Shown in pieces: positions 1 through 64,000 of a DNA stretch of 64,000 nt (position 1 is the first letter of the stretch; every line of letters starts with the position of its first letter). The notes under the pieces are model-generated. The model did not search any database. It saw only the letters and a list, made by a program, of their open reading frames with translations, and was not told the origin of the DNA. Where the stretch lies: assembly GCA_027324805.1 (NCBI GenBank), contig DAHVRZ010000001.1, positions 2,945-66,944 of the forward strand, read 5' to 3'. This DNA is from Candidatus Parcubacteria bacterium. Its GTDB lineage: Bacteria > Patescibacteriota > Minisyncoccia > UBA6257 > 2-01-FULL-56-20. Both the position numbers and the translations under genes were made by a program.

Positions 1-1451
1 CTGCGCCGTTGCCGCGACGATCACATTCTGCCCTGCCGTGCCGCTGAAAGGAACGTTCTGCATCTGGCCCGCAAGCGTGGTGCTCACGGTCTGCATTGAA
101 TTCAGTGTTATGCCCGGATCGGTGACAAGCTGGGAATACGTGAACTGCACGGAGCCGCCTGCGCCACCCGTCCCGCCCCCTACGGAGGTCGTAAGATGCA
201 TAATATACGTTCCATTCTCCGGGAGAGTGCTCGTTACCATCATTGCGCCGGCGCCGGTCCATCCCGACCACAATATCGTCGAGCCGTCCGGTTCCACGAT
301 CGACCATGCCGATCCGTTGCCGCTCCAGAATACGCCAGACTGGTTCGATGCCGCGATGCTTACGTTATTGCCCGCCGTGCCGGTAAAGGTCACATTCGAT
401 GTCTGGCCGGGAAGCACGCTGTAACTCATGGGCGTATTAAGAGTCATTGAGGTCGTCGTCGGCGTGGTTAGGGTGAATGTCGCCGCCCCGACGCCGCTCG
501 GCATAGTGACATTGAATGTGTAAGTTCCCGTCGTCGGCGTGGTCGTCGCTACCGCGTACGGGCCGTATCCCGTGATGCTCGATGCAATCGTGTGGCCGCT
601 CGGATCAACGATGCTGATGGTCGCCCCGTTGCCGCTCCAATAGACGCCGCTCTCGTACGTTCCCGCGATCGTTACGGGGACGCCCGAAGTGCCGGCGAAG
701 GTGAGATTGATCGGCGTGCCGTTCGTACTCGAAACATTGATCGGTGTGCTGTACTGGATGCCGTACACGATAGGACCGCTCGAAGTGCCGCTCGCAACGT
801 TCGCGATCGATGCGCAGGACGGCGTACTCGATACGATATCGATCGGGAGCAGGTTGAGGGATGTCCCCTTCTCGTACATGTCGGCGTATTGGCCCCCGTC
901 CCCGGCGGGTTGGCTTTGGCTTCCGCCCGCGCCATACTTCTGCGATTCGAGCGCGGCGGTCAGCTCGTACTGCGTACCGTTCGTCTCATAGGTATAAAAA
1001 AGGCACGAAGATGCCGCGTCGGTGGGATCCACGGGAAGGCTCGGGAGTGGATTCCCCGAGGATATCTTCGAAAAATTGAGAGGTAACCATCCCGTGCCGT
1101 TCACGGCCGTTGCGGTGCTCGATGCCGGGCAGTGATATACCCATGGCGAAGGAAGAGCGACGAGGCTAAGCCCCTGACACTGATCCCCCGCGGTGGTGGT
1201 CGCCGTCGGGTCCGGCATGGATACATAGACGGTGTTCGCCGCGCCCAGCGAACCAAGGCCGTCCGCCTCGTATACGCTTACCGCGTTCGTAAGCGTATTA
1301 AGGTCGGACAGGCGGTTCGAATCCCTTCCCTGCTTCATAAGCTCGGAGGGATTGAGGACGAGCACCACGACGACCGCAAGGATCGCGATGATGGCGATCA
1401 CAATGAGAAGCTCAATAAGAGTAAAACCGCCGCCGCGGTGCTTGTGCTGCA
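1..1451 (-). CDS. Large type IV pilin-like protein (prepilin-type N-terminal cleavage/methylation domain); partial, C-terminus lies beyond window start
   Basis: Minus-strand reading frame open to the window edge. N-terminus MQHKHRGGG/FTLIELLIVIAIIAILAVVVVL is a class-III (prepilin peptidase) signal followed by NPSELMKQGRDSNRLSDL. Long Ser/Thr/Gly/Asn-rich body. Paralogous to the pilin at 43586..44866. Confidence 0.8.
1372..1418. repeat. About 47-nt near-identical repeat (pilin N-terminal coding segment), copy A
   Basis: GCAAGGATCGCGATGATGGCGATCACAATGAGAAGCTCAATAAGAGT. Paired with 44741..44787. Confidence 0.7.
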
Positions 1452-1502
1452 TTCCTTTAATTATAAGCGATACCTCTTTATTTTCTGATATACTGAGGGC
1501 AT

Positions 1503-3077
1503 ATGGCGAAAAAAGTCATGGTGCTCGTCGTGCTCGACGGATGGGGCATCGGCAGAAACGACGAATCGAATCCGATTTATGTGACGAAGCCGCAGACGTT
1601 CGCACATCTCGACGCGACCTACCCCGTAACGAGCCTGCAGGCTTCGGGTATTTCGGTCGGTCTGCCATGGGGCGAGGTCGGCAACAGCGAAGTGGGGCAT
1701 CTCACGCTCGGTGCCGGCAAGGTGCTCTATCAGTATTATCCGAAGATCACCATGGCGATCAGCGACGGATCGTTCTTCCAAAATAACGTACTGAAGGACG
1801 CCTGCGCCCACGCGCGCGCGACGGGCGGCGCAATCAATTTCGCCGGACTCCTTTCGAAAGGCAACGTTCATGCGTCGCTCGAGCATCTCCTTGCCCTTAT
1901 AAAAATGGCGAAGGGTGAGGGCGTGCCGCACATCAATCTCCATCTTTTCGCCGACGGCAAGGATGTTGCGCCGCACACGCTCGAGGGATATCTCCGCGAA
2001 CTGCCGAAGGAACATCTCGCCACGCTCATCGGACGCTATTATGCAATGGATCGCGAGGGTAACTGGTCGCTCACGGAGACCGCATACCAGCTCATGACCG
2101 GCATGGGCGGCATCGGCAAGCCTGCGGAGAACGCCGATGCGACGGCGATCATCGAGGAGAGCTGTAAGGGAGGGCAGACCGAAGAATATCTTCCGGCGAT
2201 ACGCTTCGTGGACGGCACCGGTGCCGGCGCCACGGACCACGGGCACGTAAAGGACGGCGACTCCCTCTTTTTTTTCAACTACCGCGAGGACAGCATCCAG
2301 CAGCTCGCATCCTCATTCATTCTCCCGGACTTCAATAAATTCACCGTCATGCCGTTCAGAGATCTGCACGTGGCGACGATGACGCATTACAATGACGCGT
2401 TCAACGTACCGGTCGCCTTCCCCGCCGATACCGTAGAGAACCCGCTCGGCAAAGTGCTCTCCGATGCCGGACTTACCCAACTCCGCCTTGCGGAGACGTA
2501 TAAATACGCGCACGTCACCTACTTCTTCAACGGCTACCGCGAGCCGCCCTATCCCGGAGAGTTCCGCACGCTCATTCCCTCCCTCACCGAGCTTCATCCG
2601 GAACAACATCCGGAGATGATGGCGGGTGCGATCACCGATCGGCTCATCGAGGCGATCCGCGACCGCGCGTTCGATTTCATTCTCGTGAACTATGCGAACG
2701 GCGACACCATCGCGCACACGGCCGACTATCAGGCATCGCTCGCAACGGTGAAAGTGATTGACCGCGAGATAGGACGCCTGCTCGCCGCCGTTGGCGACGA
2801 TCAGGACACGATCATCGCCATCACCTCGGACCACGGCCACATCGAATCGATGATTGACGAGGCGACCGGCCTTCCAAGAAGCCAGCATGCCCCGAATCCG
2901 GTCCCCTTCTATCTTGTCGCTCCCCAGATCAAGGGCCGGCGCTTCGTGAACGCCGATAATCTCACGCAAGAGATGCTCGGCTCTCTCGCCGACGTCGCTC
3001 CCACACTCCTCGCGCTCATGGGACGCCCCGCACCCGCCGACATGACGGGCCGCAGCATCCTGGACGGACTCATTTAG
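1503..3077 (+). CDS. gpmI: 2,3-bisphosphoglycerate-independent phosphoglycerate mutase (iPGM), copy 1
   Basis: 524 aa. VLVVLDGWGIG...GNSEVGHLTLGAGKV and the C-terminal TSDHGH metal-binding region are typical of iPGM. Extended -10 TGaTATACT lies about 8 nt upstream of the ATG. Confidence 0.92.
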   Translation: MAKKVMVLVVLDGWGIGRNDESNPIYVTKPQTFAHLDATYPVTSLQASGISVGLPWGEVGNSEVGHLTLGAGKVLYQYYPKITMAISDGSFFQNNVLKDACAHARATGGAINFAGLLSKGNVHASLEHLLALIKMAKGEGVPHINLHLFADGKDVAPHTLEGYLRELPKEHLATLIGRYYAMDREGNWSLTETAYQLMTGMGGIGKPAENADATAIIEESCKGGQTEEYLPAIRFVDGTGAGATDHGHVKDGDSLFFFNYREDSIQQLASSFILPDFNKFTVMPFRDLHVATMTHYNDAFNVPVAFPADTVENPLGKVLSDAGLTQLRLAETYKYAHVTYFFNGYREPPYPGEFRTLIPSLTELHPEQHPEMMAGAITDRLIEAIRDRAFDFILVNYANGDTIAHTADYQASLATVKVIDREIGRLLAAVGDDQDTIIAITSDHGHIESMIDEATGLPRSQHAPNPVPFYLVAPQIKGRRFVNADNLTQEMLGSLADVAPTLLALMGRPAPADMTGRSILDGLI

Positions 3078-3104
3078 AAAATCCTTGCATGGGGATCACG
3101 CCGC

Positions 3105-3140
3105 GGCGCCGACACCCTTTTGGGTGCCGGCGCTTTTTCT
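3105..3140 (+). terminator. Rho-independent terminator after gpmI copy 1
   Basis: 12-bp GC-rich stem (GGCGCCGACACCC / GGGTGCCGGCGC, one mismatch), TTTT loop, then a T-tract. Confidence 0.7.
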
Positions 3141-3166
3141 TTTCAAGGGTCTGCTATAATTGAAAT

Positions 3167-3538
3167 ATGCACTGGCTCGCACGGTTGGTCCTTATTATTT
3201 GCGGGAATGTCTTCGCGCTCTGGCTTGCGAACACCTACGTGCCCGGTTTCGTGCTCAATACCACGAACTGGATCGCGCTCGCACTCATTGCCTTCATCTT
3301 TATCGTCCTTAATTTCCTCCTGAAGCCGCTTCTTACGCTTGCGCTCGGCCCCATCATCATCATCACCCTCGGACTCGGGCTCATTGTCGTTAATATGCTC
3401 ATCCTCTGGCTCCTCCCGCTCGTGCTGAATTCAATTGACTTCCTTAGGGGAAGTATTATAATCCAAGACATTCCAGCGCTCTTCCTCGCAACCCTCATCG
3501 TGAGCGCCGTAAATTTTATCATCCACCTCGCAAACTGA
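3167..3538 (+). CDS. Small 4-TM membrane protein, phage-holin-IV-like (DUF360 / Phage_holin_4_2 family)
   Basis: 123 aa with four hydrophobic helices. LxxLxxNxxALWLAxxxVPGF pattern typical of DUF360. Extended -10 TGCTATAAT ends 6 nt before the ATG (leaderless). Stop overlaps the secG start (TGAcATG). Confidence 0.7.
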   Translation: MHWLARLVLIICGNVFALWLANTYVPGFVLNTTNWIALALIAFIFIVLNFLLKPLLTLALGPIIIITLGLGLIVVNMLILWLLPLVLNSIDFLRGSIIIQDIPALFLATLIVSAVNFIIHLAN

Positions 3539-3539
3539 C

Positions 3540-3761
3540 ATGGTCATCGCCGTCATACAGATCATCCTTGCGGTCGCTATCATCGCGCTCATCCTCCTCC
3601 AGGAGCGCTCTTCCGGCATGTCCGGACTCCTCGGCGGAGGCGGCGACGGATATTACCAAACGCGCCGCGGGATGGAAAGATTTGTATTCTATTCGACAAT
3701 CGTCCTTTCCGTCGTGTTCGTCATTCTCGCGGTGTACCAGCTGTACGCCCAAGCTCACTAA
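3540..3761 (+). CDS. secG: Preprotein translocase subunit SecG
   Basis: 73 aa, two TM helices separated by a glycine-rich loop (LLQERSSGMSGLLGGGGDG), the classic SecG architecture. Confidence 0.8.
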   Translation: MVIAVIQIILAVAIIALILLQERSSGMSGLLGGGGDGYYQTRRGMERFVFYSTIVLSVVFVILAVYQLYAQAH

Positions 3762-3764
3762 ATA

Positions 3765-5540
3765 ATGTGGTTTAAAAAACTCTTCGCTGCATTCACGGGA
3801 AGGGAGCGCATGGCGTTCATGATCGCAAGCGCCGGCGCCGTCGTCTCGCTCATCGTCGTCATGGGGATCGTTATCGCCCAGGTGACGGAATCCGTCCCTG
3901 CGGCGGGCGGGCAATATACGGAAGGTATCGTCGGCCAACCGGAGTATGTGAACCCGGTGCTCGCCTCGTCCCCCACCGATGAGGATATCGTGCGGCTCGT
4001 CTTCCAGAATCTTTACGATATAGCGGACAGCATCACAGCCTCGCCCGACATGCGGACATGGACGGTGCACATCAAAGACGGCCTCACATGGCAGGATGGG
4101 CAGAAACTGACCGCGGACGATATCGTCTTCACGGTGCAATCAATCCAGGACCCGGATGCCGGTTCCCCGCTCTATGCAAGCTGGCAGAACGTGCAGGTAA
4201 GCCGCGAAAGCGAGCTTGAGGTCCAGTTCACATTGAATGCGCCATACGCATTCTTCGGCAATAGCCTTAAAAACCTTTACATACTTCCCAAGCATCTTTT
4301 CGCCGATACGCCTCCCGGCAATTGGCACCTTTCCGACTATAACCTGAAGCCTGTCGGCAGCGGCGCATATCGCTTCGTCTCCTACAGCAAAGACTCCGAT
4401 GGCTTCATCACTTCGTATAACCTTACCGCATGGAAAGGTACGAGTGGCCCGCATCCGCTTGTCCAGAATTTCGCCTTCAGGTTCTTCAATAACGACAATG
4501 CGCTCGTTGCGGCATTCAATAATGGCCAGATTGACGGATTCGGCGACGTTTCGACCCAGGATATCGCCACGATTGATCGCCCGTATAACCTCTTCTCGTG
4601 GCGCACCTCAAGCGCCTATGCCGTGTTCTTCAATACAAGCAACAACATCGCCCTCCAGGATCCGGCGGTGCGCCAGGCGCTCTCTATTGCGATTGATCGG
4701 AACGACCTTGTTGCGCAGGTATTCAACCAAAACGCCGGAGGTGCGACATCCGCCGACCTTTCCGGTAACAGCACAGTCACAGGCACCTTCGGCGCCGTTC
4801 CTGATTATGGTCCGATCCCGCCCGGTGCCCCGTATTACGTCCCTTCCTCCAATGACGTATCCGCGGTATCGCTTTCCACCTCCACCGCCACCACTACTGC
4901 TTCCCCCACCCCCGAAACACCCTCCTCTGACGAAGCGACTGCCATGGGACTTCTCGACAACGCCGGCTGGACGGTGAGCTCGAGCACCGGCTTCCGCGCG
5001 AAAACCATTCACGGCAACACGATCCCGCTCGCCATCACCCTTACCGTTCCCGACATCCCATTCCTTACGAAAACCGCCGATTACCTCTCGAACGCGTGGC
5101 ACTCGATCGGCGTGCAGGTGAATATAACAACCGACTCGCCGAGCGATATTGCCGCAAACACGATCAAAAACCGCGACTACGAAGCGCTCCTCTTCGGCGA
5201 AACGCTTGGCCCAAGCTCCGACCTCTATTCGTTCTGGGATTCTTCCCAGCGGTTTTACCCGGGACTGAACCTCGCGATCTACGGAACTTCCCAGGTTGAT
5301 GCGAATATCGAGACAGCGCGTGCGGCGACAAGCACCGACCATACGGCGGCCGATCTCGCCGTGGCGCAACAGGATATCGAAAACGACTATCCGGCCGTGT
5401 TCCTTTATTCCCCGAACTACCTTTATGCGGCCGACAAAACACTCCAAGGCGTCACGACGAGCGACATGCTCTTCGATCCTGCAAACCGATTCCTGGATGT
5501 AGGCGGGTGGTATCTCAATACCTCGAGAGTGTTCAAGTAG
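3765..5540 (+). CDS. ABC transporter substrate-binding protein, family 5 (OppA/DppA-like), membrane-anchored
   Basis: 591 aa. N-terminal TM anchor then an SBP_bac_5-like body (family signature around PVGSGAYRFVSY). No permease genes adjacent (orphan SBP). Confidence 0.8.
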   Translation: MWFKKLFAAFTGRERMAFMIASAGAVVSLIVVMGIVIAQVTESVPAAGGQYTEGIVGQPEYVNPVLASSPTDEDIVRLVFQNLYDIADSITASPDMRTWTVHIKDGLTWQDGQKLTADDIVFTVQSIQDPDAGSPLYASWQNVQVSRESELEVQFTLNAPYAFFGNSLKNLYILPKHLFADTPPGNWHLSDYNLKPVGSGAYRFVSYSKDSDGFITSYNLTAWKGTSGPHPLVQNFAFRFFNNDNALVAAFNNGQIDGFGDVSTQDIATIDRPYNLFSWRTSSAYAVFFNTSNNIALQDPAVRQALSIAIDRNDLVAQVFNQNAGGATSADLSGNSTVTGTFGAVPDYGPIPPGAPYYVPSSNDVSAVSLSTSTATTTASPTPETPSSDEATAMGLLDNAGWTVSSSTGFRAKTIHGNTIPLAITLTVPDIPFLTKTADYLSNAWHSIGVQVNITTDSPSDIAANTIKNRDYEALLFGETLGPSSDLYSFWDSSQRFYPGLNLAIYGTSQVDANIETARAATSTDHTAADLAVAQQDIENDYPAVFLYSPNYLYAADKTLQGVTTSDMLFDPANRFLDVGGWYLNTSRVFK

Positions 5541-5634
5541 GTTGCTGGATGTTTTTCGGGGACGGTGCGCGAATGTCTTGCGTGCCTAGACGCTCGACGC
5601 CTTCGTGTCTCCATGGCTCCCCTCAAAGTATCCA

Positions 5635-6825
5635 TCAACCCACTTCGCGTCTGCTTGACTCATTTCCGATTCCCATTGCGGCGAAAACGGCGAGAGCGGA
5701 TACGGCAATGAAGAACGCGAACACGAACGCATACGACGAGTCTATCGTCCAAAGCCATCCCGCAATCGCCGATGCAGGAAGGTACACGAGGCCCGTTGCA
5801 AAATTGTAAAGTCCGATAGCGCTGCCGCGCCGTTCGCGCTCAAGATCGGCAATGAACGCTTTGCTCTGCGCTTCATCGATGCTGTAAAAGATGCCGAAGG
5901 CGATGAAAAGCACTACAACCTCCCACTTCGCGTGCGCGAACACGAACCCCGCCGACATTACGGCGTACACGGCATAGCTCAGCATGATCACGGCCCGGCG
6001 GCCGATCCGGTCCCCAAGTGCGCCCATGGGAGCTGATGCAACCACGAACGCGGCGTTGAAGAGGGCGTAGAGGAGAACGACGTCGGCTATGGAAAATCCG
6101 ACGTTATATGCCTTGAGAAGGAGAAAGCTGAAACTGAAATACGCGAGCGAGAACATGCCCGCCGGAATGAGATAACGCTTGAAGCCCGGGTCAAGCGTCC
6201 TCCACGCTTTGAAAATGTTATCTCGCTCATGCGGAATTCCGTGCCGTCCTTTTATGGCAAGAAGTACGACCACCGCGACGGCGGCAACGACCGCCGCCGC
6301 AACAAAGAGCACTTTGAATGCGTGTTCACTTTGTCCCATCCAGGAAAGGAGCGCGAACGCAAGCAGCGGCCCTGCGACCGCACCGGTCTTGTCGAGCGCT
6401 TTATGCACGCCGAACGACCAGCCGCGATTCCCCTCTGCGGCGACGTCGGCAAGCCAAGCGTCGCGCGGAGGACCCCGAAAGCTCTTGCCTAAACGTTCGA
6501 CGACCCGGAAAAGCGCAAGCAGAGAAACGGTGTCCGCGACGGTCAGGAAGAATTTCGCGAGAGCTGAAAAGCCGTACCCGATAACGGCAAGGGACTTCCG
6601 GTCGCCGGTGCTGTCCGAGAGCCATCCGGAGATATAATCGAGCGACGATGCGGAAAAATCCGCCAATCCTTCAACCACGCCAAGGAGCGCAGCGGACGCT
6701 CCCGTTATCACCGTGAAAAAGACGGAGAACACGGAGAAGATCGCCTCGGAGCTCACGTCGGTGAGCAAGCTCACCGCTCCGAGCTTCACGACGTCCGGGT
6801 GGACGCCGAACAATGGCTTTTTCAT
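5635..6825 (-). CDS. MFS transporter
   Basis: 396 aa, about 12 predicted TM helices. MFS motif-like GxLxDRxGRR (GALGDRIGRRAV). Confidence 0.8.
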   Translation of the reverse strand: MKKPLFGVHPDVVKLGAVSLLTDVSSEAIFSVFSVFFTVITGASAALLGVVEGLADFSASSLDYISGWLSDSTGDRKSLAVIGYGFSALAKFFLTVADTVSLLALFRVVERLGKSFRGPPRDAWLADVAAEGNRGWSFGVHKALDKTGAVAGPLLAFALLSWMGQSEHAFKVLFVAAAVVAAVAVVVLLAIKGRHGIPHERDNIFKAWRTLDPGFKRYLIPAGMFSLAYFSFSFLLLKAYNVGFSIADVVLLYALFNAAFVVASAPMGALGDRIGRRAVIMLSYAVYAVMSAGFVFAHAKWEVVVLFIAFGIFYSIDEAQSKAFIADLERERRGSAIGLYNFATGLVYLPASAIAGWLWTIDSSYAFVFAFFIAVSALAVFAAMGIGNESSRREVG

Positions 6826-6982
6826 GAGACTTTATTTATCCTTTATATGGTAACTCCGATGGCGATGTAGCGCATATACGGCGCAACGGCTCGTAGATTG
6901 ACTTTCTGCCGGCTCCCGTGCTATGATTGTCCCATCAGGATAGCTTCTCCTTCGTTTGATTGGTTTTTTTCGGCTTTGACGG

Positions 6983-7066
6983 GCTGGGATGGCGGAACTG
7001 GCAGACGCACTGGCTTCAGGTGCCAGCGATCGCAAGATCATAGGAGTTCGACTCTCCTTCCCAGCA
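6983..7066 (+). tRNA. tRNA-Leu (anticodon CAG), class II with long variable arm
   Basis: Acceptor stem GCTGGGA/TCCCAGC (7 bp). Anticodon stem CTGGC/GCCAG with loop TTCAGGT. Variable arm GATC-GCAA-GATC. T-arm AGGAG TTCGACT CTCCT. Discriminator A. CCA not encoded. Confidence 0.85.
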
Positions 7067-7091
7067 CAAATCCACTGTTTTTATAAAATCA

Positions 7092-7493
7092 ATGTCCGAT
7101 TGCATCTTCTGTAAGATCGCAGCGCACGAGATCCCCGCCCATATCATATGGGAAAGCGACAGGTTCGTTGCGTTCGCCGACATACGACCCGTGAATCCAG
7201 GCCATCTTTTGATAATCCCCAAAGACCACGTCGAGGTCGTGTTCGCTATGGACGATGAGCGCTACGCCGAGGCGTTCGCCGCCGCAAAGACCCTTTCTGC
7301 ACCGCTCCGGCGCGCCACGGACGCGAAGCGGATCGGGATCGCCGTCGAAGGATTCGGGGTGGACCATGCCCATATCCATCTTATTCCCCTTCACGGACCG
7401 CACGAACTGAATCCCGACAGGGCACAGGCCGCGGATCCGAAAGACCTCGCGGAAATGGTGGAGAAGATAACATCGGAAATCAATAAAAATTAA
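7092..7493 (+). CDS. HIT family protein (histidine triad nucleotide hydrolase)
   Basis: 133 aa. N-terminal CIFCKI and the histidine triad HAHIHLIP. Confidence 0.85.
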   Translation: MSDCIFCKIAAHEIPAHIIWESDRFVAFADIRPVNPGHLLIIPKDHVEVVFAMDDERYAEAFAAAKTLSAPLRRATDAKRIGIAVEGFGVDHAHIHLIPLHGPHELNPDRAQAADPKDLAEMVEKITSEINKN

Positions 7494-7509
7494 CCAAGAA
7501 TCACTATTC

Positions 7510-9522
7510 ATGACAATCAGAAAAAATGAACATCAGACCGACGGTGTGCCGAGGAACGAAGATCGCCCCCGCACCCGACCGACGCCGCCGCCGATAAGGC
7601 CGCGGCCCGCGCGCACCCCCCTGCCTCCGCGGCCTTCCAACCCGCATTCTGCGGGCGGTGGGCCGAGCGGGAATGGCCCGCGCCCCTCGAACCCGCGGAC
7701 CGCTACAGGCGGACCGCGCCGCGGCGGCCAACGCCCTCCTATGGGAGGCGGCAATCGCGGCAGCATGCCTCCGAGGCACTCGGAGTCTTCCGTCGCATCC
7801 CACCGCAACAAAATGGGACCTCATCCGATGGTCGCGCCGGACGCGCGCGCAAAGGCGGATCCCGACGCGGTGCGCCTCGTGCCGCTCGGCGGCCTCGAAG
7901 AGATCGGGCGCAACTGCTCGTTCCTCGAATATAAGAACGAGATCATCATTATTGATATGGGCCTGCAGTTCCCCGAAGAGGAAACGCCGGGCATTGATTA
8001 CATCATCCCAAACACGCAGTACCTCGAAAAACATAAAGACAAAATCCAGGGGATCATCCTCACCCACGGCCACTACGACCACATCGGCGCCCTGCCGCAC
8101 GTTCTCGCGCGGCTCGGCAATCCCCCGATCTATGCCACGTCAATCACGAACGCCATCATCGAGAAGCGCCAGGATGATTTCCCGAACGCACCCAAAATGA
8201 AAGTGCAGATCGTGAAAAGCGGCATGGAGCTCAAGCTCTCGCAGAACTTCACGGCGCTCTTCTTCGGCGTGCCGCATACGATCCCGGAGACGACGGGCGT
8301 GATGCTCAAAACCCCGATCGGCAACATTGTGCACTTCGCCGACTTCCGCCTCGACTACGACGATGAAGGCAATCCGCACGGGCTCGAAGAATTCGAGAAG
8401 CTCGGCAAGATGGGCGTCCATACCTTCATGGTGGACAGCACCGCCGCGGAACGTCCCGGACATTCGGTCTCGGAGAAGACGGTGGAGAAGAACCTTGAAG
8501 AGATCTTCCGCGCAGCGGAGGGCCGCATCGTCGTCGCCACGTTCGCGTCGCTCATCACGCGCATCGCGGAGATCATGAAGATCGCGGAAAAGCTCGGCCG
8601 CAAGGTGGCCCTCAATGGCTACTCAATGAAGACAAACATCCAGATCGCCCAGGGACTCGGCTTCGTGAAAGTGAGGCCCGACACCATGATCCCGATCGAG
8701 GAAGTGAACAAGCTTAAAGACAACAAGGTGATGATCCTTTCGACGGGCGCGCAGGGCGAATCGAATGCCGGCCTCATGAAAATCATCAACGGCGAGCATC
8801 GCCACGTGAAAATCAAGAAAGGCGACACATTTGTGCTCTCTTCATCGGTCATCCCGGGCAACGAGCGCAGCGTACAAACGGTGAAGGATAACCTCGCCCG
8901 CCAGGGCGCGATCGTCTTCCACTCGGCGCTCGTGGACATCCACTCGTCCGGACACGCACCGAAAGGCGACATCAAGCTCGTGATCGAACTTCTCAAGCCC
9001 AAGTTCCTCATGCCGGTGCACGGCTATTACTTCATGCGCTCCGCGAACGGGATCACCGCGCGCGAAGCCGGCGTCCTGCCGGACAATGTGCGCCTGATGG
9101 ATAACGGCCAAGTGGCCGAGCTCACCAAAGATTCGTTCACAATCACCAAAGAGGAAGTCCCCGCATACTACGTGATGGTGGATGGCATCGGCGTGGGCGA
9201 CGTGGAAGAGGTCGTACTCCGCGACCGGCGCACGCTCGCCGCCGAAGGCATGATCGTGATCATCCTCACGATGGACCGCGACAAGGGCCGGCTCATCAAG
9301 AACCCGGACATCATCTCGCGCGGCTTCATCTACCTCAAGGAGCATCAGGATATCCTCGACGAGATCCGCAAACGCATCCGCTCGCTCCTCCAGCGCATCC
9401 CGAACTATCGCGACGTTGAAGCGGATTACATCAAAACGCTCGTACGCGACCAGGTCGGACAGTACCTCTATACGAGGACGAAGCGCCGGCCGATGATATT
9501 GCCGGTGATCATCGAGATCTAG
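7510..9522 (+). CDS. rnj: Ribonuclease J (MBL/beta-CASP), with a 100-aa Pro/Arg/Gly-rich N-terminal low-complexity extension (start uncertain; alternative ATG near 7813)
   Basis: Conserved RNase J core begins VRLVPLGGLEEIGRNCSFLEY...ILTHGHYDHIGALP (MBL HxHxDH motif). The first about 100 codons encode PRPRTRPTPPPIRPRPARTPLPP... with third-position GC still high, consistent with coding. Confidence 0.85.
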   Translation: MTIRKNEHQTDGVPRNEDRPRTRPTPPPIRPRPARTPLPPRPSNPHSAGGGPSGNGPRPSNPRTATGGPRRGGQRPPMGGGNRGSMPPRHSESSVASHRNKMGPHPMVAPDARAKADPDAVRLVPLGGLEEIGRNCSFLEYKNEIIIIDMGLQFPEEETPGIDYIIPNTQYLEKHKDKIQGIILTHGHYDHIGALPHVLARLGNPPIYATSITNAIIEKRQDDFPNAPKMKVQIVKSGMELKLSQNFTALFFGVPHTIPETTGVMLKTPIGNIVHFADFRLDYDDEGNPHGLEEFEKLGKMGVHTFMVDSTAAERPGHSVSEKTVEKNLEEIFRAAEGRIVVATFASLITRIAEIMKIAEKLGRKVALNGYSMKTNIQIAQGLGFVKVRPDTMIPIEEVNKLKDNKVMILSTGAQGESNAGLMKIINGEHRHVKIKKGDTFVLSSSVIPGNERSVQTVKDNLARQGAIVFHSALVDIHSSGHAPKGDIKLVIELLKPKFLMPVHGYYFMRSANGITAREAGVLPDNVRLMDNGQVAELTKDSFTITKEEVPAYYVMVDGIGVGDVEEVVLRDRRTLAAEGMIVIILTMDRDKGRLIKNPDIISRGFIYLKEHQDILDEIRKRIRSLLQRIPNYRDVEADYIKTLVRDQVGQYLYTRTKRRPMILPVIIEI

Positions 9523-9523
9523 C

Positions 9524-9550
9524 AAAAACCGCCCCTACGGGGCGGTTTTT
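9524..9550. terminator. Bidirectional rho-independent terminator between convergent rnj and histidine phosphatase genes
   Basis: AAAAACCGCCCC-TAC-GGGGCGGTTTTT: perfect 7-bp GC stem flanked by an A-tract and a T-tract. Confidence 0.85.
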
Positions 9551-10209
9551 GTATTCTCCTCGGCGAGGTGGGCGTGGTCGTTGTAGATCCATACATTCCA
9601 CCTCGACCCTTCGCCGGATTTTTTTTCGCGGTATCGCAGGACGGTGAGTCCTGTGTTCTCCGTCTCCGACATTTTCTGGAATCTCCTGAACGCCTCGCCC
9701 GAGAGCAGATCGCCAAGCAGGATGCGCGCCGTGAGCGCGCGGAGGAAATAGCCATGGGTCACGACAAGCACCGACCGTTCCGGCCTTTCCTCGAGGAACA
9801 CCATCGCCTTTTCCGCGCGGGCCATGATGTCGTCGAAATTCTCTCCGTCCGCCACGCGCACCCCGGGCGTGTAGAGCGTCTCGTTCCACTCCCGCCAGAG
9901 CCTTGCCGCCTCTTCGTCGGTATGCGGGCTGCCGTTCACCCTTGCGGGCTTCATCCGCTCCACAAAAAGCGCCGATTCCTCCGGCCGCTTCCCCGTCGCC
10001 TTGGCGATCGCTTCCGCAGTCTCCGCGGCGCGGCGGTACGGGCTCGTTATGAACGCCTCGAAGGCGATGCTCCGCGCCCGCGCGGCGATCATCTCCGCCT
10101 GCTTCCGACCGCGGTCGCTGAGCGGCGAATCCGGCGACTGGAAGACGGGCGACACATTGTCCGCACTCTCCCCATGCCGCACGAAGTAGACTGTTTTCGC
10201 GGTGGACAT
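9535..10209 (-). CDS. Histidine phosphatase family protein (phosphoglycerate mutase-like branch)
   Basis: 224 aa. RHGE catalytic motif (VYFVRHGESADN), second motif SPYRRAAETA, C-terminal VVTHG catalytic His. Leaderless-type promoter (TGGTATGAT) just upstream. Confidence 0.85.
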   Translation of the reverse strand: MSTAKTVYFVRHGESADNVSPVFQSPDSPLSDRGRKQAEMIAARARSIAFEAFITSPYRRAAETAEAIAKATGKRPEESALFVERMKPARVNGSPHTDEEAARLWREWNETLYTPGVRVADGENFDDIMARAEKAMVFLEERPERSVLVVTHGYFLRALTARILLGDLLSGEAFRRFQKMSETENTGLTVLRYREKKSGEGSRWNVWIYNDHAHLAEENTKTAP

Positions 10210-10274
10210 ATTAATTCCATCATACCAAAACCGGTGCGTGCCGCGCGAATGGGCGGCATGATATAATCCATATT

Positions 10275-11261
10275 ATGAAACCTGTCCTTGTCTCCGGAAT
10301 CCAGCCGAGCGGAAAATTGCACATAGGCAACTATCTCGGCGCCCTCAAAAACTTCACCGGCCTCCAAAACTCGGAGGATTATCAGTGCTATTTCTTCATC
10401 GCCGACCTGCACTCGATCACGGAGGCGTTTGATCCGAAAGAAAAGCGGAAGCAGATCATCGAACTGTGCGCCGATTATCTCGCCGCCGGCCTCGACCCCA
10501 AGAAGTCCGTGCTCTTCATCCAATCGAAAGTCGCGGCGCATAGCGAGCTTTCGTGGATACTCAATACAATCACGCCCATGGGTGAACTAGAGCGCATGAC
10601 GCAGTTCAAGGATAAATCCCTTCGGCAAGAGGAGAACATCAACGCAGGGCTATTCGATTACCCGGTGCTCATGGCGGCGGACATCATCCTTTACGACGCT
10701 CGCACGGTACCCGTAGGCGACGACCAGCTCCAGCACCTCGAGCTCACGCGCACGCTCGCGCGCAAGTTCAATGCGAAGTTCGGCCAGACGTTCATCGAAC
10801 CTAAGGGCCTGCTTACGAAGACCCCGCGCGTGATGTCGCTCAAGGATCCGACCAAGAAGATGTCGAAGTCGCAGCCGGAGGGATGCCTCTTCCTCGATGA
10901 CGAGCCGGAGGCGATAAAGGCGAAGGTATCGCGCGCCGTGACGGATTCAGGGACGGCCATCGCGTACGATCCGGAGCACCGACCCGGCCTCGCGAACCTG
11001 CTCGAGATCTATGCCGCCCTCACCCATCTCGAACCGCGCGCCATCGCGGCGGAGTTCGACGGAGAGAGCTATGCCGAGCTCAAGCGGAAGCTCGCGGCGC
11101 TCGTCGCGGGACACTTCGCAGAATTCCGCATGAAGAAGAAAAAACTGCTCGCCTCCCCCGCCACGGTCATGAAGGTTTTCGATGCAGGATCGAAGAAAGC
11201 CACCAAGATCGCTGATGCAAAAATCGCCGAGGTTAAAAAGAAAGTCGGATTCGTGGCTTAG
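10275..11261 (+). CDS. trpS: Tryptophanyl-tRNA synthetase
   Basis: 328 aa. Class I motifs: HIGN (HIGH variant) near the N-terminus and KMSKS. Extended -10 TGATATAAT ends 7 nt before the ATG (leaderless). Confidence 0.92.
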   Translation: MKPVLVSGIQPSGKLHIGNYLGALKNFTGLQNSEDYQCYFFIADLHSITEAFDPKEKRKQIIELCADYLAAGLDPKKSVLFIQSKVAAHSELSWILNTITPMGELERMTQFKDKSLRQEENINAGLFDYPVLMAADIILYDARTVPVGDDQLQHLELTRTLARKFNAKFGQTFIEPKGLLTKTPRVMSLKDPTKKMSKSQPEGCLFLDDEPEAIKAKVSRAVTDSGTAIAYDPEHRPGLANLLEIYAALTHLEPRAIAAEFDGESYAELKRKLAALVAGHFAEFRMKKKKLLASPATVMKVFDAGSKKATKIADAKIAEVKKKVGFVA

Positions 11262-11264
11262 CGC

Positions 11265-14200
11265 TTAAATCTTCCTAAGGCCGATCCAGGCCTCCTGCCC
11301 TTCCATCTTTGCCGTTTCTTCGGCAAGGAATTTTTCTCCGTGTTTGTATTCGACGCGCGCGGCGCCGATCTCCGTCATGAATATCTTTTCATTGTGCACG
11401 AGGGCCTGTGCCGCTTCCGCCGGCAGTGACGCCATCGCGATGATCTTGTCCCTCGGCGAAAGTCCCGCCTTCTGGCGCAGTTCCTGGAACATGCGCACCG
11501 CTTCCCGGAGGAGGCCCTCCCGGCGAAGTTCCGGCGTGATCACAGTATCGAGCACCGGCTCCTTCGCTTTCGCGTTCACGATCACTTTTTTCACATTCAC
11601 TTCTTCCGCAAGGATCGCCTCAAGCTCTTTGCTTAATTTCACATTCACCGTGACCGAAGCGAGCGGCTGGCGAACCTTGATCCCCGCCTCCGCGCGCTTC
11701 GCGAGGCCCGCGGCCGCCGATTCCCGCACTACCGCCATTTCCGCAATTAGCTTTTTGCCTGCCGCGGGGAGTTTTGGCGCCTTGGGCCATGTTTCAAGAT
11801 GGACCGACTCCTTCATACCGCCGAGCGCGGCGTAGAGCCCTTCGCTCATGAACGGCGTGAATGGCGCCATCATTGCGACGACAGAGAGGAGGGTATGGCG
11901 AAGCGTCGCCGATGCGGCCTTATGATCCGCAGCGGTCGTCGGTTTTTGAAGACGGCGGCGCGAACGGCGGATATACCATCGGGAAAGATCATCCACGATC
12001 GCATCGAGCTCAAGCGCCGCTTCCCGGATCTCATAGCGGTCGAGTTTCGCCGTTACGGACGCCGCCGTTTCATCGAGCCGCGCGAGGATCCAGCGGTCGA
12101 GCACATTCTTCGGGTTCGCCTTCCGGCCGGCAACCGCAGGCGCGAGCTTCGCCCCCCTGTCCGCATACGTCTTCCAGAACACGAATGAGTTATAGACGAT
12201 GAGATGGGTGCGGCGGAACGCTTTTGCAATCTCGTTCTCGTCGAAATTCTTCGGCTCGCCGAACGGCGAACCGGTATAGAAGTACCAGCGGACGGCGTCC
12301 ACGCCGTATTTATCAATCACCGCAAACGGCTCCACGATATTACCCTTCGACTTCGACATTTTTTTGCCGAACTTGTCATTGATGAGACCGAACGTGATCA
12401 CATTGCGGTACGGCGCTTTGTGGCCGAGCGCGGTCGCGATCGCCATGAGCGTATAGAACCACCCGCGCGTCTGGTCCATGCCTTCGGCAATGTAATCCGC
12501 GGGATATTCGAGGCCGGACAGCGTTTTTATATTCGTCTTCGGAAGGGAGAAGGGATAATGGGCCTGCGCATAGGGCATCGCGCCGGAATCGTACCAGACG
12601 TCCGCCACCTCGCGCACACGCCTCATCGTCCCATGGGCGTTCTTTTTTGCGCACGCGGCACACGGGAATGCGATCTCGTCCACGAAAGGCCGATGGAGAT
12701 CAACTTCGCCGCTATCGTTGCGCGGCACGGTTTTCAGATGGAGTTCGCGCACATCGGCAAATCCGATGAATGCGCCTTTTTTTTCTTTGGCGCCGCGCTT
12801 CTCCATCTCTTCGATCGCACGCTTCTCGCTCCACCCTTCGGCCGTCTGGAAGAGCGCCCAGGCAGGATACTCATGAGTCACGACCAGGATGTTCTTTCCT
12901 TCATATTGCTTCTCGCAATCCTCAAGGAACTTCCATACTCGCGAACGTACGTCGCGCACCGACTCGCCTCCTTCGGGACGCTTCTCAAAGCGCGATTCGA
13001 GCGTCGGGAAGAATTCGCGGTACTTCTCGTCACGGAGACCCGTAAGCGACGGGCCAAGATGGATCTCTTCGAGCCGCTTATCGGCCGTACATTCCTTCGC
13101 CGGCACGCCGAGCTCCTTCATCGCAATCTCTGCGGTCTCGGACGTGCGCTCGATGTCGGAATGGATGATGAGGTCGATCTTCTCCCTCCTCTTCTTGAGC
13201 GCCGCCGCGAATGCCTTTGCCGACCGGGCGGCCTCTTTCTTTCCGCGCGGAGTGAGCTTGAGATATTTACGCTGGCCGGAATCGAGGATATCGAAAATGT
13301 TGCTCTCCGCCTCGCCATGGCGCATCACCCAGTAGCGGTTCTTGGAACCGCCCGCAAGCTGCGAAAGTTCGTCCATGCTCCCCACCACCTCCTTGTGACC
13401 GCACCCGGCGCATTCCCATACCGGCAGAGGCGCGCCCCAGTAGCGTTCGCGCGAGAGGTTCCAATCCTTCACTTCCCGGATCCATTCGCCGAAGCGGCCC
13501 TTCTTTACGTGGGCCGGCATCCAGTTCACGGAGGCGTTGTTCGCCTGAAGCTCTTTGCGCAGCCTGGACATTGCGATGAACCACGAGGTGCGCGCGTAAT
13601 AAAGCACCGGCGTACCGCACCGCCAGCAGAACGGATATTCGTGTGCGTACGGTTCCGTGCGGAGGAAATTACCGTGCGCTTTGAGATGCTCGAGCACCGC
13701 CTGTTCGGTCTCCTTCGCCTTGGCGTACATGCCCGCAAGCATCGGCACGTCCTTTGTGAACTTACCCTCGTCATCCACGGTATGGTGTTCCGGCAGGCCC
13801 TCCTTCTTTCCAAGCGCGTAGTCGTCCTCGCCATACATCACGGCCGTGTGCACCACGCCCGTGCCGTCGGTCGTCGTCACGAACGACGCCGGATATACCT
13901 TGTATGATTTCGGCGATCTCAATTTCTCCACATCGAAGAGCGGCTCGTATTCAAGGCCGACGAGCTGTTCGCCTTTCACCGCCCAAAACTTTCCCGCGCC
14001 TTCCAGTCCGAGACTCGCGATCCGATCCGTTGCCGCAATCAGATATTCGTCCCCGACCTCCACCGCGCGATACTCGATCTTCGGCCCGACCGCGAGCGCC
14101 ACGTTGCCCGGCAAGGTCCACGGCGTCGTCGTCCACGAAAGGATGTATATCGTATCGGAGGGCTGTATGACGTGGCTTCCGATCTTCTGCCCCGGCTTCA

Positions 14201-14882
14201 GTTTGAACTTCACATATACCGACGTATCGGTCACTTCCTGGTAGCCCTGTGCGAGCTCGTGCGACGAAAGCGCGGTTCCGCATCGGGTACACCACGGCAC
14301 CACCTTGTGGCCTTTATAGAGCAGATCGCGCTTTGCGAGCCGGGACAGGCTCCACCAGATGGATTCGATGTATTCCGGCGCGTAGGTCACGTACGCGTTC
14401 TTGAGATCCAGCCAATAACCGATGCGGCGGGTCATGCGCTCCCACTCGTCTTTATAGATCCAGACTTGCTCCTTTGCAGCCTCGTTGAACCTCTTGATGC
14501 CATATTGTTCGATGTCGCGCTTCGTTTTGAAGCCGAGCGCTTTTTCGGCAGCCATCTCGACAGGAAGGCCGTGCGTATCCCATCCCGCCCGGCGCGGAAC
14601 ATGGTATCCCTGCATGGTCTTGTAGCGAAGGACGACGTCTTTAACGACGCGGGAGAGCACGTGATGGATGCCGGGCTTGCCATTCGCATACGGAGGCCCT
14701 TCGTAAAACACGAACTCCTTCGAACCCTTCTTCTTCGCGAGGGATTTCTCGAAAATATGCCGCTCATCCCAGAATGCGAGCACTTTTTCTTCCGTACCGG
14801 GAAGATTGAATCCGTCACCGAGGAAATCGGGCGCACTTTTGGATGAAAGTGGCACTGCTTTACGTCGCTGTTTTTTGGGCAT
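11265..14882 (-). CDS. ileS: Isoleucyl-tRNA synthetase (type 2-like) carrying an inserted histidine-phosphatase domain
   Basis: 1205 aa. HHVLSR(HIGH-like)...KMSKS. CP1 editing domain present. Zn-knuckle region WECAGCG ... FPCAACAK is interrupted by about 210 aa (approx residues 513-722; nt approx 12717..13346) with an intact RHGE, SDIERTSETA and VVTHEY histidine-phosphatase signature. Confidence 0.9.
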   Translation of the reverse strand: MPKKQRRKAVPLSSKSAPDFLGDGFNLPGTEEKVLAFWDERHIFEKSLAKKKGSKEFVFYEGPPYANGKPGIHHVLSRVVKDVVLRYKTMQGYHVPRRAGWDTHGLPVEMAAEKALGFKTKRDIEQYGIKRFNEAAKEQVWIYKDEWERMTRRIGYWLDLKNAYVTYAPEYIESIWWSLSRLAKRDLLYKGHKVVPWCTRCGTALSSHELAQGYQEVTDTSVYVKFKLKPGQKIGSHVIQPSDTIYILSWTTTPWTLPGNVALAVGPKIEYRAVEVGDEYLIAATDRIASLGLEGAGKFWAVKGEQLVGLEYEPLFDVEKLRSPKSYKVYPASFVTTTDGTGVVHTAVMYGEDDYALGKKEGLPEHHTVDDEGKFTKDVPMLAGMYAKAKETEQAVLEHLKAHGNFLRTEPYAHEYPFCWRCGTPVLYYARTSWFIAMSRLRKELQANNASVNWMPAHVKKGRFGEWIREVKDWNLSRERYWGAPLPVWECAGCGHKEVVGSMDELSQLAGGSKNRYWVMRHGEAESNIFDILDSGQRKYLKLTPRGKKEAARSAKAFAAALKKRREKIDLIIHSDIERTSETAEIAMKELGVPAKECTADKRLEEIHLGPSLTGLRDEKYREFFPTLESRFEKRPEGGESVRDVRSRVWKFLEDCEKQYEGKNILVVTHEYPAWALFQTAEGWSEKRAIEEMEKRGAKEKKGAFIGFADVRELHLKTVPRNDSGEVDLHRPFVDEIAFPCAACAKKNAHGTMRRVREVADVWYDSGAMPYAQAHYPFSLPKTNIKTLSGLEYPADYIAEGMDQTRGWFYTLMAIATALGHKAPYRNVITFGLINDKFGKKMSKSKGNIVEPFAVIDKYGVDAVRWYFYTGSPFGEPKNFDENEIAKAFRRTHLIVYNSFVFWKTYADRGAKLAPAVAGRKANPKNVLDRWILARLDETAASVTAKLDRYEIREAALELDAIVDDLSRWYIRRSRRRLQKPTTAADHKAASATLRHTLLSVVAMMAPFTPFMSEGLYAALGGMKESVHLETWPKAPKLPAAGKKLIAEMAVVRESAAAGLAKRAEAGIKVRQPLASVTVNVKLSKELEAILAEEVNVKKVIVNAKAKEPVLDTVITPELRREGLLREAVRMFQELRQKAGLSPRDKIIAMASLPAEAAQALVHNEKIFMTEIGAARVEYKHGEKFLAEETAKMEGQEAWIGLRKI

Positions 14883-15016
14883 TATCCCTATAAATTAGCA
14901 GATTTTCCGCTTATTTTCCACGTCGCCAGAGAAACGGCCGCAACATGGGCGAATAAAAAATGCCTCGCATCGACGAACGATGCAAGGCAGATGACCTCCA
15001 ATAATCCCGCGACGGA

Positions 15017-15415
15017 TCATTCCGACACGACGAAGATCGATCCTTCGATTTTTGTGATGCGCTCGATGGCGGACCTCGGGATGGCGATCTTGTACGGCAC
15101 ATCGGCGAAGCCGCGTCCTTTGAGCACTACCGCAACGACGGGCTGCATTCCTGCCACCTTCCGGAGCAGGCGGACGGGAAGTGGCGGATGGATCCGAACC
15201 TTCCACCCCTTATTCAACATCAGGGCCTTTCCTGCTCCCGGAAGGAACGCTTCCTTCGGAACCTTGATACCCCCGATGCGGCACACACCCGGATCGGCGA
15301 AATTCGGCTGTTCCCAGAACGTTATCTCGCGCGTGACCATCTCGATGACGGACACCCTCCGCGCCGGCCGAACACTTTCGATGCCGGCCACGCCTACCAA
15401 CGTCAAATCGGCCAT
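15017..15415 (-). CDS. Hypothetical protein (conserved position between argS and ileS)
   Basis: 132 aa from the ATG preceded by a strong SD (GGAGGGGG, short spacer). The longer ORF to 15469 lacks an RBS. No recognisable motif. Confidence 0.5.
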   Translation of the reverse strand: MADLTLVGVAGIESVRPARRVSVIEMVTREITFWEQPNFADPGVCRIGGIKVPKEAFLPGAGKALMLNKGWKVRIHPPLPVRLLRKVAGMQPVVAVVLKGRGFADVPYKIAIPRSAIERITKIEGSIFVVSE

Positions 15416-15480
15416 ATACCCCCTCCGCAGGCCGCCGCATATCGGCGGTTCACTGCCTGGAAAGAGCATACCGTGGGACG

Positions 15481-17280
15481 CTATATCTTTTCAAGTGTGA
15501 CGATGCCGAGAAGACCGAGGCCCGTACGTAAAATATCCGCAGCTGCGGAAGCAAGCGCAAGGCGGGCCGCGCGCCGTTCGGTATCCTCATCCTTCAGGAT
15601 CGGCGTCGTCTCGTAGAATTTGTTCGCCGCGACGGCGAGCTTGTAGCAATATGCCGCGACGGCGCTTGGCGCGAGGCGCGCCGCCGCGCGCGCAACGATA
15701 TCAGGGAATTCCGCCATCCTCCTGATGAGCGCGAGTTCGCTCTCCGTGCCGATCTTCCCGGTGGCCGCACCGCCATCAATGCCGTTTGCAATGGCTCTTT
15801 CCACGTCACTATCAAATTCTTCGCGTGCCTTCCGTAAAATGCTTCGCAAACGCGCATAGGCATACTGGAGATACGGACCCGCATCTCCTTCGAATGAAAG
15901 GGATTTTTCAAAATCAAAAACGATGTCCTGTCCCGGATTCTGCTTGAGTATCGAATATTTTATCGCGCCGACCGCGATCGCCTCGGTCGCCGCCGCCCTC
16001 TCTTCTTCGCCGAGCGCGCTCCGCTCGCTCACCTTTTCCGCGAGGCGCTCCTTAACCTGACCGAGGAGCGCTTCCGCCGTGATCACGTCGCCGGTACGCG
16101 ATGACATCTTCCCCGTCGGTAGACGGAGCATCCCGTGGGGCATGTGCCGCGTGCGCTCCGCCACTTCCGGAGGCAAGACGAGCGACATCACCGCAAGAAG
16201 CACCCTGAAATAATCCACGATCTCGTTCCCGGTTACGACAACGGAAAGATCGAGCGGATACTCCTCGAACTTCTTCTTATTGAGGCCGAGCTCTTTCGCT
16301 TCGTACGTCGGAAGTCCCCGCGAGTTCACGAACACGCGCGTGTGAAGGCCGTACTTTTCTCCGGGAAACACCACCGCGCCGTCGCTCTTTTCGAATATCC
16401 CTCTCCCAAGGCCGTCATCCACCACATCGAGGCCCGGCGATGCCATTTCGCTTTCGAAATAATAGCGTTCGAACTTCGTGCCGAGGCGCGCATACAGCAT
16501 CTCGAAATATTCAAGGCTCCACGCGCGGCCGGCGGCGTACAATCCGTTCACTTCATCGTTCTTCTTCGCATAGATCTCCTCGTTCAAGGCATCGATCTCG
16601 CCCCGCGTCTCGAGCCCATCCTCATATGCCCGCGCGCCGTATGCGTACGCTTCGCCAAGGAATGCCATTTTGAGGCCAATATCATCGCCTTCGCCCGGCA
16701 TCACTTTTCCGATTCGCCGCATCCCCCACACCGCTTTCGCAACGTGGAGCCCGACATCGCCTTGATAGTTTGCACGGATCACCTTCGCACCCGCCGCCTC
16801 GTAGAGGCGCGCAAACGATTCGCCGATCGTATTGCTCATAAGATGACCTATGTGAAACAGTTTGAACGGATTAGGATCGGTGAATTCGACCATGACGGCC
16901 TTCCCCTTCATGCCATCGTTCGTGCCGTATACCGAACCGCCGTGGGCGCCGCGCCGCACCGCGACCGCGATCGAGGCGAACTCCATGCGCCACGCATCGT
17001 CGCTCATCCAAAAATTCACGAAACCCGGGGCGGCCGCCTCTGCTTTTTCGAAGAATCCTGCCGGTGCCGATACTCGCACCTTCTCCGCGATCTCCGCTGC
17101 GAGATCCATCGGTTTCATGCCGCGTTCCTTTGCAAACCGCATCGCCGCGTTCGTGGAAAAATGGCCTTGCGTTGCGGCGTCGTCAGGTACCGATAGCTCC
17201 CCTGCCGGCGCTGCGTTTCCGGCAATGCCGAGGGCTTCTTCCACCATCCCGGCGATTTTTGCTTTCATGGACATCTCCAT
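15481..17280 (-). CDS. argS: Arginyl-tRNA synthetase
   Basis: Class I HIGH motif (LFHIGHLMSNTIGES) and DALK-type anticodon-binding domain. Start placed at the MEMSMK cluster (17280/17274/17268); the upstream 34 codons of the ORF lack support. Confidence 0.88.
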   Translation of the reverse strand: MEMSMKAKIAGMVEEALGIAGNAAPAGELSVPDDAATQGHFSTNAAMRFAKERGMKPMDLAAEIAEKVRVSAPAGFFEKAEAAAPGFVNFWMSDDAWRMEFASIAVAVRRGAHGGSVYGTNDGMKGKAVMVEFTDPNPFKLFHIGHLMSNTIGESFARLYEAAGAKVIRANYQGDVGLHVAKAVWGMRRIGKVMPGEGDDIGLKMAFLGEAYAYGARAYEDGLETRGEIDALNEEIYAKKNDEVNGLYAAGRAWSLEYFEMLYARLGTKFERYYFESEMASPGLDVVDDGLGRGIFEKSDGAVVFPGEKYGLHTRVFVNSRGLPTYEAKELGLNKKKFEEYPLDLSVVVTGNEIVDYFRVLLAVMSLVLPPEVAERTRHMPHGMLRLPTGKMSSRTGDVITAEALLGQVKERLAEKVSERSALGEEERAAATEAIAVGAIKYSILKQNPGQDIVFDFEKSLSFEGDAGPYLQYAYARLRSILRKAREEFDSDVERAIANGIDGGAATGKIGTESELALIRRMAEFPDIVARAAARLAPSAVAAYCYKLAVAANKFYETTPILKDEDTERRAARLALASAAADILRTGLGLLGIVTLEKI

Positions 17281-17473
17281 TTTTGTTTGATATAACATGG
17301 ACGGGGAGCACGCAGGATGATCGTACGGCGGCAGCCATCTCTCGTCCTCGTCCTGAAGACGAATGCCTCCGTGCCCTGCCACTCCCCTTTATTTTCTTGA
17401 GGATACCTTAAAAACGGGGCCCTCACAATGATACAGAACCCGTTGTCGCGGGTTTTTCATCTATAATGAACCT

Positions 17474-17923
17474 ATGGAACCCTCATCCGCCCCCATCGCC
17501 GAGAACCGCCGTGCGCGGTTCGATTACGAAATAAAGGAAGCGCTCGAGGCGGGCATCGAGCTCGCCGGTTTCGAGGTGAAGAGCGCCAAGGCCGGCGCAT
17601 TCCAGATCGCGGGATCGCATGTGCTCATACGCGGCGGCGAAGCGTGGCTCGTGAATGCGCATATCCCGCCGTATCAGCCCAAGAATACGCCTCCCGATTA
17701 TGAAGAGGATCGCGCGCGGCGTCTGCTTCTTTCGAGCGCGGAGATCAAACGCCTGGAGGGCATCCTCCGCGACAAAATCCTGCACGCCGTCCCGCTGAAA
17801 GCCTATCTGAAGCACGGCCTCATCAAGCTTGAGGTGGCGGTGGCCCGCTCGCGGCGCAAATCCGACAAGCGCGACGTGCTCAAAAAACGCGCGCACCACC
17901 GCGAAATGCGGGAGGTGAAATAG
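17474..17923 (+). CDS. smpB: SsrA-binding protein SmpB
   Basis: 149 aa. IAENRRARFDYEI N-terminus and basic C-terminal tail typical of SmpB. Partner tmRNA found at 37590..37901. Confidence 0.9.
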   Translation: MEPSSAPIAENRRARFDYEIKEALEAGIELAGFEVKSAKAGAFQIAGSHVLIRGGEAWLVNAHIPPYQPKNTPPDYEEDRARRLLLSSAEIKRLEGILRDKILHAVPLKAYLKHGLIKLEVAVARSRRKSDKRDVLKKRAHHREMREVK

Positions 17924-17926
17924 ATA

Positions 17927-18712
17927 TTATTGCGCGGTCGAGGTGACCCCGATCGTCGAAGTGCCGTTCGTCGGCGCACCGGTCGCGGCCGTTCCGCCTG
18001 CGGCGGCAATCGCCTGGTTGATCACGGTCTCGAAATTGCTCGCGCTCGTGGGATTCGGGATCTGCTGAAGATTCACGAAGAACGTCGGCGTATGGTTGAG
18101 CTTGGCCGCATTGCCGCCATTGATGTCGTTCTGTATCTTATCCGCCACCTGCGACGAGTTCATCGCCGCATCGAACTGCGCCACGTTCAGTCCGATGGAT
18201 TGCGCATAGCCATTCAGATACTGTGAAGTGACCTGTGCCGGAGCGAGATTTGCATTCGTGGACCATTCCTGCTGCTTCGCGTAGAGGAGATTATGCATCG
18301 CCCAATACTTCGCCGGACCGCCGAGCACTCCCGCCGCCTCGGCCGCCTGGGACCCGACCATCGCGAACGGGTGGATGGTGGTCAGCGGATAGTTCCTGAA
18401 CACGAAGAGGAGATTGCTGCTGTCGTTATTGACGATCTGCTGTACGATCGATTCGTAATCGCCGCATGCGGGGCATTCAAAATCACCGTACTCGATGAGC
18501 GTCACTTTGGCGTTCGGATTGCCGATCACGTGGTCGGACGACGTTATTGCGGGCGCCGTCGAGGATACGAACCCATCGCTATTCGCCGCGGTTGTCCCTC
18601 CCGAACTCGACGAGAGCGCACCGGCGATGATGACGGCCGCCGTTACGACGACAATGAATCCCACAATGAACCATGCGGTCGTTCTGTTATAACCCGATGA
18701 ATTATTGGCCAT
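17927..18712 (-). CDS. DsbA-family thiol:disulfide oxidoreductase, membrane-anchored
   Basis: TM anchor then thioredoxin fold with the CPAC active site (YGDFECPACGDY). Start at the internal ATG (18712), which has TATAAT 6 nt upstream (leaderless). The longer ORF starts 18766. Confidence 0.8.
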   Translation of the reverse strand: MANNSSGYNRTTAWFIVGFIVVVTAAVIIAGALSSSSGGTTAANSDGFVSSTAPAITSSDHVIGNPNAKVTLIEYGDFECPACGDYESIVQQIVNNDSSNLLFVFRNYPLTTIHPFAMVGSQAAEAAGVLGGPAKYWAMHNLLYAKQQEWSTNANLAPAQVTSQYLNGYAQSIGLNVAQFDAAMNSSQVADKIQNDINGGNAAKLNHTPTFFVNLQQIPNPTSASNFETVINQAIAAAGGTAATGAPTNGTSTIGVTSTAQ

Positions 18713-18798
18713 GCCACTATTATACACGTATGTCGCATATGAAAAAAGCCGCGGTCGCCATCGCATAGTGCGAGGCGCCGCGGCATGAATGCACCGAC

Positions 18799-19806
18799 TT
18801 ACAGGTCTTCCGGATCGAGGATCACCCTGAGCTGGTTCAGATATGGATCAAGGATATCCCCCGAGATCACCGCGGCGATCCTGCTGCCGTCACTGTTCGC
18901 GGGAATCTTTTTCAAAAGATCGTCCGGCATCTCTTCGATGAACCGGTCGGCCCCTACTATGACCGCACCGGTACTCAGTCCGACCTTGAGGCCGTACCGA
19001 AGCGCCTGGACGGTCTTTTGATACGGCCGGTAACGGGACACTTTGACATGGTGCGTTCCCGCTTTCCAGTCGAACAATATCTGATCCGGTCCAAGCCTCT
19101 TCTCCGAACGAACCGCGGGGATCGGCTCATCGTCCTCGGTCATCACTCCGACCACGAGAGTCTCGGGGGAATGCTCTTTGCAATACTCCCGTGCGCCAAG
19201 CAAGGTTCCCGTCGTTCCCATAGAGGCAACGATTAGTCCTATTTTCATACCCACCGCTTCCGCCTGTTCGAAGATCTGGCCGATGGTGATGTCGCGGTGC
19301 GCCTGCCAGTTCACATCGTCTCCATATTGGTCGAATACGATATGATATTCCTTCTTCCCCATCTCACGGGCAAGTTGGACGCCGGTCTTTTGTCCGGCGA
19401 TCTTCCTGGTCAACACCAATTCTCCGCCGTCATCTCCGATGACCCTCCTGATCAAGACCTGCTTCTCAATAGGGGTATCTTCGGGCATGAACACGATGAT
19501 CTTCACGCCATAGGCCCGTGCAGTGGCGGCGCCCGCCAGTCCTCCACCGCCCGACGAGTTCATCACCACCGTAGTGTCCTTGGTAAAGACTCCCTCTTTT
19601 GCCCGCTCGGCGAACCATCGATAGGTGGGGACTATCTTAAAGGTGTGAAGCGCCGATTCGGGGCCCATCATCTTCAAGAGCATCCGAACCTTCTTCGTTG
19701 GGTTGCCCGCCAGTGCATAAGGAAGCTCAACACAGGACGTGGGTTCGTGCTGTGCCATGTCCAGATAGTTCTTTGTTGCATCCGGACCGATAAAGATGTT
19801 CTTCAT
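18799..19806 (-). CDS. PLP-dependent enzyme, fold type II (cysteine synthase / Trp-synthase-beta superfamily)
   Basis: 335 aa. Gly-rich phosphate-binding loop NSSGGGGLAGAATARAYG. Putative lysine-containing NPTKK segment near the N-terminus. Substrate unknown. Confidence 0.7.
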   Translation of the reverse strand: MKNIFIGPDATKNYLDMAQHEPTSCVELPYALAGNPTKKVRMLLKMMGPESALHTFKIVPTYRWFAERAKEGVFTKDTTVVMNSSGGGGLAGAATARAYGVKIIVFMPEDTPIEKQVLIRRVIGDDGGELVLTRKIAGQKTGVQLAREMGKKEYHIVFDQYGDDVNWQAHRDITIGQIFEQAEAVGMKIGLIVASMGTTGTLLGAREYCKEHSPETLVVGVMTEDDEPIPAVRSEKRLGPDQILFDWKAGTHHVKVSRYRPYQKTVQALRYGLKVGLSTGAVIVGADRFIEEMPDDLLKKIPANSDGSRIAAVISGDILDPYLNQLRVILDPEDL

Positions 19807-19888
19807 AATTATTACCTCTCTTTGAGTAGCCGGTTCGTACTAACCCCATTCTGCCCTCCGCGCCGTGGAATTGTCAATAATTTCCTGA

Positions 19889-20962
19889 TTATTGCTTCTT
19901 CCTCACGATGCAGAACGGCGTCATCTCATCGGACTGGCCGAGTGGATTATCGCGGAAAAGCTTGCCGATGAACTCTTCGGAAATGGCGCGCGACGACTTG
20001 CCGAGCGAAAAAGCGCCGCGGTAGTTCGCGTCCAAAATCACCGCCTCACATCCGAGCGTTTTTTTAATCCGCTTCGCGCTGCCGTTCGAATCGTTCGGCG
20101 CGAGCTTCACGGAATGCGCGTATTCGAGGATGAGGAACGACATGGGGCAGTCCACCGACTTTGCGCGCTTGCCGCAGATGCGGTAGAACATGCCCTTGAT
20201 GCCGAATGGCCGCGTGACGGCCGACACTGCCGCAGCGAAGATGGCGCGCGGATATCCTGCTTCGCTTATAAAGGCTTCCATGGCAATCGATGTGCCGTGT
20301 CCGAAACCGCGAAACTGTTCCGTGCCATAGTAATTCCCTACGCGCCCTCCGAGGAAGCGTGCGAGCATTGAAGGCTTCACCATACTCATATCCACCACCC
20401 GGCCCTGCGTTATCGTGAGCGCTTTTTCGCTCACATAGAGGACGTCGCCCGGTTTCACATACGGCTTCACATATTCCTCGATGATCGGCAGGATATCCGT
20501 ATCCTTTGTTGTGATGACGCGCGTCTTCACCGGAAGGCGCTCATATACCACCCCGTCCACATCGATATCGATCTGCTTTCCCGGGTTCGGAGCGAAATCG
20601 CCGGAAGGCTTACGCTCCTTGAGCGCGACAGCGTCGTCTTCGAACGAAACTTTTTCTCCGCGGAACAATGCGAAAAGCTTTTCGGCCACACTCCAGATCA
20701 TTTCATGGCTTTGCCCGATCTTCGCGCGCGCCTTGAGTAGCTCCGTCGCCTCCATCCAGAGAATATGCGCCTCGTCGATCCTCGCGTGTGCGAACGATGC
20801 CTCTGCAACGATGGTCCCGGCCGCATCGTTCTTCCCGTTATCCGCAACCGCCCTCACTGCCGCACCGCCATCTTCGCGCGGCATATATACGATCGTAAGC
20901 CCCGTCCGCTCCTTCATATCCAAGTACGCCTGCGATTGCTCCGCTATTTTTGTGTGCGCCAT
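19889..20962 (-). CDS. CofE-like protein (F420-0:gamma-glutamyl ligase family fold) with about 135-aa N-terminal domain of unknown function
   Basis: Residues about 140-357 align to CofE: GDVLYVSEKALTITQGRVVDMSMVKPS versus CofE GDVIVIAETVVSKSEGRVVDL, and GSAKRIKKTLGCEAVILDANYRG versus CofE ESAKKIREEIKKLTGKDVAVIITDTQGR. No F420 genes nearby. Confidence 0.65.
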   Translation of the reverse strand: MAHTKIAEQSQAYLDMKERTGLTIVYMPREDGGAAVRAVADNGKNDAAGTIVAEASFAHARIDEAHILWMEATELLKARAKIGQSHEMIWSVAEKLFALFRGEKVSFEDDAVALKERKPSGDFAPNPGKQIDIDVDGVVYERLPVKTRVITTKDTDILPIIEEYVKPYVKPGDVLYVSEKALTITQGRVVDMSMVKPSMLARFLGGRVGNYYGTEQFRGFGHGTSIAMEAFISEAGYPRAIFAAAVSAVTRPFGIKGMFYRICGKRAKSVDCPMSFLILEYAHSVKLAPNDSNGSAKRIKKTLGCEAVILDANYRGAFSLGKSSRAISEEFIGKLFRDNPLGQSDEMTPFCIVRKKQ

Positions 20963-21097
20963 AATAGAGGCATCATATCACGCTCCCGCGGGTCACGCAT
21001 CTTTTTCCCGCCGTAAAACATTGCTTTATTCTTTAAAATGTTTTATAATTTCTCCAGTTGCTGCCCTTAAACACAGCGGCAAACAATGGAGGAGAAA

Positions 21098-21904
21098 ATG
21101 GGATTCTTTTATATGCCAGGAGAGATGTGCATGGCCGAATTCGTTCAGCCTCGCGTCACCGGTGCAGACCTCAACTACCAGGGATCGATCACCATCGATC
21201 GGGAAGCGCTCGATGTTTCGGGCCTGCTCCCCGGCCAGATGGTCTATATCGACAACGTAGTGCGCAGGGGTCCATCATGGCGCACTTACATCGTCCCCGG
21301 CGAACCCGGGAAAGGCGAAATCATCATGAACGGGCCGCCGGCCTATCACTTCAAAAAAGGCGATCCTGTCACGATCCGCGGAAGCGCCTTCATTCCCTTC
21401 GGGGATATGCCGAGCATGGCCCATGGCCATACGAAGGTATATTTCTCCCAGGGCGAAAGGGTGCCGAATCGCGTAAAGCGCCTGGAGCATATTCCAATCC
21501 CCGCCACACACTGGCGGCAGATGTGCATCAGCAAACTCCACCGTCTTGTGATCACGGGGACTTCCCCTGAAGGACCCGAAGAGCTTGTGGTGGACGGCGA
21601 CATCCTTGATGCCGCGGGATTTCCCCCGGGGATCGAGGTGCAGTTCACCAGCTTGCGCGACGGCGTCCTTCGCCGGACGTGCGTGCAGGCAGGCCCTCGC
21701 GGAACAGGTGCCGCCGAAATCCATGGATCCGGCGCGCAGTACATCGCAGCCGGAGTGAGAGTGGTCACACTTGCGGAAGTTTTGCTTCCTTACGAGGATG
21801 CCGCAAAAGTCCACGGACCCCAGGTCGCATTCTTCGACGAATCCCGGACCGACCGCAACATCATCCGAGAAGTGAAGATTGGATGGCGGCCAGCCTCCTC
21901 TTAA
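21098..21904 (+). CDS. Tandem (duplicated) aspartate-1-decarboxylase-like protein: two PanD-like double-psi beta-barrel domains fused
   Basis: Domain 1 (QPRVTGADLNYQGSITID...WRTYIV) keeps the Gly-Ser pro-enzyme cleavage site and the Arg/Thr-Tyr residues. Domain 2 (KLHRLVITGTSPEGPEE...LDAAG...NGAAA...PQVAFFDE) keeps KLHR but has Glu in place of the pyruvoyl Ser. Start ambiguous (ATGs at 21086, 21098, 21113, 21131; SD-supported at 21098 and 21131). Confidence 0.7.
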   Translation: MGFFYMPGEMCMAEFVQPRVTGADLNYQGSITIDREALDVSGLLPGQMVYIDNVVRRGPSWRTYIVPGEPGKGEIIMNGPPAYHFKKGDPVTIRGSAFIPFGDMPSMAHGHTKVYFSQGERVPNRVKRLEHIPIPATHWRQMCISKLHRLVITGTSPEGPEELVVDGDILDAAGFPPGIEVQFTSLRDGVLRRTCVQAGPRGTGAAEIHGSGAQYIAAGVRVVTLAEVLLPYEDAAKVHGPQVAFFDESRTDRNIIREVKIGWRPASS

Positions 21905-21931
21905 TACCGATTTATTCGGGTATGCAATCGG

Positions 21932-21962
21932 GCCCGCCATCATATTCCGGCGGGCTTTTTCT
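21932..21962 (+). terminator. Rho-independent terminator after the PanD-like gene
   Basis: GCCCGCC...GGCGGGC stem followed by TTTTTCTTTTC. Confidence 0.6.
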
Positions 21963-21986
21963 TTTCACTATTCTCACCGTACAAAA

Positions 21987-22025
21987 ATGCGGCCCACCGT
22001 CATTCCGGTGTGCCGCATTTCTTTT
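21987..22025. terminator. Bidirectional terminator between convergent PanD-like and AI-2E genes
   Basis: AAAAATGCGGCCCACCG-TCATTC-CGGTGTGCCGCATTTCTTTT. Compound stem with an A-tract upstream and a T-tract downstream. Confidence 0.7.
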
Positions 22026-22094
22026 ATCTAAAATATGCCGCGAATCCGCCATTGGACGGCGAGGGGTATTTCCCGCGGCAACCCGATTGCAGTA

Positions 22095-23144
22095 TCACTT
22101 TCGCGTCGCCGTCAATCCTCTCCTCTTCCGCTTGATATTACGCCCTGCAAGTACGGGATACACGTCGAGAAGTGCAATGAGGAGGCCGAGCGCGAGCGGA
22201 CCGAGAAGGATACCGAGGGGACCGAAGAACGATATCCCGCCGACCACGCTGAAAAGGACGAGAAGCGGATGGATATTCGCCTTACGACCGATGAGCCGCG
22301 GCCGGAGATAGTTTTCTATGAACAATCCGACAGCGCCGATCCATATAAACAGTCCGACCGCATCCGCATAGTGATGCCCGACCGCAAGCGCTATCATTCC
22401 GGGGACGACAACGAGGTACGTACCGAAAAGTGGAATGAAGGATGCAAACGCAGTGATGACGCCCCAGAAAATACCGCTCGGCAGGCCGAACATGAAAAAT
22501 CCGACGCCTCCCGCGATGCCGTAGAGCGCCGCGATGAAGAGGGATCCGCGGATGATGGAGCTCATAACAACGCGAAGACGCCCGATCAGATTCGCGGTAT
22601 CATTGCGCGAGAGCGGACTGCGCGCGATGATCGCTTCACGCAAACGCTCGCCGTCCCTCAAAAAATAAAAGAGCGCGAAGAATGAAAGGAGTACCGAGAA
22701 AAGCACGCCTGCAATGCTTGAAAAAAGCGACCCAACGCTTCCCACCACCCATCCGAAAAACTGCTGGAGATATGCATTGAGATCGGCCGCAAGCGCCGGG
22801 TTCGTCACGGACAGGCGCGCATCGAGATACTGCAGCACCGGAGACCCTTTCCCGGATGTGAGCGCGCCGTAAAGCGAGGACGCCTCGCCCACGAGTTGCC
22901 AGCCAATAAGCGCGAGCGGTGTAAGCACGATGAGGATCGTGAGGAGCACCACGAGGAGCGCCGCACCGTTCGCATCCTGCGGGATCTTTTTTACGAGCCA
23001 GTTATAGAGCGGCTGGAAAAGCACCGCGAAAGTGATGCCGAGCACGATAGCGTTCAATTCCGGAAGGAAAATGAGCGCGACAAGCACCGCGGCAAGGGCG
23101 ATCGCCGCCAGAAAAATATAACTTTCAATATTCTCCCGTTCCAT
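22095..23144 (-). CDS. AI-2E family transporter (PerM/UPF0118)
   Basis: 349 aa, 7-8 TM helices. Family-typical layout and charged C-terminal tail. Confidence 0.8.
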   Translation of the reverse strand: MERENIESYIFLAAIALAAVLVALIFLPELNAIVLGITFAVLFQPLYNWLVKKIPQDANGAALLVVLLTILIVLTPLALIGWQLVGEASSLYGALTSGKGSPVLQYLDARLSVTNPALAADLNAYLQQFFGWVVGSVGSLFSSIAGVLFSVLLSFFALFYFLRDGERLREAIIARSPLSRNDTANLIGRLRVVMSSIIRGSLFIAALYGIAGGVGFFMFGLPSGIFWGVITAFASFIPLFGTYLVVVPGMIALAVGHHYADAVGLFIWIGAVGLFIENYLRPRLIGRKANIHPLLVLFSVVGGISFFGPLGILLGPLALGLLIALLDVYPVLAGRNIKRKRRGLTATRK

Positions 23145-23149
23145 TAAAA

Positions 23150-23461
23150 TCAGCCGTGAAGCTTGCCTCCTTGCGACGCCGAACCATCGTCGCCAGCTCC
23201 ATCCTTCTTATGTATGTCGAACGGCGAACCACCGGCCCTCGCGCGCTTGCTGAAAAAGAACAGATAAAAGATCTCGAGGATGCCGAGCGTGTTTACGACA
23301 AGCAGGATAACGAACCACCATCTGCTTTCCTCGTGCGCGGCGCGCCAAAGCGCGAGACCTTTCCATACGAAGCTCCATACCACGATGGCAAGAAATGTAA
23401 GATTACCCGCCGTTCCCGCGAGTCCCGTCTGTCCCGACCAGAGATCGAGTAGTTGCTTCAT
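23150..23461 (-). CDS. Small two-TM membrane protein (DUF5652-like)
   Basis: 103 aa. WKGLALWRAA...WWFVILLVVNTLGILEIFYLFFF motif. Immediately downstream of the AI-2E gene. Confidence 0.55.
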   Translation of the reverse strand: MKQLLDLWSGQTGLAGTAGNLTFLAIVVWSFVWKGLALWRAAHEESRWWFVILLVVNTLGILEIFYLFFFSKRARAGGSPFDIHKKDGAGDDGSASQGGKLHG

Positions 23462-23550
23462 AGTTCCATTGTATCACATTCGATTTTGCATTCCGGGCAT
23501 ATTCCGTCCGCAGGCCGACATGCCTTTTTGTCTGGTATACTGAATCCGAT

Positions 23551-24831
23551 ATGAGATTCAGCCGCAAGACAAAAAAATTGCTCGGCATTGCCGGACCAGG
23601 GGTAATCACGGGGGCCGCGGACGATGACCCGTCGGGGATCGCCACCTACTCGCAGACCGGCGCGCAATTCGGCTACGGCCAGCTTTGGACGGCGGCGTTT
23701 CTACTCCCCTTCATGACAGCGGTGCAGGAAGCGGTTGCACGTATTGGTGCAGTGACGGGCAAGGGCGTCGCCGCGATCGTCAAACAGCATTATCGAAAGG
23801 AGGTACTTTGGGGTGTTATCGCGCTCGTTCTCGTTGCGAACACGATCAATATCGGCGCCGACCTCGGCGCGATGGCGGCGGCGGCACGGCTTGTCGTTCC
23901 CGGTATCCCCTTCGCCATATTCACACTTTTCTTTACCGTAGTCATTCTTCTTCTTGAGATATTCGTCTCCTACAAACGATACGCTCGCATTCTTAAATGG
24001 CTCGCCCTCGCCCTTCTCGCCTATGTTGCGACCGCGCTCATCGTCGCGGAACCCTGGGGTACGCTCCTTCGGGCAACGTTCGTACCGCATATTGATTTCA
24101 GTTTCGCGTTCCTCTTTATCATCACCGGCGTTTTCGGTACGACGATCTCTCCATATATGTTCTTCTGGGAAGCGTCCGAAGAGGTCGAGGAGGAGGAGGA
24201 GCGAAAAATGACCCGCAAGGATGCCCCGCCGCGTCTCACAAAAGGCTTCCTCCGCAAGCTCCGCCTCGACAACTTCGTGGGCATGCTTTCCTCCGAAGTC
24301 ACCACGTGGTGCATCATTGTCGTCGGCGCGACGGTGCTCAATGCCCACGGCGTCACCAATATCGCAACCTCGGCCGATGCTGCGCGCGCACTCGAACCTC
24401 TCGTTCGGACCTTTCCCAACGCAGGCTTCATCGCAAAACTGCTTTTCTCCATCGGCATCCTCGGACTCGGCTTCCTCGCCGTTCCCGTATTGTCCGCCTC
24501 CGCATCCTATGCGGTCGCCGAGGCGATGAACTGGCGCGAAGGGCTCAACCGGAAGTTCAAACGAGCGCACGGCTTTTACGGAGTGATCACCATTGCCACG
24601 CTCATCGGACTTATGATCAACTTCGTCGGCATCGACCCCGTGAAAGCGCTTGTCTTCACCGCCGTAGCAAACGGCGTTGCCGCCGTACCGCTTATTTTCG
24701 TCATCGGAAAGATCGCCGGCGACGGCCGGATTATGGGCGAACACAAGAGCGGATGGCTTTCGAATATCTTTGTGTGGGCAACCTTCATTATTATGGGCGC
24801 TGCAGCGATCGCCATGTTCGCCACGCTCTAA
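23551..24831 (+). CDS. mntH: NRAMP-family divalent metal (Mn2+/Fe2+) transporter
   Basis: 426 aa. GPGVITGAADDDPSGIATYSQTGAQFGY is the NRAMP consensus. Extended -10 TGGTATACT lies about 9 nt upstream (near-leaderless). Confidence 0.9.
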   Translation: MRFSRKTKKLLGIAGPGVITGAADDDPSGIATYSQTGAQFGYGQLWTAAFLLPFMTAVQEAVARIGAVTGKGVAAIVKQHYRKEVLWGVIALVLVANTINIGADLGAMAAAARLVVPGIPFAIFTLFFTVVILLLEIFVSYKRYARILKWLALALLAYVATALIVAEPWGTLLRATFVPHIDFSFAFLFIITGVFGTTISPYMFFWEASEEVEEEEERKMTRKDAPPRLTKGFLRKLRLDNFVGMLSSEVTTWCIIVVGATVLNAHGVTNIATSADAARALEPLVRTFPNAGFIAKLLFSIGILGLGFLAVPVLSASASYAVAEAMNWREGLNRKFKRAHGFYGVITIATLIGLMINFVGIDPVKALVFTAVANGVAAVPLIFVIGKIAGDGRIMGEHKSGWLSNIFVWATFIIMGAAAIAMFATL

Positions 24832-24854
24832 GCAAACCTTCCTTGCGGCACATA

Positions 24855-24883
24855 TTGACGCCGAAAAAAGAACGTCCTACTAT
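24855..24883 (+). promoter_or_regulatory. Sigma-70-type promoter for the small ORF at 24929
   Basis: TTGACG - 17 nt - TACTAT, followed about 40 nt later by SD GGGAGGA and a GTG start. Confidence 0.6.
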
Positions 24884-24928
24884 GGAGTGCAGATTCACCG
24901 CAGTCCATCATCACGGGAGGATTCACAA

Positions 24929-25267
24929 GTGAACGTACAGCCCAGTAAACGCGGCAAGCAATTGCTTCCAACGTCCCTGTTCTCAACGCAGCATCTCGGC
25001 TTCCTCATGATGCTTCATGGGGAAATCAAAAAAGCGGCCTCGCCACAGGAAAAAGAGGTCGCCCAAAACCGCTATGTTTCACATCTCACGAACTCGCTTC
25101 GTGCCGCAACGACGCTGGAGGCTGTCAGGCAGCTGAATGGGCTTCCCTGTCCCAACGAGAAGCTGAAGCGCCAGCTCAAGAACAAGCTTTGCCAGCTGGA
25201 GCACGGCTTCGTGATGCCGCCACAATCGCAAGCCGCCCGCTCCCTCGCCGCGCAGTTCGCCTCCTGA
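24929..25267 (+). CDS. Hypothetical small protein (112 aa), GTG start
   Basis: SD GGGAGGA 7 nt upstream of the GTG. Own promoter and a strong terminator downstream. The upstream part of the track ORF (from 24677) overlaps mntH out of frame and is rejected. Confidence 0.55.
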   Translation: MNVQPSKRGKQLLPTSLFSTQHLGFLMMLHGEIKKAASPQEKEVAQNRYVSHLTNSLRAATTLEAVRQLNGLPCPNEKLKRQLKNKLCQLEHGFVMPPQSQAARSLAAQFAS

Positions 25268-25289
25268 CCTCCAATCATCCTATCCAAAA

Positions 25290-25312
25290 GGACCGAGTCC
25301 CCCACTCGGTCC
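25290..25312. terminator. Bidirectional rho-independent terminator (small ORF / pyk)
   Basis: AAAAGGACCGAGT-CCCCC-ACTCGGTCCTTTGCTCT. 9-bp stem, A-tract upstream and T-tract downstream. Confidence 0.85.
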
Positions 25313-25381
25313 TTTGCTCTATCTAGAGTATTGCGGGCCTTCCCAGCCTGTTATCAAGACCTTCCGTTTCCGCTAATGGCA

Positions 25382-26416
25382 CTACCAATCACCGAGAGGA
25401 TTCGGGCGTTCGAATTCCGACGATTCTGCCTGGGCAACGATGCGCTCCATCATTGTGAGCGCTTCGAGCGGGAACTTGCCGCTCGCCGTCTCATCGGAAA
25501 GCATGACGGCATCCGTACCGTCCCATACCGCATTCGCCACGTCGCTCACTTCGGCGCGCGACGGGCGCGGGCTGTTCACCATAGACATGAGCATCTGCGT
25601 CGCCGTGATGCTCCCTTTGCCATGCCAGCTTGCATGGCGGATGAGGTTCTTCTGGATGAACGGCAGACGCTCCGGAGCGATCTCAATGCCGAGGTCGCCG
25701 CGTGCGATCATGATCGCATCGGAAGCGAGAATGATCTCGTCGATATTCTTGAGTGCGAGCGCCGTTTCGATCTTTGCGACGATCTTCGCTTTCGGCCCGA
25801 CAAGCCTACGCAATTCGTGCACGTCCGCCGCCGTCTGCACGAACGAAATCGCGAACAGCTTCACGCCCTGCTTGAGCGCGAACTTCACATCCTTTATATC
25901 CTTGGCGGTAAGGCCGGAGTTAGAAAGTTTGGTGTCGGGAAGGTTCACCCCTTTGCGCGAATAGAGCCTGCCGCCGCGGACGACGCGCGCGGTAATGCGC
26001 CGGCCGGTAATGCGCGCAACAACAAGCTCCATATCCCCGTTCGCCAAATAAATGCGTTCACCCGGCTTCATATCCTTATGAAGCCGCGGACTGTCTATGA
26101 AAATAACGCGGCCCTCTTTGTCGGTATCGCTCTTCTGGGTCGAGAAGGCCACCGTGTCGCCCTCCGTAAGCATCCGTCCCTCCGCCGGCAATTCGCCGAC
26201 ACGGATGCGCGGGCCCTGGAGATCCTGCATGATCGCCACTTTGCGGCCCGTCTTACGCGCCGCAGTATTGATCCTTTTTTTATATTTGGCAAAGTTCTCT
26301 TCCGTGCAATGGGAAAAATTGACGCGCGCGATATCCATTCCAGCCTTCAGGAATTTTTCGATCGTCTCCTGTGAGTCCGAAACCGGCCCTATCGTGGCTA
26401 TTATTTTGGTGCGCAT
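25382..26416 (-). CDS. pyk: Pyruvate kinase, short form lacking the C-terminal allosteric domain
   Basis: Start at MRTKIIATIGP (ATG 26416) with extended -10 TGATATAAT 7 nt upstream (leaderless). NFSH and MIARGDLG motifs present. About 344 aa versus about 470 aa for canonical PK. Confidence 0.88.
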   Translation of the reverse strand: MRTKIIATIGPVSDSQETIEKFLKAGMDIARVNFSHCTEENFAKYKKRINTAARKTGRKVAIMQDLQGPRIRVGELPAEGRMLTEGDTVAFSTQKSDTDKEGRVIFIDSPRLHKDMKPGERIYLANGDMELVVARITGRRITARVVRGGRLYSRKGVNLPDTKLSNSGLTAKDIKDVKFALKQGVKLFAISFVQTAADVHELRRLVGPKAKIVAKIETALALKNIDEIILASDAIMIARGDLGIEIAPERLPFIQKNLIRHASWHGKGSITATQMLMSMVNSPRPSRAEVSDVANAVWDGTDAVMLSDETASGKFPLEALTMMERIVAQAESSEFERPNPLGDW

Positions 26417-26929
26417 GGGTCCTATTATATCACCGATCGGCTCTCGTGTCGCGGTCGTCATCGCCTCCAAAATCCGAATTTGATATTATGAATACAGGAG
26501 GGGACCATGAAATTCCTGACCATGATACCCGAGCCGGACCGGTCGGCGGTGCGCCTGTGCGGCAATGAGTACGATATAACCCTGAAACAGATAGGAAACT
26601 CCCTGCAGATGAAGCGGGTGGAGATGCAGATCATCACCGGCGAGCATTGCATCAATCGCGTGAATCCCCGGCGGATCCCGTCATCCCTTGTTTCGCTCGG
26701 CACGGCGTGGGGAAACGAATTGTTCGAGTGTGTACAGGAGGCACTCATGCACAATCCCCGCATATTCGATCGGGCGGCCGCTTATGCCGTCGAATCATCC
26801 GCCTCCCCTTCCGAATCTCCCCTCGCGGTCACTCTTTTCGAGTACCGGGGCAGATGAACGCCATCCATGAACCGCGGCTTCCCCAGCGCGGTTCTTTTTT
26901 TGGAAGAGCTCATCGTTTATACTATGCGC

Positions 26930-28246
26930 ATGAACATAAAAACCATTCGCGCGCGGCAGATCCTTGATTCGCGCGGCAACCCAACCGTGGAGGCGGACGT
27001 TATTTTGGAAAACGGCGCAACGGGACGCGCGGCGGTCCCTTCCGGCGCTTCGACGGGCAGCCACGAGGCGATCGAACTTCGCGACGGCAATCCAAAACTC
27101 TACGGAGGGAAGGGCGTATTGAACGCGGTGGCGAACGCACAAAGCGAGATTGCGGCCGCGGTCACCGGCATGGATGCCGAGGATCAGAAAGCGCTCGACG
27201 AAAAGATGATCGCGCTCGACGGCACTCCGAACAAATCGCGGCTTGGCGCGAATGCGATCCTCGCGGTCTCGCTTGCATCCGCCAAAGCGGCGGCGGCGGC
27301 GAAGGGCGTCCCTTTTTTTGAGCACGTGAACGGACTCGGACGTGCGGCTGGCATCGCCGATGACGGCGGCGGCGCGACGCTTCCCGTGCCGATGATGAAC
27401 ATCATAAACGGCGGCAGGCACGCGGCCGGTTCGACCGATATCCAGGAATTCATGATCATTCCCGCCGGAGCGACGACATTCTCCGATGCGCTCCGCATGG
27501 GCACCGATATTTTCCATGCATTGAAGAAAGTGCTCGCGGGCAAGGGCTATGGCACGACGGTCGGCGACGAAGGCGGCTACGCGCCATCCGTAAAAGGAGG
27601 CAACGCCGAAGCGCTCGACCTTATCGGCGCAGCCGTATCCGCCGCAGGCTACACGCTCGGCACGGACGTCATGCTCGCGCTCGATGTTGCGGCATCGGAA
27701 CTCCGCGATCCTTCCTTTAATAACGGCGCCGGCGGCTATCGCCTTGCCACCGAAGACCGCTCGCTCTCGACCGACGAGATGATCGCCTGGCTCAAAGCGC
27801 TCGCAGAGAAATATCCGATCGCCTCCATCGAGGACGGCCTCGGCGAGGACGACTGGGCCGGATGGACCTCGATGACCGCCGCCATCCCACGACAGCTCGT
27901 CGGCGACGATCTCCTTGTTACGAATACCGAATTCCTTTCGCGCGCCATCGGCGAAAAGGCGGGCAACGCGATCCTCATCAAGCCGAACCAGATCGGCACG
28001 CTCACCGAAACGATCGCCGCGATAAAAATGGCGAAAGATGCGGGCTGGCGCACCATCATTTCTCACCGCTCCGGCGAAACGGAGGATGTGACGATCGCCC
28101 ACCTTGCCGTCGGGCTCGGCACGGGACAGATCAAGACCGGCTCGCTCTCGCGCACCGACCGCGTGGCGAAATACAACGAACTGCTCCGCATCGAAGAGAC
28201 TCTCGGCGCAAAAGCAACCTATCCCGGCAAGAAGATTTATGGATAA
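26930..28246 (+). CDS. eno: Enolase (phosphopyruvate hydratase)
   Basis: [25 protein letters not shown]-terminus. TATACT hexamer 6 nt upstream of this ATG (the ORF also has ATGs at 26924 and 26867). Stop overlaps the gpmI copy 2 start (ATGGATAA). Confidence 0.92.
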
Positions 28247-29825
28247 GATCAGGCCCGTAGCCCTGATCATCCTCGACGGCTGGGGTCACCGGGAAGACGC
28301 CTCTCATAACGCCATCGCCAAAGCACGCACGCCCTTCTTTGATTCGCTCCTTGCGCGCTATCCGCACACGCTTCTCGACGCGAGCGAGGAATACGTCGGC
28401 CTGCCGCACGGCCAGATGGGCAACAGCGAGATCGGCCATATGACGATGGGGGCCGGACAGGTCATTGACGTCGATCTCGTGAAGATCAACAAGGCCGCCG
28501 AGCACGGAGCATTTTCGACGAATCCCGCTTTCACCGAGCTCTTCGACCATGTGAAACGCCACGATGCCACCCTGCATGTGATGGGGCTTGTCGGCACGGG
28601 CGGCGTACATAGCCATCAGAACCATCTTCATGCATTCCTCCGCGCCGCGAAAGCGACAGGTATAACGAAGGTCGCCGTTCACGCAATTACCGATGGGCGC
28701 GATCTTCCTCCGCAAAGCGCCGCAAACCATCTCCGCGAACTCGAGGCGCTCCTCGCCGATCTCGGCATCGGCTTCATTGCCACCATGGGCGGCCGTTTCT
28801 ATGCCATGGACCGCGATAAGAACTGGGACCGCGTCGGGAAGGCCGAAGCGGCGGTCTTTGAAGGCAATGCTGCCCGGCGCGAATCCCGCACGCCGTCCGC
28901 AGTACTCGAAGAGTTATATAAAGAGGGCGTGATGGATGAACACCTTGAACCGGTCGTATTCCTCGACGGCATCGGCAGGAATGGAGCGGCGGGCGACGGG
29001 GGTGCAGCGTGGACGATCGGCGCGCACGACGGCGTTTTCTTCTTCAACTTCCGCCCCGACCGGGCACGCCAGATGACGGAGCGGTTCCTTGCGCACAGGA
29101 ATCCGCTCGATCTCTTCATTGTCACGCTCACCGAATACGACAAAACGCTCACTGCCGCCGGCGCTCACGTGGCATTCCCGCAAAGCCGTGCCACAACCTC
29201 GCTTGCAGCTGAGATCGCGGCCGGCGGACTCACGCAGGCGCACATCGCCGAAACGGAAAAGTATGCGCATGTCACCTATTTTTTCAATGGAGGCAACGAA
29301 GCGCCGCACAAGGGCGAACGATTCTATCTTATCGAGAGCCGCAAAGACGTTGCAACGCACGACCTTGCGCCCGAAATGCGAGCAAAGGAGATCGCGGATA
29401 CGGCAATCGAACGTATCGCCGCAGGTGATGATTTTCTCGTGGTGAATTTCGCGAACGCCGATATGGTCGGCCATACGGCAAACCGTCCGGCGATCGTGGC
29501 CGCGGTGGAAACCGTGGACCTCGAACTCCGGCGCATCGTGGATGCCATCCTCGCGCGCACCGGCGCGGCGATCGTAACGGCGGACCATGGCAATGCGGAA
29601 ATGAACAGAGATCCCGAGACCGGCGCACGCCACACCGCACATACCACGAATCTCGTCCCTTTTGTCGTCGCGTCAGACAACCCATTATTACATCTCCGTA
29701 CACGCGGCAGGACTGATGCCGGTCATGAAGCGTCAGGCACACTCGCCGATATCGCACCCACCATCCTCCATCTTCTCGGTCTTCCTGTTCCCGAAGGCAT
29801 GACGGGAAGAAACATGATCGAATAA
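28239..29825 (+). CDS. gpmI: 2,3-bisphosphoglycerate-independent phosphoglycerate mutase (iPGM), copy 2, translationally coupled to eno
   Basis: [20 protein letters not shown]...[15 protein letters not shown]. Roughly 35-40% identical to copy 1 by eye. Start ATG overlaps the enolase stop. Confidence 0.9.
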
Positions 29826-29828
29826 TAT

Positions 29829-29857
29829 AAAACCCCGCATTCCTGCGGGGTTTTATG
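29829..29857. terminator. Bidirectional rho-independent terminator
   Basis: AAAACCCCGCA-TTCC-TGCGGGGTTTTATG. Confidence 0.85.
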
Positions 29858-29865
29858 AATGCATC

Positions 29866-30195
29866 CTAGTCATCAGAACCACCCCCTCCGCCTTCATTGT
29901 CTCCCGGACGGCGGATAACGGGCGGAGGTGGAATTTGCGTCGAAGACGGGGCGATCGTCGAACCTGTCTGCGTTCCGGTTGTCGCCGGCGTAGTCGCGGC
30001 TTTGGATGGCGTCGCCGTTGCGGTTCCTGCCTTTTGCGCCGCATCCGACGCCGAACCTATGGCTTGCGACGGCACGGACGCGGGGACGACGACGGTATTC
30101 CCCTGCTGTAACATGGGCGCCGCGATAATGAGCGCACCAATAAGCAGGGCATTTACAAAGAACATCCAATTATCACCGGACCCTCTCATATTCAT
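29866..30195 (-). CDS. Small secreted or membrane-anchored low-complexity protein
   Basis: 109 aa. N-terminal hydrophobic helix then Thr/Ala/Pro/Gly-rich tail (ATTPATTGTQTGS...PPPPVIRRPG). Confidence 0.45.
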   Translation of the reverse strand: MNMRGSGDNWMFFVNALLIGALIIAAPMLQQGNTVVVPASVPSQAIGSASDAAQKAGTATATPSKAATTPATTGTQTGSTIAPSSTQIPPPPVIRRPGDNEGGGGGSDD

Positions 30196-30204
30196 CCTTA
30201 CATA

Positions 30205-31722
30205 TTACGCGAATCCCGGGAAAAAATCGCTCTTGATACGGAAGCGGGACACGCCCATATCCTTCAATGTTTTTTCGAACGCTTCGACCATCGCATGGGG
30301 GCCGGAGATGTAGAACGTGCGATCCCGATAATCCGGGATCTGCCTCATAATGAGGCCCGCATCGATCTTCCCTGCATACACCCCGGACGACGAAGCATTC
30401 CCGTCCGTCACGGCATACACCGTTCGCACGCCGAGCTCGGTCCGTGCCCTTTCGAGGATATCGCCATAAGCGATATCATCGGGTGCCTTGTTCGAATACA
30501 GCACTACGATATCGCGCTGTTCACCTTTGTCCAAAAGATAACGGATCATACTTCTGAACGGCGTGATGCCTATGCCTCCGGCAATGAATACAAGCTTTTT
30601 CTTTTTATTCCTCGGCAGAACAAATCCACCCGAAAGATGAGCCGCGGATATTCGGTCGCCCACCTTCATCGCCGCAAGCGTCTGTTTGAACGTGCTTGCC
30701 TTTGGATAGAACTTCACGCCGAGGCGCACGGTGCTCTCCGTCGGCGCCGACGCAAGCGTAAAGTATCGCCGATTGCCGCGATTGTCCGAACCATCGTGCG
30801 CAAGCGTCCACTCCATGTACTGACCCGGCGCGAACGAGAACCTTCTGTCAGGAGAGAACACAAAGTCGTACGCGTCATTCGCAGCTTCTTCAATGCGCTT
30901 CAGTGTAAGCATATAGCGTCCTTTAGGGCTTACGATATATGAAAAGATGTTTCCAATAAGGAGCGCGAGCTCCGGCGAGAGATAGAATCCCCCTATATTC
31001 ACATTCGGCGCAAAAAGGAATCCAACGAGTGCGCCGTACGCGATGCGCAATGGGCGATTCGGGGGCGTGGTGAGCGGCTCCGTGAGCATGATAAACGCGA
31101 AGAAAAAGAACGCCGAATGGATTATCGTCTGCACGATCGCGGTCCACGCATTCCCCTGCCCCGCGGTCACCGCGGACGTCACGAGCGCCACGAGTGCGAA
31201 GCTTGCCACAAGGTCCGTCCTCTGAATCTTGCGCACAACGAGCAATCCTCCGACAAGAACGAACGGAAGGAGCGCAAGATTGCCTCCGACCCACCACGTT
31301 GCGGCGCGGCCGATAAGCAGCGCGGAAAGTGCGGCACCGAATGCGGCGGGATTGAAAAGATGCCGCTTGCCGAGCGCAAAAAGATATTTCGATGCCATCG
31401 CCCAGACGGAAACGAAGATAAGGAATCCTATGCCGGCGGCATCGGTCGCAACGGCCGGCGGAATAATGAGCGCAAGGATGAACGCCGTGATGTATACGGA
31501 CTCGACATTCGTGACCGCATCGAACACTTTTGCAAAGATCCAATTTGCGGCGATGCATACGGCCATAATGACCGCCGCCGAGAAGACAAGCTCCGCGGGA
31601 CCGAACGGGAGGATACCGAAGAAACTGAACACAAATGCCGCTCCAAGGAGAACCTCAAGATAGTAGAGCACCAGACGATACATGGTCGTCCGATTCAGGA
31701 TATTATCGATCCATTTGGGCAT
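30205..31722 (-). CDS. Membrane flavoprotein oxidoreductase: polytopic N-terminal domain (RnfD/NqrB-like, LFNPAAF motif) fused to a ferredoxin-NADP-reductase-like FAD/NAD(P)H-binding module
   Basis: 505 aa. About 9 TM helices then RRYFTLAS (RxYS-type FAD motif) and GGIGITP (NAD(P)-binding GGxGxxP). Confidence 0.7.
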   Translation of the reverse strand: MPKWIDNILNRTTMYRLVLYYLEVLLGAAFVFSFFGILPFGPAELVFSAAVIMAVCIAANWIFAKVFDAVTNVESVYITAFILALIIPPAVATDAAGIGFLIFVSVWAMASKYLFALGKRHLFNPAAFGAALSALLIGRAATWWVGGNLALLPFVLVGGLLVVRKIQRTDLVASFALVALVTSAVTAGQGNAWTAIVQTIIHSAFFFFAFIMLTEPLTTPPNRPLRIAYGALVGFLFAPNVNIGGFYLSPELALLIGNIFSYIVSPKGRYMLTLKRIEEAANDAYDFVFSPDRRFSFAPGQYMEWTLAHDGSDNRGNRRYFTLASAPTESTVRLGVKFYPKASTFKQTLAAMKVGDRISAAHLSGGFVLPRNKKKKLVFIAGGIGITPFRSMIRYLLDKGEQRDIVVLYSNKAPDDIAYGDILERARTELGVRTVYAVTDGNASSSGVYAGKIDAGLIMRQIPDYRDRTFYISGPHAMVEAFEKTLKDMGVSRFRIKSDFFPGFA

Positions 31723-31729
31723 CGGATGA

Positions 31730-32314
31730 TTATGCTTTTGCCTGCGCGAGCGCCGAGGCGAGCGACTGCTGGAATGCCTGGCTCGTGAACGTCGCGCCCG
31801 AGACGATGTTCACGTTCGCGCTCTGGGCCGCAATGGCCTCCTGCGTGAGATAAGGCATCGCCTGCTCGTTGATGAAAACCGACGTGCTGTGCGTGTTCGG
31901 ATACTGGAGGAACTTCACGTCCGTCAGCTTGCCGCCCTGAACAACCGCCTCGACCTGGACCGTGCCGTAATAGGCATCCGCCTGGCCGCCGGTATAGGTT
32001 CCATCGGTATACTGCCCTTTTGGCTTCGGCGCTTGCGTCGGCGCCGGAGATGATGTCGCGCCGGAAGAGCTTCCGGATGGAGCTGCGGCACCCGAAGAAG
32101 ATTGACCCAAAGAGGCGGATGACCGGCTACCGGAAGGAGGGTTCCCCGCCGCCTGATTCCCCGAGGAGGAGGGCGCGGTCGTTGCCGTGCCGCTGTTCTC
32201 TGCGATCGCGGGCGTCGTTGCCGAGGGCGCCGTCGAAGCCGCTCCTTGGCCCATGAACACCATATAGAACGCGGAGGCCGCGATAAGTCCCAGTGAAACG
32301 AGGAATTTCTTCAT
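31730..32314 (-). CDS. Secreted FMN-binding domain protein (RnfG/NqrC-like)
   Basis: Start at MKKFLVSLGLIAASAF (signal peptide). Low-complexity Ser/Gly linker. C-terminal FMN_bind domain with the flavinylation motif VSGATFTS (Thr target of ApbE-type flavin transferase). Immediately upstream of, and co-directional with, the reductase gene. Confidence 0.75.
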   Translation of the reverse strand: MKKFLVSLGLIAASAFYMVFMGQGAASTAPSATTPAIAENSGTATTAPSSSGNQAAGNPPSGSRSSASLGQSSSGAAAPSGSSSGATSSPAPTQAPKPKGQYTDGTYTGGQADAYYGTVQVEAVVQGGKLTDVKFLQYPNTHSTSVFINEQAMPYLTQEAIAAQSANVNIVSGATFTSQAFQQSLASALAQAKA

Positions 32315-32427
32315 GGAATACGAAGGGTTTCTTTCCTGATAGTACGCAAGCAAACTCGGGTTTTATGCGTTACGCACTGTAATTCCCGCGCGGCGCGTAC
32401 TATCATTAAATATCATCAATCGGCACT

Positions 32428-33036
32428 ATGTCGAGTTTCGCGATTATGGCATACAACGATAACGCTACGGAAGAATCGCGGACCGAGAGCGCCGACGAAG
32501 CGCTTGTCCCCCTCGCGATAGCTGACGATCGCTATTTTGGGATACTCGTCGAACGCTACGAGACGAGGCTGCGGCGCTATATCATGCGTTTCATCAATTG
32601 CAGTCCCGAGGATGCCGAAGATATCGTGCAGGACACCTTCATCAACGTCTATCGCAATCTGAACGGTTTCGACACCGACCTCAAGTTTTCGTCGTGGCTG
32701 TATCGCATTGCCCATAATGAGGCAGTGAGCCACCTGCGTCGCATCACGGCGAGACCCGCAACGCCATGGGAGGACGACAAGCTCGAAGCACTCGCGTCGG
32801 ATGCCGATGTGGAGCGCGAGCTTCACAGGAAAATGGACGGCACCATAATCCGCGCAGCGGTCGATCGCCTCGATGCGAAATACAAAGAAGCGCTCGTTCT
32901 CCGTTACTTCGAGGATAAGAGCTACGAAGAAATATCGGACATCCTCCAGAAGCCGACGGGGAGCGTATCGTCGCTCATCACGCGGGCAAAACGCCTTCTC
33001 GTCAAAGAACTTAAAAAGGCCGCGACGGAACAATAA
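32428..33036 (+). CDS. ECF-family RNA polymerase sigma factor (sigma-70 regions 2 and 4)
   Basis: 202 aa. Region 2 IVQDTFINVYRNLNGF. Region 4 helix-turn-helix SYEEISDILQKPTGSVSSLITRAKRLL. Confidence 0.88.
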   Translation: MSSFAIMAYNDNATEESRTESADEALVPLAIADDRYFGILVERYETRLRRYIMRFINCSPEDAEDIVQDTFINVYRNLNGFDTDLKFSSWLYRIAHNEAVSHLRRITARPATPWEDDKLEALASDADVERELHRKMDGTIIRAAVDRLDAKYKEALVLRYFEDKSYEEISDILQKPTGSVSSLITRAKRLLVKELKKAATEQ

Positions 33037-33046
33037 CGACAACGCC

Positions 33047-33544
33047 ATGTCCGACACCAGCGAAAAAATACTCAAAGAGATCCATGAGCGCCACGTGACG
33101 CACCGGCCGAGGTGGCATTTCCTCATCAGAAATGCATCGGTCTTGACCGCACTCGCCGCCGCGATTTTCTTTGGCGCCCTTTCCATCAGCATCGAAGAGT
33201 CCGTGCTTGAAAAAGGATTCGGCATCGGCGGAGCGTTCGGCTTCAGTTCCGTAAAACTCCTCCTCCAGGGCGTCTCGCTGCTTTGGATCGCTTCCACCGC
33301 CATCTTCATCGTACTCGCATTTCTCAACCTCAGGCACGTAAGGGAAGGGTACCGTTGGCGCGCCTCGTGGATCGTCGTCGGCATCGTCGTCGTGGTGATA
33401 ACCTTCGGCCTCCTCTTCCGGCAGGAAGGGATCGGCGAGCGCGCGGAGTCGGCGCTCGAACGCAATTCGTTCTATAATGGAGCTTTCCACATCGACCACC
33501 CCAATGACGAACCCCAACAGCCGTACGGAGCAGGAAATCCATAA
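33047..33544 (+). CDS. Putative membrane anti-sigma factor
   Basis: 165 aa directly downstream of the ECF sigma gene (about 10-nt gap). Short cytoplasmic N-terminus then 3 TM helices. Confidence 0.5.
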   Translation: MSDTSEKILKEIHERHVTHRPRWHFLIRNASVLTALAAAIFFGALSISIEESVLEKGFGIGGAFGFSSVKLLLQGVSLLWIASTAIFIVLAFLNLRHVREGYRWRASWIVVGIVVVVITFGLLFRQEGIGERAESALERNSFYNGAFHIDHPNDEPQQPYGAGNP

Positions 33545-34004
33545 AGTATTCGACATCACACTCCTGCTTAAAGGACTCCACGCTTCCCTCGAGGTGCTCG
33601 GCGGGATCGCCCTTTACGCCGTGAGTGCCGGCGGCATCCTCAATCTTGCAAATGCGCTTTTCGGCGGCGAGATCGGCGAGGATCCGCACGACCCGATCGC
33701 CAACTATCTCCTCGGCCTCGCGCAGACATTCGGCGCGAATGACCGTTCATTCGCCGCATTCTATCTTCTCACCCACGGCATCGCGAACGGCCTCATCGTC
33801 ATCGCCCTTTGGCGCGAAGAGATCTGGGCCTATCCCATATCATTCGCGGTCCTCGGCTCGTTCATCGTCTACCAGCTTTACCTGCTCACGCTCGGCTTCT
33901 CCTGGTGGATCGTCGCCATCACCGTGCTCGACGCCGCCATCGTCGCGCTTGTATGGCATGAATACGGCGTACTCAAGACGCGGCGCGCCGCAACGCGGGG
34001 ATAA
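33504..34004 (+). CDS. Hypothetical polytopic membrane protein (start uncertain, 33477 or 33504)
   Basis: 4 TM helices. Overlaps the previous gene by at least 41 nt in another frame. Confidence 0.45.
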   Translation: MTNPNSRTEQEIHKVFDITLLLKGLHASLEVLGGIALYAVSAGGILNLANALFGGEIGEDPHDPIANYLLGLAQTFGANDRSFAAFYLLTHGIANGLIVIALWREEIWAYPISFAVLGSFIVYQLYLLTLGFSWWIVAITVLDAAIVALVWHEYGVLKTRRAATRG

Positions 34005-34059
34005 AAAATCCCCGTCCGACATTCCTGTCGAGCGGGGCCTCTTCTTATGCTCCTGTTTT

Positions 34060-34680
34060 TTAACGGATCTCATGCGCCATGCGTCGCAAGCCTCCGGCGC
34101 ACAGTTCGAAGTGCCTGGAAAGCTTTTTGAAGAGCGGCGCTTCGCCGGGGTTTTCGACCTCATCGAACAATGCAACGATGAGATAACTTTCCTTCCCCGT
34201 CTTCACAATCTCGACGGGATCCTTGGGCTGGTCCACCCACCGCGTGCGGGAACTCCTGAAACTTTCCGGAAATACGCCCGCAAGAAATAATGCATAATCG
34301 CCGATATGTTGGCGCACATTGCGTTCCTCGCCGAACGATGCCGCACTCCCCAGAATCGGATCAGCCCTTTCAATAAGGTTCTCCATTCTGATAATCGGTT
34401 TTCCGCCGGTGTCGCAGATGCTCCACAAACGGTCGCTCGCGCAAAATTCGGCGAGGACCCCTGCGACATACTCCTGCATCCGTTCGTCGCGCAACTCAAT
34501 GAATGGGCTGAACGCCTGCCGCACGATCGGGTTGAAAAATGGCTTCAAATAGTCCGCCGTCTGTTTCACGATCCCCTCCGAAGACGAAGTTTCGCCCTGT
34601 GTCCTTCTTTCTAAATACCGCAAAGGCAAAAAGGAAGCAAGCCGGCCACATGGTGCGATCCGGGTCCCGCTCCAAGACAT
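34060..34680 (-). CDS. Hypothetical protein (start uncertain)
   Basis: 206-aa ORF. The first ATG leaves only 23 nt to the divergent ATP-grasp gene, so an internal start is likely. No recognisable motif. Confidence 0.4.
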   Translation of the reverse strand: MSWSGTRIAPCGRLASFLPLRYLERRTQGETSSSEGIVKQTADYLKPFFNPIVRQAFSPFIELRDERMQEYVAGVLAEFCASDRLWSICDTGGKPIIRMENLIERADPILGSAASFGEERNVRQHIGDYALFLAGVFPESFRSSRTRWVDQPKDPVEIVKTGKESYLIVALFDEVENPGEAPLFKKLSRHFELCAGGLRRMAHEIR

Positions 34681-34703
34681 GCACGCGATGGTATAGTTGA
34701 ATC

Positions 34704-35660
34704 ATGCCGACGCGGAAGAATATCATCATCTGGATAAAATATTCCCAAAAGGAAATCTTCTCGCCGTACTATCATAAAGGCCCATCATATCTCGCCCTTC
34801 TCGGGGAGCTGTACGGACGCGGACACCGCGTATTCCTCTCGTTCGGCGCCGCGGATCTGCACGGAGAAGATGCCTTCTTTTCTCCGGCGGCGGAATACCG
34901 GGACGGCGCCCTGCAGGCGCCGGAGTCCGCAGATCCGGTCCGCGCCGATGTTATTTATAACCTGGGCAATATCCCTGCTATTCATGGGGTGTCGCCCATT
35001 ACGAACACGCCTGCGTTCAGGACATTTTTCGCCTCAAAGTATGCTGCTTATGAACTTCTGCGCGAATTCTTCCCCCGGACGATACGCGTGAAACGGAAAG
35101 AGGATCTTTCGGCGGCGCTCGCGCAATTGCCCAATGAACGTGCGGTATTCAAACCGGACACAGGCACGAATGGACGCGGTGTAACGATGATGAAAAGAGG
35201 CGGGACGGCATTCAACGAAGAAATGTGCGCGATCATCGCCGAACCGGGAGGCGCGATCCTTCAGGAATTCGTTGACACAGCGTCGGGCATCTCTGGCGCA
35301 TGCGATTCATATCACGATCTGCGCATTGTCGTTATGAACAGGGGGGTCATCGCGCTCACGCACGTGCGCATCCCCGAACCCGGCAGTCTTATCGCCAACT
35401 ACGCACAGGGTGCGACCATCCGCGAACTTTCGCCGGCGGATCTCCCCAAAAGCGTCCTTACACTTCACCGCGCCGTTTATGAAACGATCGCCGCACGATT
35501 CCCGAATCCGATGTATACGATGGATGCGGGCATCGGCGCGGATGGACGGCCTCTTCTCTTTGAGATCAACGGTACGACAGCATTCCCCTGGCCCGGATTC
35601 GCAGGGAAAGAATTCTTTATAAAAACCCTGGCAGAGCACCTTGAGAAGCAGATGCTATAA
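34704..35660 (+). CDS. ATP-grasp domain protein of unknown specificity (RimK/glutathione-synthetase-like fold)
   Basis: 318 aa. Central KPDTGTNGRGV (Lys plus Gly-rich ATP loop) and C-terminal LFEINGTTAFP resemble ATP-grasp enzymes. Extended -10 TGGTATAGT ends 6 nt before the ATG (leaderless). Confidence 0.6.
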   Translation: MPTRKNIIIWIKYSQKEIFSPYYHKGPSYLALLGELYGRGHRVFLSFGAADLHGEDAFFSPAAEYRDGALQAPESADPVRADVIYNLGNIPAIHGVSPITNTPAFRTFFASKYAAYELLREFFPRTIRVKRKEDLSAALAQLPNERAVFKPDTGTNGRGVTMMKRGGTAFNEEMCAIIAEPGGAILQEFVDTASGISGACDSYHDLRIVVMNRGVIALTHVRIPEPGSLIANYAQGATIRELSPADLPKSVLTLHRAVYETIAARFPNPMYTMDAGIGADGRPLLFEINGTTAFPWPGFAGKEFFIKTLAEHLEKQML

Positions 35661-35679
35661 GGCGATGGTCCGAAGGTTA

Positions 35680-36630
35680 TTAATAATAATTTGATCTAAT
35701 CTTCGCCCAAGTCTCCCCTCGTTTTTTCATATCTTCCAATTTACGCTTCGCGGCATTAAGAGTTTCGAAACTCATTAAATTATGGAATGCCTCCGATGAT
35801 GTCTTATCGCTAAATGGACTAACGGCCGCCAAAAGGGCTCCCGTGGCAGCCAGACTTCCATAACCAAGTTTTGATAATATCTTTTTCGCGCCAACTTGAT
35901 TATTGATAGTGTTCTCCAGTTCCCGGATCACCTCGAAGGCTTTTTGATATTCCTCCGTGCTGATAGGTTCCGAATGCCTCGTTTCAAAATTGAAGCGTTG
36001 ACCCTTATTCCATGTCTGCGCACCGGCTGCGACCCTCATCGCATTTGCCTCAGCGAGCGCATCGTCTTCATTCAACCGACCCCTATCTTCGGAGGGGATG
36101 CCGATACCCGACTTTTGGGCCTCTCTGCGCTGCCGCTCTTTTACTTCTCTATAGTGCTCAATGAGGAGCTGTCTGCTTATGGGGCTGCTTCCTGGATACC
36201 ATTCCACCTCCCCGCCTCGAGGCTGTACAAGTTGAAGCGATAACCCTCCATCCTCGGTTCTGCAAATATAAAAATCGGTCTTGTATCCGCGTTTTGCGTC
36301 TGCAATGAAGCGATCCGCAATTTCCTCAGGGGGCAGATCAAGATCCGTGAAATCCGCACTATCAATTTCGGAATATATCGGAGTCTCTTTCCCGTCAATG
36401 AGCGTTTTGGCGCCCCGATGCTCCAGAAAGGGTCCCGCTTCCTTTTTGTTTATAAATACTTCTCCGCCTTCTTGGCCTTCCATAAAAGATTGCCGCTTCC
36501 CCATTGCCGCTTCTTCGGATGTTTTGGAAAGTTCGTTCATCACACTTTTCGATGATGAATTTTCCACGCTTTCCTGGGCGCGTTGTTCGAGATCGTTCTT
36601 CCAATCTTCAAATTTTTCTTCCGATGCCAT
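35680..36630 (-). CDS. Hypothetical protein, low-GC segment
   Basis: 316 aa, acidic N-terminal half. Lies in an about 45-48% GC segment within a roughly 60% GC genome. Confidence 0.5.
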   Translation of the reverse strand: MASEEKFEDWKNDLEQRAQESVENSSSKSVMNELSKTSEEAAMGKRQSFMEGQEGGEVFINKKEAGPFLEHRGAKTLIDGKETPIYSEIDSADFTDLDLPPEEIADRFIADAKRGYKTDFYICRTEDGGLSLQLVQPRGGEVEWYPGSSPISRQLLIEHYREVKERQRREAQKSGIGIPSEDRGRLNEDDALAEANAMRVAAGAQTWNKGQRFNFETRHSEPISTEEYQKAFEVIRELENTINNQVGAKKILSKLGYGSLAATGALLAAVSPFSDKTSSEAFHNLMSFETLNAAKRKLEDMKKRGETWAKIRSNYY

Positions 36631-36763
36631 GGTTTAATGTTAGCACAATGAGGTGGAGCCGACCCGGACAGGTGGCAAACTCTGATCGCGGAGCTTTATA
36701 AAGCGCTCTTGCTCACGGGGTCGGATTTGGATTAAGGCAACGCAAACTCCTAGCCATCAACCT

Positions 36764-37069
36764 TTAATTCACCTTCCAGGGCGGAGAAAATTTTCCTTCC
36801 GTCGAGAGAACCTTTCCGCGCCTCCACGTATACCATGCCATCGGGAGAAGAATGATCACAGGGAACATCGCCACTAATAGCACAACAAACGTATGCAGGA
36901 GGAACGAAAAAAATAATCCTCCCAAGAAGATGATCACAGCGAACACAACGTAAATAATGGCATTGATTCTCATTTTCCAACCGTCTACCTTATAAACAGT
37001 AGAAACTACTTCTTGACCAACGCTCTCTGGTTGATTTTGCTGCTGCCCGTCGGGCTGTTGTGGATCCAT
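36764..37069 (-). CDS. Small membrane protein, low-GC segment
   Basis: 101 aa. Gln/Pro-rich N-terminus then two TM helices. Confidence 0.45.
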   Translation of the reverse strand: MDPQQPDGQQQNQPESVGQEVVSTVYKVDGWKMRINAIIYVVFAVIIFLGGLFFSFLLHTFVVLLVAMFPVIILLPMAWYTWRRGKVLSTEGKFSPPWKVN

Positions 37070-37073
37070 AAAT

Positions 37074-37526
37074 TTAGTGAGTGGCTGCGGTCGACGAAAT
37101 TCCCGCAGGCGTAGATGGGGGCATATCTTCGCAATGCCGTTTTACGGCAAAATAATACACGATGGCACCAATGATACCAAAAAGAAGAATAATGATTATC
37201 CAAAGTGCCTTATCATGGATCGGATGGCGGATGGCATGAACAAGCATCCATATCCAAAGGATCAGCGCAAGTATTGCGACCACGATGACAAACACGACTA
37301 TACCGAGTTCCAAACCAGCAACCCACGCTATCGGACCAAAAACTTGGCTACATGGCACAGGTTGGCCATTAACCATGCAATTCGACGAGGATGAGACTAT
37401 CGTCGTCTGGGCATGCGCTGCCAAAACACCCAACCAATTCATACAATCATTATAACACTCCCGGAAATCCAGTTTCCCTTCCGCCCAACTCCCCTCCTTC
37501 TGGGAGGAAATAGTCCAAATTGGCAA
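37074..37526 (-). CDS. Membrane protein with PLD-nuclease N-terminal-like (PLDc_N) motif, low-GC segment
   Basis: 150 aa. LWIWMLVHAIRHPIHDKALWIIIILLFGIIGAIVYYFAV resembles the cardiolipin-synthase N-terminal (PLDc_N) small-protein family. Confidence 0.5.
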   Translation of the reverse strand: MPIWTISSQKEGSWAEGKLDFRECYNDCMNWLGVLAAHAQTTIVSSSSNCMVNGQPVPCSQVFGPIAWVAGLELGIVVFVIVVAILALILWIWMLVHAIRHPIHDKALWIIIILLFGIIGAIVYYFAVKRHCEDMPPSTPAGISSTAATH

Positions 37527-37554
37527 ACTCGAAATAATGCACTATCCATAACGA

Positions 37555-37579
37555 AAATCGAACTCTTTTGGAGTTCGAT
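37555..37579 (-). terminator. Terminator hairpin immediately 3' of tmRNA
   Basis: Perfect 10-bp inverted repeat AATCGAACTC-TTTTG-GAGTTCGATT located 11 nt downstream of the tmRNA 3' end on the minus strand. Confidence 0.7.
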
Positions 37580-37589
37580 TCCGGGACTG

Positions 37590-37901
37590 TGGAGACGGGC
37601 GGAGTCGAACCGCCGTGTAATGATGGTGACGTGGGCCGTCTACGGGCGTAGTCTAAACGAGTTTAGGCAGAAATGGTCCTAGGTTCTCGCCCTGCGCATA
37701 GGGCCGTCTGCGCGAGGCCAGTCTCCTTGTATAAGACCGGTATCAGCTCAAGAGACCCGAACTGGCCGATCCCGAACTAGGCGAAAGCGAAGCTCGGAGC
37801 TGCAACTTTGGAGTTGGCAGTTATAGATTGTGCGGCGATTACGTCGCCGCCATCGGCCCGCAAACCCACGGAAGATCATTATCGAAGCCGGGTGCGTCCC
37901 C
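37590..37901 (-). ncRNA. ssrA: tmRNA (SsrA), standard one-piece form
   Basis: 5' GGGGACG pairs with 3' CGUCUCC-A, including the G3:U70 wobble (alanine identity). 3' tRNA-like T-arm GGCGG-UUCGACU-CCGCC. Internal tag reading frame GCC AAC UCC AAA GUU GCA GCU CCG AGC UUC GCU UUC GCC UAG gives (A)ANSKVAAPSFAFA*. 5' region GGGGACGCACCCGGCUUCGAUAAUGA resembles E. coli GGGGCUGAUUCUGGAUUCGAC. smpB present at 17474. Confidence 0.85.
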
Positions 37902-37962
37902 AATATTAAGATGCACATCCCCATGACAAATAACCGGATTCTCTAAAGGGAAATGCTTGGTT

Positions 37963-37991
37963 ATTATACTATATTTTTGAACTATTTGCAA
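37963..37991 (-). promoter_or_regulatory. Sigma-70 promoter driving the tmRNA precursor
   Basis: TTGCAA - 17 nt - TATAAT on the minus strand, about 60 nt upstream of the mature tmRNA 5' end (leader presumably removed by RNase P). Confidence 0.7.
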
Positions 37992-38070
37992 TTTACTCGC
38001 GCCAAGGAAACGGCCGCTCCTCCGGTGGTATAATAAAACTGCAAAGGTCGTAATACGGGCTTTCCTTATT

Positions 38071-38307
38071 ATGGACACCTCTTCAGTACCGGAACAGGGC
38101 ATGAAGCATGAGATGCACGGCACGATCTGCCGCCATCCCCGCCATAGAGCGGTTCCCATTCTCGCGATCATCATCGGATTAGAGTTTTTCCTTGCCGAGA
38201 TCGGCGTGCTCACGTGGGAGTTTGTGAATGTCACTTGGCCGCTTCTTCTCATCGTTGCCGGCATCGTCGGTCTTTCCGGCCATCACTATCATTATCACGA
38301 CCAGTAG
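38071..38307 (+). CDS. Possible small membrane protein (low confidence)
   Basis: 78-aa ORF with two hydrophobic helices and a His-rich C-terminus (HHYHYHDQ). No clear RBS. Overlaps the tmRNA promoter region on the opposite strand. Confidence 0.25.
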   Translation: MDTSSVPEQGMKHEMHGTICRHPRHRAVPILAIIIGLEFFLAEIGVLTWEFVNVTWPLLLIVAGIVGLSGHHYHYHDQ

Positions 38308-38355
38308 TCGCGATGGGTGTAAAAATAAAAACATCGTCACAGTGGACGATGTTTT

Positions 38356-38973
38356 TTATTTATCTGCCGGCTGTCCCTGGGGTTCGTCCTCTCCATCCTT
38401 CTCCTCCGCTACCTTCTGGATGTTGGCCCGCCTGAGAAGTTCCTGCTGAAGCCACTCCGCGAGATCTTTGTCGAGCGCCGGGAGGATACCCTCGCTGTCG
38501 TCCTCCCCCGGCCTCCCGACATCCTCATGTCCCGCGGTAAGGATCATGATTCTCGAGAGTCCCATCATTTGGAATGAAAGGTCGCGCTCGATGTCAACGT
38601 CCTGGATCTGGCGGTATGGAATGGCGATCTCTTCCTTTTCGAGAATGCCGCGCTTGATCTTCAGCGAATCTTCGCCCAGTGCAAATTTGTAATTTTTATA
38701 AACAAGCAATGAGACAAAAAAGACGAGGCCGAACATGACGACAAAAAGGATCGCGGAAATCCCCGCACCGATCATGGCATAGGCCGCAAGGTTGCCGAAA
38801 GGCGTTGCGGCGAGTGATTTCTGGGTTCCCATCACAAGGAACACCGCCGCAAGGATAAGGAACACTCCCGCGCCGTTCACACGCTCAAAAACGAATATCC
38901 AGAGGGTCTTCTTTCCCAGTGTGCGATACTGCTCTTCGGGAATTCCGGGATGCGTTATCGGTCCTTCTTCCAT
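38356..38973 (-). CDS. Bacterial PH-domain membrane protein (YdbS/DUF304, bPH_2)
   Basis: 205 aa from the internal ATG. Two TM helices then IKRGILEKEEIAIPYRQIQDVDIERDLSFQMMGLSRIMILTAG (bPH_2 signature). The longer track ORF (to 39627) overlaps infC and is rejected. Confidence 0.7.
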   Translation of the reverse strand: MEEGPITHPGIPEEQYRTLGKKTLWIFVFERVNGAGVFLILAAVFLVMGTQKSLAATPFGNLAAYAMIGAGISAILFVVMFGLVFFVSLLVYKNYKFALGEDSLKIKRGILEKEEIAIPYRQIQDVDIERDLSFQMMGLSRIMILTAGHEDVGRPGEDDSEGILPALDKDLAEWLQQELLRRANIQKVAEEKDGEDEPQGQPADK

Positions 38974-39021
38974 TTTGATTATTTTACCACACTCAAGTAC
39001 AATGGGATTTAAGGAACATCC

Positions 39022-39561
39022 ATAGATTATCCATCGGGTAAGTTTTCCACTCCCATTCCCAAACCCCGCATCAACAGCCAAATAACAGCCCCCGAACTCC
39101 GCGTGATCGGAGAGGACGGAGCAAATCTCGGTGTCATGCCTCGCAACGAGGCTCTTAAGCTCGCCCGCCCGGACGACGGGGTTGACCTTATTGAGATCTC
39201 CGCAAACGCCAACCCGCCCGTCGTGCGGCTCATGAACTACGATAAGTTCCGCTACGAGGAAGAAAAGCGGGTCAAGAAAGAGCGGCTTGCCCAAAAAGGC
39301 ATCGCCTTGAAGACGGTGCAGATCAGCGCCCGCGCTGCCGAGAATGACCTTATGGTCCGCGTGCGACAGGTGGAGAAGTTCTTCGGACAGGGACATCCTG
39401 TCGAGATCACCATGCGTCTCCGCGGCCGCGAAAAGCGGAATCGTGATTTTGCCATGCAGAAGCTTCACGACTTTCTCAAGCTCCTGCCCATGGAATACAA
39501 GAAGCTCGGTGAACCCCGCTTCCTCGGCAACGGCCCCGCCGTCCAGATAGCAAAAAAATAA
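39022..39561 (+). CDS. infC: Translation initiation factor IF-3, non-AUG start (ATA at 39022 or ATT at 39055)
   Basis: Conserved N-terminal segment KPRINSQITAPELRVIGEDGANLGVM lies upstream of the first in-frame GTG (39103). In-frame ATA has SD AAGGA 6 nt upstream. IF-3 genes classically use AUU/AUA/AUC starts for autoregulation. C-terminal domain intact. Confidence 0.8.
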   Translation: MDYPSGKFSTPIPKPRINSQITAPELRVIGEDGANLGVMPRNEALKLARPDDGVDLIEISANANPPVVRLMNYDKFRYEEEKRVKKERLAQKGIALKTVQISARAAENDLMVRVRQVEKFFGQGHPVEITMRLRGREKRNRDFAMQKLHDFLKLLPMEYKKLGEPRFLGNGPAVQIAKK

Positions 39562-39626
39562 GACTTCTGGTGCATATTGACAATATAGCACTTTATGTGT
39601 TATTATTGTCCTAGGAGGGTAATTCA

Positions 39627-39827
39627 ATGTTCACAGCAAATCCGGCACTTCTCATGTCCGGAATGATTCTCTGTTTTGTGCTCTTACTGATCCGCAAGCC
39701 GCGGATCCTTGCCATGTGCCCCGGCATCTTTGGGGCAATGGTGTTCGGTGCCGGTATCTACGCCGCCATCAACTGGAGCCAGATAACAACCACAGGTCAG
39801 CAGTTCATCGCGACCTATCTTCGATAG
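39627..39827 (+). CDS. Small membrane protein (66 aa) encoded between infC and rpmI
   Basis: Strong RBS GGAGGG 7-8 nt upstream of the ATG. Two hydrophobic helices. Confidence 0.55.
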   Translation: MFTANPALLMSGMILCFVLLLIRKPRILAMCPGIFGAMVFGAGIYAAINWSQITTTGQQFIATYLR

Positions 39828-39858
39828 AAGTCTCGACCGCCGCCGAATCAGTCATCCA

Positions 39859-39892
39859 GGGCAGGAACCCCACGTTCCTGCCTTTCGTATTT
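39859..39892 (+). terminator. Intrinsic terminator/attenuator hairpin upstream of rpmI-rplT
   Basis: GGCAGGAAC-CCCAC-GTTCCTGCC followed by TTTCGTATTTT. Confidence 0.6.
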
Positions 39893-40085
39893 TATGACGG
39901 CCCTAATTGGCACACCGATTTCATATGGAAAGCTGCATGGATCGTGGGTTCGCGCCTTCCCCCGCCAGATACCGAGGGGCCGTTCGGGATTTGCATAATT
40001 CGAAATGGTGTGATATCCTCTTACCTATTGAGCAGGAGATGATCCCTCGACTCGAGGGATTTTTATAGAAAACCCCAAGAATTCC

Positions 40086-40256
40086 ATGCCCTCGAAAAGT
40101 TTGACCAAACGCATAAAGATCACGAAGAACGGGAAGATCGTCCGGCGCTCTATGGGCATCGATCATTTTAAGACGCGCAAAAGCACCAAAACCAACCGCA
40201 ATTCGCGGAAAATGGTCTCGCTCAATATCTCTCTTAAAAAACTTTTGAACTACTAA
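40086..40256 (+). CDS. rpmI: 50S ribosomal protein L35
   Basis: 56 aa, MPSKSLTKRIKITKNGKIVRR..., basic. Canonical infC-rpmI-rplT order. Confidence 0.8.
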   Translation: MPSKSLTKRIKITKNGKIVRRSMGIDHFKTRKSTKTNRNSRKMVSLNISLKKLLNY

Positions 40257-40260
40257 CGCC

Positions 40261-40608
40261 ATGCCGAGAGTCAAACGGGGCACCATCGCCAACAAGCGCC
40301 GCGCCAAGGTCCTCAAGCGGACCAAGGGATTCCGTTGGGGGCGCAAATCAAAAGAGCGCTATGCCAAGGAAGCCCTTCTCCACGCGGGCGCACATGCATT
40401 CCGCGGACGCAAGGAGAAAAAGCGCATCTATCGCCAGCTCTGGAATGTGAAAATCAACGCCGCGATCCGCGAGGAAGGAATGAGCTACAGCAAGTTCATC
40501 GCCGCACTCAAGAAGGCGAATATCGCCCTAGACCGCAAGATCCTCGCCGATCTCGCCGAGAACGAACCGGAGGTGTTCAAAAAAGTGGTTGGCTCGATAA
40601 AGAAATAA
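40261..40608 (+). CDS. rplT: 50S ribosomal protein L20
   Basis: 115 aa. MPRVKRGTIANKRRAKVLKRTKGFRWGRK... typical L20. Confidence 0.92.
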   Translation: MPRVKRGTIANKRRAKVLKRTKGFRWGRKSKERYAKEALLHAGAHAFRGRKEKKRIYRQLWNVKINAAIREEGMSYSKFIAALKKANIALDRKILADLAENEPEVFKKVVGSIKK

Positions 40609-40615
40609 AATAAAA

Positions 40616-40645
40616 ACCGCATCCTGAAGTGATGCGGTTTTTATT
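40616..40645. terminator. Bidirectional rho-independent terminator (rplT / NUDIX)
   Basis: AAAAACCGCATC-CTGAAGT-GATGCGGTTTTTATTTCTT. Confidence 0.85.
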
Positions 40646-41177
40646 TCTTCTCCTCCCGGACCGCCTTCTGCCGCTCCTGCCGGTGGGGCACCTGCGGCGG
40701 CCGCCGCCTCGGACGAAGAAAATCGTTCGCCTGCTTCAATACCTTCTTCGTGTCCACATACTTCTTGCCAATAACATTCATCGCATCGTGGTAAAGGAAC
40801 CAGCCGTAGCCGCTATGTTCGCGCGGGCGGATGATAATCTCCGCTTTGTGCGTCTCCGCAAGAAAAAGGATGACGGTGTCATAGATCCCCTGCGCCCCTA
40901 TTTTGAAATAGAAGCGCTCGTAGGCGCGGAAGTTCGGCATGATGCGCAGCTCGTTTTTTTTGATCCCCGTTTCCTCCTCGAGTTCCCGCAGAGCGGTGTC
41001 GATGCTCCTTTCGCCCGGCTCGAAGTGCCCTTTCGGGAAATTCCAATAATTGCCGCGGCGATAGAGAAGAAGGAATTTTATCCCGTCGCTCGTTTTGCGA
41101 TAAACGACAAACCCGGCCACCACCTGCTTTTTTGTGGGAATACGCTTGGACTCGTCGGGTCCTTTTGGTGATGACAT
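40641..41177 (-). CDS. NUDIX hydrolase
   Basis: Nudix box GHFEPGERSIDTALRELEEETGI (GX5EX7REUXEEXGU). Confidence 0.88.
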   Translation of the reverse strand: MSSPKGPDESKRIPTKKQVVAGFVVYRKTSDGIKFLLLYRRGNYWNFPKGHFEPGERSIDTALRELEEETGIKKNELRIMPNFRAYERFYFKIGAQGIYDTVILFLAETHKAEIIIRPREHSGYGWFLYHDAMNVIGKKYVDTKKVLKQANDFLRPRRRPPQVPHRQERQKAVREEKK

Positions 41178-41265
41178 GGGGTAATTCTACCATAAGCCCC
41201 TGCGTCGGGGGCACCTCTTTTCATTTTTAAATGATATGGTATAATATATCCAGGAGGGTTTGACT

Positions 41266-41748
41266 ATGGATGGTTCTTTGGGTGGCGTCCTGCTACTTGC
41301 CATATCGTTGCTCCTTTTTCTCTTTGTGCTGGAGATGACCCCTGCATCGCTCGATGAAATAAAAGAGGTCGCCGCCTCGATCGACGATCTGGAGGTTACC
41401 CGCTTTGCATCTTCCCCGGGAGATCCCCGCATAACCTTCATGGTCTGTGGATATTCCCCGCGGGGAGTATACCACTGCACATATACCATGCTTGCCCTTG
41501 CGGTCCATGGGGAGGAGCTTTTTGTCTCTGAAACAATCGTTGCGAACGTCGGCTTCATGAAGACGGGATCGCTTCATGCGGAGTTTCTCAACGACAAGCT
41601 CATGGAATGGGGGCGGAGCAAAGACGGGAAACAAAGGCCCATACCCGAAGACGAAGAGGCTGCGCTGCTTCTCGAAAACCTTCTTGGCATGGCGCGTTAC
41701 GCCGTCCGTCATCACTTGTCCGTTTCGATCATCGCGGCTTCATCGTAG
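41266..41748 (+). CDS. Hypothetical secreted/membrane-anchored protein
   Basis: SD GGAGGG 7 nt upstream of the ATG (the track starts at an in-frame TTG two codons earlier). TATAAT-type promoter (TGGTATAAT) about 20 nt further upstream. N-terminal hydrophobic segment. Confidence 0.55.
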   Translation: MDGSLGGVLLLAISLLLFLFVLEMTPASLDEIKEVAASIDDLEVTRFASSPGDPRITFMVCGYSPRGVYHCTYTMLALAVHGEELFVSETIVANVGFMKTGSLHAEFLNDKLMEWGRSKDGKQRPIPEDEEAALLLENLLGMARYAVRHHLSVSIIAASS

Positions 41749-41793
41749 CATTATGCACGATGGGGCCGCTTTTCTTTTTCCCCGCTTTCCGGC

Positions 41794-43554
41794 TCAATGC
41801 CCTTTCAACTTCTTGAGCATCGCCCCAAGCGGCCATGCATTCACAACATCGCTCCTGCACGCCCATCCACGGCGCGCCTGTGAGATGCCGTATTCAAGAT
41901 AGGCATAATGCGCAGTTGCGTGCGCGTCGGAATCTATTGAGAGACGGACGCCGGCCTCCACGCACTTGCGGATATATTCGTCCTTGAGGTCGGCCCGGTC
42001 CGGCAAGGCGTCTATCTCAAGCACCGTGCCGTTCTTTTTCGCCGCCGCTATGACCGCATCCATATCCACTTCGATAGGCGGGCGGCGATTGATGATGCGG
42101 TCGGTCGGATGGAAAAGAATGTCCACATGAGGATTCGCGATGGCGCGAAGCACGCGCTCTGTTTGTTCCTTTTTTGAAAGATTAAAGAACGAATGCACCG
42201 ATACGCCGACCACGTCGAGCTTTGCGAGTATCTCATCGGGCAGGTCGAGCGATCCGTCCTTCAGGATGTCGCACTCCGTTCCTTTTAATATTTTTATCTT
42301 TCCGCCAAGTTTTCTGTTTACCGCATCAATCTCCTTCCATTGCTCTTTGATGCGCACTTCGTCGAGCCCATGCGTCATAGCGAGCCGCTTCGTATGGTCC
42401 GTTATCGCGATATATTTCAGCCCGCGGGCCATCGCGGCGCGGGCCATCGCTTCGATGGAATCCGCCCCATCGGTCCAATTCGTCTGCACCTGAAGATCGC
42501 CCACGAGGTCGCTATAGCCGATGATCTTCGGCAGTTTATGCGCGAGCGCCGCCTGCACCTCTCCCGTATTCTCCCGCAGTTCCGGCTCGGGCCAATCCAT
42601 ACCCAGTATTTTGTATATTTCCTTTTCGTCGGCACCGGCCACACTCTTCCCTTTCACGCCATCCTTTATTCTGAAAAGGCCGTACTCATTGAGCGTGAAT
42701 CCCTTTTTGATCGCAAGCTGGCGGATTGCAACATTGTGATCCTTCGAACCGGTGAAATAATTGAGCGCCGCACCATAGGACTCCTTCGGCACCACCCGCA
42801 GATCAACGTTGATCCCCGGCCTTATTTTTATCGATGACTTCGTTTCTCCGTGCGCAATCACGCTCATCACACCCGGCATGGAAACAAACTTTTCCATGAT
42901 GGCTTTTGGGTTTGAAGAGGCGGCGAGAATATCTATATCGCCGACCGTCTCTTTCCGCCTGCGGGCCGAACCCGCCACAACCACCTTCTCCGCGCCCGGC
43001 ACAGAGGAAAGCGCCGCTTCAATCTCCCGTATTCGAGTCATCAGGGAACCCAGAACGAACCGCTGTCCGCTCCCCTTTGCAAACTCGATGCCTTTCAATA
43101 TCTTTTCCTCGCTTTTCTTCCCAAACCCCGGAAGCGTTGCTATCTTCCCTTCTTTCGCCGCTTTTTCAAGCTCCTTAAGATTCCTTATTCCAAGCTCTTT
43201 GTAAAGCCTCTGCACCGACTTCGGACCCATCCCCTCCACGCGGGCAAGCTCGTCGAGCCGCACCGGCGTCGCCTTTTTCAACTGTTCGTATTCCTTTACC
43301 TTCCCCGTATCCAAAAACTCGGCGATCTTTTCGGCGATACCCTGCCCGATACCGGGGATCTCCATGAGCGCTTTTTTGCCGCCCGCCGCGAACCTTTCCG
43401 CCATACTTTCCTCGAGTCCTTCCACCGTCATCGCCGCTTTTTCGTACGCGCGGGGTTTGAAAGGAACCTGCTGCATGGCAAGGTATTCCCCGATCTGACG
43501 GAGGATTTCCGCTATATCATGATTTGCGGGATATGCCCGTCGCGATGAGGCCAT
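41794..43554 (-). CDS. polX: DNA polymerase X family protein with C-terminal PHP (phosphoesterase) domain
   Basis: 586 aa. HhH motifs, Pol-beta nucleotidyltransferase signature GSARRRKETVGDIDIL, and a C-terminal PHP domain with His/Asp-rich motifs. Confidence 0.9.
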   Translation of the reverse strand: MASSRRAYPANHDIAEILRQIGEYLAMQQVPFKPRAYEKAAMTVEGLEESMAERFAAGGKKALMEIPGIGQGIAEKIAEFLDTGKVKEYEQLKKATPVRLDELARVEGMGPKSVQRLYKELGIRNLKELEKAAKEGKIATLPGFGKKSEEKILKGIEFAKGSGQRFVLGSLMTRIREIEAALSSVPGAEKVVVAGSARRRKETVGDIDILAASSNPKAIMEKFVSMPGVMSVIAHGETKSSIKIRPGINVDLRVVPKESYGAALNYFTGSKDHNVAIRQLAIKKGFTLNEYGLFRIKDGVKGKSVAGADEKEIYKILGMDWPEPELRENTGEVQAALAHKLPKIIGYSDLVGDLQVQTNWTDGADSIEAMARAAMARGLKYIAITDHTKRLAMTHGLDEVRIKEQWKEIDAVNRKLGGKIKILKGTECDILKDGSLDLPDEILAKLDVVGVSVHSFFNLSKKEQTERVLRAIANPHVDILFHPTDRIINRRPPIEVDMDAVIAAAKKNGTVLEIDALPDRADLKDEYIRKCVEAGVRLSIDSDAHATAHYAYLEYGISQARRGWACRSDVVNAWPLGAMLKKLKGH

Positions 43555-43585
43555 ACATCCATTCTACCGCATCGGGAGCACCGCG

Positions 43586-44866
43586 CTATCGTTCAGCATC
43601 ATACAGCGCCATAATCTCCGCCGGCGAAAGCGCACGACCATACACGCGGATATCATCTTCCCATCCGTTGAAAAGCTGCCCGCTGTACCCCGACCCAATA
43701 TAAATCGGGAGGTTGTTCGTATTGATAGGGGTGTTGTAGGCAACAGAAAACTGCTGGGAACCATTCAGATAAATCCGCCTATATGCTCCGTCGTAGACGC
43801 CACACGCGAACGTCCATGTGTTGGCATTGATTGCGGGAGTTCCGGAATCGCCGTAACCTGTATCGTTTACTGCAAAATAGATATGGCCCCCATTAATGTA
43901 GAGATACCACAGCGAATTGGACGCTCCGCCCCCGAACCCTTTTGTTATTGCCCGCTGGGCGACAGAGGTATTGTTTGGATATATCCAAACACATACGCTC
44001 ACGGAATTTGTGACGTTATAGGCCGATATGGCAGGCACGGAAATATATGTGGTCGCCCCATCGAATGCTCCCGCATACGATCCCACCTTACCTCCAATGT
44101 AGTAAGTGCCGTTTTGGCCGACCGCCGTGCCGATCCAAGCGCCATTGTTCCCGTTGATCCCCTCGAGCGCAACCGTACCCGATCCCTCGTTGAGCGGCCA
44201 ATATCCCACCAGCCCCGAAGGATTGTAAAGGAGGGATATTGAAGGGACGCCCGCGGAAATGATTTCTGGGAAAAGGCTTGTCTGCGGATTGTTCGCGTAG
44301 TTCTGTTTGTACTTTGAAGATTCGAAGTCCGCGGTGGCCTCATATTGAGATCCGCTCATGCCGTAGGAATAGAAGAGTCCGGAGGAGGTTTGATTCACGG
44401 GATCCACAGGGAGAGAACCAAATGGGGCACCGGCGGAGATCTGACTGAAATTAACAGGGAGCCATCCGGTACCGTTCGTGGCGCGGTATGTTGCGGAAGA
44501 GGCACAGTTCCATGACTGACCGGCACCCAGTGCTGGGAGGTCAAGATCCCCGCAGGTCGAAGAGCTGTCCGATATGGACACATATGCAAGGGAGGATGTT
44601 CCGAGGGAATACGAGGGTGTCCCCGAGAGGTCGGTTTGGTAAAGGTTCAGGGCGGAGCCGAGGGTTGCCATATCGGAGACCCGGTTTGCATCCCTCGATT
44701 GAGCGAGGAGCTGACTAGGATTCAAGACAAGGACTACAACAACCGCGAGGATCGCGATAATGGCGATCACAACAAGAAGCTCAATAAGAGTGAATGCGGA
44801 GCGGAAACGCGATGGCCGATCATTACATTCCGCCGCGCCAAGAAAGCGTATATATTTCATGTACAA
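43586..44866 (-). CDS. Type IV pilin-like protein with C-terminal LamG-like (concanavalin A-like lectin) domain
   Basis: N-terminal RSA/FTLIELLVVIAIIAILAVVVVLVLNPSQLL prepilin signal (Ala at -1). C-terminal about 200 aa GYWPLNEGSG...SLWYLYINGGHIYFAV...IRVYGRALSPAEI resembles Laminin_G_3. Confidence 0.8.
   Translation of the reverse strand: MYMKYIRFLGAAECNDRPSRFRSAFTLIELLVVIAIIAILAVVVVLVLNPSQLLAQSRDANRVSDMATLGSALNLYQTDLSGTPSYSLGTSSLAYVSISDSSSTCGDLDLPALGAGQSWNCASSATYRATNGTGWLPVNFSQISAGAPFGSLPVDPVNQTSSGLFYSYGMSGSQYEATADFESSKYKQNYANNPQTSLFPEIISAGVPSISLLYNPSGLVGYWPLNEGSGTVALEGINGNNGAWIGTAVGQNGTYYIGGKVGSYAGAFDGATTYISVPAISAYNVTNSVSVCVWIYPNNTSVAQRAITKGFGGGASNSLWYLYINGGHIYFAVNDTGYGDSGTPAINANTWTFACGVYDGAYRRIYLNGSQQFSVAYNTPINTNNLPIYIGSGYSGQLFNGWEDDIRVYGRALSPAEIMALYDAER
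44741..44787. repeat. About 47-nt near-identical repeat (pilin N-terminal coding segment), copy B
   Basis: GCGAGGATCGCGATAATGGCGATCACAACAAGAAGCTCAATAAGAGT matches 1372..1418 with 4 mismatches. Confidence 0.7.
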
Positions 44867-44883
44867 TCTTTTCCTGCCCCACT

Positions 44884-47361
44884 TTATTCCGCAACAAAAT
44901 CAAACGTATCATTCTGATATATGAGCTTTACCCTGTTCCCTTTGAGTACCTTCCTCCCAAGGATCGCCTGCGAGAGCGGCGCACGGACCTTCTCGTCGAT
45001 CACGCGGCGGAGCGGGCGGGCACCGTATGCCGGATCATAGCCGAGCTTCGCGATCTCCTTGAGCGCCTCCGGCGCGAAATCGAGATAGATACCCTTCTCC
45101 TTCATTATGGAAACCAGCTCTTGCACATTCAACTGCACGATCTTCATAAGATCATCCGGATCGAGGTTTTTGAAAATAATGATCTTCGAAAAACGATTGA
45201 GGAGCTCCGGTTTATATACATCCGTGAGGCGCGCCTTCACATACTCGGCGATCTGAGACATGGTCTCTCCCTGGCCAAGCGCCTGGTTGATGATATCGGA
45301 ATGCGCATTTGAGGTTGCGATGATGATCGTATTCGTAAAATCCACGACACGGCTCAGATTGTCGGTGAGCCGGCCGTCATCGAGGACCTGGAGGAAAAGA
45401 TTGAGGATATCGGGATATGCTTTCTCGAATTCATCGAGCAGGATAAGGCTGTAGGGCTTCGAGAGGACGGCATCGGTAAGTGCGCCGCGTACCGAACCGT
45501 CAGGCGAGCCGATGAAGCGGTAGAAGCTGGTCTTATCCTGGTATTCCGTCATATCGAAACGAACCATCATCTTCTCCGATCCGAACTGGATCTCGGCAAG
45601 TATCTTTGCGAGTTCGGTCTTGCCGACGCCGGTCGGCCCCACAAAGAGGAAACTCGCGATGGGACCGCCTTTACGCGTAAGGCCGGAGCGATATTCGCGG
45701 ATGGCATCCGCCACCGCCTTCACCGCCTCTTCCTGATCCACAAGCTTCCGGTGAATAAGATCCTCCATGTGAAGCAATTTCTCCGCTTCATCGCCTTCGG
45801 CCTCATGCATCGGGACGTTCACCCTTTCCTCGGCGACCGTGGTCACCCGTTCCGGACCGAGCCTTTTCTCACCGCGCCGTTCCGCGTCTACGAGTGCACT
45901 CTTCAAAAGCTCTTCCGCGCTCGAAGGGAGGAATTTATCATGCATATACTTCTTGGCGAGCATCACGGCGCGTTTGATCGCACCAAAACTTATTTCGATA
46001 TCCGATTCATCCTCGAGAAGTACGCTTTCATACGTGAGCACACGCTCCGCCTCCTCTTCCGTAATCTCGGCCACCGGAATCGTTTCAAAAATGGCAACGA
46101 AGTCGCTTCGCGGTTCGATGAGCTGTTTGAACTCGCGCGGATAGGTCGAGCCGACGACGGGAAACCGATTTTCCATAATAATGGGCATCAGGGCGTCGGC
46201 GGCGGAAAGATATGCGGTTCCCGAAGTGCGTACCAGATTATGGAGATCGGGGATATAAAGAATGACATTGCCCGCCTCGAGTATCTCTTCCACGATCATT
46301 TTGAGCCGCGCTTCAAGTTCCTCGGGTGCCGCGCCGGCAACGAGACTCGACAAATGGAGTCCCACCAGCCGTCGGTCAAAGAGCCCGCTCGGCACGTTAT
46401 CCTTTACAAGCGCGAGCGCGAGGTGATGTATGATCGATTCCTTGCCGATACCCGGCTCGCCGATGAGGATCGCATTGGGATTGACGGGCCTCGCGAGTGT
46501 CTCGATGAGCCTCCCGTATTCCGCGCCGTGGCCGATGAGGAATCCTGTTTGCCCGTTGCGGGCAAGGTCGGTATAATCGGTGCCATAATGGTCGAGCGTC
46601 GGCGTCGGACGCGCGGTCCATGCACGGTTCATTACACGATGCTTCGCCACGCGATGTGTGCCGATGCCAAAACCGCCGAGGGCACGCGGCAGTCGATGGA
46701 ACCACCCGTGACTCACGAGCGATCCAAAAAGGAGTGCGCGTTCCAGGTCACCCGGTTCGATCGAGAACTGATTGAAGAGACGATCCATCGCATCGCCTCC
46801 CGCCTTCGGAAGGGCCGAGAAAAGGTCCGGCGCAGTGATGAATTCGTGACCCGCCTTCACCGCTTGGGCGAATGCCGCCGTAAGGAGCGCTTCGATCGTC
46901 CGGATGGTCTCCTCCCTCGATGCCTTACCGGCAGGTCGATCCGGTGCATCCGACTCATTGAACAATGCGTCGAGCTTCGTCTTGAAATCCTCCGGCTTCA
47001 CATCGAGACGTCGCAGGCCTTCCGCGATTACCGGCGACTCAAAGAGTCGCCGCGCAAGTTCAAGGGAAAAATCCTTCTTTGTGATGCTGCTGCGGTCAAG
47101 CGCACGATCAATAGCCCCGAACGCCGCAGGCGATGTCACGCGGGAGAGATTCACCCTCCCGTCGCCGAACGATATCTCCGATATCGGCATATCCCCTTGA
47201 CCACGATGGACGACCAGGTCACCCGAGAAAAGAAGAAGGAACAGCCCGATCCACACCAAAAAGTGAATGCCCGAAAAAAGGAATGCGAACATCGCCGCCA
47301 CGAGGACAACGCCGACGATCCAGCTTGCCACGCGGACAATCATACGGCCCCCGACCGTCAT
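44884..47361 (-). CDS. Membrane-anchored Hsp100/Clp-family AAA+ ATPase (ClpC/ClpB-like) with degenerate first nucleotide-binding domain
   Basis: Two N-terminal TM helices then Clp_N-like repeats. D1 Walker A GEPGIGKES and Walker B ILYIPDLH are degenerate. D2 Walker A GPTGVGKT and Walker B LILLDEFEKA are intact. No IGF/IGL ClpP loop and no long M-domain. The track ORF extends to 47418, overlapping the upstream gene. Confidence 0.85.
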   Translation of the reverse strand: MTVGGRMIVRVASWIVGVVLVAAMFAFLFSGIHFLVWIGLFLLLFSGDLVVHRGQGDMPISEISFGDGRVNLSRVTSPAAFGAIDRALDRSSITKKDFSLELARRLFESPVIAEGLRRLDVKPEDFKTKLDALFNESDAPDRPAGKASREETIRTIEALLTAAFAQAVKAGHEFITAPDLFSALPKAGGDAMDRLFNQFSIEPGDLERALLFGSLVSHGWFHRLPRALGGFGIGTHRVAKHRVMNRAWTARPTPTLDHYGTDYTDLARNGQTGFLIGHGAEYGRLIETLARPVNPNAILIGEPGIGKESIIHHLALALVKDNVPSGLFDRRLVGLHLSSLVAGAAPEELEARLKMIVEEILEAGNVILYIPDLHNLVRTSGTAYLSAADALMPIIMENRFPVVGSTYPREFKQLIEPRSDFVAIFETIPVAEITEEEAERVLTYESVLLEDESDIEISFGAIKRAVMLAKKYMHDKFLPSSAEELLKSALVDAERRGEKRLGPERVTTVAEERVNVPMHEAEGDEAEKLLHMEDLIHRKLVDQEEAVKAVADAIREYRSGLTRKGGPIASFLFVGPTGVGKTELAKILAEIQFGSEKMMVRFDMTEYQDKTSFYRFIGSPDGSVRGALTDAVLSKPYSLILLDEFEKAYPDILNLFLQVLDDGRLTDNLSRVVDFTNTIIIATSNAHSDIINQALGQGETMSQIAEYVKARLTDVYKPELLNRFSKIIIFKNLDPDDLMKIVQLNVQELVSIMKEKGIYLDFAPEALKEIAKLGYDPAYGARPLRRVIDEKVRAPLSQAILGRKVLKGNRVKLIYQNDTFDFVAE

Positions 47362-47398
47362 CCGCAGACGCGGATCGTCGAGATAGAGCGAGGAAGGA

Positions 47399-47773
47399 TC
47401 AAAAGGTCTTTGCCGCATAATAAAGGGTTATAAAGGGGATTATGAGCCAAATCGCATATATAAAAAGAAAACAGACGGCAATCACGAGATAGGCGAACAA
47501 CCCGACAATAATGCGGCCTGTCCGGAAGATAAAACCCAGAATGCGTCCTACAAATGTGTAGTCCTTATAGAGTGGTTCAAAGAGGTGCCGAAGCGTCACC
47601 CGGAGCGCAAGCGACCGGTCGGCCGAAGCGATTGCCGCCATAAACCTCCTCCCGAATGCACGGGAGCCGTCGATATACCAATGATGGAAAAACTCGAATA
47701 TCCGGTAGAAAAAGCGTCCCGCGAGGTACGTCACACTGAAATCCATATCATAATCATAAATCCCAAGCTCCAA
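47399..47773 (-). CDS. Possible membrane protein upstream of the Clp ATPase (low confidence; TTG or internal ATG start)
   Basis: 124-aa ORF with two C-terminal hydrophobic helices. Overlaps the clp-like start region. Confidence 0.3.
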   Translation of the reverse strand: MELGIYDYDMDFSVTYLAGRFFYRIFEFFHHWYIDGSRAFGRRFMAAIASADRSLALRVTLRHLFEPLYKDYTFVGRILGFIFRTGRIIVGLFAYLVIAVCFLFIYAIWLIIPFITLYYAAKTF

Positions 47774-48430
47774 TTAGAACAGGCTCCCCTGCCGGATATC
47801 GCGGGCGCTGCCATTCTCCGTTTTTTCGAACGGCGCCGCAGTGACTTTTGATTCCACGGCCGGAGGCAGCTCGGTCGCCAGCTTCCCCGCAAGCACTGCG
47901 GGTATCTTTTTGAAATCTTCGCGAAGCACCTTCATCATTTCCGTTGAGCGAAGCGCCGCCGCAGGGTGATATACCGGAAACACGATACGACCATCGATCC
48001 GGAGCGGCCGTCCATGATCGCGCGTCATCTTGGCCGTCGGTACGAAATAGTTCATGGCAAAGCGCCCGAGAGTCACAATAAGTCCCGGCGCGATAATGGC
48101 GATCTGACGCGTAAGATAGGGTTGGTATGCTTCGATCTCCGCAGGGGACGGATCGCGATTCTCGGGCGGCCGGCGCTTCACAATATTCGTTATATACACA
48201 TCCTCGCGCTTCCATCCGAGTCCGCGGATCATGTCGTCGAGCAGCTGTCCGCCGCGTCCGACGAACGGACGCTTGAGCCGATCTTCGTTCGCCCCGGGCG
48301 CTTCGCCGATGAACATCACCGCACAGCTCACACTCCCTTCGCCGAATACGAGATTTGCCGGCCCTAAAGGAAGCGATGTGTCGCCGGCCATCTCTTCCTC
48401 AAGCGCCCCAAGCTCCGCAGCTTTATCCAT
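47774..48430 (-). CDS. udg: Uracil-DNA glycosylase, family 4
   Basis: GEAPGANEDRLKRPFVGRGGQLL family-4 UDG motif. Start at MDKAAELG with TATAAT 6 nt upstream (leaderless). Confidence 0.88.
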   Translation of the reverse strand: MDKAAELGALEEEMAGDTSLPLGPANLVFGEGSVSCAVMFIGEAPGANEDRLKRPFVGRGGQLLDDMIRGLGWKREDVYITNIVKRRPPENRDPSPAEIEAYQPYLTRQIAIIAPGLIVTLGRFAMNYFVPTAKMTRDHGRPLRIDGRIVFPVYHPAAALRSTEMMKVLREDFKKIPAVLAGKLATELPPAVESKVTAAPFEKTENGSARDIRQGSLF

Positions 48431-48473
48431 TCTTCTATTATAAGGAATCGTACCCCGCTTCAAAAGCGATCGG

Positions 48474-49145
48474 CTATTTGAATGCAGGCCGCCTGATCAC
48501 CTCTATCACCTTTCCATTCACAAAAAAGTCATCGTCCGCGCCCACATAGATCGGCGCAAAATCCTCCGTCGAATCGGATACAAGAACGATCTGATTGTGT
48601 GCGGCGTCTTTATGAAACCGCTTCACGTTGGCGGCTCCGTCGATCACCGACAAGACCACGTCACCGTCGTGCGGCGTACGATCGTCAGCATCCACTATGA
48701 GATAATCGCCGTTATTGATCGCCTCCCCGTGGACTTTCGCCTGGTTCATTGAAAAGCCGTCCGCGCGCACCGCGAAAAGTCCTTTATTATTCTGCCTGTG
48801 CACCAGCGAATTCGATACGCGGAGATATCCCGCCACATTTTCTTCGGCCAAAACCTCCGCCGGACCGCAGTTCGCCACGCCGACGATGGGAATCTGAAGA
48901 AGACGTTTCCCATTTTCCAAAAAGCCGCCTATCCAGCCCTCCTTCGGCTTTTCTATCGTGCCATTGACGCGATCGATCTTCAGGAGGCCCCTTTTTTCGA
49001 GCTGCTGGAGATGATGTTTTATCTTCTGCGCCGATCGGTCCCCCACAAGCTCTCCTATTTCCCGTAAAGAAAGGCTGGAAATATTGCGATTTTTTGCGAG
49101 GCGCAGGAGTTTTTCCTGTATGGGATGGAGTTTTTGGGTTTCCAT
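48474..49145 (-). CDS. lexA: LexA repressor (SOS regulator, S24 peptidase)
   Basis: N-terminal winged HTH. C-terminal S24 domain with the catalytic Ser motif (ADGFSM) and Lys (VKRF). Predicted Ala-Gly cleavage site (VANCGPAE). Confidence 0.9.
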   Translation of the reverse strand: METQKLHPIQEKLLRLAKNRNISSLSLREIGELVGDRSAQKIKHHLQQLEKRGLLKIDRVNGTIEKPKEGWIGGFLENGKRLLQIPIVGVANCGPAEVLAEENVAGYLRVSNSLVHRQNNKGLFAVRADGFSMNQAKVHGEAINNGDYLIVDADDRTPHDGDVVLSVIDGAANVKRFHKDAAHNQIVLVSDSTEDFAPIYVGADDDFFVNGKVIEVIRRPAFK

Positions 49146-49182
49146 GATTTTGTGGGTTTTTAGTCCTTGCTTCGATTATACC

Positions 49183-49195
49183 ATAGCCTATGGGA
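49183..49195. promoter_or_regulatory. Candidate LexA operator: perfect palindrome CCATAG-C-CTATGG abutting the lexA -10
   Basis: The 13-nt palindrome lies directly upstream of the lexA -10 on the lexA strand (plus-strand attata at 49176..49181). A second inverted repeat TGTCAA-N6-TTGACA sits at 49201..49218. Confidence 0.45.
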
Positions 49196-49212
49196 CATCT
49201 GTCAATAGTTCT

Positions 49213-49248
49213 TGACACTTGACAATCCCCAGTGACCCGAGTAGGATG
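49213..49248 (+). promoter_or_regulatory. Divergent sigma-70-type promoter (TTGACA x2 - 17 nt - TAGGAT) reading away from lexA
   Basis: TTGACACTTGACAA then 17 nt then TAGGAT. Overlaps the inverted repeats shared with the lexA promoter region. Confidence 0.45.
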
Positions 49249-49459
49249 GAGTGGTAAAGATCACTTCGGGCAATTCCTCGCGAACCATAAAGGTCGTTCA
49301 ACCACCAACCTCATACCCTCCCACTATCACCATGAAGACCATTCGTATGGGCAATAACTTCATAACCTTCTGGTCATTCAAGAAAACAGACCCACAGCCC
49401 GCGCGCGGCTTCAGGTTCTTCTTCCTCTAGGACGGACTATGTCTTCATTTTTACGATAA

Positions 49460-49490
49460 ATACCGTCGGCCGTCCGACGGTATTTTCTTT
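49460..49490 (+). terminator. Rho-independent terminator closing the about 210-nt transcript from the 49213 promoter
   Basis: ATACCGTCGG-CCGT-CCGACGGTAT (10-bp perfect stem) followed by TTTCTTTGTCC. Confidence 0.6.
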
Positions 49491-49576
49491 GTCCTTGTTT
49501 TTTATCAATATAAATGTTATAATATTTCCAGAACTTCCTACCCTTTCTTTCCATAAAAAGACCACGAGGAGATAGT

Positions 49577-49942
49577 ATGCACCCATTTCCCGCCTTTCGG
49601 CGCACGTTCACCGCATGGAGACATCGCATTGCCCGCCTGCCCCGATCCCTCTCCGTAAGGTTCGAATGGGAGCTTTGTTACGGGGCATGGTCGCCCGGAC
49701 CCGGCGGACGGCGCAAACTATTCACTCACATCCTCCGCCATAGCCTTCGGGATCTCGCTCTCATGTGCGCGATCTCCGATGGATCGCTCCGCGAGGAAGC
49801 GCTCCGCATCTATCATCGCGAGATAGCTTTCTTTCGGAAAGCCCATCTGCCGTTCAAGCGGCGCTGGGAGGACCCAAGGGCATTCCTTCGGGCCATAGGA
49901 TACGACCCTCGCTCCGGAAAGCCGTTTACAGCGCACCGCTGA
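49577..49942 (+). CDS. Hypothetical Arg-rich protein (121 aa)
   Basis: SD GGAGA 4 nt upstream of the ATG. Extended -10 TGTTATAAT promoter about 45 nt upstream. Confidence 0.45.
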   Translation: MHPFPAFRRTFTAWRHRIARLPRSLSVRFEWELCYGAWSPGPGGRRKLFTHILRHSLRDLALMCAISDGSLREEALRIYHREIAFFRKAHLPFKRRWEDPRAFLRAIGYDPRSGKPFTAHR

Positions 49943-50018
49943 TCGATTCTCCCGCGAGCACATTACCATCCGCCCCCGCGTTACCGCCGGGGCAATTTTT
50001 ATCCTTTTTTGGAGAGTA

Positions 50019-50046
50019 TTGACAAAATACGTATAAAATGTATAAT
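50019..50046 (+). promoter_or_regulatory. Consensus sigma-70 promoter upstream of the 50109 ORF
   Basis: TTGACA - 16 nt - TATAAT. Followed by palindromes AGATCGTTTAGATCT (about 50054..50068) and GGCCTTAAAGGCC (50077..50089) in the 5' UTR. Confidence 0.65.
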
Positions 50047-50108
50047 TATACTTAGATCGTTTAGATCTCATTTCAAGGCCTTAAAGGCCAGAAAGCGAGG
50101 GCCGCTCA

Positions 50109-50831
50109 ATGCAGCCCATTTTCCAAGCATGCAAGGCAGGAGTACAAGACGGCCGCGCTCGTTGCCGCAACGAGCAGGGCAAATGCTCAATTCACCACAG
50201 TATGAATTGGGCGCGGGCACCCCGCCCCGACGTTGTCCTTTTGAAGGTCAACGTCAACGAGAAGCGCGAACGCCGCCTCTCCGCAGCCGGCGTTCCGTAC
50301 CAGTCCCGTTCGTATGATCGGGCCTTACAGCTCGAACAGCAACGGGTGGCGAGTGCCCAATCCTTGGGGCGCAATGCGTATGCGGTGCGGGAACTCTCGC
50401 ATCGTGATTCACATCACACGCCCGAAGCCGCCGATACCGGCTGCCCAGTATTCGGCAAGAGCGGGCTCGCCGAGATGAACGTCGAGGCAGTAACCCTTGT
50501 GTGTGAACTCTTCAATGCGGGTTTCGTCCTCACCGGCGGACACCTTCTGAAAAGGGAGCACAAGCCGCCCGTACGGCTGGTGCTGGAATTCAGCAAGTCG
50601 TCCGCAAAACCGGAAGTTGGAAAATTTCCGTGGGGGGAGGTCGATTCGCTCCTTGCAACCACCTTCAACCAGGTGGATGTGTGGGCAAACGAACGCAGCG
50701 GCGATGGCAAGGTAGTTCACACCGTGAACTGCGGGAAACGCGATGACAACACCAAGCCCAAGACCCGTCTTCATTACGCCGACGGCGACTGGGATATTGA
50801 AGAGTTGCTCCCCGCGACCTCCGCGGTATAG
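50109..50831 (+). CDS. Hypothetical protein (240 aa; start may be internal)
   Basis: Long ORF downstream of a consensus promoter. Weak SD (GCGAGGG). No recognisable domain. Confidence 0.5.
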   Translation: MQPIFQACKAGVQDGRARCRNEQGKCSIHHSMNWARAPRPDVVLLKVNVNEKRERRLSAAGVPYQSRSYDRALQLEQQRVASAQSLGRNAYAVRELSHRDSHHTPEAADTGCPVFGKSGLAEMNVEAVTLVCELFNAGFVLTGGHLLKREHKPPVRLVLEFSKSSAKPEVGKFPWGEVDSLLATTFNQVDVWANERSGDGKVVHTVNCGKRDDNTKPKTRLHYADGDWDIEELLPATSAV

Positions 50832-50924
50832 CCCTCGCTTTCAGATCACAGACAACCGGCCGGACATTGCTCACGCGATGCCCGGCCGTTCTTCTTTTTA
50901 TAATATTCCCGATCTCCGGGGTTT

Positions 50925-52364
50925 TTATTCGGCCCCCTCTCCTGCTTCTCTATCCGCCTCGCGACGATCGAGCACCGTTTTGAACCGCTCAAGCACCCCC
51001 GTAAGCGAACCCGTGCCGAGCATCTCCTTCACATCCACATTTTCGGTCGAAATGCCGGGGACCACGGGCAGGCCCGACGCCAACGAAAAGAGATTCATAA
51101 GGAAGCTGGTGGCATACGACCCCTTCGGCAAAAAGAATGATATCGCGCCCACGCGGCCTTCGAACGAAGCTTTGCCCATTGCTATCTTCTGCAATGTGGC
51201 GCAGCGCCGCGATTCCACGCGCACGAACGGAAAATCCTTCCATGAGCGCGTCGGGAGCACTACGCCGTCCTCTTCGAGAAATTCGGCGTAGGGCTTCCAA
51301 TCCGCCGGATTGAATGAGGTAAGGAATGACAGAGAAAGCGGCACTTCGCCGGATCCTATCAATGCCGAAAGTTTTTTATTGAACAGAAAACTATCATATG
51401 CATAGAACCATAGACGCACCTGGTCCTGCACTTCATGCAGCGCACCAAGGAAATCATCCGGCTTATCGATAAGATGCGCGACGAAGGACCTCTCAATGCC
51501 GAAGTGATACGGGAACCTGTCCACTATTTCCCAGATGCTTTTCCAATCACCCCATTTCTTTTCGATATCCCCGCGCAGCGCCGCAAAATACGGAAGTTCC
51601 CTTTCCGAACGGTGCGTCAGGAACATCTTTATAACCTCTTCGTATTTCCCCTGCACAAGCAACCGGCCGAGAATGTGCGATATGAGCCGCGGGGTTCCGA
51701 AGCGTTGAAGGTAGAAAAAATTCCAAAATCCTTCTTCTTTTGCTATCGCAACCTGCTCGTTCAGAAAATCTTTCACCGCCGCGCCGGGCGGCTCCGCGAA
51801 CCGAAGCGCGATCGTGAACTCGTTCCCCTTAAGATCGCCGTTCGCCACCACTCCCTTGCCGCGCCTCACCCCGTTCAGGAAAAAATTCTCCCGGTCGAGA
51901 CGGGAAAATGCGCCGGGATCCGCGAGGCCGCGGACACTGATCGCCTGCGAGGTGAGCGCGACACGATCTTTGACGCCGGCGAAGCCGATATTCTTTTCGT
52001 CGATCCCAAGCGCGTGCGCAAGCTCCGCCTTTGCCTCGAGCGTGGATATGCCCACCTTCACGAGATCCGCGTAATACGTGGCGCCGTCACCCTCCTGCAC
52101 CGACCCGCCCCCGGCGACATCTTCCAGACGCGCCTCATGAAGATTCCCTTCACGGTCGATCTCCTCCACCACGAAATCCTGCGGCATCAGTTTCAAATAC
52201 GCGACCGGTCTCCCCTGCGGAAGACCTTCGATGCCGACCGAGCGGAGGACCGCATCGTCATCCACCATGGGGGTCCGGATGAAATCCTTCGGAACGCGCA
52301 TACGCTCCGCTTCGAACAACATTCTTTCGCGGTCGCGGTCTTCTTGGGTGATCTGCATCGCCAT
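50925..52364 (-). CDS. truD: tRNA pseudouridine synthase TruD/Pus7 family
   Basis: 479 aa. IGFAGVKDRVALTSQ matches the TruD catalytic-Asp motif GxKDxxAxTxQ. Confidence 0.8.
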   Translation of the reverse strand: MAMQITQEDRDRERMLFEAERMRVPKDFIRTPMVDDDAVLRSVGIEGLPQGRPVAYLKLMPQDFVVEEIDREGNLHEARLEDVAGGGSVQEGDGATYYADLVKVGISTLEAKAELAHALGIDEKNIGFAGVKDRVALTSQAISVRGLADPGAFSRLDRENFFLNGVRRGKGVVANGDLKGNEFTIALRFAEPPGAAVKDFLNEQVAIAKEEGFWNFFYLQRFGTPRLISHILGRLLVQGKYEEVIKMFLTHRSERELPYFAALRGDIEKKWGDWKSIWEIVDRFPYHFGIERSFVAHLIDKPDDFLGALHEVQDQVRLWFYAYDSFLFNKKLSALIGSGEVPLSLSFLTSFNPADWKPYAEFLEEDGVVLPTRSWKDFPFVRVESRRCATLQKIAMGKASFEGRVGAISFFLPKGSYATSFLMNLFSLASGLPVVPGISTENVDVKEMLGTGSLTGVLERFKTVLDRREADREAGEGAE

Positions 52365-52414
52365 TAAGGCAATTATGGCATATTTGTACTCCCGGCAGGA
52401 ATACTATGCATCCT

Positions 52415-52489
52415 TGGTGCTCCCGCGTGGAATCGAACCACGATCACCTCCTTCGGAGGGAGATATTCTATCCATTGAACTACGAGAGC
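52415..52489 (-). tRNA. tRNA-Arg (anticodon CCG), CCA encoded
   Basis: Acceptor GCUCUCG/CGGGAGC (one G:U). Anticodon stem UCUCC/GGAGG with loop CUCCGAA. T-arm CGUGG-UUCGAUU-CCACG. 3' ACCA present. Confidence 0.85.
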
Positions 52490-52496
52490 TCGCTCA

Positions 52497-53606
52497 TCAA
52501 TGTACTACAAAAATGACGATCTCGTAAACCGCGGCGGCGGCGAAGATGATCGCTATACCATCCAGGAGGACCTTCTCTCGCGGCGCGAGGATGAGCATCC
52601 GCCGGCCGACAGTTATGATGAGGAGATATTGCGCGCTTATGAACACGCCGCCTGCAACGCTCACGATCGCCAGAAAATTCGTAAATCCTGCGATCACCGC
52701 CGCAAGCGGAATAAATATGATTGCCGCACGGGAACCCAAAGTGTTCCATCCAAGGTCCTTTTCGAATACGTTCTTCAGTTCGCGGGCCATCGGGAGAGAC
52801 ACCACGCATGCCGCCGCGAGACCCAAAATCGCAATGATGTCCTTTCTCCATACGGGCCATCCCGCGATGCCCGAAATCGTATCGGCGGCAACCTGACCGG
52901 CACTGCCGATCGCGCCGAGGGCGAAAAGCCAATAGAGCAATGCGGCGAAGGCGGTTCCGCCGGCAAGCACCCAGAACATCGCGAAGGGGCGGGAAACATC
53001 CCTCCCGCGGACAACCTCATATACCTGTTCCACGCTTGTCCACCCTGCAAGAGCGAAAATCACCGCCCCAAACGGCAGGAAGAACTCCCGCGGCGCAGCG
53101 AAAGGAATGTTCGCAAGGGCAAGCTCGGGCCTTCCTGAAAAGAAGATGAAAAATATCGCACAAGCGATAAGTATGATGCCGCCGACCTCGAGCCAAGCGA
53201 TCCTGCCTCCGCTCCTCCACGCAAGGAAGGCCAGGACGGCCCAGAACGCAGCAAGCGCGGCAGCCGGGGGAATACCCGGGAAAAGGATCAACAGGAAATG
53301 CGCGCCGAGCACGAGATAGGCGACAAACCCGAGAAGCAGGCCTATCACGATCGCCGCGAGGCCGACAAAGAATCCGACTGCCCCGAGATGCCGACGCGCG
53401 AGACCAAGCAGACGTTCCTTTTCCCCTTCGGCGGCAAGCGTTCTCAGATATATAGTGTGCGCGACGGATATGGCAGCGATGAGTCCCACGAACCAGACAA
53501 GAGAAACGACCCATCCGGACCGTTGGATAATGTACGGCAGCGCGAAAACACCCTCCCCTATGGTCGCCGCCGCAACGATCGCCGCGATTTCGATCCTTTT
53601 ATCCAT
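52497..53606 (-). CDS. Polytopic integral membrane protein (putative transporter/flippase-like)
   Basis: 369 aa, about 10-11 TM helices. No diagnostic motif. Confidence 0.6.
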   Translation of the reverse strand: MDKRIEIAAIVAAATIGEGVFALPYIIQRSGWVVSLVWFVGLIAAISVAHTIYLRTLAAEGEKERLLGLARRHLGAVGFFVGLAAIVIGLLLGFVAYLVLGAHFLLILFPGIPPAAALAAFWAVLAFLAWRSGGRIAWLEVGGIILIACAIFFIFFSGRPELALANIPFAAPREFFLPFGAVIFALAGWTSVEQVYEVVRGRDVSRPFAMFWVLAGGTAFAALLYWLFALGAIGSAGQVAADTISGIAGWPVWRKDIIAILGLAAACVVSLPMARELKNVFEKDLGWNTLGSRAAIIFIPLAAVIAGFTNFLAIVSVAGGVFISAQYLLIITVGRRMLILAPREKVLLDGIAIIFAAAAVYEIVIFVVH

Positions 53607-53611
53607 CCGCC

Positions 53612-54268
53612 TTATCCGTTTGCCTTCTTCGCAGTCCGCAGTTTCGCCTCATCCACCACAACATCCTTCTCTTCCTCGTGCACGCGTGCGAGCACTTTGT
53701 CCACGAGCGACTTCGGATCGGGATCGAAAACCACCTTGCCCATACCCCGATGCGCGATCTTCAGGATATGTTCGATTTCATCGCTCTCTCCGCCGCTGCC
53801 GAGGAGCACGCCTTGCGGCTTCTTGTCCTCAAACGCAATCGTGAACTCGTTCAGCGTGCCGACGCGCCCGAATATGGTGATCACCGCGTCCGCGGCGCGG
53901 GTGAGGAGCAGGTTGCGGCCGGAATAATCAAATCCGGTATAAATAATAAGGTCGTGATATTCCACGGGGAGCCGATAGGTCTTCACGTGTGCGAGTTTCG
54001 ATACTGCCGGGGAAAGCCCTATCACGATGCCGCCTTCCTCTTTGGCACCCTTCGCGGCCCAAAACGGAATACCCGTCGTAGCTCCCGTCACGAGCACCGC
54101 ACCGCGTTTCGCCACCTGGCGCCCGACCTCCATTGCTTTCTCTATCGTCCCCGCGGGCGCAAAGGTCGTGTCCGCCGCTCCGGAGATGCACACTTTATAT
54201 TTAAGATAGGTCTTGCCGAGCTCCGAGAGAAGTTTTTTCTTTGATGTCGTCTGTTTTGTTTTCGCCAT
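53612..54268 (-). CDS. LOG/TIGR00725-family Rossmann-fold protein with Lys-rich N-terminal tail
   Basis: KVCISGAADT...VLVTGATTGIPFWAAKGAKEEGGIVIGLSP pattern of the LOG/DprA-like (SLOG) superfamily. Start at MAKTKQ; the longer ORF begins 54334. Confidence 0.65.
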   Translation of the reverse strand: MAKTKQTTSKKKLLSELGKTYLKYKVCISGAADTTFAPAGTIEKAMEVGRQVAKRGAVLVTGATTGIPFWAAKGAKEEGGIVIGLSPAVSKLAHVKTYRLPVEYHDLIIYTGFDYSGRNLLLTRAADAVITIFGRVGTLNEFTIAFEDKKPQGVLLGSGGESDEIEHILKIAHRGMGKVVFDPDPKSLVDKVLARVHEEEKDVVVDEAKLRTAKKANG

Positions 54269-54323
54269 GTTTATTTTTTTGATTTTTTTATCGGAGTCGG
54301 GGATACGGCTGCGGGGGGACGTC

Positions 54324-55670
54324 TCACAGTTCAACTGTTTCTCCCTGTTTCGGCACCTCCGCCGAGACGCCCAGGATTTCGGTTATTTTTCCGGCGAGAG
54401 CGATGCTCGACGGCCCTTCGCCCTGCACCACCCATGCCTTCTTGAGACCCTTCATGGCGCCCACCCACTCGACAAGATGCGGCTGGTCGGCATGCGCGGA
54501 GTAGCCGGGAATATTCACGCGGTGCGCACGCACGGGAATCGTCTCGCCGAAAATGCGCACCTCCTGCATGCCCTCGAGGATCTGCCGTCCCATCGATCCG
54601 GTCGCTTGATATCCCACAAAAACAATCGTACTTTTCGGATCGGGAAGGTAGCGCATTTCGTGATGAAGAATACGGCCGCCGTTCGACATGCCCGAACCCG
54701 CAATGATGATCTTCGGCGGCTTCACGCCGTTGATTTCCTTTGACTGCTCCGTTGTCAGCGTCAGTGTAAGGCCGGGAAAATTCAAAATATCATCGCCCGT
54801 TATCTTTTCTTCTTCTTTGATCGCATTATTGAAATAATCCTCGTGCTTTTTATATACCTCGGTCACCTTGATGGCGAGAGGGCTGTCTATGTAAACAGGA
54901 ACCCTCGGAATTTCGTTTTTTTCGAAAAGCTCATGAAGCACATAGAGCAGGTCCTGGGTGCGCTCCATCGCAAACGAGGGGATCATAAGCGTACCGCCGT
55001 CGTGCACGGTGTCCACAATCGTCTTCCGCAGGATCTCCACGCGCTTCGGCACGTCGTCGTGCACACGGTCTCCATAAGTCGATTCGACAAGGCAATAATC
55101 GGCGGCGGGAACGGTTTCCGTCGCTTTGATGATCGGCGCCGGCGAGTTGCCGAGATCACCGGAGAATACGATCATTTTGCCCTCGGCCTCAACATGAATG
55201 ATTGCGGAGCCGAGAATATGCCCTGCATCGTACAGTTCGACAGTGAACGGCCCTATTGTAACTTTTTCGTGATAACCAAGGCCGTGCCAGTGCCGCATCA
55301 CGTTCTCGATATCCTCATTGTTATAGAGCGGCGGCCTCCCTTCGCGCTTCGCTTCATCGTTGAGGAGATGCTCGGAATCGACCAGCATGAGCTCGGCAAA
55401 ATCCTGTGTGGCGGTGGTGGAGTAGATCACGCCTTTAAACCCCGATTTTACGAGCGTCGGCAGGCGGCCAATATGATCAAGGTGTGCGTGCGTCGTGAAG
55501 ACCGCCTCGACCGAACCCGCTTCATACGGGAGCGGCTCGAAGTTTTCGCGTTCGGCATAGTGGCTCCCTTGATGGAGGCCGCAATCGATCATAATCCTCG
55601 TCGCGCCGGATTCGAGAATATAGTTTGCTCCCGTCGCTTCACTGCAGCCGCCATAAAAAGTGAGCTTCAT
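54324..55670 (-). CDS. MBL-fold beta-CASP RNA-metabolising hydrolase (second RNase J/CPSF-like enzyme)
   Basis: 448 aa. HAHLDH metal motif and beta-CASP motifs (ESTYGD, ...YSAHAD). Confidence 0.85.
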   Translation of the reverse strand: MKLTFYGGCSEATGANYILESGATRIMIDCGLHQGSHYAERENFEPLPYEAGSVEAVFTTHAHLDHIGRLPTLVKSGFKGVIYSTTATQDFAELMLVDSEHLLNDEAKREGRPPLYNNEDIENVMRHWHGLGYHEKVTIGPFTVELYDAGHILGSAIIHVEAEGKMIVFSGDLGNSPAPIIKATETVPAADYCLVESTYGDRVHDDVPKRVEILRKTIVDTVHDGGTLMIPSFAMERTQDLLYVLHELFEKNEIPRVPVYIDSPLAIKVTEVYKKHEDYFNNAIKEEEKITGDDILNFPGLTLTLTTEQSKEINGVKPPKIIIAGSGMSNGGRILHHEMRYLPDPKSTIVFVGYQATGSMGRQILEGMQEVRIFGETIPVRAHRVNIPGYSAHADQPHLVEWVGAMKGLKKAWVVQGEGPSSIALAGKITEILGVSAEVPKQGETVEL

Positions 55671-55707
55671 ATGCTCATTATAAACCTCAAACCCCCGAAT
55701 GAGTAAG

Positions 55708-56235
55708 TCAGGCCCCCCTCAACAGCTCCCGATCCATAAGAGATCCCATATCCTTCATACGATCAAGGAATACCACGCCGTTCAGATGGTCCGTCTCGTG
55801 CTGTATAATCCGCGCGAGGAGTCCCTCCGCCCGCAGCGTGAATTTCTTCCCATCAAGTCCATACGCCGTCACTGTTACGATATAAGACCGCCGCACAGCC
55901 CCAAAAAGTCCGCCGTGCGACACGCTTCCGCACCCTTCGTAATCAATCGCTTGTTTCCGGGAAACCGCCACGATCCGCGGATTGACGAATACCCGCACAG
56001 GGTCCTCCGTTTTAGGGTTCCTGGTTCTTGTCTGCCGGATCTCCGTGACGAATATCCTCTTATTGATCCCTATCTGGGGCGCGGCCATCCCGACAAGGTT
56101 ATAGCTCCGCATGGAATCGATAAGGTCGCGTGCGATCTTCTTCGTCGACGGCGACGATGCCGATGCGAGCGCCACGGACCTCGCCCTGATCGCCGGATCC
56201 CCTATTTGCGTTGCTGGTTTGATCGCCATATCCAA
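55708..56235 (-). CDS. def: Peptide deformylase
   Basis: GMAAPQIG, EGCGS and QHETDHLNG (HExxH) motifs. Confidence 0.92.
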   Translation of the reverse strand: MDMAIKPATQIGDPAIRARSVALASASSPSTKKIARDLIDSMRSYNLVGMAAPQIGINKRIFVTEIRQTRTRNPKTEDPVRVFVNPRIVAVSRKQAIDYEGCGSVSHGGLFGAVRRSYIVTVTAYGLDGKKFTLRAEGLLARIIQHETDHLNGVVFLDRMKDMGSLMDRELLRGA

Positions 56236-56248
56236 AAATCGTTTTTAT

Positions 56249-57565
56249 TCAGTGTCCGGCCATTTTTATCCGCATCGCATCTTCGAATGCCGACCGCTCG
56301 CTCCATGGCACCTTTCGGCCATTCGCCACATGGATCCATTCCTCGCTTCCCTTCCCCGTGCCGATGATCACATCACCCTCGCGGGCAAGATCGAACGCTT
56401 TATGCACCGCCTCCGCACGGTCCATGATCCGCAGGGTGTGCGCCATTTTCCCCGGGTCCTCGTCGCGTATGCCCTTTTCAACCTCGTTCACTATCTCCTC
56501 AGGGTCCTCGTCATATGGATCCTCGTCTGTGAGAATGATCTCATCGCACCACCGCGCCGCGACCGCGCCCATCGCCGGACGTTTCCATTTATCGCGCCCG
56601 CCGCCCGCCGATCCGAGGAGCGCGATGAGGCGCGGATGCGGGTGATCTTTGGTCGGTTTCGGCTTCACTGCGCGGTATGCCGCCTCGAGCGATTCCGGCG
56701 TGTGGGCGTAATCCACCACCGCCGTCCAGCCGTTCGCGCGGATAAATTCCATCCGTCCGGGTACGCCTTTGAAGTTGAGTATGGCTTTTTCGATCGTCGC
56801 GTCGTCTATGCCAAGCCTCCGCCCGATCGCCGCCGCAACGGCGATGTGCTCAATGTTAAAATCGCTCAAAATGAATGTTTCGGCCGCCGTACCTTTTCCG
56901 TTCAATGTTCTGCGCGCAGCCTCGATGCGCGGCAGGCAATCCTTAAGGAACTCGTCTTCTTTTGAATAGTTCACCGGAACGTTCGGGGGTGCCGCAAGCT
57001 CATTAAAGAAGAAGTTATATTCCCCGTCATCACGATTAAGGAACACCTCGCCGCCCCTCTTCAGGACATACTGCAGGAAGGAAAGTTTTGCCGCGCGATA
57101 TTTTTCATACGATCCATGCGACTCGATATGCTCCGGGTGGATGTTGGTGATCACTCCCATATGCCATTTGACGAACCGGTGGCGGTGCGCCGCGACGCCC
57201 TGCGACGTCACCTCAACGAGCGCATAATCGCACTTTATGCGCGCCGCTTTGTGGAGGAAATCTTGGATGTAGGCGCGGCCCGGCATCGAGTTGCCGGTGC
57301 GGTTCTTCGCGCTCCGATCCCCGATCTTTATGCGGAGCGATGAAAGAAGCGCTGTTTTTTTTCCGGCAGCCTCAAGAATCGCGTTTATGAGTTCGAGCGT
57401 CGTCGTCTTCCCTTTTGTTCCCGTCACGCCGATCGTCACCACCTCACTGCTTGGATGGCGGTACAGCGCGGCCCCCGTCCACGCCCAAAGGAAATGATAC
57501 GCGGACGATGCGCCGGGAAGGTTGTAGAAGAATTTTACAAGGCGGTGCTCTTTGAGATTCGGCAT
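56249..57565 (-). CDS. murE: Mur ligase family, MurE-like (UDP-MurNAc-L-Ala-D-Glu:diamino acid ligase)
   Basis: GVTGTKGKTTT P-loop, DYAHTPESL and GSAGGGRDKWKRP motifs. The first track ATG is a TTG (57604), so start placed at the MPNLKEH ATG. Confidence 0.8.
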   Translation of the reverse strand: MPNLKEHRLVKFFYNLPGASSAYHFLWAWTGAALYRHPSSEVVTIGVTGTKGKTTTLELINAILEAAGKKTALLSSLRIKIGDRSAKNRTGNSMPGRAYIQDFLHKAARIKCDYALVEVTSQGVAAHRHRFVKWHMGVITNIHPEHIESHGSYEKYRAAKLSFLQYVLKRGGEVFLNRDDGEYNFFFNELAAPPNVPVNYSKEDEFLKDCLPRIEAARRTLNGKGTAAETFILSDFNIEHIAVAAAIGRRLGIDDATIEKAILNFKGVPGRMEFIRANGWTAVVDYAHTPESLEAAYRAVKPKPTKDHPHPRLIALLGSAGGGRDKWKRPAMGAVAARWCDEIILTDEDPYDEDPEEIVNEVEKGIRDEDPGKMAHTLRIMDRAEAVHKAFDLAREGDVIIGTGKGSEEWIHVANGRKVPWSERSAFEDAMRIKMAGH

Positions 57566-57611
57566 TCTTGCCCGTATTTTAGACCTTATACAAAAATATT
57601 CCAACTTGGAT

Positions 57612-58205
57612 TCATGTTTTTGCGTTCAAAATTTTAAGCGCCGCCTTCAGCCGCTCCTCTGCGCCTTTCATATCGGCATCCACCCTTCCAAGCGCTGCCC
57701 GCGCCTCATCGCGGCGATAACCGAGGCCGGTGAGCGCCTCCACAAGGTCCGAATCGGTTTCCATTTTTTCCACCATAGATCCCGAGTGCGTTGATTCCAC
57801 TTTCGTCTTTAATTCAAGGATCACGCGTTCGGCCGTCTTTCTGCCGATCCCCGCGGCACGGGTAAGGAGGTCCGGTCGGTTCTCCTTGATCGCCGCGGCG
57901 AGCTCGTCGAGGGGCCCCGTATCGAGGATTGCGAGTGCCGACTTCGGGCCCACGCCCGATACGCCGATCAGCATTTCGAAGAAATCGCGTTCCGCTTCCG
58001 AAGAAAAGCCGTATAAGTCGAGTGCATCCTCTTTCACGTGAAGATGCGAGAAAAGCGCCACACTCCCCGCGTTCTCGCCGCCTACGGCCGGAAGCGCCGC
58101 AATCGTCGCTTTGCTTGCAGAAAGCTTTAATCCCACGCCACCCGCCTCCACAACGACAAAGCTTTCCCCTTTGAATGCCAATTTCCCGGAAACGCTGTAG
58201 ATCAT
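57612..58205 (-). CDS. ruvA: Holliday junction DNA helicase RuvA
   Basis: 197 aa. Domain I OB fold. HhH pair (LIGVSGVGPKSALAIL, AAGIGRKTAERVILEL). C-terminal domain III. Confidence 0.9.
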   Translation of the reverse strand: MIYSVSGKLAFKGESFVVVEAGGVGLKLSASKATIAALPAVGGENAGSVALFSHLHVKEDALDLYGFSSEAERDFFEMLIGVSGVGPKSALAILDTGPLDELAAAIKENRPDLLTRAAGIGRKTAERVILELKTKVESTHSGSMVEKMETDSDLVEALTGLGYRRDEARAALGRVDADMKGAEERLKAALKILNAKT

Positions 58206-58278
58206 ACGCTTATTATAAACTTGGCCCGCCTAAAACATAGCCCTTGCAAAAACACAGCTTTCCTTTATAATAGTTCCC

Positions 58279-58554
58279 ATGCCGATAACCAGCTCAGCCA
58301 AGAAGGCTCTCCGCCAGAACGTCACCCGCCGCAAACGGAATGTTGTAAAAAAGGATACTTACAAGAAAGCCGTCACGGACTATCGCAAACTCATCATCGC
58401 AAAGAAGTTCGACGAAGCCGCGAAGGCATTCCCCGCGGTATTCAAGGCCCTCGATAAGGCCGCCAAGACGAAGGTGATCGAAAAGAACAAGGCAAGCCGC
58501 CTTAAGTCCCGCCTCGCTCAGCTCACCAGCAGATCGACCAAGGCTTCTTCGTAG
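58279..58554 (+). CDS. rpsT: 30S ribosomal protein S20
   Basis: 91 aa. PITSSAKKALRQNVTRRKRN... typical S20. Promoter TTGCAA-17-TATAAT with the ATG 7 nt after the -10 (leaderless). Confidence 0.9.
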   Translation: MPITSSAKKALRQNVTRRKRNVVKKDTYKKAVTDYRKLIIAKKFDEAAKAFPAVFKALDKAAKTKVIEKNKASRLKSRLAQLTSRSTKASS

Positions 58555-59312
58555 TCCACCTTACCCGACTTGACCGCAAGGTCATACTCCGCCATGTGCG
58601 GAGTTTTTTCTTGCCACTGGGCGGCAAGGATATTGAAAATCTTCGCCGGAGGGTCCGAAAGGGCGAGCATGGACTCGAAGGCATAGAGTCGGCTGCGAAG
58701 ATCGAGACTTTTGAGACCGTTCATCAGTGCCCAGTAATTCGGCGCCACCTCGAGATCAAATTCAATAAGATCGTTTTTTTCTATCATCTTCGCACCGCGT
58801 GCAGCGGAAAATCCCGCAAGCTTCTCGAGCTCCGTAACAAGACCCCAGGTATCCCCTTGGAATACGTTTGCGAGAAGCTGCGCTGCCGCCGGAGCGAGGT
58901 TCGCGCCGCGTTCCTTTGCAGCTGCCTTTATAAACGCAAGCCACTCCGCTCCCGTGAGAGCGTCGAATTTCTGTGAAATCGCCGGCTTTTCAAGAAGGAA
59001 TGCGAGCGCCTTCACTGGTTTGTCTTTTTCGGAGAGAAGGATGGTGCTTTCTTTTGTTTCGAGGAACGGTTTAAGGAACTTTGCGAGCTGTTTTGCTTCG
59101 AGTTCGAATGCATTTTCAACCAGCACGAGCTTCGGCACGTCGAAAAGCGACCGTGTCCTCAGGAATTCCTCCGCCGCCGTCTGCATATTCTTATTTTCAA
59201 AATCGAACGCTTCGAGGCCCATAGCCGAACGCTTTTTGACGAATTCCGCGATCACGGCGCGTTTCTTTTCCGTCCGCCGGTAGTCGTCGTGGCCGTAAAG
59301 AAAAACGATCAT
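58518..59312 (-). CDS. holA: DNA polymerase III delta subunit (short form)
   Basis: 264 aa. MIVFLYGHDDYRR N-terminus and overall HolA-like helical architecture. Tail-to-tail overlap with rpsT (about 37 nt). Confidence 0.7.
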   Translation of the reverse strand: MIVFLYGHDDYRRTEKKRAVIAEFVKKRSAMGLEAFDFENKNMQTAAEEFLRTRSLFDVPKLVLVENAFELEAKQLAKFLKPFLETKESTILLSEKDKPVKALAFLLEKPAISQKFDALTGAEWLAFIKAAAKERGANLAPAAAQLLANVFQGDTWGLVTELEKLAGFSAARGAKMIEKNDLIEFDLEVAPNYWALMNGLKSLDLRSRLYAFESMLALSDPPAKIFNILAAQWQEKTPHMAEYDLAVKSGKVDYEEALVDLLVS

Positions 59313-59397
59313 ACCGTAAGGATAGTTCGTTTATCCACAAAATCAAATTGCGAATGTCGTCCATGCGGCATTACTATGAATATCAGGAGGGACCACG

Positions 59398-59730
59398 ATG
59401 GTTTCCTATTTCATCCCCATCTCCCCCGAACTCGCCGCGGCAGCGCGCCGCGAAGTATTCAGGGCGCACATCTCATCATTAACACTGCAGGAAAAGTTCT
59501 GCTTTGAAGGCGATTTTAAAAGGGTCGCCGCCTGGATAGGCCTCGGATGTCCAAGAGTTAAATGGCCCGAGCTCCGCAACGATCTTATCCGCGTCTCAAG
59601 CCGCCTCCGCAACATTGCGAACCTGACATCCGCCGAAAAGGATGCGATGGAACGCCTGTTCCGGGAATCGATTAAGCAGGAACCCGACTTCAAAATCGTA
59701 CGAATGCTCTGGGCTTATATTGAGGCCTGA
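59398..59730 (+). CDS. Hypothetical protein (110 aa)
   Basis: SD GGAGGG 7 nt upstream of the ATG. Confidence 0.5.
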   Translation: MVSYFIPISPELAAAARREVFRAHISSLTLQEKFCFEGDFKRVAAWIGLGCPRVKWPELRNDLIRVSSRLRNIANLTSAEKDAMERLFRESIKQEPDFKIVRMLWAYIEA

Positions 59731-59741
59731 TGATAAAAATC

Positions 59742-59770
59742 GGCGATCGCCCCCGCGATCGCCTTTTCTA
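59742..59770. terminator. Bidirectional terminator (hypothetical / pyrG)
   Basis: GGCGATCGC-CCCC-GCGATCGCC then TTTTCTATTT. Confidence 0.75.
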
Positions 59771-61492
59771 TTTCCCTTTTTCTTTATCGGCCGCGGCACG
59801 GCGTTCGCCGGCTACCTTCACGAATTCACGGAAGAGCGGATTGGGGCGCATGGGCCGCGACTTGAGCTCGGGATGGAACTGCGCACCCGCAAAGAACGGA
59901 TGGATCTTTTTGGGAAGCTCCATTACTTCCATAAGCCGCCGCGACGGTGATTGTCCGGAGAAGACGATGCCCGCGCGTTCCAGCCGCTTCACGAACACCG
60001 GATTCACCTCGAAACGATGGCGGTGTCTTTCGCTGATCCTCGTCACGCCATAGGCGCGTTCCGCGATCGTTCCTTTCTTGAGCACGGCAGGATAAGCGCC
60101 GAGACGCATCGTCGCGCCATACTTCTTTTCCGCTATAAGCTTCTTCTGCTCCAGGAGAATGTCTATGACGGGATGCTTTGTTGCCGGATTGATCTCTGTC
60201 GTGTTCGCGTCCTTCCAGCCAAGCACATTGCGCGCAATTTCGATCGTGGCAAGTTGCATGCCATAACAAAGCCCTAAATATGGGATCTTCCGCTCGCGGC
60301 AGTAACGGATCGCCTCCAGCTTTCCCTCCACTCCTCTCGCGCCGAAACCGCCGGGGACGATGACTCCGTCGTATAAATCGAGTTCGCTCAGATTCTCCGC
60401 GGCGACAGCAGCCGCCTTCGCCACACTTTCCTTCGCCCCCCCAGCTCTGGTTGCGCGCACTTCGAAATCCTCCGAATCGATCCAGTGGATCTGAGGTTTG
60501 AACCCCCAGTGCGCTGCAGCATGTCTGATTGCTTCAATAACAGAAAGATACGAATCGGCAAGCACAAACTTTCCGCTCGAGAAATATTTGCCCACAATAC
60601 CAATATTCACCGGCTGCGTCGCTCCGTCCATGCGCTCCACGAGCGCGCGCCATTCCTTAAGGTCTTTCTTTGGCGGACGGAGGTCGAGCTTCGCAAGGAT
60701 CTTGTTCCCGAAATTATCCTTTTCAAAATTAATGGGGATGTCATAGATATCGTCCACATCCGGCGCGGAGATGACATCTTCCTCGCTCACACTGCAATTG
60801 AATGCGATCTTCTCTTTCCGCTTCTCGTCGATGGGATACTTCGCCCGCGCGAGAATGAAATCGGGCTGGAGGCCGACGCTGTTCAACGCACGCACCGCAT
60901 GCTGGGTGGGCTTGGTCTTCAGCTCATTGTCGTCATTCATTATCGGAAGGTGGCTCACGAGAATGAGCACGACGTCCTTCGGAAATTTTATCTTCAGCAT
61001 ACGCACCGCTTCGAGAAACAGAATGTTCTCATACTCACCTGCGGTACCCCCGATTTCCGTGATCGCTATCTTCGCCTTCGCGAGTTCCGCCGCCTTGCGT
61101 ATCCGCTCGATCACCTCCATTGGAATATACGGGACCACGCTCACTGAGCGACCGCCGTAACCCATGCTGCGCTCACGCTCAATCACGGTCTTATAGACGC
61201 TGCCCGTTGTCATATAGTTCACGCCCGAAAGATCCCTATCGAGGAAGCGTTCGTAGTTCCCCATATCCTGATCGCACTCCGTACCGTCATCCAAAACAAA
61301 AACCTCACCGTGCTCGGTGGGGTTCATGGTGCCGGCGTCCACATTGACGTATGGATCGATCTTGAGGGACGTCACCTCGATCCCGCGGGACTGCAGAATC
61401 TTTGCTATAGAGGATGAAGCGACCCCTTTCCCGACACCCGACATCACTCCTCCGACGACAAAAATGAATTTTGTGTTCGGGGAAGCGCTCAT
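59768..61492 (-). CDS. pyrG: CTP synthase
   Basis: N-terminal FIFVVGGVMSGVGKG synthetase motif. C-terminal glutamine amidotransferase (GLCYGMQL). TATAAT 7 nt upstream of the ATG at 61492 (leaderless). Confidence 0.92.
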   Translation of the reverse strand: MSASPNTKFIFVVGGVMSGVGKGVASSSIAKILQSRGIEVTSLKIDPYVNVDAGTMNPTEHGEVFVLDDGTECDQDMGNYERFLDRDLSGVNYMTTGSVYKTVIERERSMGYGGRSVSVVPYIPMEVIERIRKAAELAKAKIAITEIGGTAGEYENILFLEAVRMLKIKFPKDVVLILVSHLPIMNDDNELKTKPTQHAVRALNSVGLQPDFILARAKYPIDEKRKEKIAFNCSVSEEDVISAPDVDDIYDIPINFEKDNFGNKILAKLDLRPPKKDLKEWRALVERMDGATQPVNIGIVGKYFSSGKFVLADSYLSVIEAIRHAAAHWGFKPQIHWIDSEDFEVRATRAGGAKESVAKAAAVAAENLSELDLYDGVIVPGGFGARGVEGKLEAIRYCRERKIPYLGLCYGMQLATIEIARNVLGWKDANTTEINPATKHPVIDILLEQKKLIAEKKYGATMRLGAYPAVLKKGTIAERAYGVTRISERHRHRFEVNPVFVKRLERAGIVFSGQSPSRRLMEVMELPKKIHPFFAGAQFHPELKSRPMRPNPLFREFVKVAGERRAAADKEKGK

Positions 61493-61541
61493 GTGCATTA
61501 TTATACACGAGACAAATCCAGGACTGCAAATTGCTTTCTCC

Positions 61542-62939
61542 CTAGAATAAATCCGCCGCGCTCACTTCGTGTTTCGGCACCAAATTCGGATCTGTTGGAA
61601 TGGCGAGAGAGATGGTCGTTCCCCGTCCAAGTTCCGATTCTGCCCAGATCTGGCCTCCATGGGCCTCAACGATCCCTTTGGCCATATAAAGGCCGAGTCC
61701 GGAACCCTCCGTTTGCGCTTTTACGGCATTGTTGGCACGGTAAAACTTACTGAACAGCTTCGCAACCGATTCCGGAGGAATGCCGATGCCCGTATCCCTC
61801 ACGCTTACCACGAGATACGGCTTATCCTGCAGGCGATCTACCTTTACCGTTATCTCGCCGTTCTCGACATTGTAGCGGATGGCATTCTCAAGAATGTTCG
61901 TGAGCGCAATGGAGAGTCTCTTGGGATCGATCATCACCATCGGAAGCTCCCCCGAAGGTCTATCAAGATAGATCTTCACCCCCGCCTTGCGCGCCGCAGG
62001 AAGAACTCCCGCGAGCACGCCATTCACATACTGCAGAAGGTCGGTGCTTTCGAACGAATATCCCATCTGCCCATCCTCCATCTTCGCGATGCTCAATAGG
62101 TCTTCAATGCGCGCGAGAAGATTTTGGCTCGCTGCGGCAGCCGTCTGAGCGATCATTTTGTCGGTTTCATTCAGCTCCTGTGCCTGCGTAAGCGACTGGA
62201 GTGCCCAGTTAATATCCGTCACCGGACCGCGAAGCTGGTGCGAGGCCACCGTGACAAACTCGTCTTTTGATCGCAGCGCGGAAATCTGCGGTGTGCGGTC
62301 GCGGATGATCTTTACAAATGCAATCGTGCGCCCATTCTCGTCCGCAACGGGCGCCGTTGATATCCGGAGTTCAAGCTCCGGATCCGTAAGCGAAACATCC
62401 GCCACCTGCGGCACCTCCCCTTCGGCGCTCTTCGGTACGACGCGCGGGGCGAGCGACGGGAAAATCACCTGCGCAAGCGTCCTCCATCCTCCCGACGACT
62501 CCGCGTCGCGCGGGGAAAGCACGTGCCCGATCGCAGCGGAAGCGTCGATCCCGAACAATTTTTCGGCCGCATGATTGAAGAAGCTTATCCGAAAATCGCC
62601 CCCGTACATTATGAGTGAATCTTCAATCGCCCCCATGATGCTTTTTATCTCGCCCTGGCCGCCCGATGCGAGCTCGGCAACACTCCGCCGCTTCGACGTC
62701 CGGAGCGCCACAAAGAAAAGGGCTGCGATGGAAAGAAGGGCCGCCACCTCCCCGATCATGAATGGCAAGGGCATCCCTCCGGCGGCTGCAATCCCGACAG
62801 CAACCACAACCGCCACAATAAAGAGCCATGCCGCAAGCGGCAGCGGCGCACCGGCCGTTTTTTTAGATGTAGATTCTGCTTTTGCCAATGCCTTAATGAT
62901 ACCCCAAACTATCCCATTAAAACAGCGCTTTTTGCCCAT
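61542..62939 (-). CDS. Sensor histidine kinase (2 TM - PAS - HisKA - HATPase_c); start uncertain
   Basis: H-box VASHQLRGPVTDI. G-boxes GSGLGLYMAKGIVEAHGGQIW. The long ORF to 63047 overlaps the upstream gene by 130 nt, so an internal ATG (62939) is preferred. Confidence 0.8.
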   Translation of the reverse strand: MGKKRCFNGIVWGIIKALAKAESTSKKTAGAPLPLAAWLFIVAVVVAVGIAAAGGMPLPFMIGEVAALLSIAALFFVALRTSKRRSVAELASGGQGEIKSIMGAIEDSLIMYGGDFRISFFNHAAEKLFGIDASAAIGHVLSPRDAESSGGWRTLAQVIFPSLAPRVVPKSAEGEVPQVADVSLTDPELELRISTAPVADENGRTIAFVKIIRDRTPQISALRSKDEFVTVASHQLRGPVTDINWALQSLTQAQELNETDKMIAQTAAAASQNLLARIEDLLSIAKMEDGQMGYSFESTDLLQYVNGVLAGVLPAARKAGVKIYLDRPSGELPMVMIDPKRLSIALTNILENAIRYNVENGEITVKVDRLQDKPYLVVSVRDTGIGIPPESVAKLFSKFYRANNAVKAQTEGSGLGLYMAKGIVEAHGGQIWAESELGRGTTISLAIPTDPNLVPKHEVSAADLF

Positions 62940-63888
62940 CCGCCATACCGGAACCCTGCCCGTTTCCCCTCTTTTCCTTCCCGGAAGCCTGCTTTGCACC
63001 CGAAACTCCCGCATCGCTTTCGTATATCCTTTTAAGCAACGTCGCAAATCCCATGGTTATAAAATATTCCTCGATGTGCTTGTCTTTTATATCGGCATGC
63101 GGCGCAAGATCCCCGATCGGCGGAATCACGATAGGCACGTGCCGCTCGAGCACCACGAGATCACGCGACTGTTCGGCCGCGGCGCGATGGGGCGTGATCT
63201 TTTTTTCGAGCATCGCATCTTCGCCATGTGCGGCGGTATCAAGTATCTTATCGAGTGATCCGAATTTCTGCAGAAGCTCTACTGCGGTCTTCGGCCCGAT
63301 GCCCGGTACGCCTTTTATATTGTCCGATGCGTCCCCAACGAGCGCTTTATAGTCCACCATCTGCCCCGGCGTGACGCCAAACTTTTCCTTTACGGACGCC
63401 TCGTCATAGATCATCGTATCGCTCACCCCTTTGATGAATGTCTGCACGAACACGTGGCCGTCTTCGACCAGCTGGAGCGTATCGCGATCGCCCGTAAGGA
63501 TAACCACCTTCACTCCCTCCTCCCGACGGAACCGTTCCGCGAATGTCGCAATAAGGTCGTCGGCCTCATACCCCGGAGCTTCGAACGTGGGGATGCCGAA
63601 TGCGGCGAAGAGCGCATGCGCTTCCACGATCTGCGCAATGAGTTCATTGGGCGCGGGGGGGCGTTGGGCTTTGTACTCGGCATATTTCTGTTCACGGAAT
63701 GTTGGCTCGGGCCGATCAAAGAGTGCCACGGCATAGTCGGGCCGATCCTCGCGCCAAAGCTTCAATAAGATACTCGCTATACCGTAAATCGCCCCGCTCG
63801 GCCTCCCGTCCGGCGCCGTGAATGGCGGTATCGCGTGGAACGACCTATGGATGATCGAATTTGCGTCGATGAGGAGCAGTTTTTTCAT
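62917..63888 (-). CDS. Stand-alone 5'-3' exonuclease (Pol I N-terminal / FEN-like domain)
   Basis: 323 aa. LLLIDANSIIHRSFHA, EADDLIA and GIGPKTAVELL (H3TH) motifs. No polymerase domain in the same ORF. Confidence 0.88.
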   Translation of the reverse strand: MKKLLLIDANSIIHRSFHAIPPFTAPDGRPSGAIYGIASILLKLWREDRPDYAVALFDRPEPTFREQKYAEYKAQRPPAPNELIAQIVEAHALFAAFGIPTFEAPGYEADDLIATFAERFRREEGVKVVILTGDRDTLQLVEDGHVFVQTFIKGVSDTMIYDEASVKEKFGVTPGQMVDYKALVGDASDNIKGVPGIGPKTAVELLQKFGSLDKILDTAAHGEDAMLEKKITPHRAAAEQSRDLVVLERHVPIVIPPIGDLAPHADIKDKHIEEYFITMGFATLLKRIYESDAGVSGAKQASGKEKRGNGQGSGMADGQKALF

Positions 63889-64000
63889 AAAATCTTTATC
63901 TTTCGCACACCTTCTTTTTTATCATACTCGAATTTTATCCGGGTCGCGCCGCGCGGTATCGCATCTTTTATGCGCTCGCCCCACTCTATGAGCACTATGT
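63885..64000 (-). CDS. C-terminal fragment of an unidentified gene running off the window end
   Basis: Open minus-strand frame ending ...GATRIKFEYDKKEGVRKIKIL*, whose TGA overlaps the ATG of the exonuclease gene (ATGA). Confidence 0.35.
   Translation of the reverse strand, partial: IVLIEWGERIKDAIPRGATRIKFEYDKKEGVRKIKIL

What the first reader, a model, noticed from the sequence alone, without database searches (positions are those of the whole stretch)
11265..14882. Isoleucyl-tRNA synthetase with a complete histidine-phosphatase domain inserted into its catalytic core
Seen in sequence: the 1205-aa IleRS is about 200 aa longer than usual. The extra segment (about residues 513-722; nt about 12717..13346) lies between the conserved type-2 IleRS elements EVVGSMDELSQLAGGS and VDLHRPFVDEIAFPCAAC. 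It carries all three histidine-phosphatase (PGM/cobC-branch) signatures: RHGE, SDIERTSETA, VVTHEY. The catalytic machinery therefore looks intact rather than decayed. A stand-alone paralogous histidine phosphatase (9535..10209) sits next to trpS 1 kb away. A phosphatase embedded in an aaRS suggests a coupled activity on the tRNA 3' end, for example removal of a 3'-phosphate or 2',3'-cyclic phosphate before charging. I am not aware of a described IleRS with this insertion.
Basis: partly seen in the sequence, partly recalled or inferred. Interest (0 to 1): 0.8.

Follow-up and report, generated by a model that had tools for sequence, protein, structure and literature searches.

The report
Active phosphatase nested inside IleRS
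The enzyme that loads isoleucine onto its tRNA in this candidate-phyla (Patescibacteria) bacterium has a complete, apparently active phosphatase folded into one of its surface loops; in hundreds of relatives the same phosphatase family is either built into that enzyme (at four different places) or encoded right beside it, which points to an unrecognised partnership whose chemistry is still unknown.

Summary
ORF 11265..14882 (-) encodes a 1205-aa type-2 IleRS. In it, 218 residues (509-726) replace a 9-residue loop between the two Cys pairs of the CP3 zinc knuckle. The insert is a canonical branch-1 histidine phosphatase (PF00300, E=2e-28; AlphaFold pLDDT 94.7).

It is not an artefact. All 120 closest homologues, from independent assemblies, share the architecture.

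- Among 275 near-full-length Patescibacterial IleRS, such modules sit at four different sites (A, A', B, C), with up to three per protein.
- The catalytic Arg-His/Arg/Glu/His set is intact in 276 of 279 modules.
- The closest free-standing relatives (7 of 7 examined) are encoded directly beside ileS, usually as argS-phosphatase-ileS. The window has argS-ileS with the phosphatase inside.
- One relative carries a non-homologous HAD phosphatase instead.

So this is a dedicated, active IleRS-partner phosphatase. Placement varies, the modules are capped and often acidic, and all characterised relatives act on small molecules. The substrate is unknown.

A one-sentence mention exists for SR1 bacteria (Kantor 2013). 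I found no characterisation.

The parts
11265..14882 (-). ileS: type-2 isoleucyl-tRNA synthetase, 1205 aa, with a nested histidine-phosphatase domain
   Evidence: ORF. TIGR00392 858 bits, PF00133, PF08264, PF19302. Full-length AlphaFold model pLDDT 93.9, pTM 0.88. Foldseek TM 0.92 to 1ILE, normalised to the target.
13359..14882 (-). IleRS residues 1-508: first half of the Rossmann fold, CP core, CP1 editing domain, CP2, and the first half of CP3
   Evidence: Aligns with T. thermophilus IleRS 9-478. Coordinates checked.
14661..14672 (-). Signature motif GIHH (residues 71-74), the non-canonical G/AXHH version of HIGH
   Evidence: Sequence. Aligned to HVGH of T. thermophilus IleRS. The motif class is described in PMC10485003.
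14115..14132 (-). CP1 editing-site Thr-rich peptide TTTPWT (residues 251-256)
   Evidence: Invariant in the 106-sequence alignment A2.
13401..13412 (-). First Cys pair of the CP3 zinc knuckle (C491, C494)
   Evidence: Aligns with the CQAC of T. thermophilus IleRS. CP3 zinc motif per PMC7191050. Coordinates.
12705..13358 (-). Inserted segment, residues 509-726: short linkers plus the complete branch-1 histidine phosphatase (site A)
   Evidence: Replaces T. thermophilus IleRS residues 479-487. PF00300 E=2e-28 at 518-688. AlphaFold pLDDT 94.7, pTM 0.92 on its own. Foldseek probability 1.0 to histidine phosphatases.
13311..13322 (-). RHGE motif: R521, nucleophile H522, G523, E524
   Evidence: R, H and G invariant in 82 sequences. 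R/H present in 169/169 site-A modules.
13146..13148 (-). R579, second phosphate-binding arginine
   Evidence: Invariant.
13065..13067 (-). E606, putative general acid/base
   Evidence: E in 165 and D in 4 of 169 site-A modules.
12873..12875 (-). H670, second catalytic histidine
   Evidence: Invariant.
12651..12662 (-). Second Cys pair of the CP3 zinc knuckle (C741, C744)
   Evidence: Sequence and alignment.
11268..12704 (-). [quoted passage not shown]
   Evidence: Aligns with T. thermophilus IleRS 488-821. PF08264 and PF19302. Coordinates.
15481..17382 (-). argS, directly upstream of ileS on the same strand. This is the conserved neighbour that frames the free phosphatase gene in related genomes.
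   Evidence: ORF. argS-ileS or argS-phosphatase-ileS order in loci L001-L003, L005-L008, L011, L014, L016, L018, L020, L021.

Best explanation
The gene encodes one working protein: a type-2 IleRS of the G/AXHH class with an autonomous, catalytically competent branch-1 histidine phosphatase nested in the loop of its CP3 zinc knuckle.

SHOWN:
- The IleRS parts are complete: GIHH, KMSKS, the editing motifs and the anticodon domains are present, and the body superposes on solved IleRS.
- The insert folds as a separate domain joined by short linkers.
- Its Arg-His/Arg/Glu/His catalytic set is under strong purifying selection.
- This phosphatase subfamily is almost exclusively tied to IleRS in Patescibacteria. 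[quoted passage not shown] Otherwise it is encoded as a separate ~190-aa gene wedged between argS and ileS.

INFERRED:
- The module is a dedicated partner of IleRS that hydrolyses a phosphomonoester through a phospho-His522 intermediate.
- Because it works from four placements and also in trans, fusion serves 1:1 co-expression and co-localisation and not a precise active-site-to-active-site channel.
- Its substrate is more likely a small diffusible phosphorylated molecule than the tRNA 3' end. My leading guess is a nucleotide-type by-product or competitor of the adenylation reaction.
- The substrate itself is not identified.
For: - Domain identity and integrity.
- Intact synthetase around it.
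- Recurrence: 120/120 closest homologues. 105 of the 150 best 50%-identity cluster representatives found with the insert alone are IleRS with the module in the N-insert-C arrangement.
- Four insertion sites, with 1-3 modules per protein, in 256 of 275 IleRS analysed.
- Catalytic pentad intact in 169/169 (A), 20/22 (A'), 23/24 (B) and 64/64 (C) modules, although the insert is the least conserved region overall (52% against 70% mean identity to the query).
- Free relatives beside ileS in 7 of 7 cases: six directly upstream, from a 13-nt overlap to a 10-nt gap, and one convergent. argS is directly upstream in five.
- The same argS-ileS frame surrounds the embedded forms, including the window.
- A non-homologous HAD phosphatase at site B in an IleRS that lacks His_Phos (P0337).
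- Small-molecule leaning: the nearest characterised sequence and structure relatives are all small-molecule phosphatases or mutases. The HAD stand-in is the capped HAD-IA type. Modules at A', B and C are acidic on average.
- It is not the cell's glycolytic mutase: the window already encodes two cofactor-independent PGMs, and no dPGM equivalog cut-off is reached.
Against:
- No IleRS-specific small phospho-substrate is known, so the 'why IleRS' question stays open.
- Patescibacteria fuse many small enzymes to another tRNA-related gene, YrdC/Sua5 (MGMT domain, TruB, His_Phos, 2H phosphodiesterase, GNAT, Nudix, a DNA glycosylase). IleRS itself also hosts unrelated inserts (DUF559, IS200-like, GNAT, P-loop kinases). 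Part of the pattern may therefore be lineage-wide fusion promiscuity.
- The HAD-replacement argument rests on a single protein.
- The 275 proteins were retrieved with insert-bearing queries, so the counts are not prevalence estimates.
- The orientation of the pocket relative to the tRNA path could not be measured.
- The high pTM (0.88) hints at a fixed rather than floppy placement, which would also suit a cis-acting role.
Confidence: 0.55

Rival explanations
1. tRNA end healing in cis. [quoted passage not shown]
For: - The module sits in the catalytic body of a tRNA enzyme, in CP3 next to the second half of the Rossmann fold.
- The full-length model is rigid-looking (pTM 0.88).
- Other inserts in related IleRS, or fused to the tRNA-related YrdC, include P-loop kinases and 2H cyclic phosphodiesterases, the enzyme types used in RNA end healing.
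- Toxins that pyrophosphorylate the tRNA CCA end are known (my own knowledge, not tested here).
Against: - No histidine phosphatase is known to act on RNA ends, and all nearest characterised relatives use small substrates.
- The module is capped.
- It occurs at four separate sites and as a free protein, so no single geometry toward A76 is conserved.
- Modules at A', B and C are acidic on average.
- The kinase inserts match only generic small-molecule kinases, weakly, not polynucleotide kinase.
- The HAD replacement is the capped small-molecule type, unlike the capless HAD of T4 polynucleotide kinase/phosphatase (plus my own knowledge).
- There is no reason why only tRNA(Ile) would need repair.
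Confidence: 0.17
2. No mechanistic coupling. A housekeeping small-molecule phosphatase has merely been fused to, or parked beside, an essential, steadily expressed gene, as part of a general tendency of streamlined Patescibacterial genomes to merge small enzymes with essential ones.
For: - YrdC/Sua5 in the same lineages is fused to a similar assortment of unrelated small enzymes.
- IleRS of Gracilibacteria and Peregrinibacteria carries GNAT, DUF559, IS200-like, hydrolase and kinase inserts.
- CP3 is a known structurally variable, permissive subdomain.
Against: - The association is far too specific and persistent. Of the 150 best relatives of the insert, 105 are inside IleRS, one is on YrdC, and the free ones tested are 7/7 beside ileS.
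- The same domain family has been placed at four sites, up to three times in one IleRS.
- It is retained with intact catalysis down to about 30% module identity.
- A different phosphatase fold fills the slot in P0337.
Confidence: 0.2
3. Protein-directed or regulatory phosphatase. The module removes phosphate from IleRS itself or from a partner protein (SixA- or PGAM5-like). One possible purpose is to reverse inactivating phosphorylation by kinase toxins; in some relatives it would be paired with the inserted P-loop kinases.
For: - The N-terminal part hits the SixA model weakly (TIGR00249, 30 bits).
- Modules at sites A', B and C are small (about 165-175 aa of insertion), close to SixA size.
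- Kinase inserts co-occur in a few IleRS.
Against: - The SixA cut-off (74.5 bits) is not reached.
- The window's module has a cap.
- Kinase inserts are rare.
- There is no evidence for IleRS phosphorylation in these organisms.
Confidence: 0.05
4. Artefact or dead passenger: an assembly chimera, a frameshifted neighbouring gene, an intein-like or mobile insert, or a decayed domain kept only as a structural spacer.
For: A few related IleRS carry domains typical of mobile elements (IS200-like Y1 transposase, DUF559 endonuclease).
Against: - The reading frame is uninterrupted and the composition uniform.
- An identical protein is found in two records.
- 120/120 homologues from independent assemblies share the architecture.
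- No intein or endonuclease family hit in the protein.
- Catalytic residues are invariant.
- The fold is confident in isolation and in context.
Confidence: 0.01

Closest known systems
SR1 (Absconditabacteria) 'unusual isoleucine-tRNA synthetase' noted by Kantor et al. 2013 (PMC3812714)
   Same: An IleRS of a candidate-phyla bacterium interrupted by phosphoglycerate-mutase-family (= His_Phos_1) domains. It belongs to the same phenomenon as the multi-module IleRS found here (P0264, P0267, P0278, P0281).
   Different: That protein was described as split by a Nudix domain plus two PGM domains. The window has a single module at another site (A, inside the CP3 zinc knuckle). The paper gives one sentence, with no sites, no distribution and no function.
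NCBIfam NF040702 'isoleucine--tRNA ligase, N-acetyltransferase domain-containing' (ileS_w_GNAT)
   Same: A curated precedent for an IleRS carrying an extra enzymatic domain. GNAT inserts co-occur with His_Phos modules in Gracilibacteria and Peregrinibacteria IleRS.
   Different: The window protein scores 313 bits against a cut-off of 1999, so it is not a member. It has no GNAT domain.
Hyper-mupirocin-resistant IleRS2 with the non-canonical G/AXHH signature motif (Brkic et al. 2023, PMC10485003)
   Same: The window IleRS is type 2 and has GIHH in place of HxGH. Most site-A relatives have G/A-x-H-H.
   Different: The characterised enzymes (Deinococcus, Streptomyces, engineered P. megaterium and T. 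thermophilus) have no nested phosphatase. Resistance of the window enzyme is untested.
Bifunctional proteins that pair a branch-1 histidine phosphatase with another catalytic domain: mycobacterial Rv2228c-type RNase H/acid phosphatase (NF005567), MutT1 Nudix + histidine phosphatase (NF052459), PFK-2/FBPase-2, Sts/UBASH3 (2H + PGM)
   Same: The same phosphatase fold and catalytic residues are joined to a second enzyme. NF005567 is the best non-synthetase NCBIfam hit of the insert (66.5 bits). The Nudix + His_Phos pairing recalls the SR1 IleRS.
   Different: Those are end-to-end fusions, whereas here the phosphatase is nested inside a loop of the partner's catalytic body. No cut-off is reached for any of these families. 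What I say about MutT1, PFK-2/FBPase-2 and Sts comes from my own knowledge.
Lineage-specific nested modules of class Ia synthetases (CP1 editing domain, CP2/CP3, the LeuRS leucine-specific domain, the IleRS2 INS subdomain)
   Same: These are domains inserted into surface loops of the Rossmann-fold body without disrupting it. CP3 is variable between IleRS.
   Different: The known modules bind tRNA or edit aminoacyl products. None is a phosphatase of an unrelated superfamily with free-living relatives.

Membership tests
Isoleucyl-tRNA synthetase (TIGR00392 ileS) | Whole-protein HMM score above the curated cut-off | tested here: met
   857.9 bits against a cut-off of 621.4, matched in two stretches around the insert.
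Isoleucyl-tRNA synthetase (TIGR00392 ileS) | Class I signature motifs (HIGH-type and KMSKS) and CP1 editing motifs | tested here: met
   GIHH (non-canonical variant) at 71-74, KMSKS at 841-845, TTTPWT at 251-256, GTGVVH at about 340-345. The editing residues are invariant in A2.
Isoleucyl-tRNA synthetase (TIGR00392 ileS) | Overall IleRS fold, including the type-2 C-terminal domains | tested here: met
   Model pLDDT 93.9. Foldseek TM 0.92 to 1ILE, 0.91 to 6LDK and 0.81 to 8C8V, normalised to the target. PF19302 present.
Isoleucyl-tRNA synthetase (TIGR00392 ileS) | Isoleucine-specific aminoacylation of tRNA(Ile), and being the cell's only IleRS | not testable with these tools
   This needs an enzyme assay. 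Only 64 kb of the genome is available, and no second ileS lies in it.
IleRS2 with non-canonical G/AXHH motif (mupirocin hyper-resistant class, PMC10485003) | Gly/Ala at position 1 and His at position 3 of the signature motif, in a type-2 IleRS | tested here: met
   GIHH aligns with HVGH of T. thermophilus IleRS. Definition.
IleRS2 with non-canonical G/AXHH motif (mupirocin hyper-resistant class, PMC10485003) | Millimolar Ki for mupirocin | not testable with these tools
   Requires enzyme kinetics.
Histidine phosphatase superfamily, branch 1 (PF00300) | HMM score above the gathering threshold | tested here: met
   99.8 bits against 21.7, E=2e-28, residues 518-688.
Histidine phosphatase superfamily, branch 1 (PF00300) | Catalytic core: RHG nucleophile motif, second Arg, Glu acid/base, second His | tested here: met
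   R521, H522, G523, R579 and H670 are invariant, and E606 is at least 90% conserved in 82 sequences. The pentad is intact in 169/169 site-A modules.
Histidine phosphatase superfamily, branch 1 (PF00300) | Alpha/beta fold of the superfamily | tested here: met
   AlphaFold pLDDT 94.7. Foldseek probability 1.0, E=1e-13 to 6S2Q, then 4IJ5, 4PZ9, 1H2E and BPGM.
Histidine phosphatase superfamily, branch 1 (PF00300) | Phosphatase activity via a phospho-histidine intermediate | not testable with these tools
   Needs an assay of the wild type against H522A.
Cofactor-dependent phosphoglycerate mutase (dPGM; NF038349, TIGR01258 and related equivalogs) | Equivalog score above the cut-off | tested here: not met
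   dPGM_arch 52.9 against 225; pgm_1 25 against 81.7; GpmB 36 against 261. The window also encodes two cofactor-independent PGMs.
Alpha-ribazole phosphatase CobC (TIGR03162) / phosphoserine phosphatase PspA (NF045917) / SixA (TIGR00249) | Equivalog score above the cut-off | tested here: not met
   51.8 against 162.9; 47.8 against 350; 30.3 against 74.5. The free relatives also fall below every cut-off.
RNA end-healing 3'-phosphatases (T4 Pnkp-type HAD, bacterial Pnkp, 2H phosphoesterases) | Homology to one of those folds | tested here: not met
   Only His_Phos families match the insert. This excludes membership. It does not exclude an analogous activity.
Intein / homing or mobile in-frame element | Hint/intein or endonuclease domains and splice-junction residues | tested here: not met
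   No such Pfam or NCBIfam hit in the protein. The junctions are GGSKN|RYW and NDSGE|VDLH. The insert is a metabolic-type enzyme with free-living relatives.
NF040702 ileS_w_GNAT | Score above the cut-off, GNAT domain present | tested here: not met
   313 bits against 1999, and no GNAT hit.

The most novel reading that the evidence does not exclude
In Patescibacteria, IleRS is a modular platform. Its nested phosphatases (with the GNAT, Nudix, kinase, HAD and hydrolase inserts seen in sister lineages) form a built-in defence or repair kit that acts at the isoleucine-charging step. One version is destruction of aminoacyl-adenylate-mimicking antibiotics at their target. Another is reversal of toxin-made modifications of the tRNA CCA end, such as 3'-(pyro)phosphorylation. 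The natural G/AXHH 'hyper-resistance' motif in the same enzymes would be part of the same arms race.
Probability: 0.12. Interest if true: 0.9.

Novelty: new variant of a known kind. Interest (0 to 1): 0.66.

Why it matters
Aminoacyl-tRNA synthetases are among the best-studied enzymes. Their extra domains are normally tRNA binders or editing modules. Here an unrelated, catalytically intact phosphatase has been joined to IleRS again and again across a very large, uncultured bacterial radiation: at four loops, in up to three copies, as an operon partner, and once replaced by a different phosphatase fold. That pattern means some phosphate-removing step matters for isoleucine charging (or for IleRS itself) in these organisms, and no textbook step of the reaction calls for one. 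Identifying the substrate could reveal a new side reaction, by-product, inhibitor or tRNA lesion connected with IleRS. It could also help explain how ultra-small symbiotic bacteria keep translation running. The system is directly testable with one recombinant protein and a His522 mutant.

Tried and rejected
1. Assembly chimera or frameshift: rejected.
2. Recent duplication of the neighbouring stand-alone phosphatase (9535..10209): rejected. It is only 28% identical and scores lower than the argS-ileS-linked free forms against every embedded module.
3. The module as the cell's glycolytic dPGM: rejected. No equivalog cut-off is met and the window holds two iPGM genes.
4. Intein or mobile element: no supporting domains.
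5. Remnant of a free phosphatase gene in the 598-nt argS-ileS spacer: none found by tblastn or HMM.
6. Regulatory RNA near ileS: Rfam finds only a tmRNA and one tRNA elsewhere in the window.
7. Substrate clue from structure: Foldseek gives only generic family members at 20-24% identity.
8. Substrate clue from co-inserted domains: NCBIfam hits of the kinase, HAD, GNAT and hydrolase segments are weak and generic.
9. Neighbour-joining tree of 152 modules: too poorly resolved to count insertion events or set the direction (free to nested, or the reverse). It shows only that the genuine free proteins cluster together among site-A modules.
11. Measuring the orientation of the phosphatase pocket relative to the tRNA path: impossible, because model coordinates are not exposed to the sandbox.
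12. Literature: five searches for prior descriptions found only the Kantor 2013 sentence. A 2026 survey of IleRS architecture does not mention these inserts.

Full report
**1. The observation**

The ORF at 11265..14882 on the minus strand is uninterrupted and encodes 1205 residues. G+C across the proposed insert (0.56-0.62) does not differ from the flanks.

The protein passes the curated IleRS equivalog model (TIGR00392, 858 bits, cut-off 621), matched in two pieces. It also carries PF00300 His_Phos_1 at residues 518-688 (E=2e-28), the anticodon-binding domain PF08264 and the type-2 C-terminal domain PF19302.

Against T. thermophilus IleRS (1ILE), query 26-508 aligns with residues 9-478 and query 727-1068 with residues 488-821. 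So 218 residues (509-726, nt 12705..13358) replace a nine-residue loop. The loop lies between the Cys pairs C491/C494 and C741/C744. [quoted passage not shown] It carries a zinc motif in the Thermus enzyme and has a different topology in each solved IleRS (PMC7191050).

**2. It is real and recurrent**

All 120 best homologues (57-100% identity, 1103-1267 aa; NCBI, JGI, ENA and Logan assemblies) combine PF00133 with PF00300. The few that carry source names are called Candidatus Paceibacterota, Parcubacteria or 'Patescibacteria group'. An identical 1205-aa protein is on a second record.

An exhaustive HMMER search with the insert alone (residues 505-735) against 1.84 billion cluster representatives gave 3070 hits at E<=1e-3. 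Of the best 150:
- 76 are IleRS with the order N-part, insert, C-part.
- 29 are IleRS fragments with the insert.
- 43 are short proteins without an IleRS flank.
- One is a YrdC/Sua5 fusion.

A chimera or frameshift is excluded.

**3. The domain is intact**

On its own, with an 82-sequence alignment, the insert is predicted with pLDDT 94.7 and pTM 0.92. Foldseek places it among branch-1 histidine phosphatases with probability 1.0. The top hits are mycobacterial hydrolases 6S2Q/6S2R, PspA 4IJ5, Rv2419c 4PZ9, PhoE 1H2E and BPGM, at 20-24% identity.

R521, H522, G523, S575, R579, E640 and H670 are invariant. E524, E582 and E606 are at least 90% conserved. Yet the insert as a whole is the most variable part of the protein: 52% mean identity to the query, against 70% for the N-terminal catalytic part.

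The synthetase around it is also intact:
- GIHH, KMSKS, the Thr-rich editing peptide and GTGVVH are present, and the editing residues are invariant in a 106-sequence alignment.
- The model of residues 21-1205 has pLDDT 93.9 and pTM 0.88, with no disordered segment.
- It superposes on 1ILE (TM 0.92 normalised to the target), 6LDK (0.91) and P. megaterium IleRS2 (0.81).

**4. The same domain at four sites**

Two long hits, P0264 and P0267, have an uninterrupted loop at the window's site. They carry modules elsewhere instead. I mapped every insertion of 90 residues or more in 275 IleRS of at least 1000 aa onto the insert-less core. Histidine-phosphatase modules fall at four positions:

| Site | Position | Modules |
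|---|---|---|
| A | Between the CP3 Cys pairs (the window's site) | 169-172 |
| A' | Just after the second Cys pair | 20-22 |
| B | Between 'HYPF' and 'ADxIAEGxDQTRGWF' | 24 |
| C | Between the end of the catalytic/stem-contact part and the anticodon-binding domain | 57-64 |

By module count, 235 proteins have one module, 19 have two, 2 have three (P0278, P0281), and 10 relatives have no large insertion at all.

The catalytic pentad (Arg, His, Arg, Glu/Asp, His) is intact in 169/169, 20/22, 23/24 and 64/64 modules at the four sites.

Named members of the multi-site group are Gracilibacteria, Peregrinibacteria and Peribacteria. P0267 is seen on six contigs, one of 1.06 Mb.

These proteins were fetched with insert-bearing queries, so the counts describe diversity and not prevalence.

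**5. The free form is an ileS neighbour**

The closest free-standing relatives (187-201 aa, 35-44% identical to the insert) were looked up in their contigs. In 7 of 7 cases the gene lies beside ileS.

| Locus | Arrangement |
|---|---|
| L014 | argS-hp-ileS, gaps 2 and 4 nt |
| L016/L017 | argS-hp-ileS, gaps 3 and 1 nt |
| L015 | hp-ileS, gap 10 nt |
| L019 | hp-ileS, 13-nt overlap |
| L020 | argS-hp-ileS, 11-nt overlap |
| L021 | argS-hp-ileS, 3-nt gap |
| L018 | argS-hp, followed by a convergent ileS |

 The partner ileS in L016 is 931 aa and matches TIGR00392 in one unbroken stretch (903 bits), so it has no insert.

Conversely, in the window and in eight of eleven fetched loci with the nested form, argS lies directly upstream of ileS with no free phosphatase gene between them. 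The window's 598-nt spacer holds no detectable remnant of one.

So there is one conserved frame (argS ... ileS), and the phosphatase is either a separate cistron in it or inside ileS. A quick neighbour-joining tree puts the genuine free proteins together, among site-A modules, but it is too weak to give a direction.

**6. Other inserts and a caution**

Related IleRS also carry other domains:
- GNAT domains
- P-loop kinases (AAA_18/AAA_33)
- A serine hydrolase
- DUF559 endonuclease domains
- IS200-like domains

In P0337, tandem HAD phosphatase domains sit at site B and there is no His_Phos. That is a different fold with the same chemistry in the same slot.

As isolated segments, these inserts match only generic small-molecule enzyme families. 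The HAD is HAD-IA type and resembles phosphoglycolate phosphatase, PpaX and YjjG. The kinases give weak nucleotide/metabolite-kinase hits. The GNAT is RimI-like.

The caution is that YrdC/Sua5 of the same bacteria is fused at its C-terminus to many small enzymes. These include an MGMT-type domain in most hits, TruB, His_Phos in four clusters, 2H cyclic phosphodiesterases, GNAT, Nudix and a DNA glycosylase. Fusion promiscuity is therefore a lineage trait and must be counted as a rival explanation.

**7. What it most likely does**

Shown:
- An intact IleRS.
- An intact, autonomously folding phosphatase.
- A subfamily-level, long-lived and repeatedly re-created association with IleRS.

Inferred:
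- The phosphatase is a dedicated IleRS partner.
- The module functions from four placements and in trans, so the benefit of fusion is probably stoichiometric co-expression and proximity, not a fixed channel.

Four points favour a small phospho-substrate over the tRNA end:
- Every characterised relative uses small substrates.
- The model has a two-helix cap.
- The HAD stand-in is a capped type (with my own knowledge of HAD cap classes).
- Modules at A', B and C are acidic on average, with net charge -2.4 to -4.5.

It is not the glycolytic mutase, because two iPGM genes lie in the window and no dPGM cut-off is met.

I cannot name the substrate. A nucleotide-type by-product or competitor of adenylation is my leading guess. 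It is prompted by the YrdC fusions (another adenylate-forming enzyme) and by the Nudix partner reported for SR1.

**8. Comparison with what is known**

The only description I found is one sentence in Kantor et al. 2013. [quoted passage not shown] Four other targeted searches found nothing. A 2026 preprint on IleRS domain architecture does not mention phosphatase, GNAT or Patescibacteria.

Databases do register the architecture. Pfam annotations are precomputed, JGI names such as 'isoleucyl-tRNA synthetase/phosphohistidine phosphatase SixA/...' exist, and NCBI has a model for a GNAT-bearing IleRS.

The enzyme also belongs to the IleRS2 class with the non-canonical G/AXHH motif, which is linked to mupirocin hyper-resistance (PMC10485003).

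I rate it a new variant of a known kind: synthetases with accessory domains. It has been seen in passing but never analysed. The multi-site recurrence and the argS-hp-ileS operon form appear not to have been reported in the literature I could search.

**9. Verdict**

- Observation: confirmed.
- Interpretation: partly supported. The domain is intact and a functional tie is likely; the specific tRNA-end mechanism is unsupported.
- Interest: 0.66. An aaRS specialist would be surprised by the scale and persistence of the association, and one recombinant protein would make it testable. However, the substrate is unknown, and a lineage-wide habit of fusing small enzymes tempers the inference.

Noticed in passing
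window 14661..14672 (-): The IleRS signature motif is GIHH, not HxGH. This is the natural non-canonical G/AXHH motif that Brkic et al. 2023 tie to mupirocin hyper-resistance in IleRS2. In alignment A2, 81 of 106 sequences have G/A-x-H-H and 25 have H-x-G-H.
   Followed up: partly
window 9535..10209 (-): A stand-alone His_Phos_1 protein (224 aa, E=3e-34) lies between RNase J and trpS. It is only 28% identical to the nested module and belongs to another subfamily than the argS-ileS-linked free forms. Its function is unknown.
   Followed up: partly
window 1503..3077 (+) and 28104..29825 (+): Two paralogous cofactor-independent phosphoglycerate mutases (iPGM_N + Metalloenzyme) lie within 27 kb. 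That is unusual redundancy for a small genome.
   Followed up: no
window 14883..15480: The 598-nt argS-ileS spacer holds a 150-aa ORF (15017..15469, -) with no Pfam hit. A strong terminator-like hairpin follows it (14989..14961, 12-bp stem plus a T run), only about 80 nt before the ileS start. L001 has a spacer of similar length.
   Followed up: partly
window 7510..9522 (+): The RNase J-like ORF starts with an N-terminal extension of about 120 residues rich in Pro, Arg and Gly, ahead of the conserved body. The RNase J-trpS-ileS-argS order is conserved in L001.
   Followed up: no
window 37587..37901 (-) and 52418..52489 (-): A tmRNA (RF00023, 111.7 bits) and one tRNA are the only Rfam matches in the window.
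   Followed up: no
window 14856..14882 (-): The IleRS begins with a short basic extension (MPKKQRRKAVPL...). The start is uncertain: the 100%-identical database proteins are annotated as 1196 aa (P0001) and 1205 aa (P0512).
   Followed up: no
proteins P0214, P0359, P0289, P0302, P0303, P0352, P0353 (related IleRS): Some Patescibacterial IleRS contain domains typical of mobile or selfish elements nested in frame: an IS200-like Y1 transposase inside the CP1 region, DUF559 endonuclease at site A', and Zeta-toxin-like kinase domains. Proteins reach 1859 aa (P0331).
   Followed up: partly
proteins P0218, P0393-P0509: Patescibacterial YrdC/Sua5 (t6A synthesis) is fused at its C-terminus to a variety of small enzymes: an MGMT-type DNA-binding domain in most, plus TruB, His_Phos, 2H cyclic phosphodiesterase, GNAT, Nudix and a methylpurine DNA glycosylase.
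   Followed up: partly
L012 5797..10651; L004; L010: In a MAG labelled Clostridia, an ileS gene is followed two ORFs later, on the same strand, by a His_Phos gene. MAGs labelled Gammaproteobacteria (L004) and Saccharibacteria (L010) carry site-A IleRS. This means either wider distribution or mislabelled or contaminated bins.
   Followed up: no
window 41794..43554 (-) and 50925..52364 (-): A family-X DNA polymerase with a PHP domain (PolX-type) and a TruD pseudouridine synthase lie in the window. Neither showed nested extra domains, and neither did any other large ORF checked. Within this window the nesting is peculiar to ileS.
   Followed up: partly

Follow-up and report, generated by a model that had tools for sequence, protein, structure and literature searches.

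We analysed a window of 64,000 nt from Candidatus Parcubacteria bacterium (GCA_027324805.1 DAHVRZ010000001.1:2945-66944), in which positions 18799-21904 carry a compact three-gene module. The original prediction described a CofE-like ligase gene and a PALP gene in the same direction and a PanD-like gene divergent from them, and all three ORFs are present as follows:

18799..19806, minus strand: PALP fold-type II PLP enzyme, 335 aa (Pfam PALP, E 4.8e-21)
19889..20602, minus strand: CofE-fold ligase domain of the CofE-like protein, aa ~121-357
20603..20962, minus strand: clade-specific N-terminal domain of the CofE-like protein, aa 1-~120
20963..21097, no strand: divergent intergenic region between the ligase and PanD-like genes (read from the sequence)
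21086..21904, plus strand: PanD-like gene, 272 aa (PF02261, E 4e-31, in two stretches)
21086..21508, plus strand: first half of the PanD-like protein, D1 (alignment of 16 tandem proteins with E. coli and M. tuberculosis PanD; TIGR00223)
21509..21904, plus strand: second half of the PanD-like protein, D2 (same 16-protein alignment; TIGR00223)

The absence of F420, pantothenate and CoA genes, first remarked for the immediate vicinity, extends throughout the 64-kb window. The called genes, which cover 9.9-64 kb, include none of these and no folate genes, nor do the ORFs of 200 aa or more in 1-11 kb, and the window likewise contains no CofC, CofD, CofG/H, FbiC, PanB, PanC or PanE.

The PanD-like protein probably starts at the ATG at 21098 rather than at the first ATG at 21086, since a Shine-Dalgarno sequence (GGAGGAG, 21088..21094) precedes the former and the protein is also on record in a 268-aa version. 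The divergent spacer then measures 135 nt, as first described; starting at 21086 it would measure 123 nt. Promoter-like hexamers, TTGCTT and TATAAT with a 17-nt spacer, can be read on the plus strand, the -10 hexamer lying at 21044..21049. The pair was not called by a sigma-70 consensus scan because the -35 hexamer matches at only three of six positions, and the counts from sigma-70 and terminator scans were not above those of shuffled sequence. A permissive Rfam search of 17-24 kb detected no riboswitch or other RNA family. Comparison of the PanD/ligase divergent spacers of 15 loci yielded no shared operator and no Fur or Zur box; similarity in the leader is common to three close relatives only.

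Linkage of the three families in Paceibacteria

Conservation of the gene neighbourhood had been set beforehand as a test of the prediction, and PanD and PALP genes do co-occur with the ligase in related genomes. The CofE-like protein has 908 relatives; among the best 120 (64-100% identity), every one with a source name comes from Patescibacteria. A scan of GTDB species genomes recovered 124 ligase relatives, the best 80 of which are from Patescibacteria, except for one 2.6-kb contig binned as Acidimicrobiales. In 83 related loci, all from Patescibacteria (class Paceibacteria), the two commonest neighbours of the ligase are PanD-like and PALP genes. For the 39 well-flanked loci, defined by at least 5 kb on both sides of the ligase gene, PanD lies within 10 kb of the ligase in 31 and PALP in 22, and eight have neither within this distance. 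ORF clustering places PALP in 49 of 84 loci. At least four gene orders and orientations of the trio are found, with flanking genes that vary between them, and PanD and the ligase are fused in frame at loci L001, L026, L028 and L036 and in proteins P0026, P0072 and P0091. Neither PanD nor PALP adjoins the more distant CofE-like proteins (41-46% identity; P0128 and P0130 checked). The arrangement is non-random and recurs across about 80 species.

The adjacency could have no functional basis and simply be synteny inherited in a region of these small genomes that rearranges slowly. Synteny among the closest relatives extends to the housekeeping genes ArgRS, SmpB, Nramp and AI-2E, and the eight well-flanked loci without either partner would fit this explanation. 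It is disfavoured and seems very improbable to us, as the trio survives changes of order and orientation while its flanks change, fusions occur in several lineages, and ORF clustering finds PanD, PALP and ligase to be one another's commonest neighbours.

None of the three proteins matched a PADLOC anti-phage defence model and no relative was found in IMG/VR viral contigs, and a defence system or viral origin was therefore rejected. A literature search on Patescibacteria or CPR in combination with PanD, F420 ligase or beta-alanine brought up no relevant paper.

Several other genes recur around the trio. Genes for a heavy-metal P1B ATPase (TIGR01525, 442 bits), VIT1 or Nramp are present in 23 of 84 loci, and in 14 of these 23 the transporter lies less than ~160 bp from PALP or PanD; in the window, the trio is separated from an Nramp gene by 2.6 kb. 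Since metal-transporter genes recur beside the trio, its product may act in metal binding or buffering, although the association could also be inherited synteny within sub-lineages. The gene after PALP encodes a DsbA-like thiol oxidoreductase, both in the window and at four other loci. A PAPS-reductase gene abutting PALP in L001 was considered as a sulfur clue and set aside, being unique to that locus.

Features of the three enzymes

The AF2 model of the PanD-like protein (pLDDT 89.5, pTM 0.86) has the double-psi beta-barrel fold, and its top Foldseek match is PanD (target TM-scores 0.85-0.89). Against the PanD equivalog TIGR00223 (cut-off 106 bits), the tandem protein scores 102.2 bits, D1 alone 59.6 and D2 alone 46.8, all below the cut-off, which single-domain relatives from L002 and P0072 pass with 123.9 and 126.4 bits. 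A self-processing (pyruvoyl) site is predicted in D1 at Gly33-Ser34 (21182..21187), equivalent to Gly24-Ser25 of PanD; this site is found in D1 of all 16 tandem proteins and in D2 of none. Equivalents of Tyr22, Thr57, Tyr58 and Asn72 are also kept in D1, with Lys9 replaced by Glu and His11 by Val. Conversely, D2 keeps Lys9 and His11 (K150, 21533..21535; H152, 21539..21541), is without Tyr22, Gly24 and Ser25, and has Cys for Tyr58 and His for Asn72. The losses in the two halves are exactly complementary in 16 of 16 tandem proteins, so that no more than half of the sites can be active, and the same pattern is seen in 15 homologue clusters of 59-92% identity. Judged by these alignments, the tandem PanD is a conserved pseudo-heterodimer.

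In PanD, the other subunit contributes Lys9 and Arg54, and Pyr25, Thr57 and Tyr58 come from the same subunit, with Lys9 pairing with the substrate alpha-carboxylate (PMC3314653). Arg54, which binds the aspartate beta-carboxylate, shows strict conservation among aspartate decarboxylases (PMC3314653). At this position D1 has Ser and D2 has Leu, and Arg occurs in 0 of 54 ligase-linked PanDs examined. In the same 54 proteins Trp55 is invariant and position 56 is Arg or Gln, with Arg in about half, and Ala74-Ala75 is replaced by Pro-Pro throughout the ligase-linked clade. Because all 54 lack Arg54, aspartate appears doubtful as the substrate of these enzymes, and the ‘aspartate-like substrate’ of the original prediction is weakened accordingly. 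Aspartate is nevertheless possible for the PanDs of this clade, since the single-domain members pass the equivalog cut-off and an Arg at position 56 might substitute for Arg54.

The PALP enzyme scores 75.8 bits against Pfam PALP (gathering cut-off 35). The search for its active-site lysine, proposed at the outset, leads to the Schiff-base lysine K57 (19636..19638), which aligns with the lysine motif of CysM. It is invariant in 40 orthologues, together with S85, G86, K115, Q160, Y161, G197, R233 of the PxPGxR loop (19108..19110), D317 and Y322. The ‘SSG’ substrate loop reads SSGGGG, and the enzyme has a GTTGT phosphate loop. Divergence among the orthologues is rapid, with 17-49% identity to the window protein; extra domains in the longer ORFs (395-416 aa) were ruled out, as these are N-terminal start-codon over-extensions. 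Scores against the NCBIfam cysteine synthases (TIGR01136, 01138, 01139) and SbnA (TIGR03945) are all far under the cut-offs (101.9/344, 93.6/394, 78.9/351, 60.7/350). The family profile matches 8H4H, a PLP plus rhodanese protein, with 288 bits (E 7e-85) and the best CysM with 183 bits. By profile score, therefore, the nearest solved relative is 8H4H and not CysK, CysM or SbnA, and the SbnA/CysK likeness first proposed needs amending. A literature search on PDB 8H4H and 8H4Q returned nothing, and a search for an AMA synthase structure identified no entry. Fungal Fda4 (PLP plus rhodanese), which forms a C-N bond, and AMA synthase, a cysteine-synthase homologue also from fungi, both couple O-phosphoserine to the amine of an amino acid; 8H4H is a putative C-N-forming enzyme of this kind. 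Simple cysteine synthesis is also possible, since the enzyme keeps CysM-like loops.

If PanD and the PLP enzyme both kept their canonical roles, beta-alanine and cysteine would be formed and the novelty would lie in the ligase, which would join beta-alanine, cysteine or cysteamine-type blocks into a pantetheine/CoA-related salvage intermediate, or into a beta-alanyl or low-molecular-weight thiol compound. This accords with the equivalog scores of the single-domain PanDs, with the retained pyruvoyl site, Lys9, Thr57 and Tyr58, and with CysM and O-phosphoserine sulfhydrylases as second-best relatives of the PALP enzyme, which shares the PxPGxR loop with CysM. The DsbA-like gene and the PAPS-reductase gene described above would also fit, although the latter adjoins PALP in a single locus only. 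The loss of Arg54 from all linked PanDs, the absence of pantothenate and CoA genes from the window, and a PALP enzyme far under all cysteine-synthase cut-offs and much nearer to 8H4H lead us to consider canonical roles rather unlikely.

For the CofE-like protein, a single-sequence PDB search returned no match and fold comparison was therefore needed; it gives the CofE fold, so that the match is not spurious, the outcome on which the original prediction had been staked. Scores against the CofE equivalogs are below both cut-offs (TIGR01916, 14.9 bits against 180.65; NF009809, 13.6 against 274), and a profile of 37 orthologues matches CofE chains only at E 0.34-0.38. About 90 columns are invariant among the 37 sequences, and identity between module-bearing species is 65-80%. 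Family-wide invariants of the ligase domain include D173, Q186, D271, D311-x-N313, D338-N339-P340-x-G342-Q343, T348-P349 and R354. Acidic and Asn motifs are kept across the wider domain family; the acidic residues D271, D311 and E346 are invariant and are candidate counterparts of the CofE metal ligands. The N-terminal extension, originally put at 135 aa, is closer to 120 aa, since homology to the C-domain family sets in near aa 119-125. This extension is modelled as a four-stranded sheet with three helices after it, and no homologue of this domain was detected outside the clade, in agreement with the original reading of no obvious homology.

Were the protein a gamma-glutamyl ligase for a cofactor, either FolC2-like or directed at some other cofactor tail, it would share the CofE fold and would have PanD and PALP as unrelated housekeeping neighbours. 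Chlamydia trachomatis CT611 (FolC2), a CofE homologue that replaces FolC (PMC1971073), offers an example. We judge such a role highly unlikely here, given the score of 14.9 bits against 180.65, profile matches to CofE at E ~0.3 and a window free of folate and F420 genes; it would also leave the PanD fusions and the linkage across shuffled gene orders unexplained.

Another possible hypothesis is macromolecule modification, in which the ligase would add an amine or amino acid to a protein C-terminus or a cell-envelope carboxylate, PanD and PALP would supply the donor, and a vasohibin-like CPR-C4 peptidase would be the eraser. Vasohibins cleave C-terminal residues off tubulin. CPR-C4 is remotely homologous to them in structure, as reported in the CPR-C4 paper, and its homologues (PDB 7OB6, E 2e-48) are found beside short-form ligase genes at 23 of the 83 loci. 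The unusual conservation of the ligase would also suit a macromolecular substrate, and the fusion partners of relatives of the ligase domain, namely AsnB-type amidotransferases, a polysaccharide deacetylase and PlsY, work on components of the envelope. However, the 64-kb window contains no CPR-C4 homologue, the link is confined to mainly short-form lineages and travels with syntenic SET and PAP2, and the characterised CofE-family enzymes all act on small cofactors, which makes this hypothesis improbable.

A proposed three-enzyme pathway

A dedicated short pathway encoded by the trio is well supported, because the three families co-occur in shuffled order, PanD and ligase are fused, the CofE-like match is genuine, the N-terminal domain is clade-specific, and the window lacks F420, CoA and pantothenate genes. 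In its specific form, as a single Paceibacteria-specific route to a small nitrogen-containing metabolite by PLP beta-replacement, alpha-decarboxylation and GTP-dependent amide ligation, we give this pathway an even chance. From the observed gene linkage, folds and residue patterns we infer its substrates, step order and product role as follows. The PLP enzyme would convert O-phosphoserine or O-acetylserine to aminoacrylate, to which a nucleophile (amine, sulfite or thiol) would add to give a beta-substituted L-alanine. From this compound, rather than from aspartate, the pyruvoyl PanD-like enzyme would strip the alpha-carboxyl group and release a primary amine. In the window decarboxylase, D1 would provide the pyruvoyl group, Thr57 and Tyr58, and D2 would provide Lys9, the role of the neighbouring subunit in canonical PanD, which would leave one active site per D1/D2 interface and a dead reciprocal site. 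In CofE, an acyl phosphate formed with GTP and Mn2+ is attacked by an amino-acid amine (PMC10861534). The CofE-like enzyme would use GTP and Mn2+ in the same manner to activate a carboxylate as acyl phosphate and join it to the decarboxylase-derived amine as an amide, and its N-terminal domain probably docks the decarboxylase. The original prediction is partly supported: its short route is upheld by linkage and fusions, but its exclusion of cofactor biosynthesis goes too far, as the product could still be cofactor-like or metal-binding.

More tentatively, and with somewhat less than even confidence, we propose that Paceibacteria make an undescribed compound of low molecular weight, such as a metal-binding, thiol or sulfonate amide. 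A GTP-dependent CofE-type ligase would here act on a non-cofactor substrate, coupled through its N-terminal domain or by fusion to a non-aspartate PanD-type decarboxylase that is itself fed by an 8H4H-related PLP enzyme, with the tandem PanD as a natural half-of-sites pseudo-heterodimer. Patescibacteria have tiny genomes and few biosynthetic pathways, and the retention of the trio in about 80 species therefore makes it likely that they need the product. Knowing its identity would provide a large CofE-superfamily branch (767 representative clusters) with its first function, would reveal a pyruvoyl enzyme of the PanD type whose substrate is not aspartate, and could inform metal handling or redox balance in these episymbionts. 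The tandem PanD is also a natural experiment on subunit-shared active sites and, if correctly read, shows such a site split between two duplicated domains. As the three proteins are small and soluble-looking, heterologous expression can test the question directly.

Comparison with known systems

The enzyme kinds are known, but the proposed route as a whole has no described counterpart. With PanD (PF02261, TIGR00223) the decarboxylase shares the fold and, divided between D1 and D2, the Gly-Ser site, Tyr22, Thr57, Tyr58 and Asn72 on the one side and Lys9 and His11 on the other. It differs in its tandem duplication, the absence of Arg54, the invariant Trp55, Pro-Pro in place of Ala74-Ala75, a window without a pantothenate pathway and, in some lineages, fusion to the ligase.

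The ligase is marginally similar in sequence to CofE and the FbiB N-domain (PF01996, TIGR01916), from which it is set apart by the 120-aa N-terminal domain, the invariant clade motifs FxGFGHGT and DCPMSF, the lack of F420 genes in the window, its Patescibacteria hosts, and a PanD-type decarboxylase partner to which it is sometimes fused. FolC2 (CT611) is a precedent for a CofE-family enzyme outside F420 biosynthesis (PMC1971073); compared by gene context alone, FolC2 clusters with folate genes and the window ligase with PanD and PALP.

Among the PLP plus rhodanese proteins of the cysteine-synthase superfamily (8H4H/8H4Q, fungal Fda4), 8H4H resembles the PALP family from end to end, down to the N-terminal ‘NxFxGPxAxxxYLDP’ segment and the family-specific K115, Q160-Y161 and R233, whereas the window enzyme is bacterial and, at 335 aa, ends with the PLP domain, without the C-terminal rhodanese domain of 8H4H and Fda4. 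It shares fold-type II, the catalytic lysine, the GTTGT loop and a CysM-like PxPGxR loop with CysM, O-phosphoserine sulfhydrylase and SbnA, but its 60-102 bits fall well short of the equivalog cut-offs (344-413), and SSGGG takes the place of the asparagine loop TSGNT.

In the logic of the pathway, the module is analogous to SbnA/SbnB (staphyloferrin B), AMA and toxin A, where a beta-replacement PLP enzyme and a tailoring enzyme lead to diaminopropionate-based metal chelators of the polyamine-carboxylate kind; EDDS is likewise a diaminopropionate-type metal chelator made via a PLP enzyme and a second enzyme. The metal link of the module is circumstantial, and in place of an SbnB-type dehydrogenase and an NIS synthetase its PLP enzyme is partnered by a pyruvoyl decarboxylase and a CofE-type ligase.

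The three genes and their surroundings in the window

All three open reading frames of the original prediction are present exactly where it placed them, on the strands it gave:

18799..19806, minus strand: PALP, the fold-type II PLP enzyme (Pfam PALP, E 4.8e-21)
19889..20962, minus strand: CofE-like ligase (Pfam F420_ligase, 31.3 bits versus a cut-off of 25, aligned over aa 145-205 only)
21086..21904, plus strand: PanD-like decarboxylase (Pfam Asp_decarbox, E 4e-31, in two stretches)
Outside the trio, an Nramp metal-transporter gene lies 2.6 kb away (23551..24831, plus strand).

The predicted families held for all three proteins at the level of Pfam, and none reached an NCBIfam equivalog cut-off. 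PALP scored about 100 bits on the cysteine-synthase models (cut-offs 344-413) and 61 bits on the SbnA model (350), the CofE-like protein scored 15 bits on the CofE model (181), and the tandem PanD scored 102.2 bits on the PanD model (106). The divergent spacer, put at 135 nt, has that length from ATG 21098 and measures 123 nt from the first ATG. The second ATG, 21098, is most likely the start of the PanD-like gene, because a GGAGGAG Shine-Dalgarno sequence lies ahead of it at 21088-21094 and a recorded 268-aa version of the protein, on a 224-kb contig, matches this start. The spacer also contains a promoter-like element, TTGCTT-17-TATAAT, at 21021-21049.

On one flank lie the genes for IleRS, ArgRS, SmpB and a DsbA-like protein, and on the other those for an AI-2E permease, Nramp, pyruvate kinase and enolase; these are housekeeping genes typical for Patescibacteria. 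The lack of F420, pantothenate and CoA genes noted in the original prediction was confirmed among called genes at 9.9-64 kb and, between 1 and 11 kb, among ORFs of 200 aa or more. Elsewhere in the window, Pfam places a His_Phos_1 (PGAM-like histidine-phosphatase) domain between the catalytic-domain halves of the 1205-aa IleRS (11265..14882, minus strand), and a stand-alone His_Phos_1 gene (9535..10209, minus strand) lies two genes away. A 505-aa membrane protein (30205..31722, minus strand) combines a weakly matching RnfD/NqrB-like region with a NAD_binding_1 domain, and its family was found again in 6 related loci.

Linkage of the trio across Paceibacteria

Relatives of the CofE-like ligase number 908. 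The top 120 are 64-100% identical, and every named one among these is from Patescibacteria. Scanning GTDB with one genome per species gave 124 relatives; the best 80 are from Paceibacteria (Colwell-, Lipton-, Taylor-, Kaiser-, Adler-, Jorgensenbacteria and others), save one on a 2.6-kb contig binned as Acidimicrobiales (JBOGFU010000393.1, locus L070), where a short-form ligase gene is found. This bin is probably an error, since all other matches are Patescibacteria. With three further loci, the best 80 form a set of 83, in which 44 ligases carry the N-domain (long form) and 39 do not (short form, C-domain 53-66% identical).

Neighbors of the CofE-like ligase, at loci flanked by 5 kb or more on each side
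PanD within 10 kb: long form 20/25, short form 11/14
PanD within 500 bp: long form 18/25, short form 2/14
PALP within 10 kb: long form 14/25, short form 8/14

ORF clustering detects the fast-evolving PALP with greater sensitivity and recovered this gene in 49/84 loci, and PALP, PanD and the ligase are mutually the commonest neighbors. The gene-neighborhood conservation that the original prediction named as its test is found in related Paceibacteria loci. Gene order varies by lineage, as do the surrounding genes, with arrangements PanD< ligase> PALP>, ligase> PanD> PALP<, PALP< ligase> PanD< and ligase> ... PALP< PanD<. Additionally, some long-form ligases carry PanD as an in-frame N-terminal fusion (loci L001, L026, L028, L036; proteins P0026, P0072, P0091). 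Synteny without any functional link is contradicted by both the shuffled orders and the fusions, and we consider it highly improbable. From the neighbor counts, shuffled orders and fusions, a functional link of the trio is therefore well supported. Neither PanD nor PALP adjoins distant CofE-like proteins (41-46% identity), and the module has no match in IMG/VR or among PADLOC models. The N-domain tracks tight PanD adjacency (Fisher p = 0.0008 for the 500-bp counts), a correlation which suggests that this domain docks the decarboxylase.

Genes of three transition-metal transporter families, heavy-metal P1B ATPase (TIGR01525, 442 bits; for example L074:6986-8791), VIT1 (for example L055:9009-9554) and Nramp, were found in 23/84 loci. 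Fourteen of them are within about 160 bp of PALP or PanD, and the transporter family differs by lineage; the ATPase and VIT1 genes are usually this close. These neighbors hint at what the product may do, with two cautions: part of the association could reflect inherited synteny, and neither a metal-regulator site nor a riboswitch was found. The PanD/ligase spacers of L008, L012 and L018 share a leader-like element that overlaps the start of PanD: ATTGTA, about 17 nt and then TGCAAT or TACAAT. It is absent from the window and could represent an operator or a conserved 5′ UTR in one sub-lineage.

Homologues of CPR-C4 (PDB 7OB6, E 2e-48), a vasohibin-like cysteine protease whose describing paper found gene context uninformative, adjoin the short-form ligase gene in 23/83 loci (L024, L027, L041, L052, L053, L055, L057, L058, L060, L061, L065, L066, L069, L071, L073-L076, L078, L079, L081-L083; for example L055:4717-5370). 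Next after the CPR-C4 gene there is usually one for a 188-aa secreted protein, and a SET-domain gene accompanies it in 22 loci. Such a neighbor would suit a ligase acting on a macromolecule, but the window contains none of these three genes, and we regard a macromolecular substrate as improbable.

Remodeled enzymes and a candidate pathway

The tandem PanD is a form common to fifteen homologue clusters (247-275 aa, 59-92% identity), and an assembly artefact was rejected on this basis. Its AF2 model is a single compact two-barrel unit (pLDDT 89.5, pTM 0.86), for which the top Foldseek match is PanD (target TM-scores 0.85-0.89). We aligned 16 tandem proteins with PanD from E. coli and from M. tuberculosis and compared the first (D1) and second (D2) halves.

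Canonical PanD residues in the two halves of 16 tandem proteins
Lys9: D1 Glu; D2 Lys
His11: D1 Val (Cys in one); D2 His
Tyr22, Gly24, Ser25: D1 kept; D2 lost
Thr57: D1 kept; D2 kept
Tyr58: D1 kept; D2 Cys, Ser or Arg
Asn72: D1 kept; D2 His, Gln, Tyr, Arg or Leu

The canonical active site lies between two subunits, one chain supplying the pyruvoyl group, Thr57 and Tyr58 and the other Lys9 and Arg54 (PMC3314653). Because the site draws on two chains, the losses in D1 and D2 are complementary: a D1/D2 interface can, judging from the alignment, assemble one full site, and its reciprocal would be dead on both sides. Arg54, the residue that contacts the beta-carboxylate of aspartate and reportedly is strictly conserved (PMC3314653), is absent from all 54 ligase-linked PanDs, tandem and single-domain, which makes the aspartate-like substrate originally proposed doubtful. 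The same 54 proteins all have Trp55, mostly carry Arg or Gln at position 56, and usually replace Ala74-Ala75 by Pro-Pro. Since Arg54 is gone and yet the single-domain members score above the PanD HMM cut-off, the clade appears to retain the fold and pyruvoyl chemistry with a remodeled specificity pocket.

The Schiff-base lysine of PALP, which the original prediction had left unassigned, is K57, invariant in 40 orthologues together with S85, G86, K115, Q160, Y161, G197, R233, D317 and Y322. These orthologues diverge fast, sharing 17-49% identity with the window protein, against 65-80% for ligases from comparable genomes. The PALP membership stood, but SbnA and CysK are not the nearest relatives: the family profile is nearer to PDB 8H4H/8H4Q (288 bits, E 7e-85, across the full PLP domain) than to the best CysM (183 bits). 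Those entries, of about 525 aa, are annotated 'rhodanese domain-containing protein'. In fungi, the PLP enzyme Fda4, which carries a rhodanese-like domain, condenses O-phosphoserine with an amino-acid amine in an SbnA-type C-N bond formation (PMC12751119). Unlike 8H4H/8H4Q and Fda4, the window PALP lacks a rhodanese domain. As PALP keeps CysM-like loops, its nucleophile could also be sulfide, sulfite or thiosulfate.

By sequence alone, the CofE-like assignment is marginal: a single-sequence PDB search gave no match, and a profile from 37 orthologues reached only E~0.3 against CofE chains. Residues ~121-357 fall within an extensive, uncharacterised CofE-superfamily branch of 767 representative clusters, typically stand-alone proteins of about 235 aa, with common invariants D173, Q186, D271, D311-x-N313, DNPxGQ, TP and R354. 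The C-domain is fused repeatedly to AsnB-type glutamine amidotransferase/asparagine synthase modules, and also to M20 peptidase, GNAT, PlsY and polysaccharide deacetylase (P0155, P0156, P0175, P0190, P0222, P0136, P0132, P0133, P0198). The N-terminal extension indeed has no sequence relative, nor a structural one, but it is a sheet-plus-helices domain of aa 1-~120 rather than 135 aa, restricted to essentially one 50%-identity cluster. Chlamydia CT611 offers a precedent for a FolC2-like cofactor ligase, a very unlikely identity here as it leaves the PanD and PALP partners unexplained.

One possible pathway, whose chances we judge to be about even, has three steps. PALP would form a beta-substituted L-alanine, the PanD-like enzyme would decarboxylate it to a primary amine, and the CofE-like enzyme would join this amine to a carboxylate via a GTP/Mn2+ acyl phosphate, by analogy with CofE (PMC10861534). 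With its Lys9 and pyruvoyl group retained, the decarboxylase would require a free alpha-amino acid, and it would have lost beta-carboxylate recognition. PanD-ligase fusions are consistent with direct hand-over of the amine. The Arg54 loss fits a different order equally well, in which the ligase would first amidate an Asp/Glu side-chain carboxylate and the decarboxylase would then act on the amide. If the partners instead kept their canonical roles, a new ligase would join beta-alanine and cysteine, which is unlikely given the missing Arg54, the missing CoA/pantothenate context and the PALP scores on cysteine-synthase models.

Comparison with known families

In the searchable literature we found no description of the trio, the tandem PanD or a PanD-CofE fusion. 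The trio is a genuine and conserved pathway lead that can be tested directly, rather than a new class of system, and the CofE-like C-domain family is an uncharacterised superfamily branch in its own right. All three proteins fall within known superfamilies, but each departs from its characterised family in at least one defining feature: the ligase from CofE in HMM score and F420 context, the tandem protein from PanD in Arg54, score and pantothenate context, and PALP from CysK, CysM and SbnA in HMM scores.

Follow-up and report, generated by a model that had tools for sequence, protein, structure and literature searches.

A tandem PanD-like protein of Patescibacteria in which two fused domains retain complementary halves of the active site

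PanD places its active site between two barrels, and the neighbouring subunit supplies Lys9* and Arg54* (PMC3314653; for Arg54* also PMC6969166). In the window, the 64-kb stretch of Patescibacteria DNA analysed here, one gene encodes two PanD-like domains in a single polypeptide. This raises the questions of how an active site that spans an interface is put together from such a chain, and whether the product still acts on aspartate.

A sequence-only reading of this DNA had described the two consecutive domains as one protein, and this description holds. Both halves lie in one ORF of 272 aa, uninterrupted by a stop codon or frameshift, and Pfam matches PF02261 (Asp_decarbox) in two stretches with 107.7 bits against a cut-off of 25; at E=4e-31 the PanD assignment is not due to chance. 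PDB sequence searches recovered E. coli PanD with aa 14-125 (8e-11) and PanD alpha chains with aa 168-253 (2e-5). The AlphaFold2 model is confident for both domains including the linker (pLDDT 89.6, pTM 0.86), and Foldseek aligned PanD chains to it at target-normalised TM scores of 0.82-0.90. Fold and sequence matches were PanD in every case (Foldseek E <1e-4), so that the structure search, named in the earlier reading as a way to expose a non-PanD family, leads back to PanD. The fusion is common to 16 homologues (59-92% identity) from independent metagenomes, which keep the junction H-W-R-Q-M-C-I-S-K-L-H-R with H142, R144, C147, S149 and K150 invariant. An assembly or frameshift artefact is ruled out by this junction.

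The positions of the gene, its functional elements and its neighbours are collected in Table 1. Public gene calls use both starts of the ORF (272 and 268 aa); the second, ATG 21098, which the earlier reading had also chosen, is likely the true one, judging from the motif upstream. A consensus scan detected no sigma-70 promoter in the intergenic region 5' of the gene. The hairpin downstream was spotted by reading and folding, having been missed by a consensus terminator scan.

Table 1. Coordinates of the tandem PanD-like gene, its predicted functional elements and adjacent features (positions of the window).
Feature	Position	Strand	Basis or remark
CysK/CysM/SbnA-like PLP-dependent enzyme gene, 335 aa; proposed functional partner	18799..19806	-	PF00291; best PDB match CysM, 2e-19
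CofE-fold amide-ligase-like gene, 357 aa; proposed functional partner	19889..20962	-	CofE fold confirmed
Intergenic region between the divergent CofE-like and tandem PanD genes	20963..21085	.	ORF coordinates
Tandem PanD-like protein ORF	21086..21904	+	stop codon 21902-21904; ORF analysis, 16 full-length homologues, AF2
Shine-Dalgarno-like GGAGGA, 4 nt 5' of ATG 21098	21088..21093	+	read from sequence
Domain 1, pyruvoyl ('cis') half, aa 13-145	21122..21520	+	alignment, PDB sequence search, conservation
Gly33-Ser34, predicted self-cleavage site; Ser34 = would-be pyruvoyl	21182..21187	+	aligned to PanD Gly24-Ser25
Trp65-Arg66-Thr67-Tyr68 = PanD positions 55-58	21278..21289	+	alignment; roles from PMC3975893
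Asn82-Gly83-Pro84-Pro85 = PanD Asn72-Gly73-Ala74-Ala75	21329..21340	+	alignment
Domain 2, 'trans' half, aa 146-272	21521..21901	+	alignment, PDB sequence search, conservation
Lys150-Leu-His152-Arg153 = PanD Lys9, His11, Arg12	21533..21544	+	invariant in 17/17 sequences
Gly163-Pro164-Glu165-Glu166, degenerate ex-cleavage loop = PanD Tyr22-Glu23-Gly24-Ser25	21572..21583	+	G-P-E invariant
Arg196-Arg197-Thr198 = PanD positions 55-57	21671..21679	+	invariant
Terminator-like hairpin, 9-bp GC-rich stem, 10-nt loop, then TTTTTCTTTT	21930..21965	+	dG -16.8 kcal/mol, z -3.84

Domain 1 keeps all pyruvoyl-side residues of PanD, namely Tyr22, Gly24-Ser25, Thr57, Tyr58 and Asn72 (E. coli numbering); in the numbering of the tandem protein, the retained set comprises Tyr31, Gly33-Ser34, Trp65, Thr67, Tyr68, Asn82, Gly83, Pro84 and Pro85. 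Gly33-Ser34 is conserved in 16/16 domain-1 sequences, as are the equivalents of Thr57, Tyr58 and Asn72. PanD needs Thr57 for activation and uses Tyr58 as its proton donor (PMC3975893). The motifs NYQGS (aa 30-34) and WRTYIV (65-70), pointed out from the sequence earlier, can both be read in this domain, and the reported lack of the N-terminal Lys of KLHR is borne out: Glu18 stands at the position of Lys9, Val20 at that of His11 and Thr at that of Ile86. Lys9, His11 and Ile86 are missing from all 16 domain-1 sequences.

Domain 2 presents the reverse picture. It retains the equivalents of Lys9, His11 and Arg12 (Lys150, His152, Arg153) together with Ile/Val at position 86, and is devoid of the Gly-Ser cleavage site, Tyr58 and Asn72, so that of Thr57, Tyr58 and Asn72 only Thr57 is kept. 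Three of the motifs previously ascribed to this domain are present, KLHR (150-153), LDAAG (174-178) and PQVAFF (245-250); the fourth, NGAAA, is absent. Alignment puts H-G-S-G-A (212-216) in its place, and the claim was probably a misreading of TGAAE at 207-211. That Glu replaces the pyruvoyl-forming Ser is also correct, with the amendment that by alignment this residue is Glu166 of G-P-E-E rather than the Glu of TSPEG; most homologues have Ala there. Among homologues, domain 2 varies less than domain 1 (61-75% vs 45-64% identity), which argues that it is not decaying, and the view of domain 2 as a decaying pseudo-domain was rejected on this ground.

All 16-17 family members show the complementary split. 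When 32 positions conserved in single-domain relatives were followed through the tandem protein, 8 were kept in both domains, 15 in domain 1 only (all pyruvoyl-side), 4 in domain 2 only (Lys9, His11, Arg12 and Ala35) and 5, none of them catalytic, in neither. The earlier proposal that complementary halves yield one kind of composite active site thus has strong comparative support in the family-wide split, the 32-position tally and two independent tandem families described below. Its partition of the PanD residues needs one correction: Lys9 does come from the adjacent subunit, and Arg54, which had been placed on the side of Ser25, groups with Lys9* (PMC3314653, PMC6969166). From these residue patterns, we read the protein as a pyruvoyl decarboxylase that has been duplicated and subfunctionalised and has a single type of composite active site, and we infer that this would be a single pseudo-dimeric site, formed within or between chains.

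The sequence suggests how such an enzyme might work. Domain 1 would self-cleave at Gly33/Ser34 to give a beta chain of ~3.3-3.8 kDa and a pyruvoyl-headed alpha chain of ~26 kDa, and would provide Thr67, the putative proton donor Tyr68, Asn82, Trp65 and Pro84-Pro85. The calculated mass of the beta chain is 3,290.8 Da with the start at 21098 or 3,808.4 Da with that at 21086, and that of residues 34-272, as yet without the change of Ser34 to pyruvoyl, is 26,079.5 Da. Domain 2, predicted to be uncleavable, would provide Lys150, His152, Arg153, Ile/Val at position 86 and perhaps Arg196/Arg197, that is, the residues that reach in from the neighbouring subunit in homotetrameric PanD. The protein likely assembles as a dimer of tandems that imitates the PanD tetramer, two of its interfaces being live and two dead. 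Arg196 and Arg197 may substitute for a missing Arg54 or make salt bridges in the dead interface.

Both tandem domains find their best matches among single-domain PanD-like proteins that carry Trp55 and Asn-Gly-Pro-Pro. The ancestor of the tandem is this large single-domain subfamily of thousands of members, which we define informally by Trp55, Pro74, Pro75 and the lack of Arg54, with an otherwise full PanD catalytic set; the tandem protein shows the same combination when the pocket residues of domain 1 are taken together with Lys9 and His11 of domain 2. Single-domain members (e.g., P0021, P0022 and P0352) are annotated as aspartate 1-decarboxylase and are common in Paceibacterota. Their pocket residues recur in domain 1, and the tandem protein shares their C-terminal G-W-R-P tail; at ~125-135 aa with a complete residue set they are presumably homotetramers, whereas the window protein is a fused pair. 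A single-domain gene would have been duplicated in tandem and fused, after which each copy would have shed the half of the active site that the other kept.

In two other tandem PanD families, P0050 (274 aa) and P0070/P0181 (272-281 aa), the active-site residues are split in the same way, with the same complementary loss, and again a pyruvoyl half is followed by a Lys9/His11 half. Their identity to the window protein is only 27-30%, and their gene neighbourhoods differ from its own. Unlike the window protein, they derive from canonical PanDs (with Arg54 and Ala74-Ala75-type or near residues), and their domain 2 retains the canonical Arg54. The halves of each of the three families best match different single-domain PanDs, which indicates independent origins; one ancient fusion common to all tandem PanDs was rejected for the same reason. 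P0017, a PanD N-terminus with a riboflavin-synthase-like tail, looks chimeric and was left out.

These comparisons bear on two explanations that would deny domain 2, or the whole protein, a part in catalysis. Domain 2 might be a non-catalytic scaffold or regulatory pseudo-domain, for instance a built-in activation or partner-binding module, with domain 1 working alone. The loss of the cleavage site, Tyr58 and Asn72 from domain 2 would fit this, and degraded second domains have precedents in the V. vadensis SpeD fusion and in eukaryotic AdoMetDC (PMC10407285). However, sites made of domain 1 only would be incomplete, since Lys9, His11 and Ile86 are missing from domain 1 in 16/16 sequences, and exactly these residues are invariant in domain 2 of three independent tandem families, with Arg54 also kept there in two. 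We consider the scaffold explanation quite improbable. Still far less credible is that the protein as a whole is an inactive pseudoenzyme, or that the fusion is an artefact of assembly or of a frameshift. Nothing specific speaks for either beyond a score under the panD equivalog cut-off, whereas every pyruvoyl-side and trans-side catalytic residue is kept somewhere in the chain and strongly conserved, and the same junction recurs in the 16 independently sampled homologues as well as in two separate assemblies of the window sequence.

A duplicated pyruvoyl decarboxylase leaves the question of its substrate. In PanD, the distal carboxylate is held by the backbone NH groups of Ala74 and Ala75 and by Arg54* (PMC6969166). 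Arg54 is present in 39/40 canonical PanDs and missing from both tandem domains, its place being taken by Pro/Ser/Ala in domain 1 and Leu/Ile/Met in domain 2. The PanD sequence Gly73-Ala74-Ala75 becomes Gly-Pro-Pro in domain 1 and Gly-Ser-Gly in domain 2; Pro74 and Pro75 are found in 16/16 domain-1 sequences and 27/27 single-domain relatives, and Ala74 and Ala75 in 40/40 canonical PanDs. With Pro84-Pro85, the two backbone NH groups that hold the distal carboxylate in PanD are gone. The alignments thus place the tandem in a Trp55/Pro-Pro subfamily that has none of the three known binders of the aspartate side-chain carboxylate. Against the NCBI panD equivalog (TIGR00223, cut-off 106), the tandem protein scores 102.2 and its lone domains 59.6 (domain 1) and 44.0 (domain 2), compared with 228 for E. 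coli PanD; single-domain members of the subfamily exceed the cut-off with 110-127 bits. Among the ~40 ORFs scanned in the 64-kb window, there were no panB, panC or coa genes.

The genes that do accompany the tandem are of another kind. The tandem PanD gene belongs to an uncharacterised three-gene module conserved in Patescibacteria, next to a CofE-like gene and a CysK/CysM-like PLP-enzyme gene whose product scores far under every NCBIfam cut-off. One other locus (L028) has the gene arrangement of the window with a single-domain PanD in place of the tandem, its PLP enzyme being 48% and its CofE-like protein 68% identical; L016 and L004 are also syntenic with the window, and from these three loci the tandem appears as the positional orthologue of the single-domain gene. 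A PALP gene adjoins PanD-like genes in eight loci (L004, L007, L008, L016, L022, L027, L028 and L029), and a PLP-enzyme and/or CofE-like neighbourhood was found in L007, L020, L004, L022, L008, L016 and L019, the last with a PAPS-reductase gene next to its PALP gene. PanD-CofE fusion proteins exist, and two genomes carry an operon of CDO, PanD-like, TPR and PALP genes. The PLP enzymes near PanD-like genes are highly divergent among themselves (18-48% identity). Neighbourhood statistics are thin, as tandem loci came once from reference genomes and seven times from metagenome contigs, mostly short, and four of the roughly nine with usable flanks (L001, L003, L021 and L023) have no partner gene nearby.

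The earlier reading implied conversion of L-Asp to beta-alanine, which is doubtful given the absence of Arg54 and of the Gly73-Ala74-Ala75 amides and the score of 102.2 against 106. An ordinary aspartate 1-decarboxylase, making beta-alanine for pantothenate/CoA or another use, with the tandem as a structural variant in which Arg196/Arg197 act as Arg54, would be in keeping with the PanD fold and catalytic core, and the invariant Arg-Arg lies only 1-2 positions from the Arg54 site. Aspartate may still be the substrate, as the single-domain members pass the panD cut-off and are annotated accordingly. Against this stand the missing Arg54, the Pro-Pro in place of the otherwise invariant Ala74-Ala75, the tandem's own sub-threshold score, the window empty of pan and coa genes, and conserved partners that are a CysK-like enzyme, a CofE-like ligase or cysteine dioxygenase instead of pan genes. 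On balance, we regard an ordinary aspartate decarboxylase as unlikely. Taken together, the lack of side-chain carboxylate binders, the CofE/PLP/CDO linkage and the absence of pan and coa genes from the window indicate that the substrate of the tandem enzyme is probably not aspartate.

We therefore favour, with moderate confidence, a pyruvoyl-dependent PanD-fold alpha-decarboxylase that arose by tandem duplication, fusion and complementary half-site loss and that would act in a three-step pathway, probably on a substrate other than L-aspartate. The subfamily would work with the CysK/CysM-like PLP enzyme and, in Patescibacteria, with the CofE-fold amide ligase: the PLP enzyme would form a beta-substituted alanine, the tandem enzyme would decarboxylate it to an amine, and the CofE-like ligase would couple the amine to a carboxylate. 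Gene context makes a sulfur-containing amino acid (cysteine, cysteine sulfinate or cysteate) our leading guess for the substrate. A more far-reaching version, which is speculative and which we consider unlikely, takes all Trp55/Pro-Pro enzymes, the tandem included, as sulfur-amino-acid decarboxylases. They would convert cysteine sulfinate to hypotaurine beside CDO, whereas those of Patescibacteria would produce cysteamine from cysteine or taurine from cysteate, the amine passing to a widespread CofE-fold ligase that is sometimes fused to the decarboxylase.

Both tandem domains share the fold of PanD (PF02261, TIGR00223; E. coli 1AW8/1PPY, M. tuberculosis 6OYY), and the PanD features are distributed between them, with the Gly-Ser site, Thr57, Tyr58 and Asn72 in domain 1 and Lys9 and His11 in domain 2; an active site between two barrels is likewise expected. 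The tandem differs from PanD in having two barrels per chain with half a site each, and in its linkage to CysK-like and CofE-like genes without a pan context. To our knowledge, AdoMetDC, of unrelated fold, is the sole precedent among pyruvoyl enzymes. Class 2 (eukaryotic) AdoMetDC and bacterial SpeD1-SpeD2 fusions resemble the tandem in joining two homologous halves with one self-processing serine (PMC10407285); given the unrelated fold, the likeness is by analogy only, and the second half in those fusions is degraded or has another activity, complementary retention of trans residues not being described there (PMC10407285). That a PanD-fold enzyme can act on something besides L-aspartate has a precedent in CrpG, presented in PMC6471175 as the PanD-homologous beta-methylaspartate alpha-decarboxylase of cryptophycin biosynthesis. 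CrpG is unlike the tandem in being single-domain, and its substrate still has a distal carboxylate. Our literature search returned no description of a tandem PanD or of PanD in Patescibacteria, of CofE-like proteins in the candidate phyla radiation, of pyruvoyl cysteine-sulfinate decarboxylases, or of CoA synthesis in Patescibacteria.

The tandem family offers a clean natural case of duplication, fusion and complementary loss in an active site that spans an interface, and the occurrence of the same loss three separate times makes these proteins useful for understanding how homo-oligomers turn into pseudo-hetero-oligomers. Many proteins that bear the annotation aspartate 1-decarboxylase, both within Patescibacteria and beyond, have none of the known determinants for the aspartate side chain. 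Patescibacteria are known for their minimal metabolism. If the substrate is a sulfur amino acid, these bacteria would possess an unrecognised small-molecule pathway, and its recognition would correct a systematic annotation error. Such a pathway, undescribed so far, would lead to an amide-linked cysteamine or taurine metabolite; in one conceivable version, it would turn (phospho)pantothenate into (phospho)pantetheine independently of CoaB/CoaC.

The tandem gene is one uninterrupted ORF, annotated in public gene calls with both lengths, 272 and 268 aa; 26 nt 3' of its stop lies a GC-rich hairpin (dG -16.8 kcal/mol, z -3.84), with a run of Ts after it. Two PanD folds lie within this single chain, as the sequence-only reading had proposed. 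Pfam assigned PF02261 (Asp_decarbox) to two stretches of the protein (E=4e-31), and a PDB sequence search matched aa 14-125 to E. coli PanD (8e-11) and aa 168-253 to PanD alpha chains (2e-5). The AlphaFold2 model, built from 17 sequences, was confident throughout, linker included (pLDDT 89.6, pTM 0.86). Foldseek aligned PanD chains to it with TM 0.82-0.90, normalised to target, and found no solved chain spanning both domains.

Features in the window and at compared loci (L, locus; P, protein)
Feature	Location	Strand	Remarks
Tandem PanD-like ORF	21086..21904	+	272 aa
GGAGGA	21088-21093	+	upstream of second ATG 21098 (start in sequence-only reading; 268 aa)
CofE-like gene	19889-20962	-	357 aa; divergent from tandem gene
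PLP enzyme gene	18799-19806	-	335 aa; after CofE-like gene
YheC/D-type ATP-grasp gene	34704-35660	+	13 kb from tandem gene
Class I tRNA synthetase (I/L/M/V type)	11265-14882	-	1204 aa
Stand-alone His_Phos_1 gene	9535-10209	-	
Phosphoglycerate mutase gene	1503-3077	+	
Phosphoglycerate mutase gene	28104-29825	+	
RnfD/NqrB-like fusion	30205-32353	-	505 aa
Overlapping ORF	26795-28270	-	491 aa
Overlapping ORF	26867-28246	+	459 aa
PLP enzymes	L007:9965-10987; L004:7345-8400; L008:3260-4243		
P0255, PanD-ligase fusion	L019:6001-7425		
Cysteine dioxygenase operons	L027:6275-9670; L029:5428-8803		
P0172, Pro-Pro-type PanD-like	L017:6001-6480; L018:6001-6480		159 aa
ATP-grasp, same family	L014:4767-5918		Alicyclobacillaceae
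P0050, tandem PanD	L012:4066-4890		274 aa

A search of 5.8 billion proteins recovered 16 tandem-architecture homologues at 59-92% identity, 15 of them essentially full-length and the other partial; each came from a metagenome or a MAG. Those with names are labelled aspartate 1-decarboxylase, from Patescibacteria or Paceibacterota, and one locus belongs to a Candidatus Kaiserbacteria MAG. No stop or frameshift splits the two halves of the ORF, and because the domain junction is kept across homologues, a frameshift or assembly artefact was ruled out as the source of the fusion.

The PanD active site lies between two subunits, with Pyr25, Thr57 and Tyr58 contributed by one and Lys9* and Arg54* by its neighbour (PMC3314653; PMC6969166), which corrects the earlier grouping of Arg54 with the pyruvoyl Ser25; activation requires Thr57 (PMC3975893). 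The alignment of both tandem halves included 27 single-domain relatives and 40 canonical PanDs alongside the E. coli and M. tuberculosis enzymes. Given this sharing between subunits and the split of residues between domains, domain 1 (aa 13-145) forms the pyruvoyl ('cis') half and domain 2 (aa 146-272) the 'trans' half. The motifs quoted from the sequence alone are present with two exceptions: NGAAA is absent from domain 2, where the aligned motif is HGSGA, and the residue matching Ser25 is Glu166, within G-P-E-E, rather than the Glu of TSPEG. Among 32 positions at least 85% conserved in single-domain relatives, both domains keep 8, domain 1 alone keeps 15 and domain 2 alone keeps 4 (Lys9, His11, Arg12, Ala35); the 5 lost from both include no catalytic residue. 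Residue retention across the two domains is complementary and conserved. Identity among homologues is higher in domain 2 than in domain 1 (61-75% vs. 45-64%); domain 2 is under selection rather than decaying.

Active-site residues in the two domains (E. coli PanD numbering)
Position	Domain 1	Domain 2
Lys9	Glu 16/16	Lys 17/17
His11	Val	His 17/17
Arg12	not kept	Arg 17/17
Tyr22-Glu23-Gly24	Tyr22 and Gly24 kept 16/16	Gly-Pro-Glu, invariant
Ser25	kept 16/16	Ala/Glu/Gly/Thr
Thr57	kept 16/16	kept
Tyr58	kept 16/16	Cys/Ser/Arg
Asn72	kept 16/16	Gln/His/Tyr/Arg
Gly73	kept 16/16	kept
Ile86	Thr 16/16	Val/Ile

The central proposal of complementary halves is best supported by the recurrence of this partition in three tandem families. 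HMMER, run exhaustively against 1.84 billion cluster representatives, revealed two more tandem PanDs, P0050 and P0070, the latter sharing a cluster with P0181 (272-281 aa). In these, Gly-Ser, Thr57, Tyr58 and Asn72 persist in domain 1, from which Lys9, His11 and Ile86 are gone; domain 2 retains Lys9, His11, Arg54 and Ile/Leu86 and no longer has Thr57, Tyr58 or Asn72. Their halves best match different canonical single-domain PanDs and match those of the window family weakly; the two halves of the window family share their best matches, the Patescibacterial single-domain P0021, P0022, P0167 and P0168. This pattern points to three independent duplications. The common domain order could have arisen by chance (about 1 in 4), or could reflect geometry or a gain from cleaving off just the short beta chain. 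P0050 is encoded after a 932-aa 2-hydroxyacid dehydrogenase/FAD oxidase fusion, with a malonyl-CoA decarboxylase gene nearby.

Mechanistically, domain 1 would self-cleave at Gly33-Ser34 to form the pyruvoyl group, with Lys150, His152 and the position-86 residue donated to this site by domain 2; two tandem chains would assemble into a PanD-like ring, two of its interfaces live and two dead. Conceptually, the nearest precedents are eukaryotic AdoMetDC and those bacterial SpeD-SpeD fusions whose second domain is degraded (PMC10407285); their fold is unrelated to PanD, and no complementary retention of trans residues is described for them.

In M. tuberculosis PanD, Arg54* and two backbone NH groups, those of Ala74 and Ala75, hold a carboxylate in the site for the substrate's side chain (PMC6969166). 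The nearest relatives of the tandem form a large single-domain subfamily (at least 7,693 profile matches) with invariant Trp55 and Pro74-Pro75 and with Phe, Leu, His or Ser, not Arg, at position 54; among the best 120 matches, Asn-Gly-Pro-Pro occurs in 115/117 and Tyr-x-Gly-Ser in 117/117 new sequences. Since proline lacks a backbone NH, neither subfamily nor tandem has any of the three known aspartate side-chain determinants. The tandem descends from this subfamily and is its positional orthologue. Against the NCBI panD equivalog model (cut-off 106 bits), it scores 102.2 bits as a whole protein, and 59.6 and 44.0 bits for domains 1 and 2 alone, compared with 110-127 for single-domain relatives and 228 for E. 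coli PanD. It is a PanD superfamily member that lacks three features which define aspartate 1-decarboxylase proper: Arg54, Ala74-Ala75 and an equivalog score above the cut-off. In domain 2, the invariant pair Arg196-Arg197 (positions 55-56) might stand in for Arg54; alternatively, with Glu18, Arg66 and Glu165, it might form salt bridges filling the dead interface.

The tandem is linked with a CofE-fold ligase and a CysK-like enzyme. Patescibacteria have a large and highly conserved CofE-like family (827 matches, the best 120 at 64-81% identity); the PLP enzyme resembles CysK/CysM/SbnA, yet falls far under all curated cut-offs. The trio recurs in another order and orientation at Kaiserbacteria locus L007 (identical to L026; CofE-like 67% and PLP enzyme 28% identical to the window), and the window's divergent layout is found again in L020. 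A Paceibacterota MAG (L028) has the window's exact arrangement, but with a 129-aa single-domain PanD (PLP enzyme 48%, CofE-like 68% identical). A PLP enzyme gene follows the tandem P0012 (L004-L006; L016 is syntenic with L004), the L022 tandem and the single-domain P0021 and P0022. In the natural fusions P0255, P0210 and P0273 (about 472-488 aa), a complete single-domain subfamily PanD (KIHR, GS, WQTY, NGPPA) is joined to a CofE-like ligase; P0255 has genes for a PLP enzyme and a PAPS-reductase-family protein in its vicinity. Neither partner gene was nearby at four tandem loci (L001, L003, L021, L023), and the roughly 40 ORFs scanned in the window included no pan or coa genes. PLP enzymes of the window, L007, L004 and L008 are 18-28% identical to one another, and their PanD-like and CofE-like partners 58-68%, which suggests very fast evolution or repeated non-orthologous replacement. 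No paper on a tandem PanD or the PanD/PLP enzyme/CofE-like module was found in literature searches.

In two non-Patescibacterial genomes (L027, L029), the genes for cysteine dioxygenase (PF05995), a Pro-Pro-type PanD-like protein, a TPR protein of 489 aa and a PLP enzyme form an operon, suggesting a candidate pyruvoyl-dependent cysteine-sulfinate decarboxylase, of which literature searches found no description. This operon, the hydrophobic character of the pocket (Leu/Phe54*, Trp55, Pro74, Pro75) and the partnership with a CysK-like enzyme point to cysteine, cysteine sulfinate or cysteate as candidate substrate, with aspartate still a possible one. The pathway would run from PLP enzyme to decarboxylase to ligase: pyruvoyl enzymes require a free alpha-amino group, so decarboxylation would have to precede amide formation.

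Separately, P0172 lies on a phage-like contig, flanked by a Hint-domain protein gene and a radical-SAM-like one, and adjoins tail genes. The window also encodes a YheC/D-type ATP-grasp; a same-family gene is divergent from Pro-Pro-type P0028, and such enzymes may be another amide-ligase partner of PanD-like genes. Elsewhere in the window, a His_Phos_1 (histidine-phosphatase) domain is inserted at aa 517-687 of a tRNA synthetase, close to a stand-alone His_Phos_1 gene. Two cofactor-independent phosphoglycerate mutase genes (iPGM_N and Metalloenzyme domains) are paralogous. An RnfD/NqrB-like membrane domain fused to an NAD-binding oxidoreductase domain adjoins an FMN_bind protein, which is unusual in a small Patescibacteria-like genome. 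Two ORFs overlap on opposite strands, the minus-strand one having no Pfam match.

Together, the tandem architecture is a neat and convergent one; if the substrate is a sulfur amino acid, the associated pathway could outweigh it in importance.
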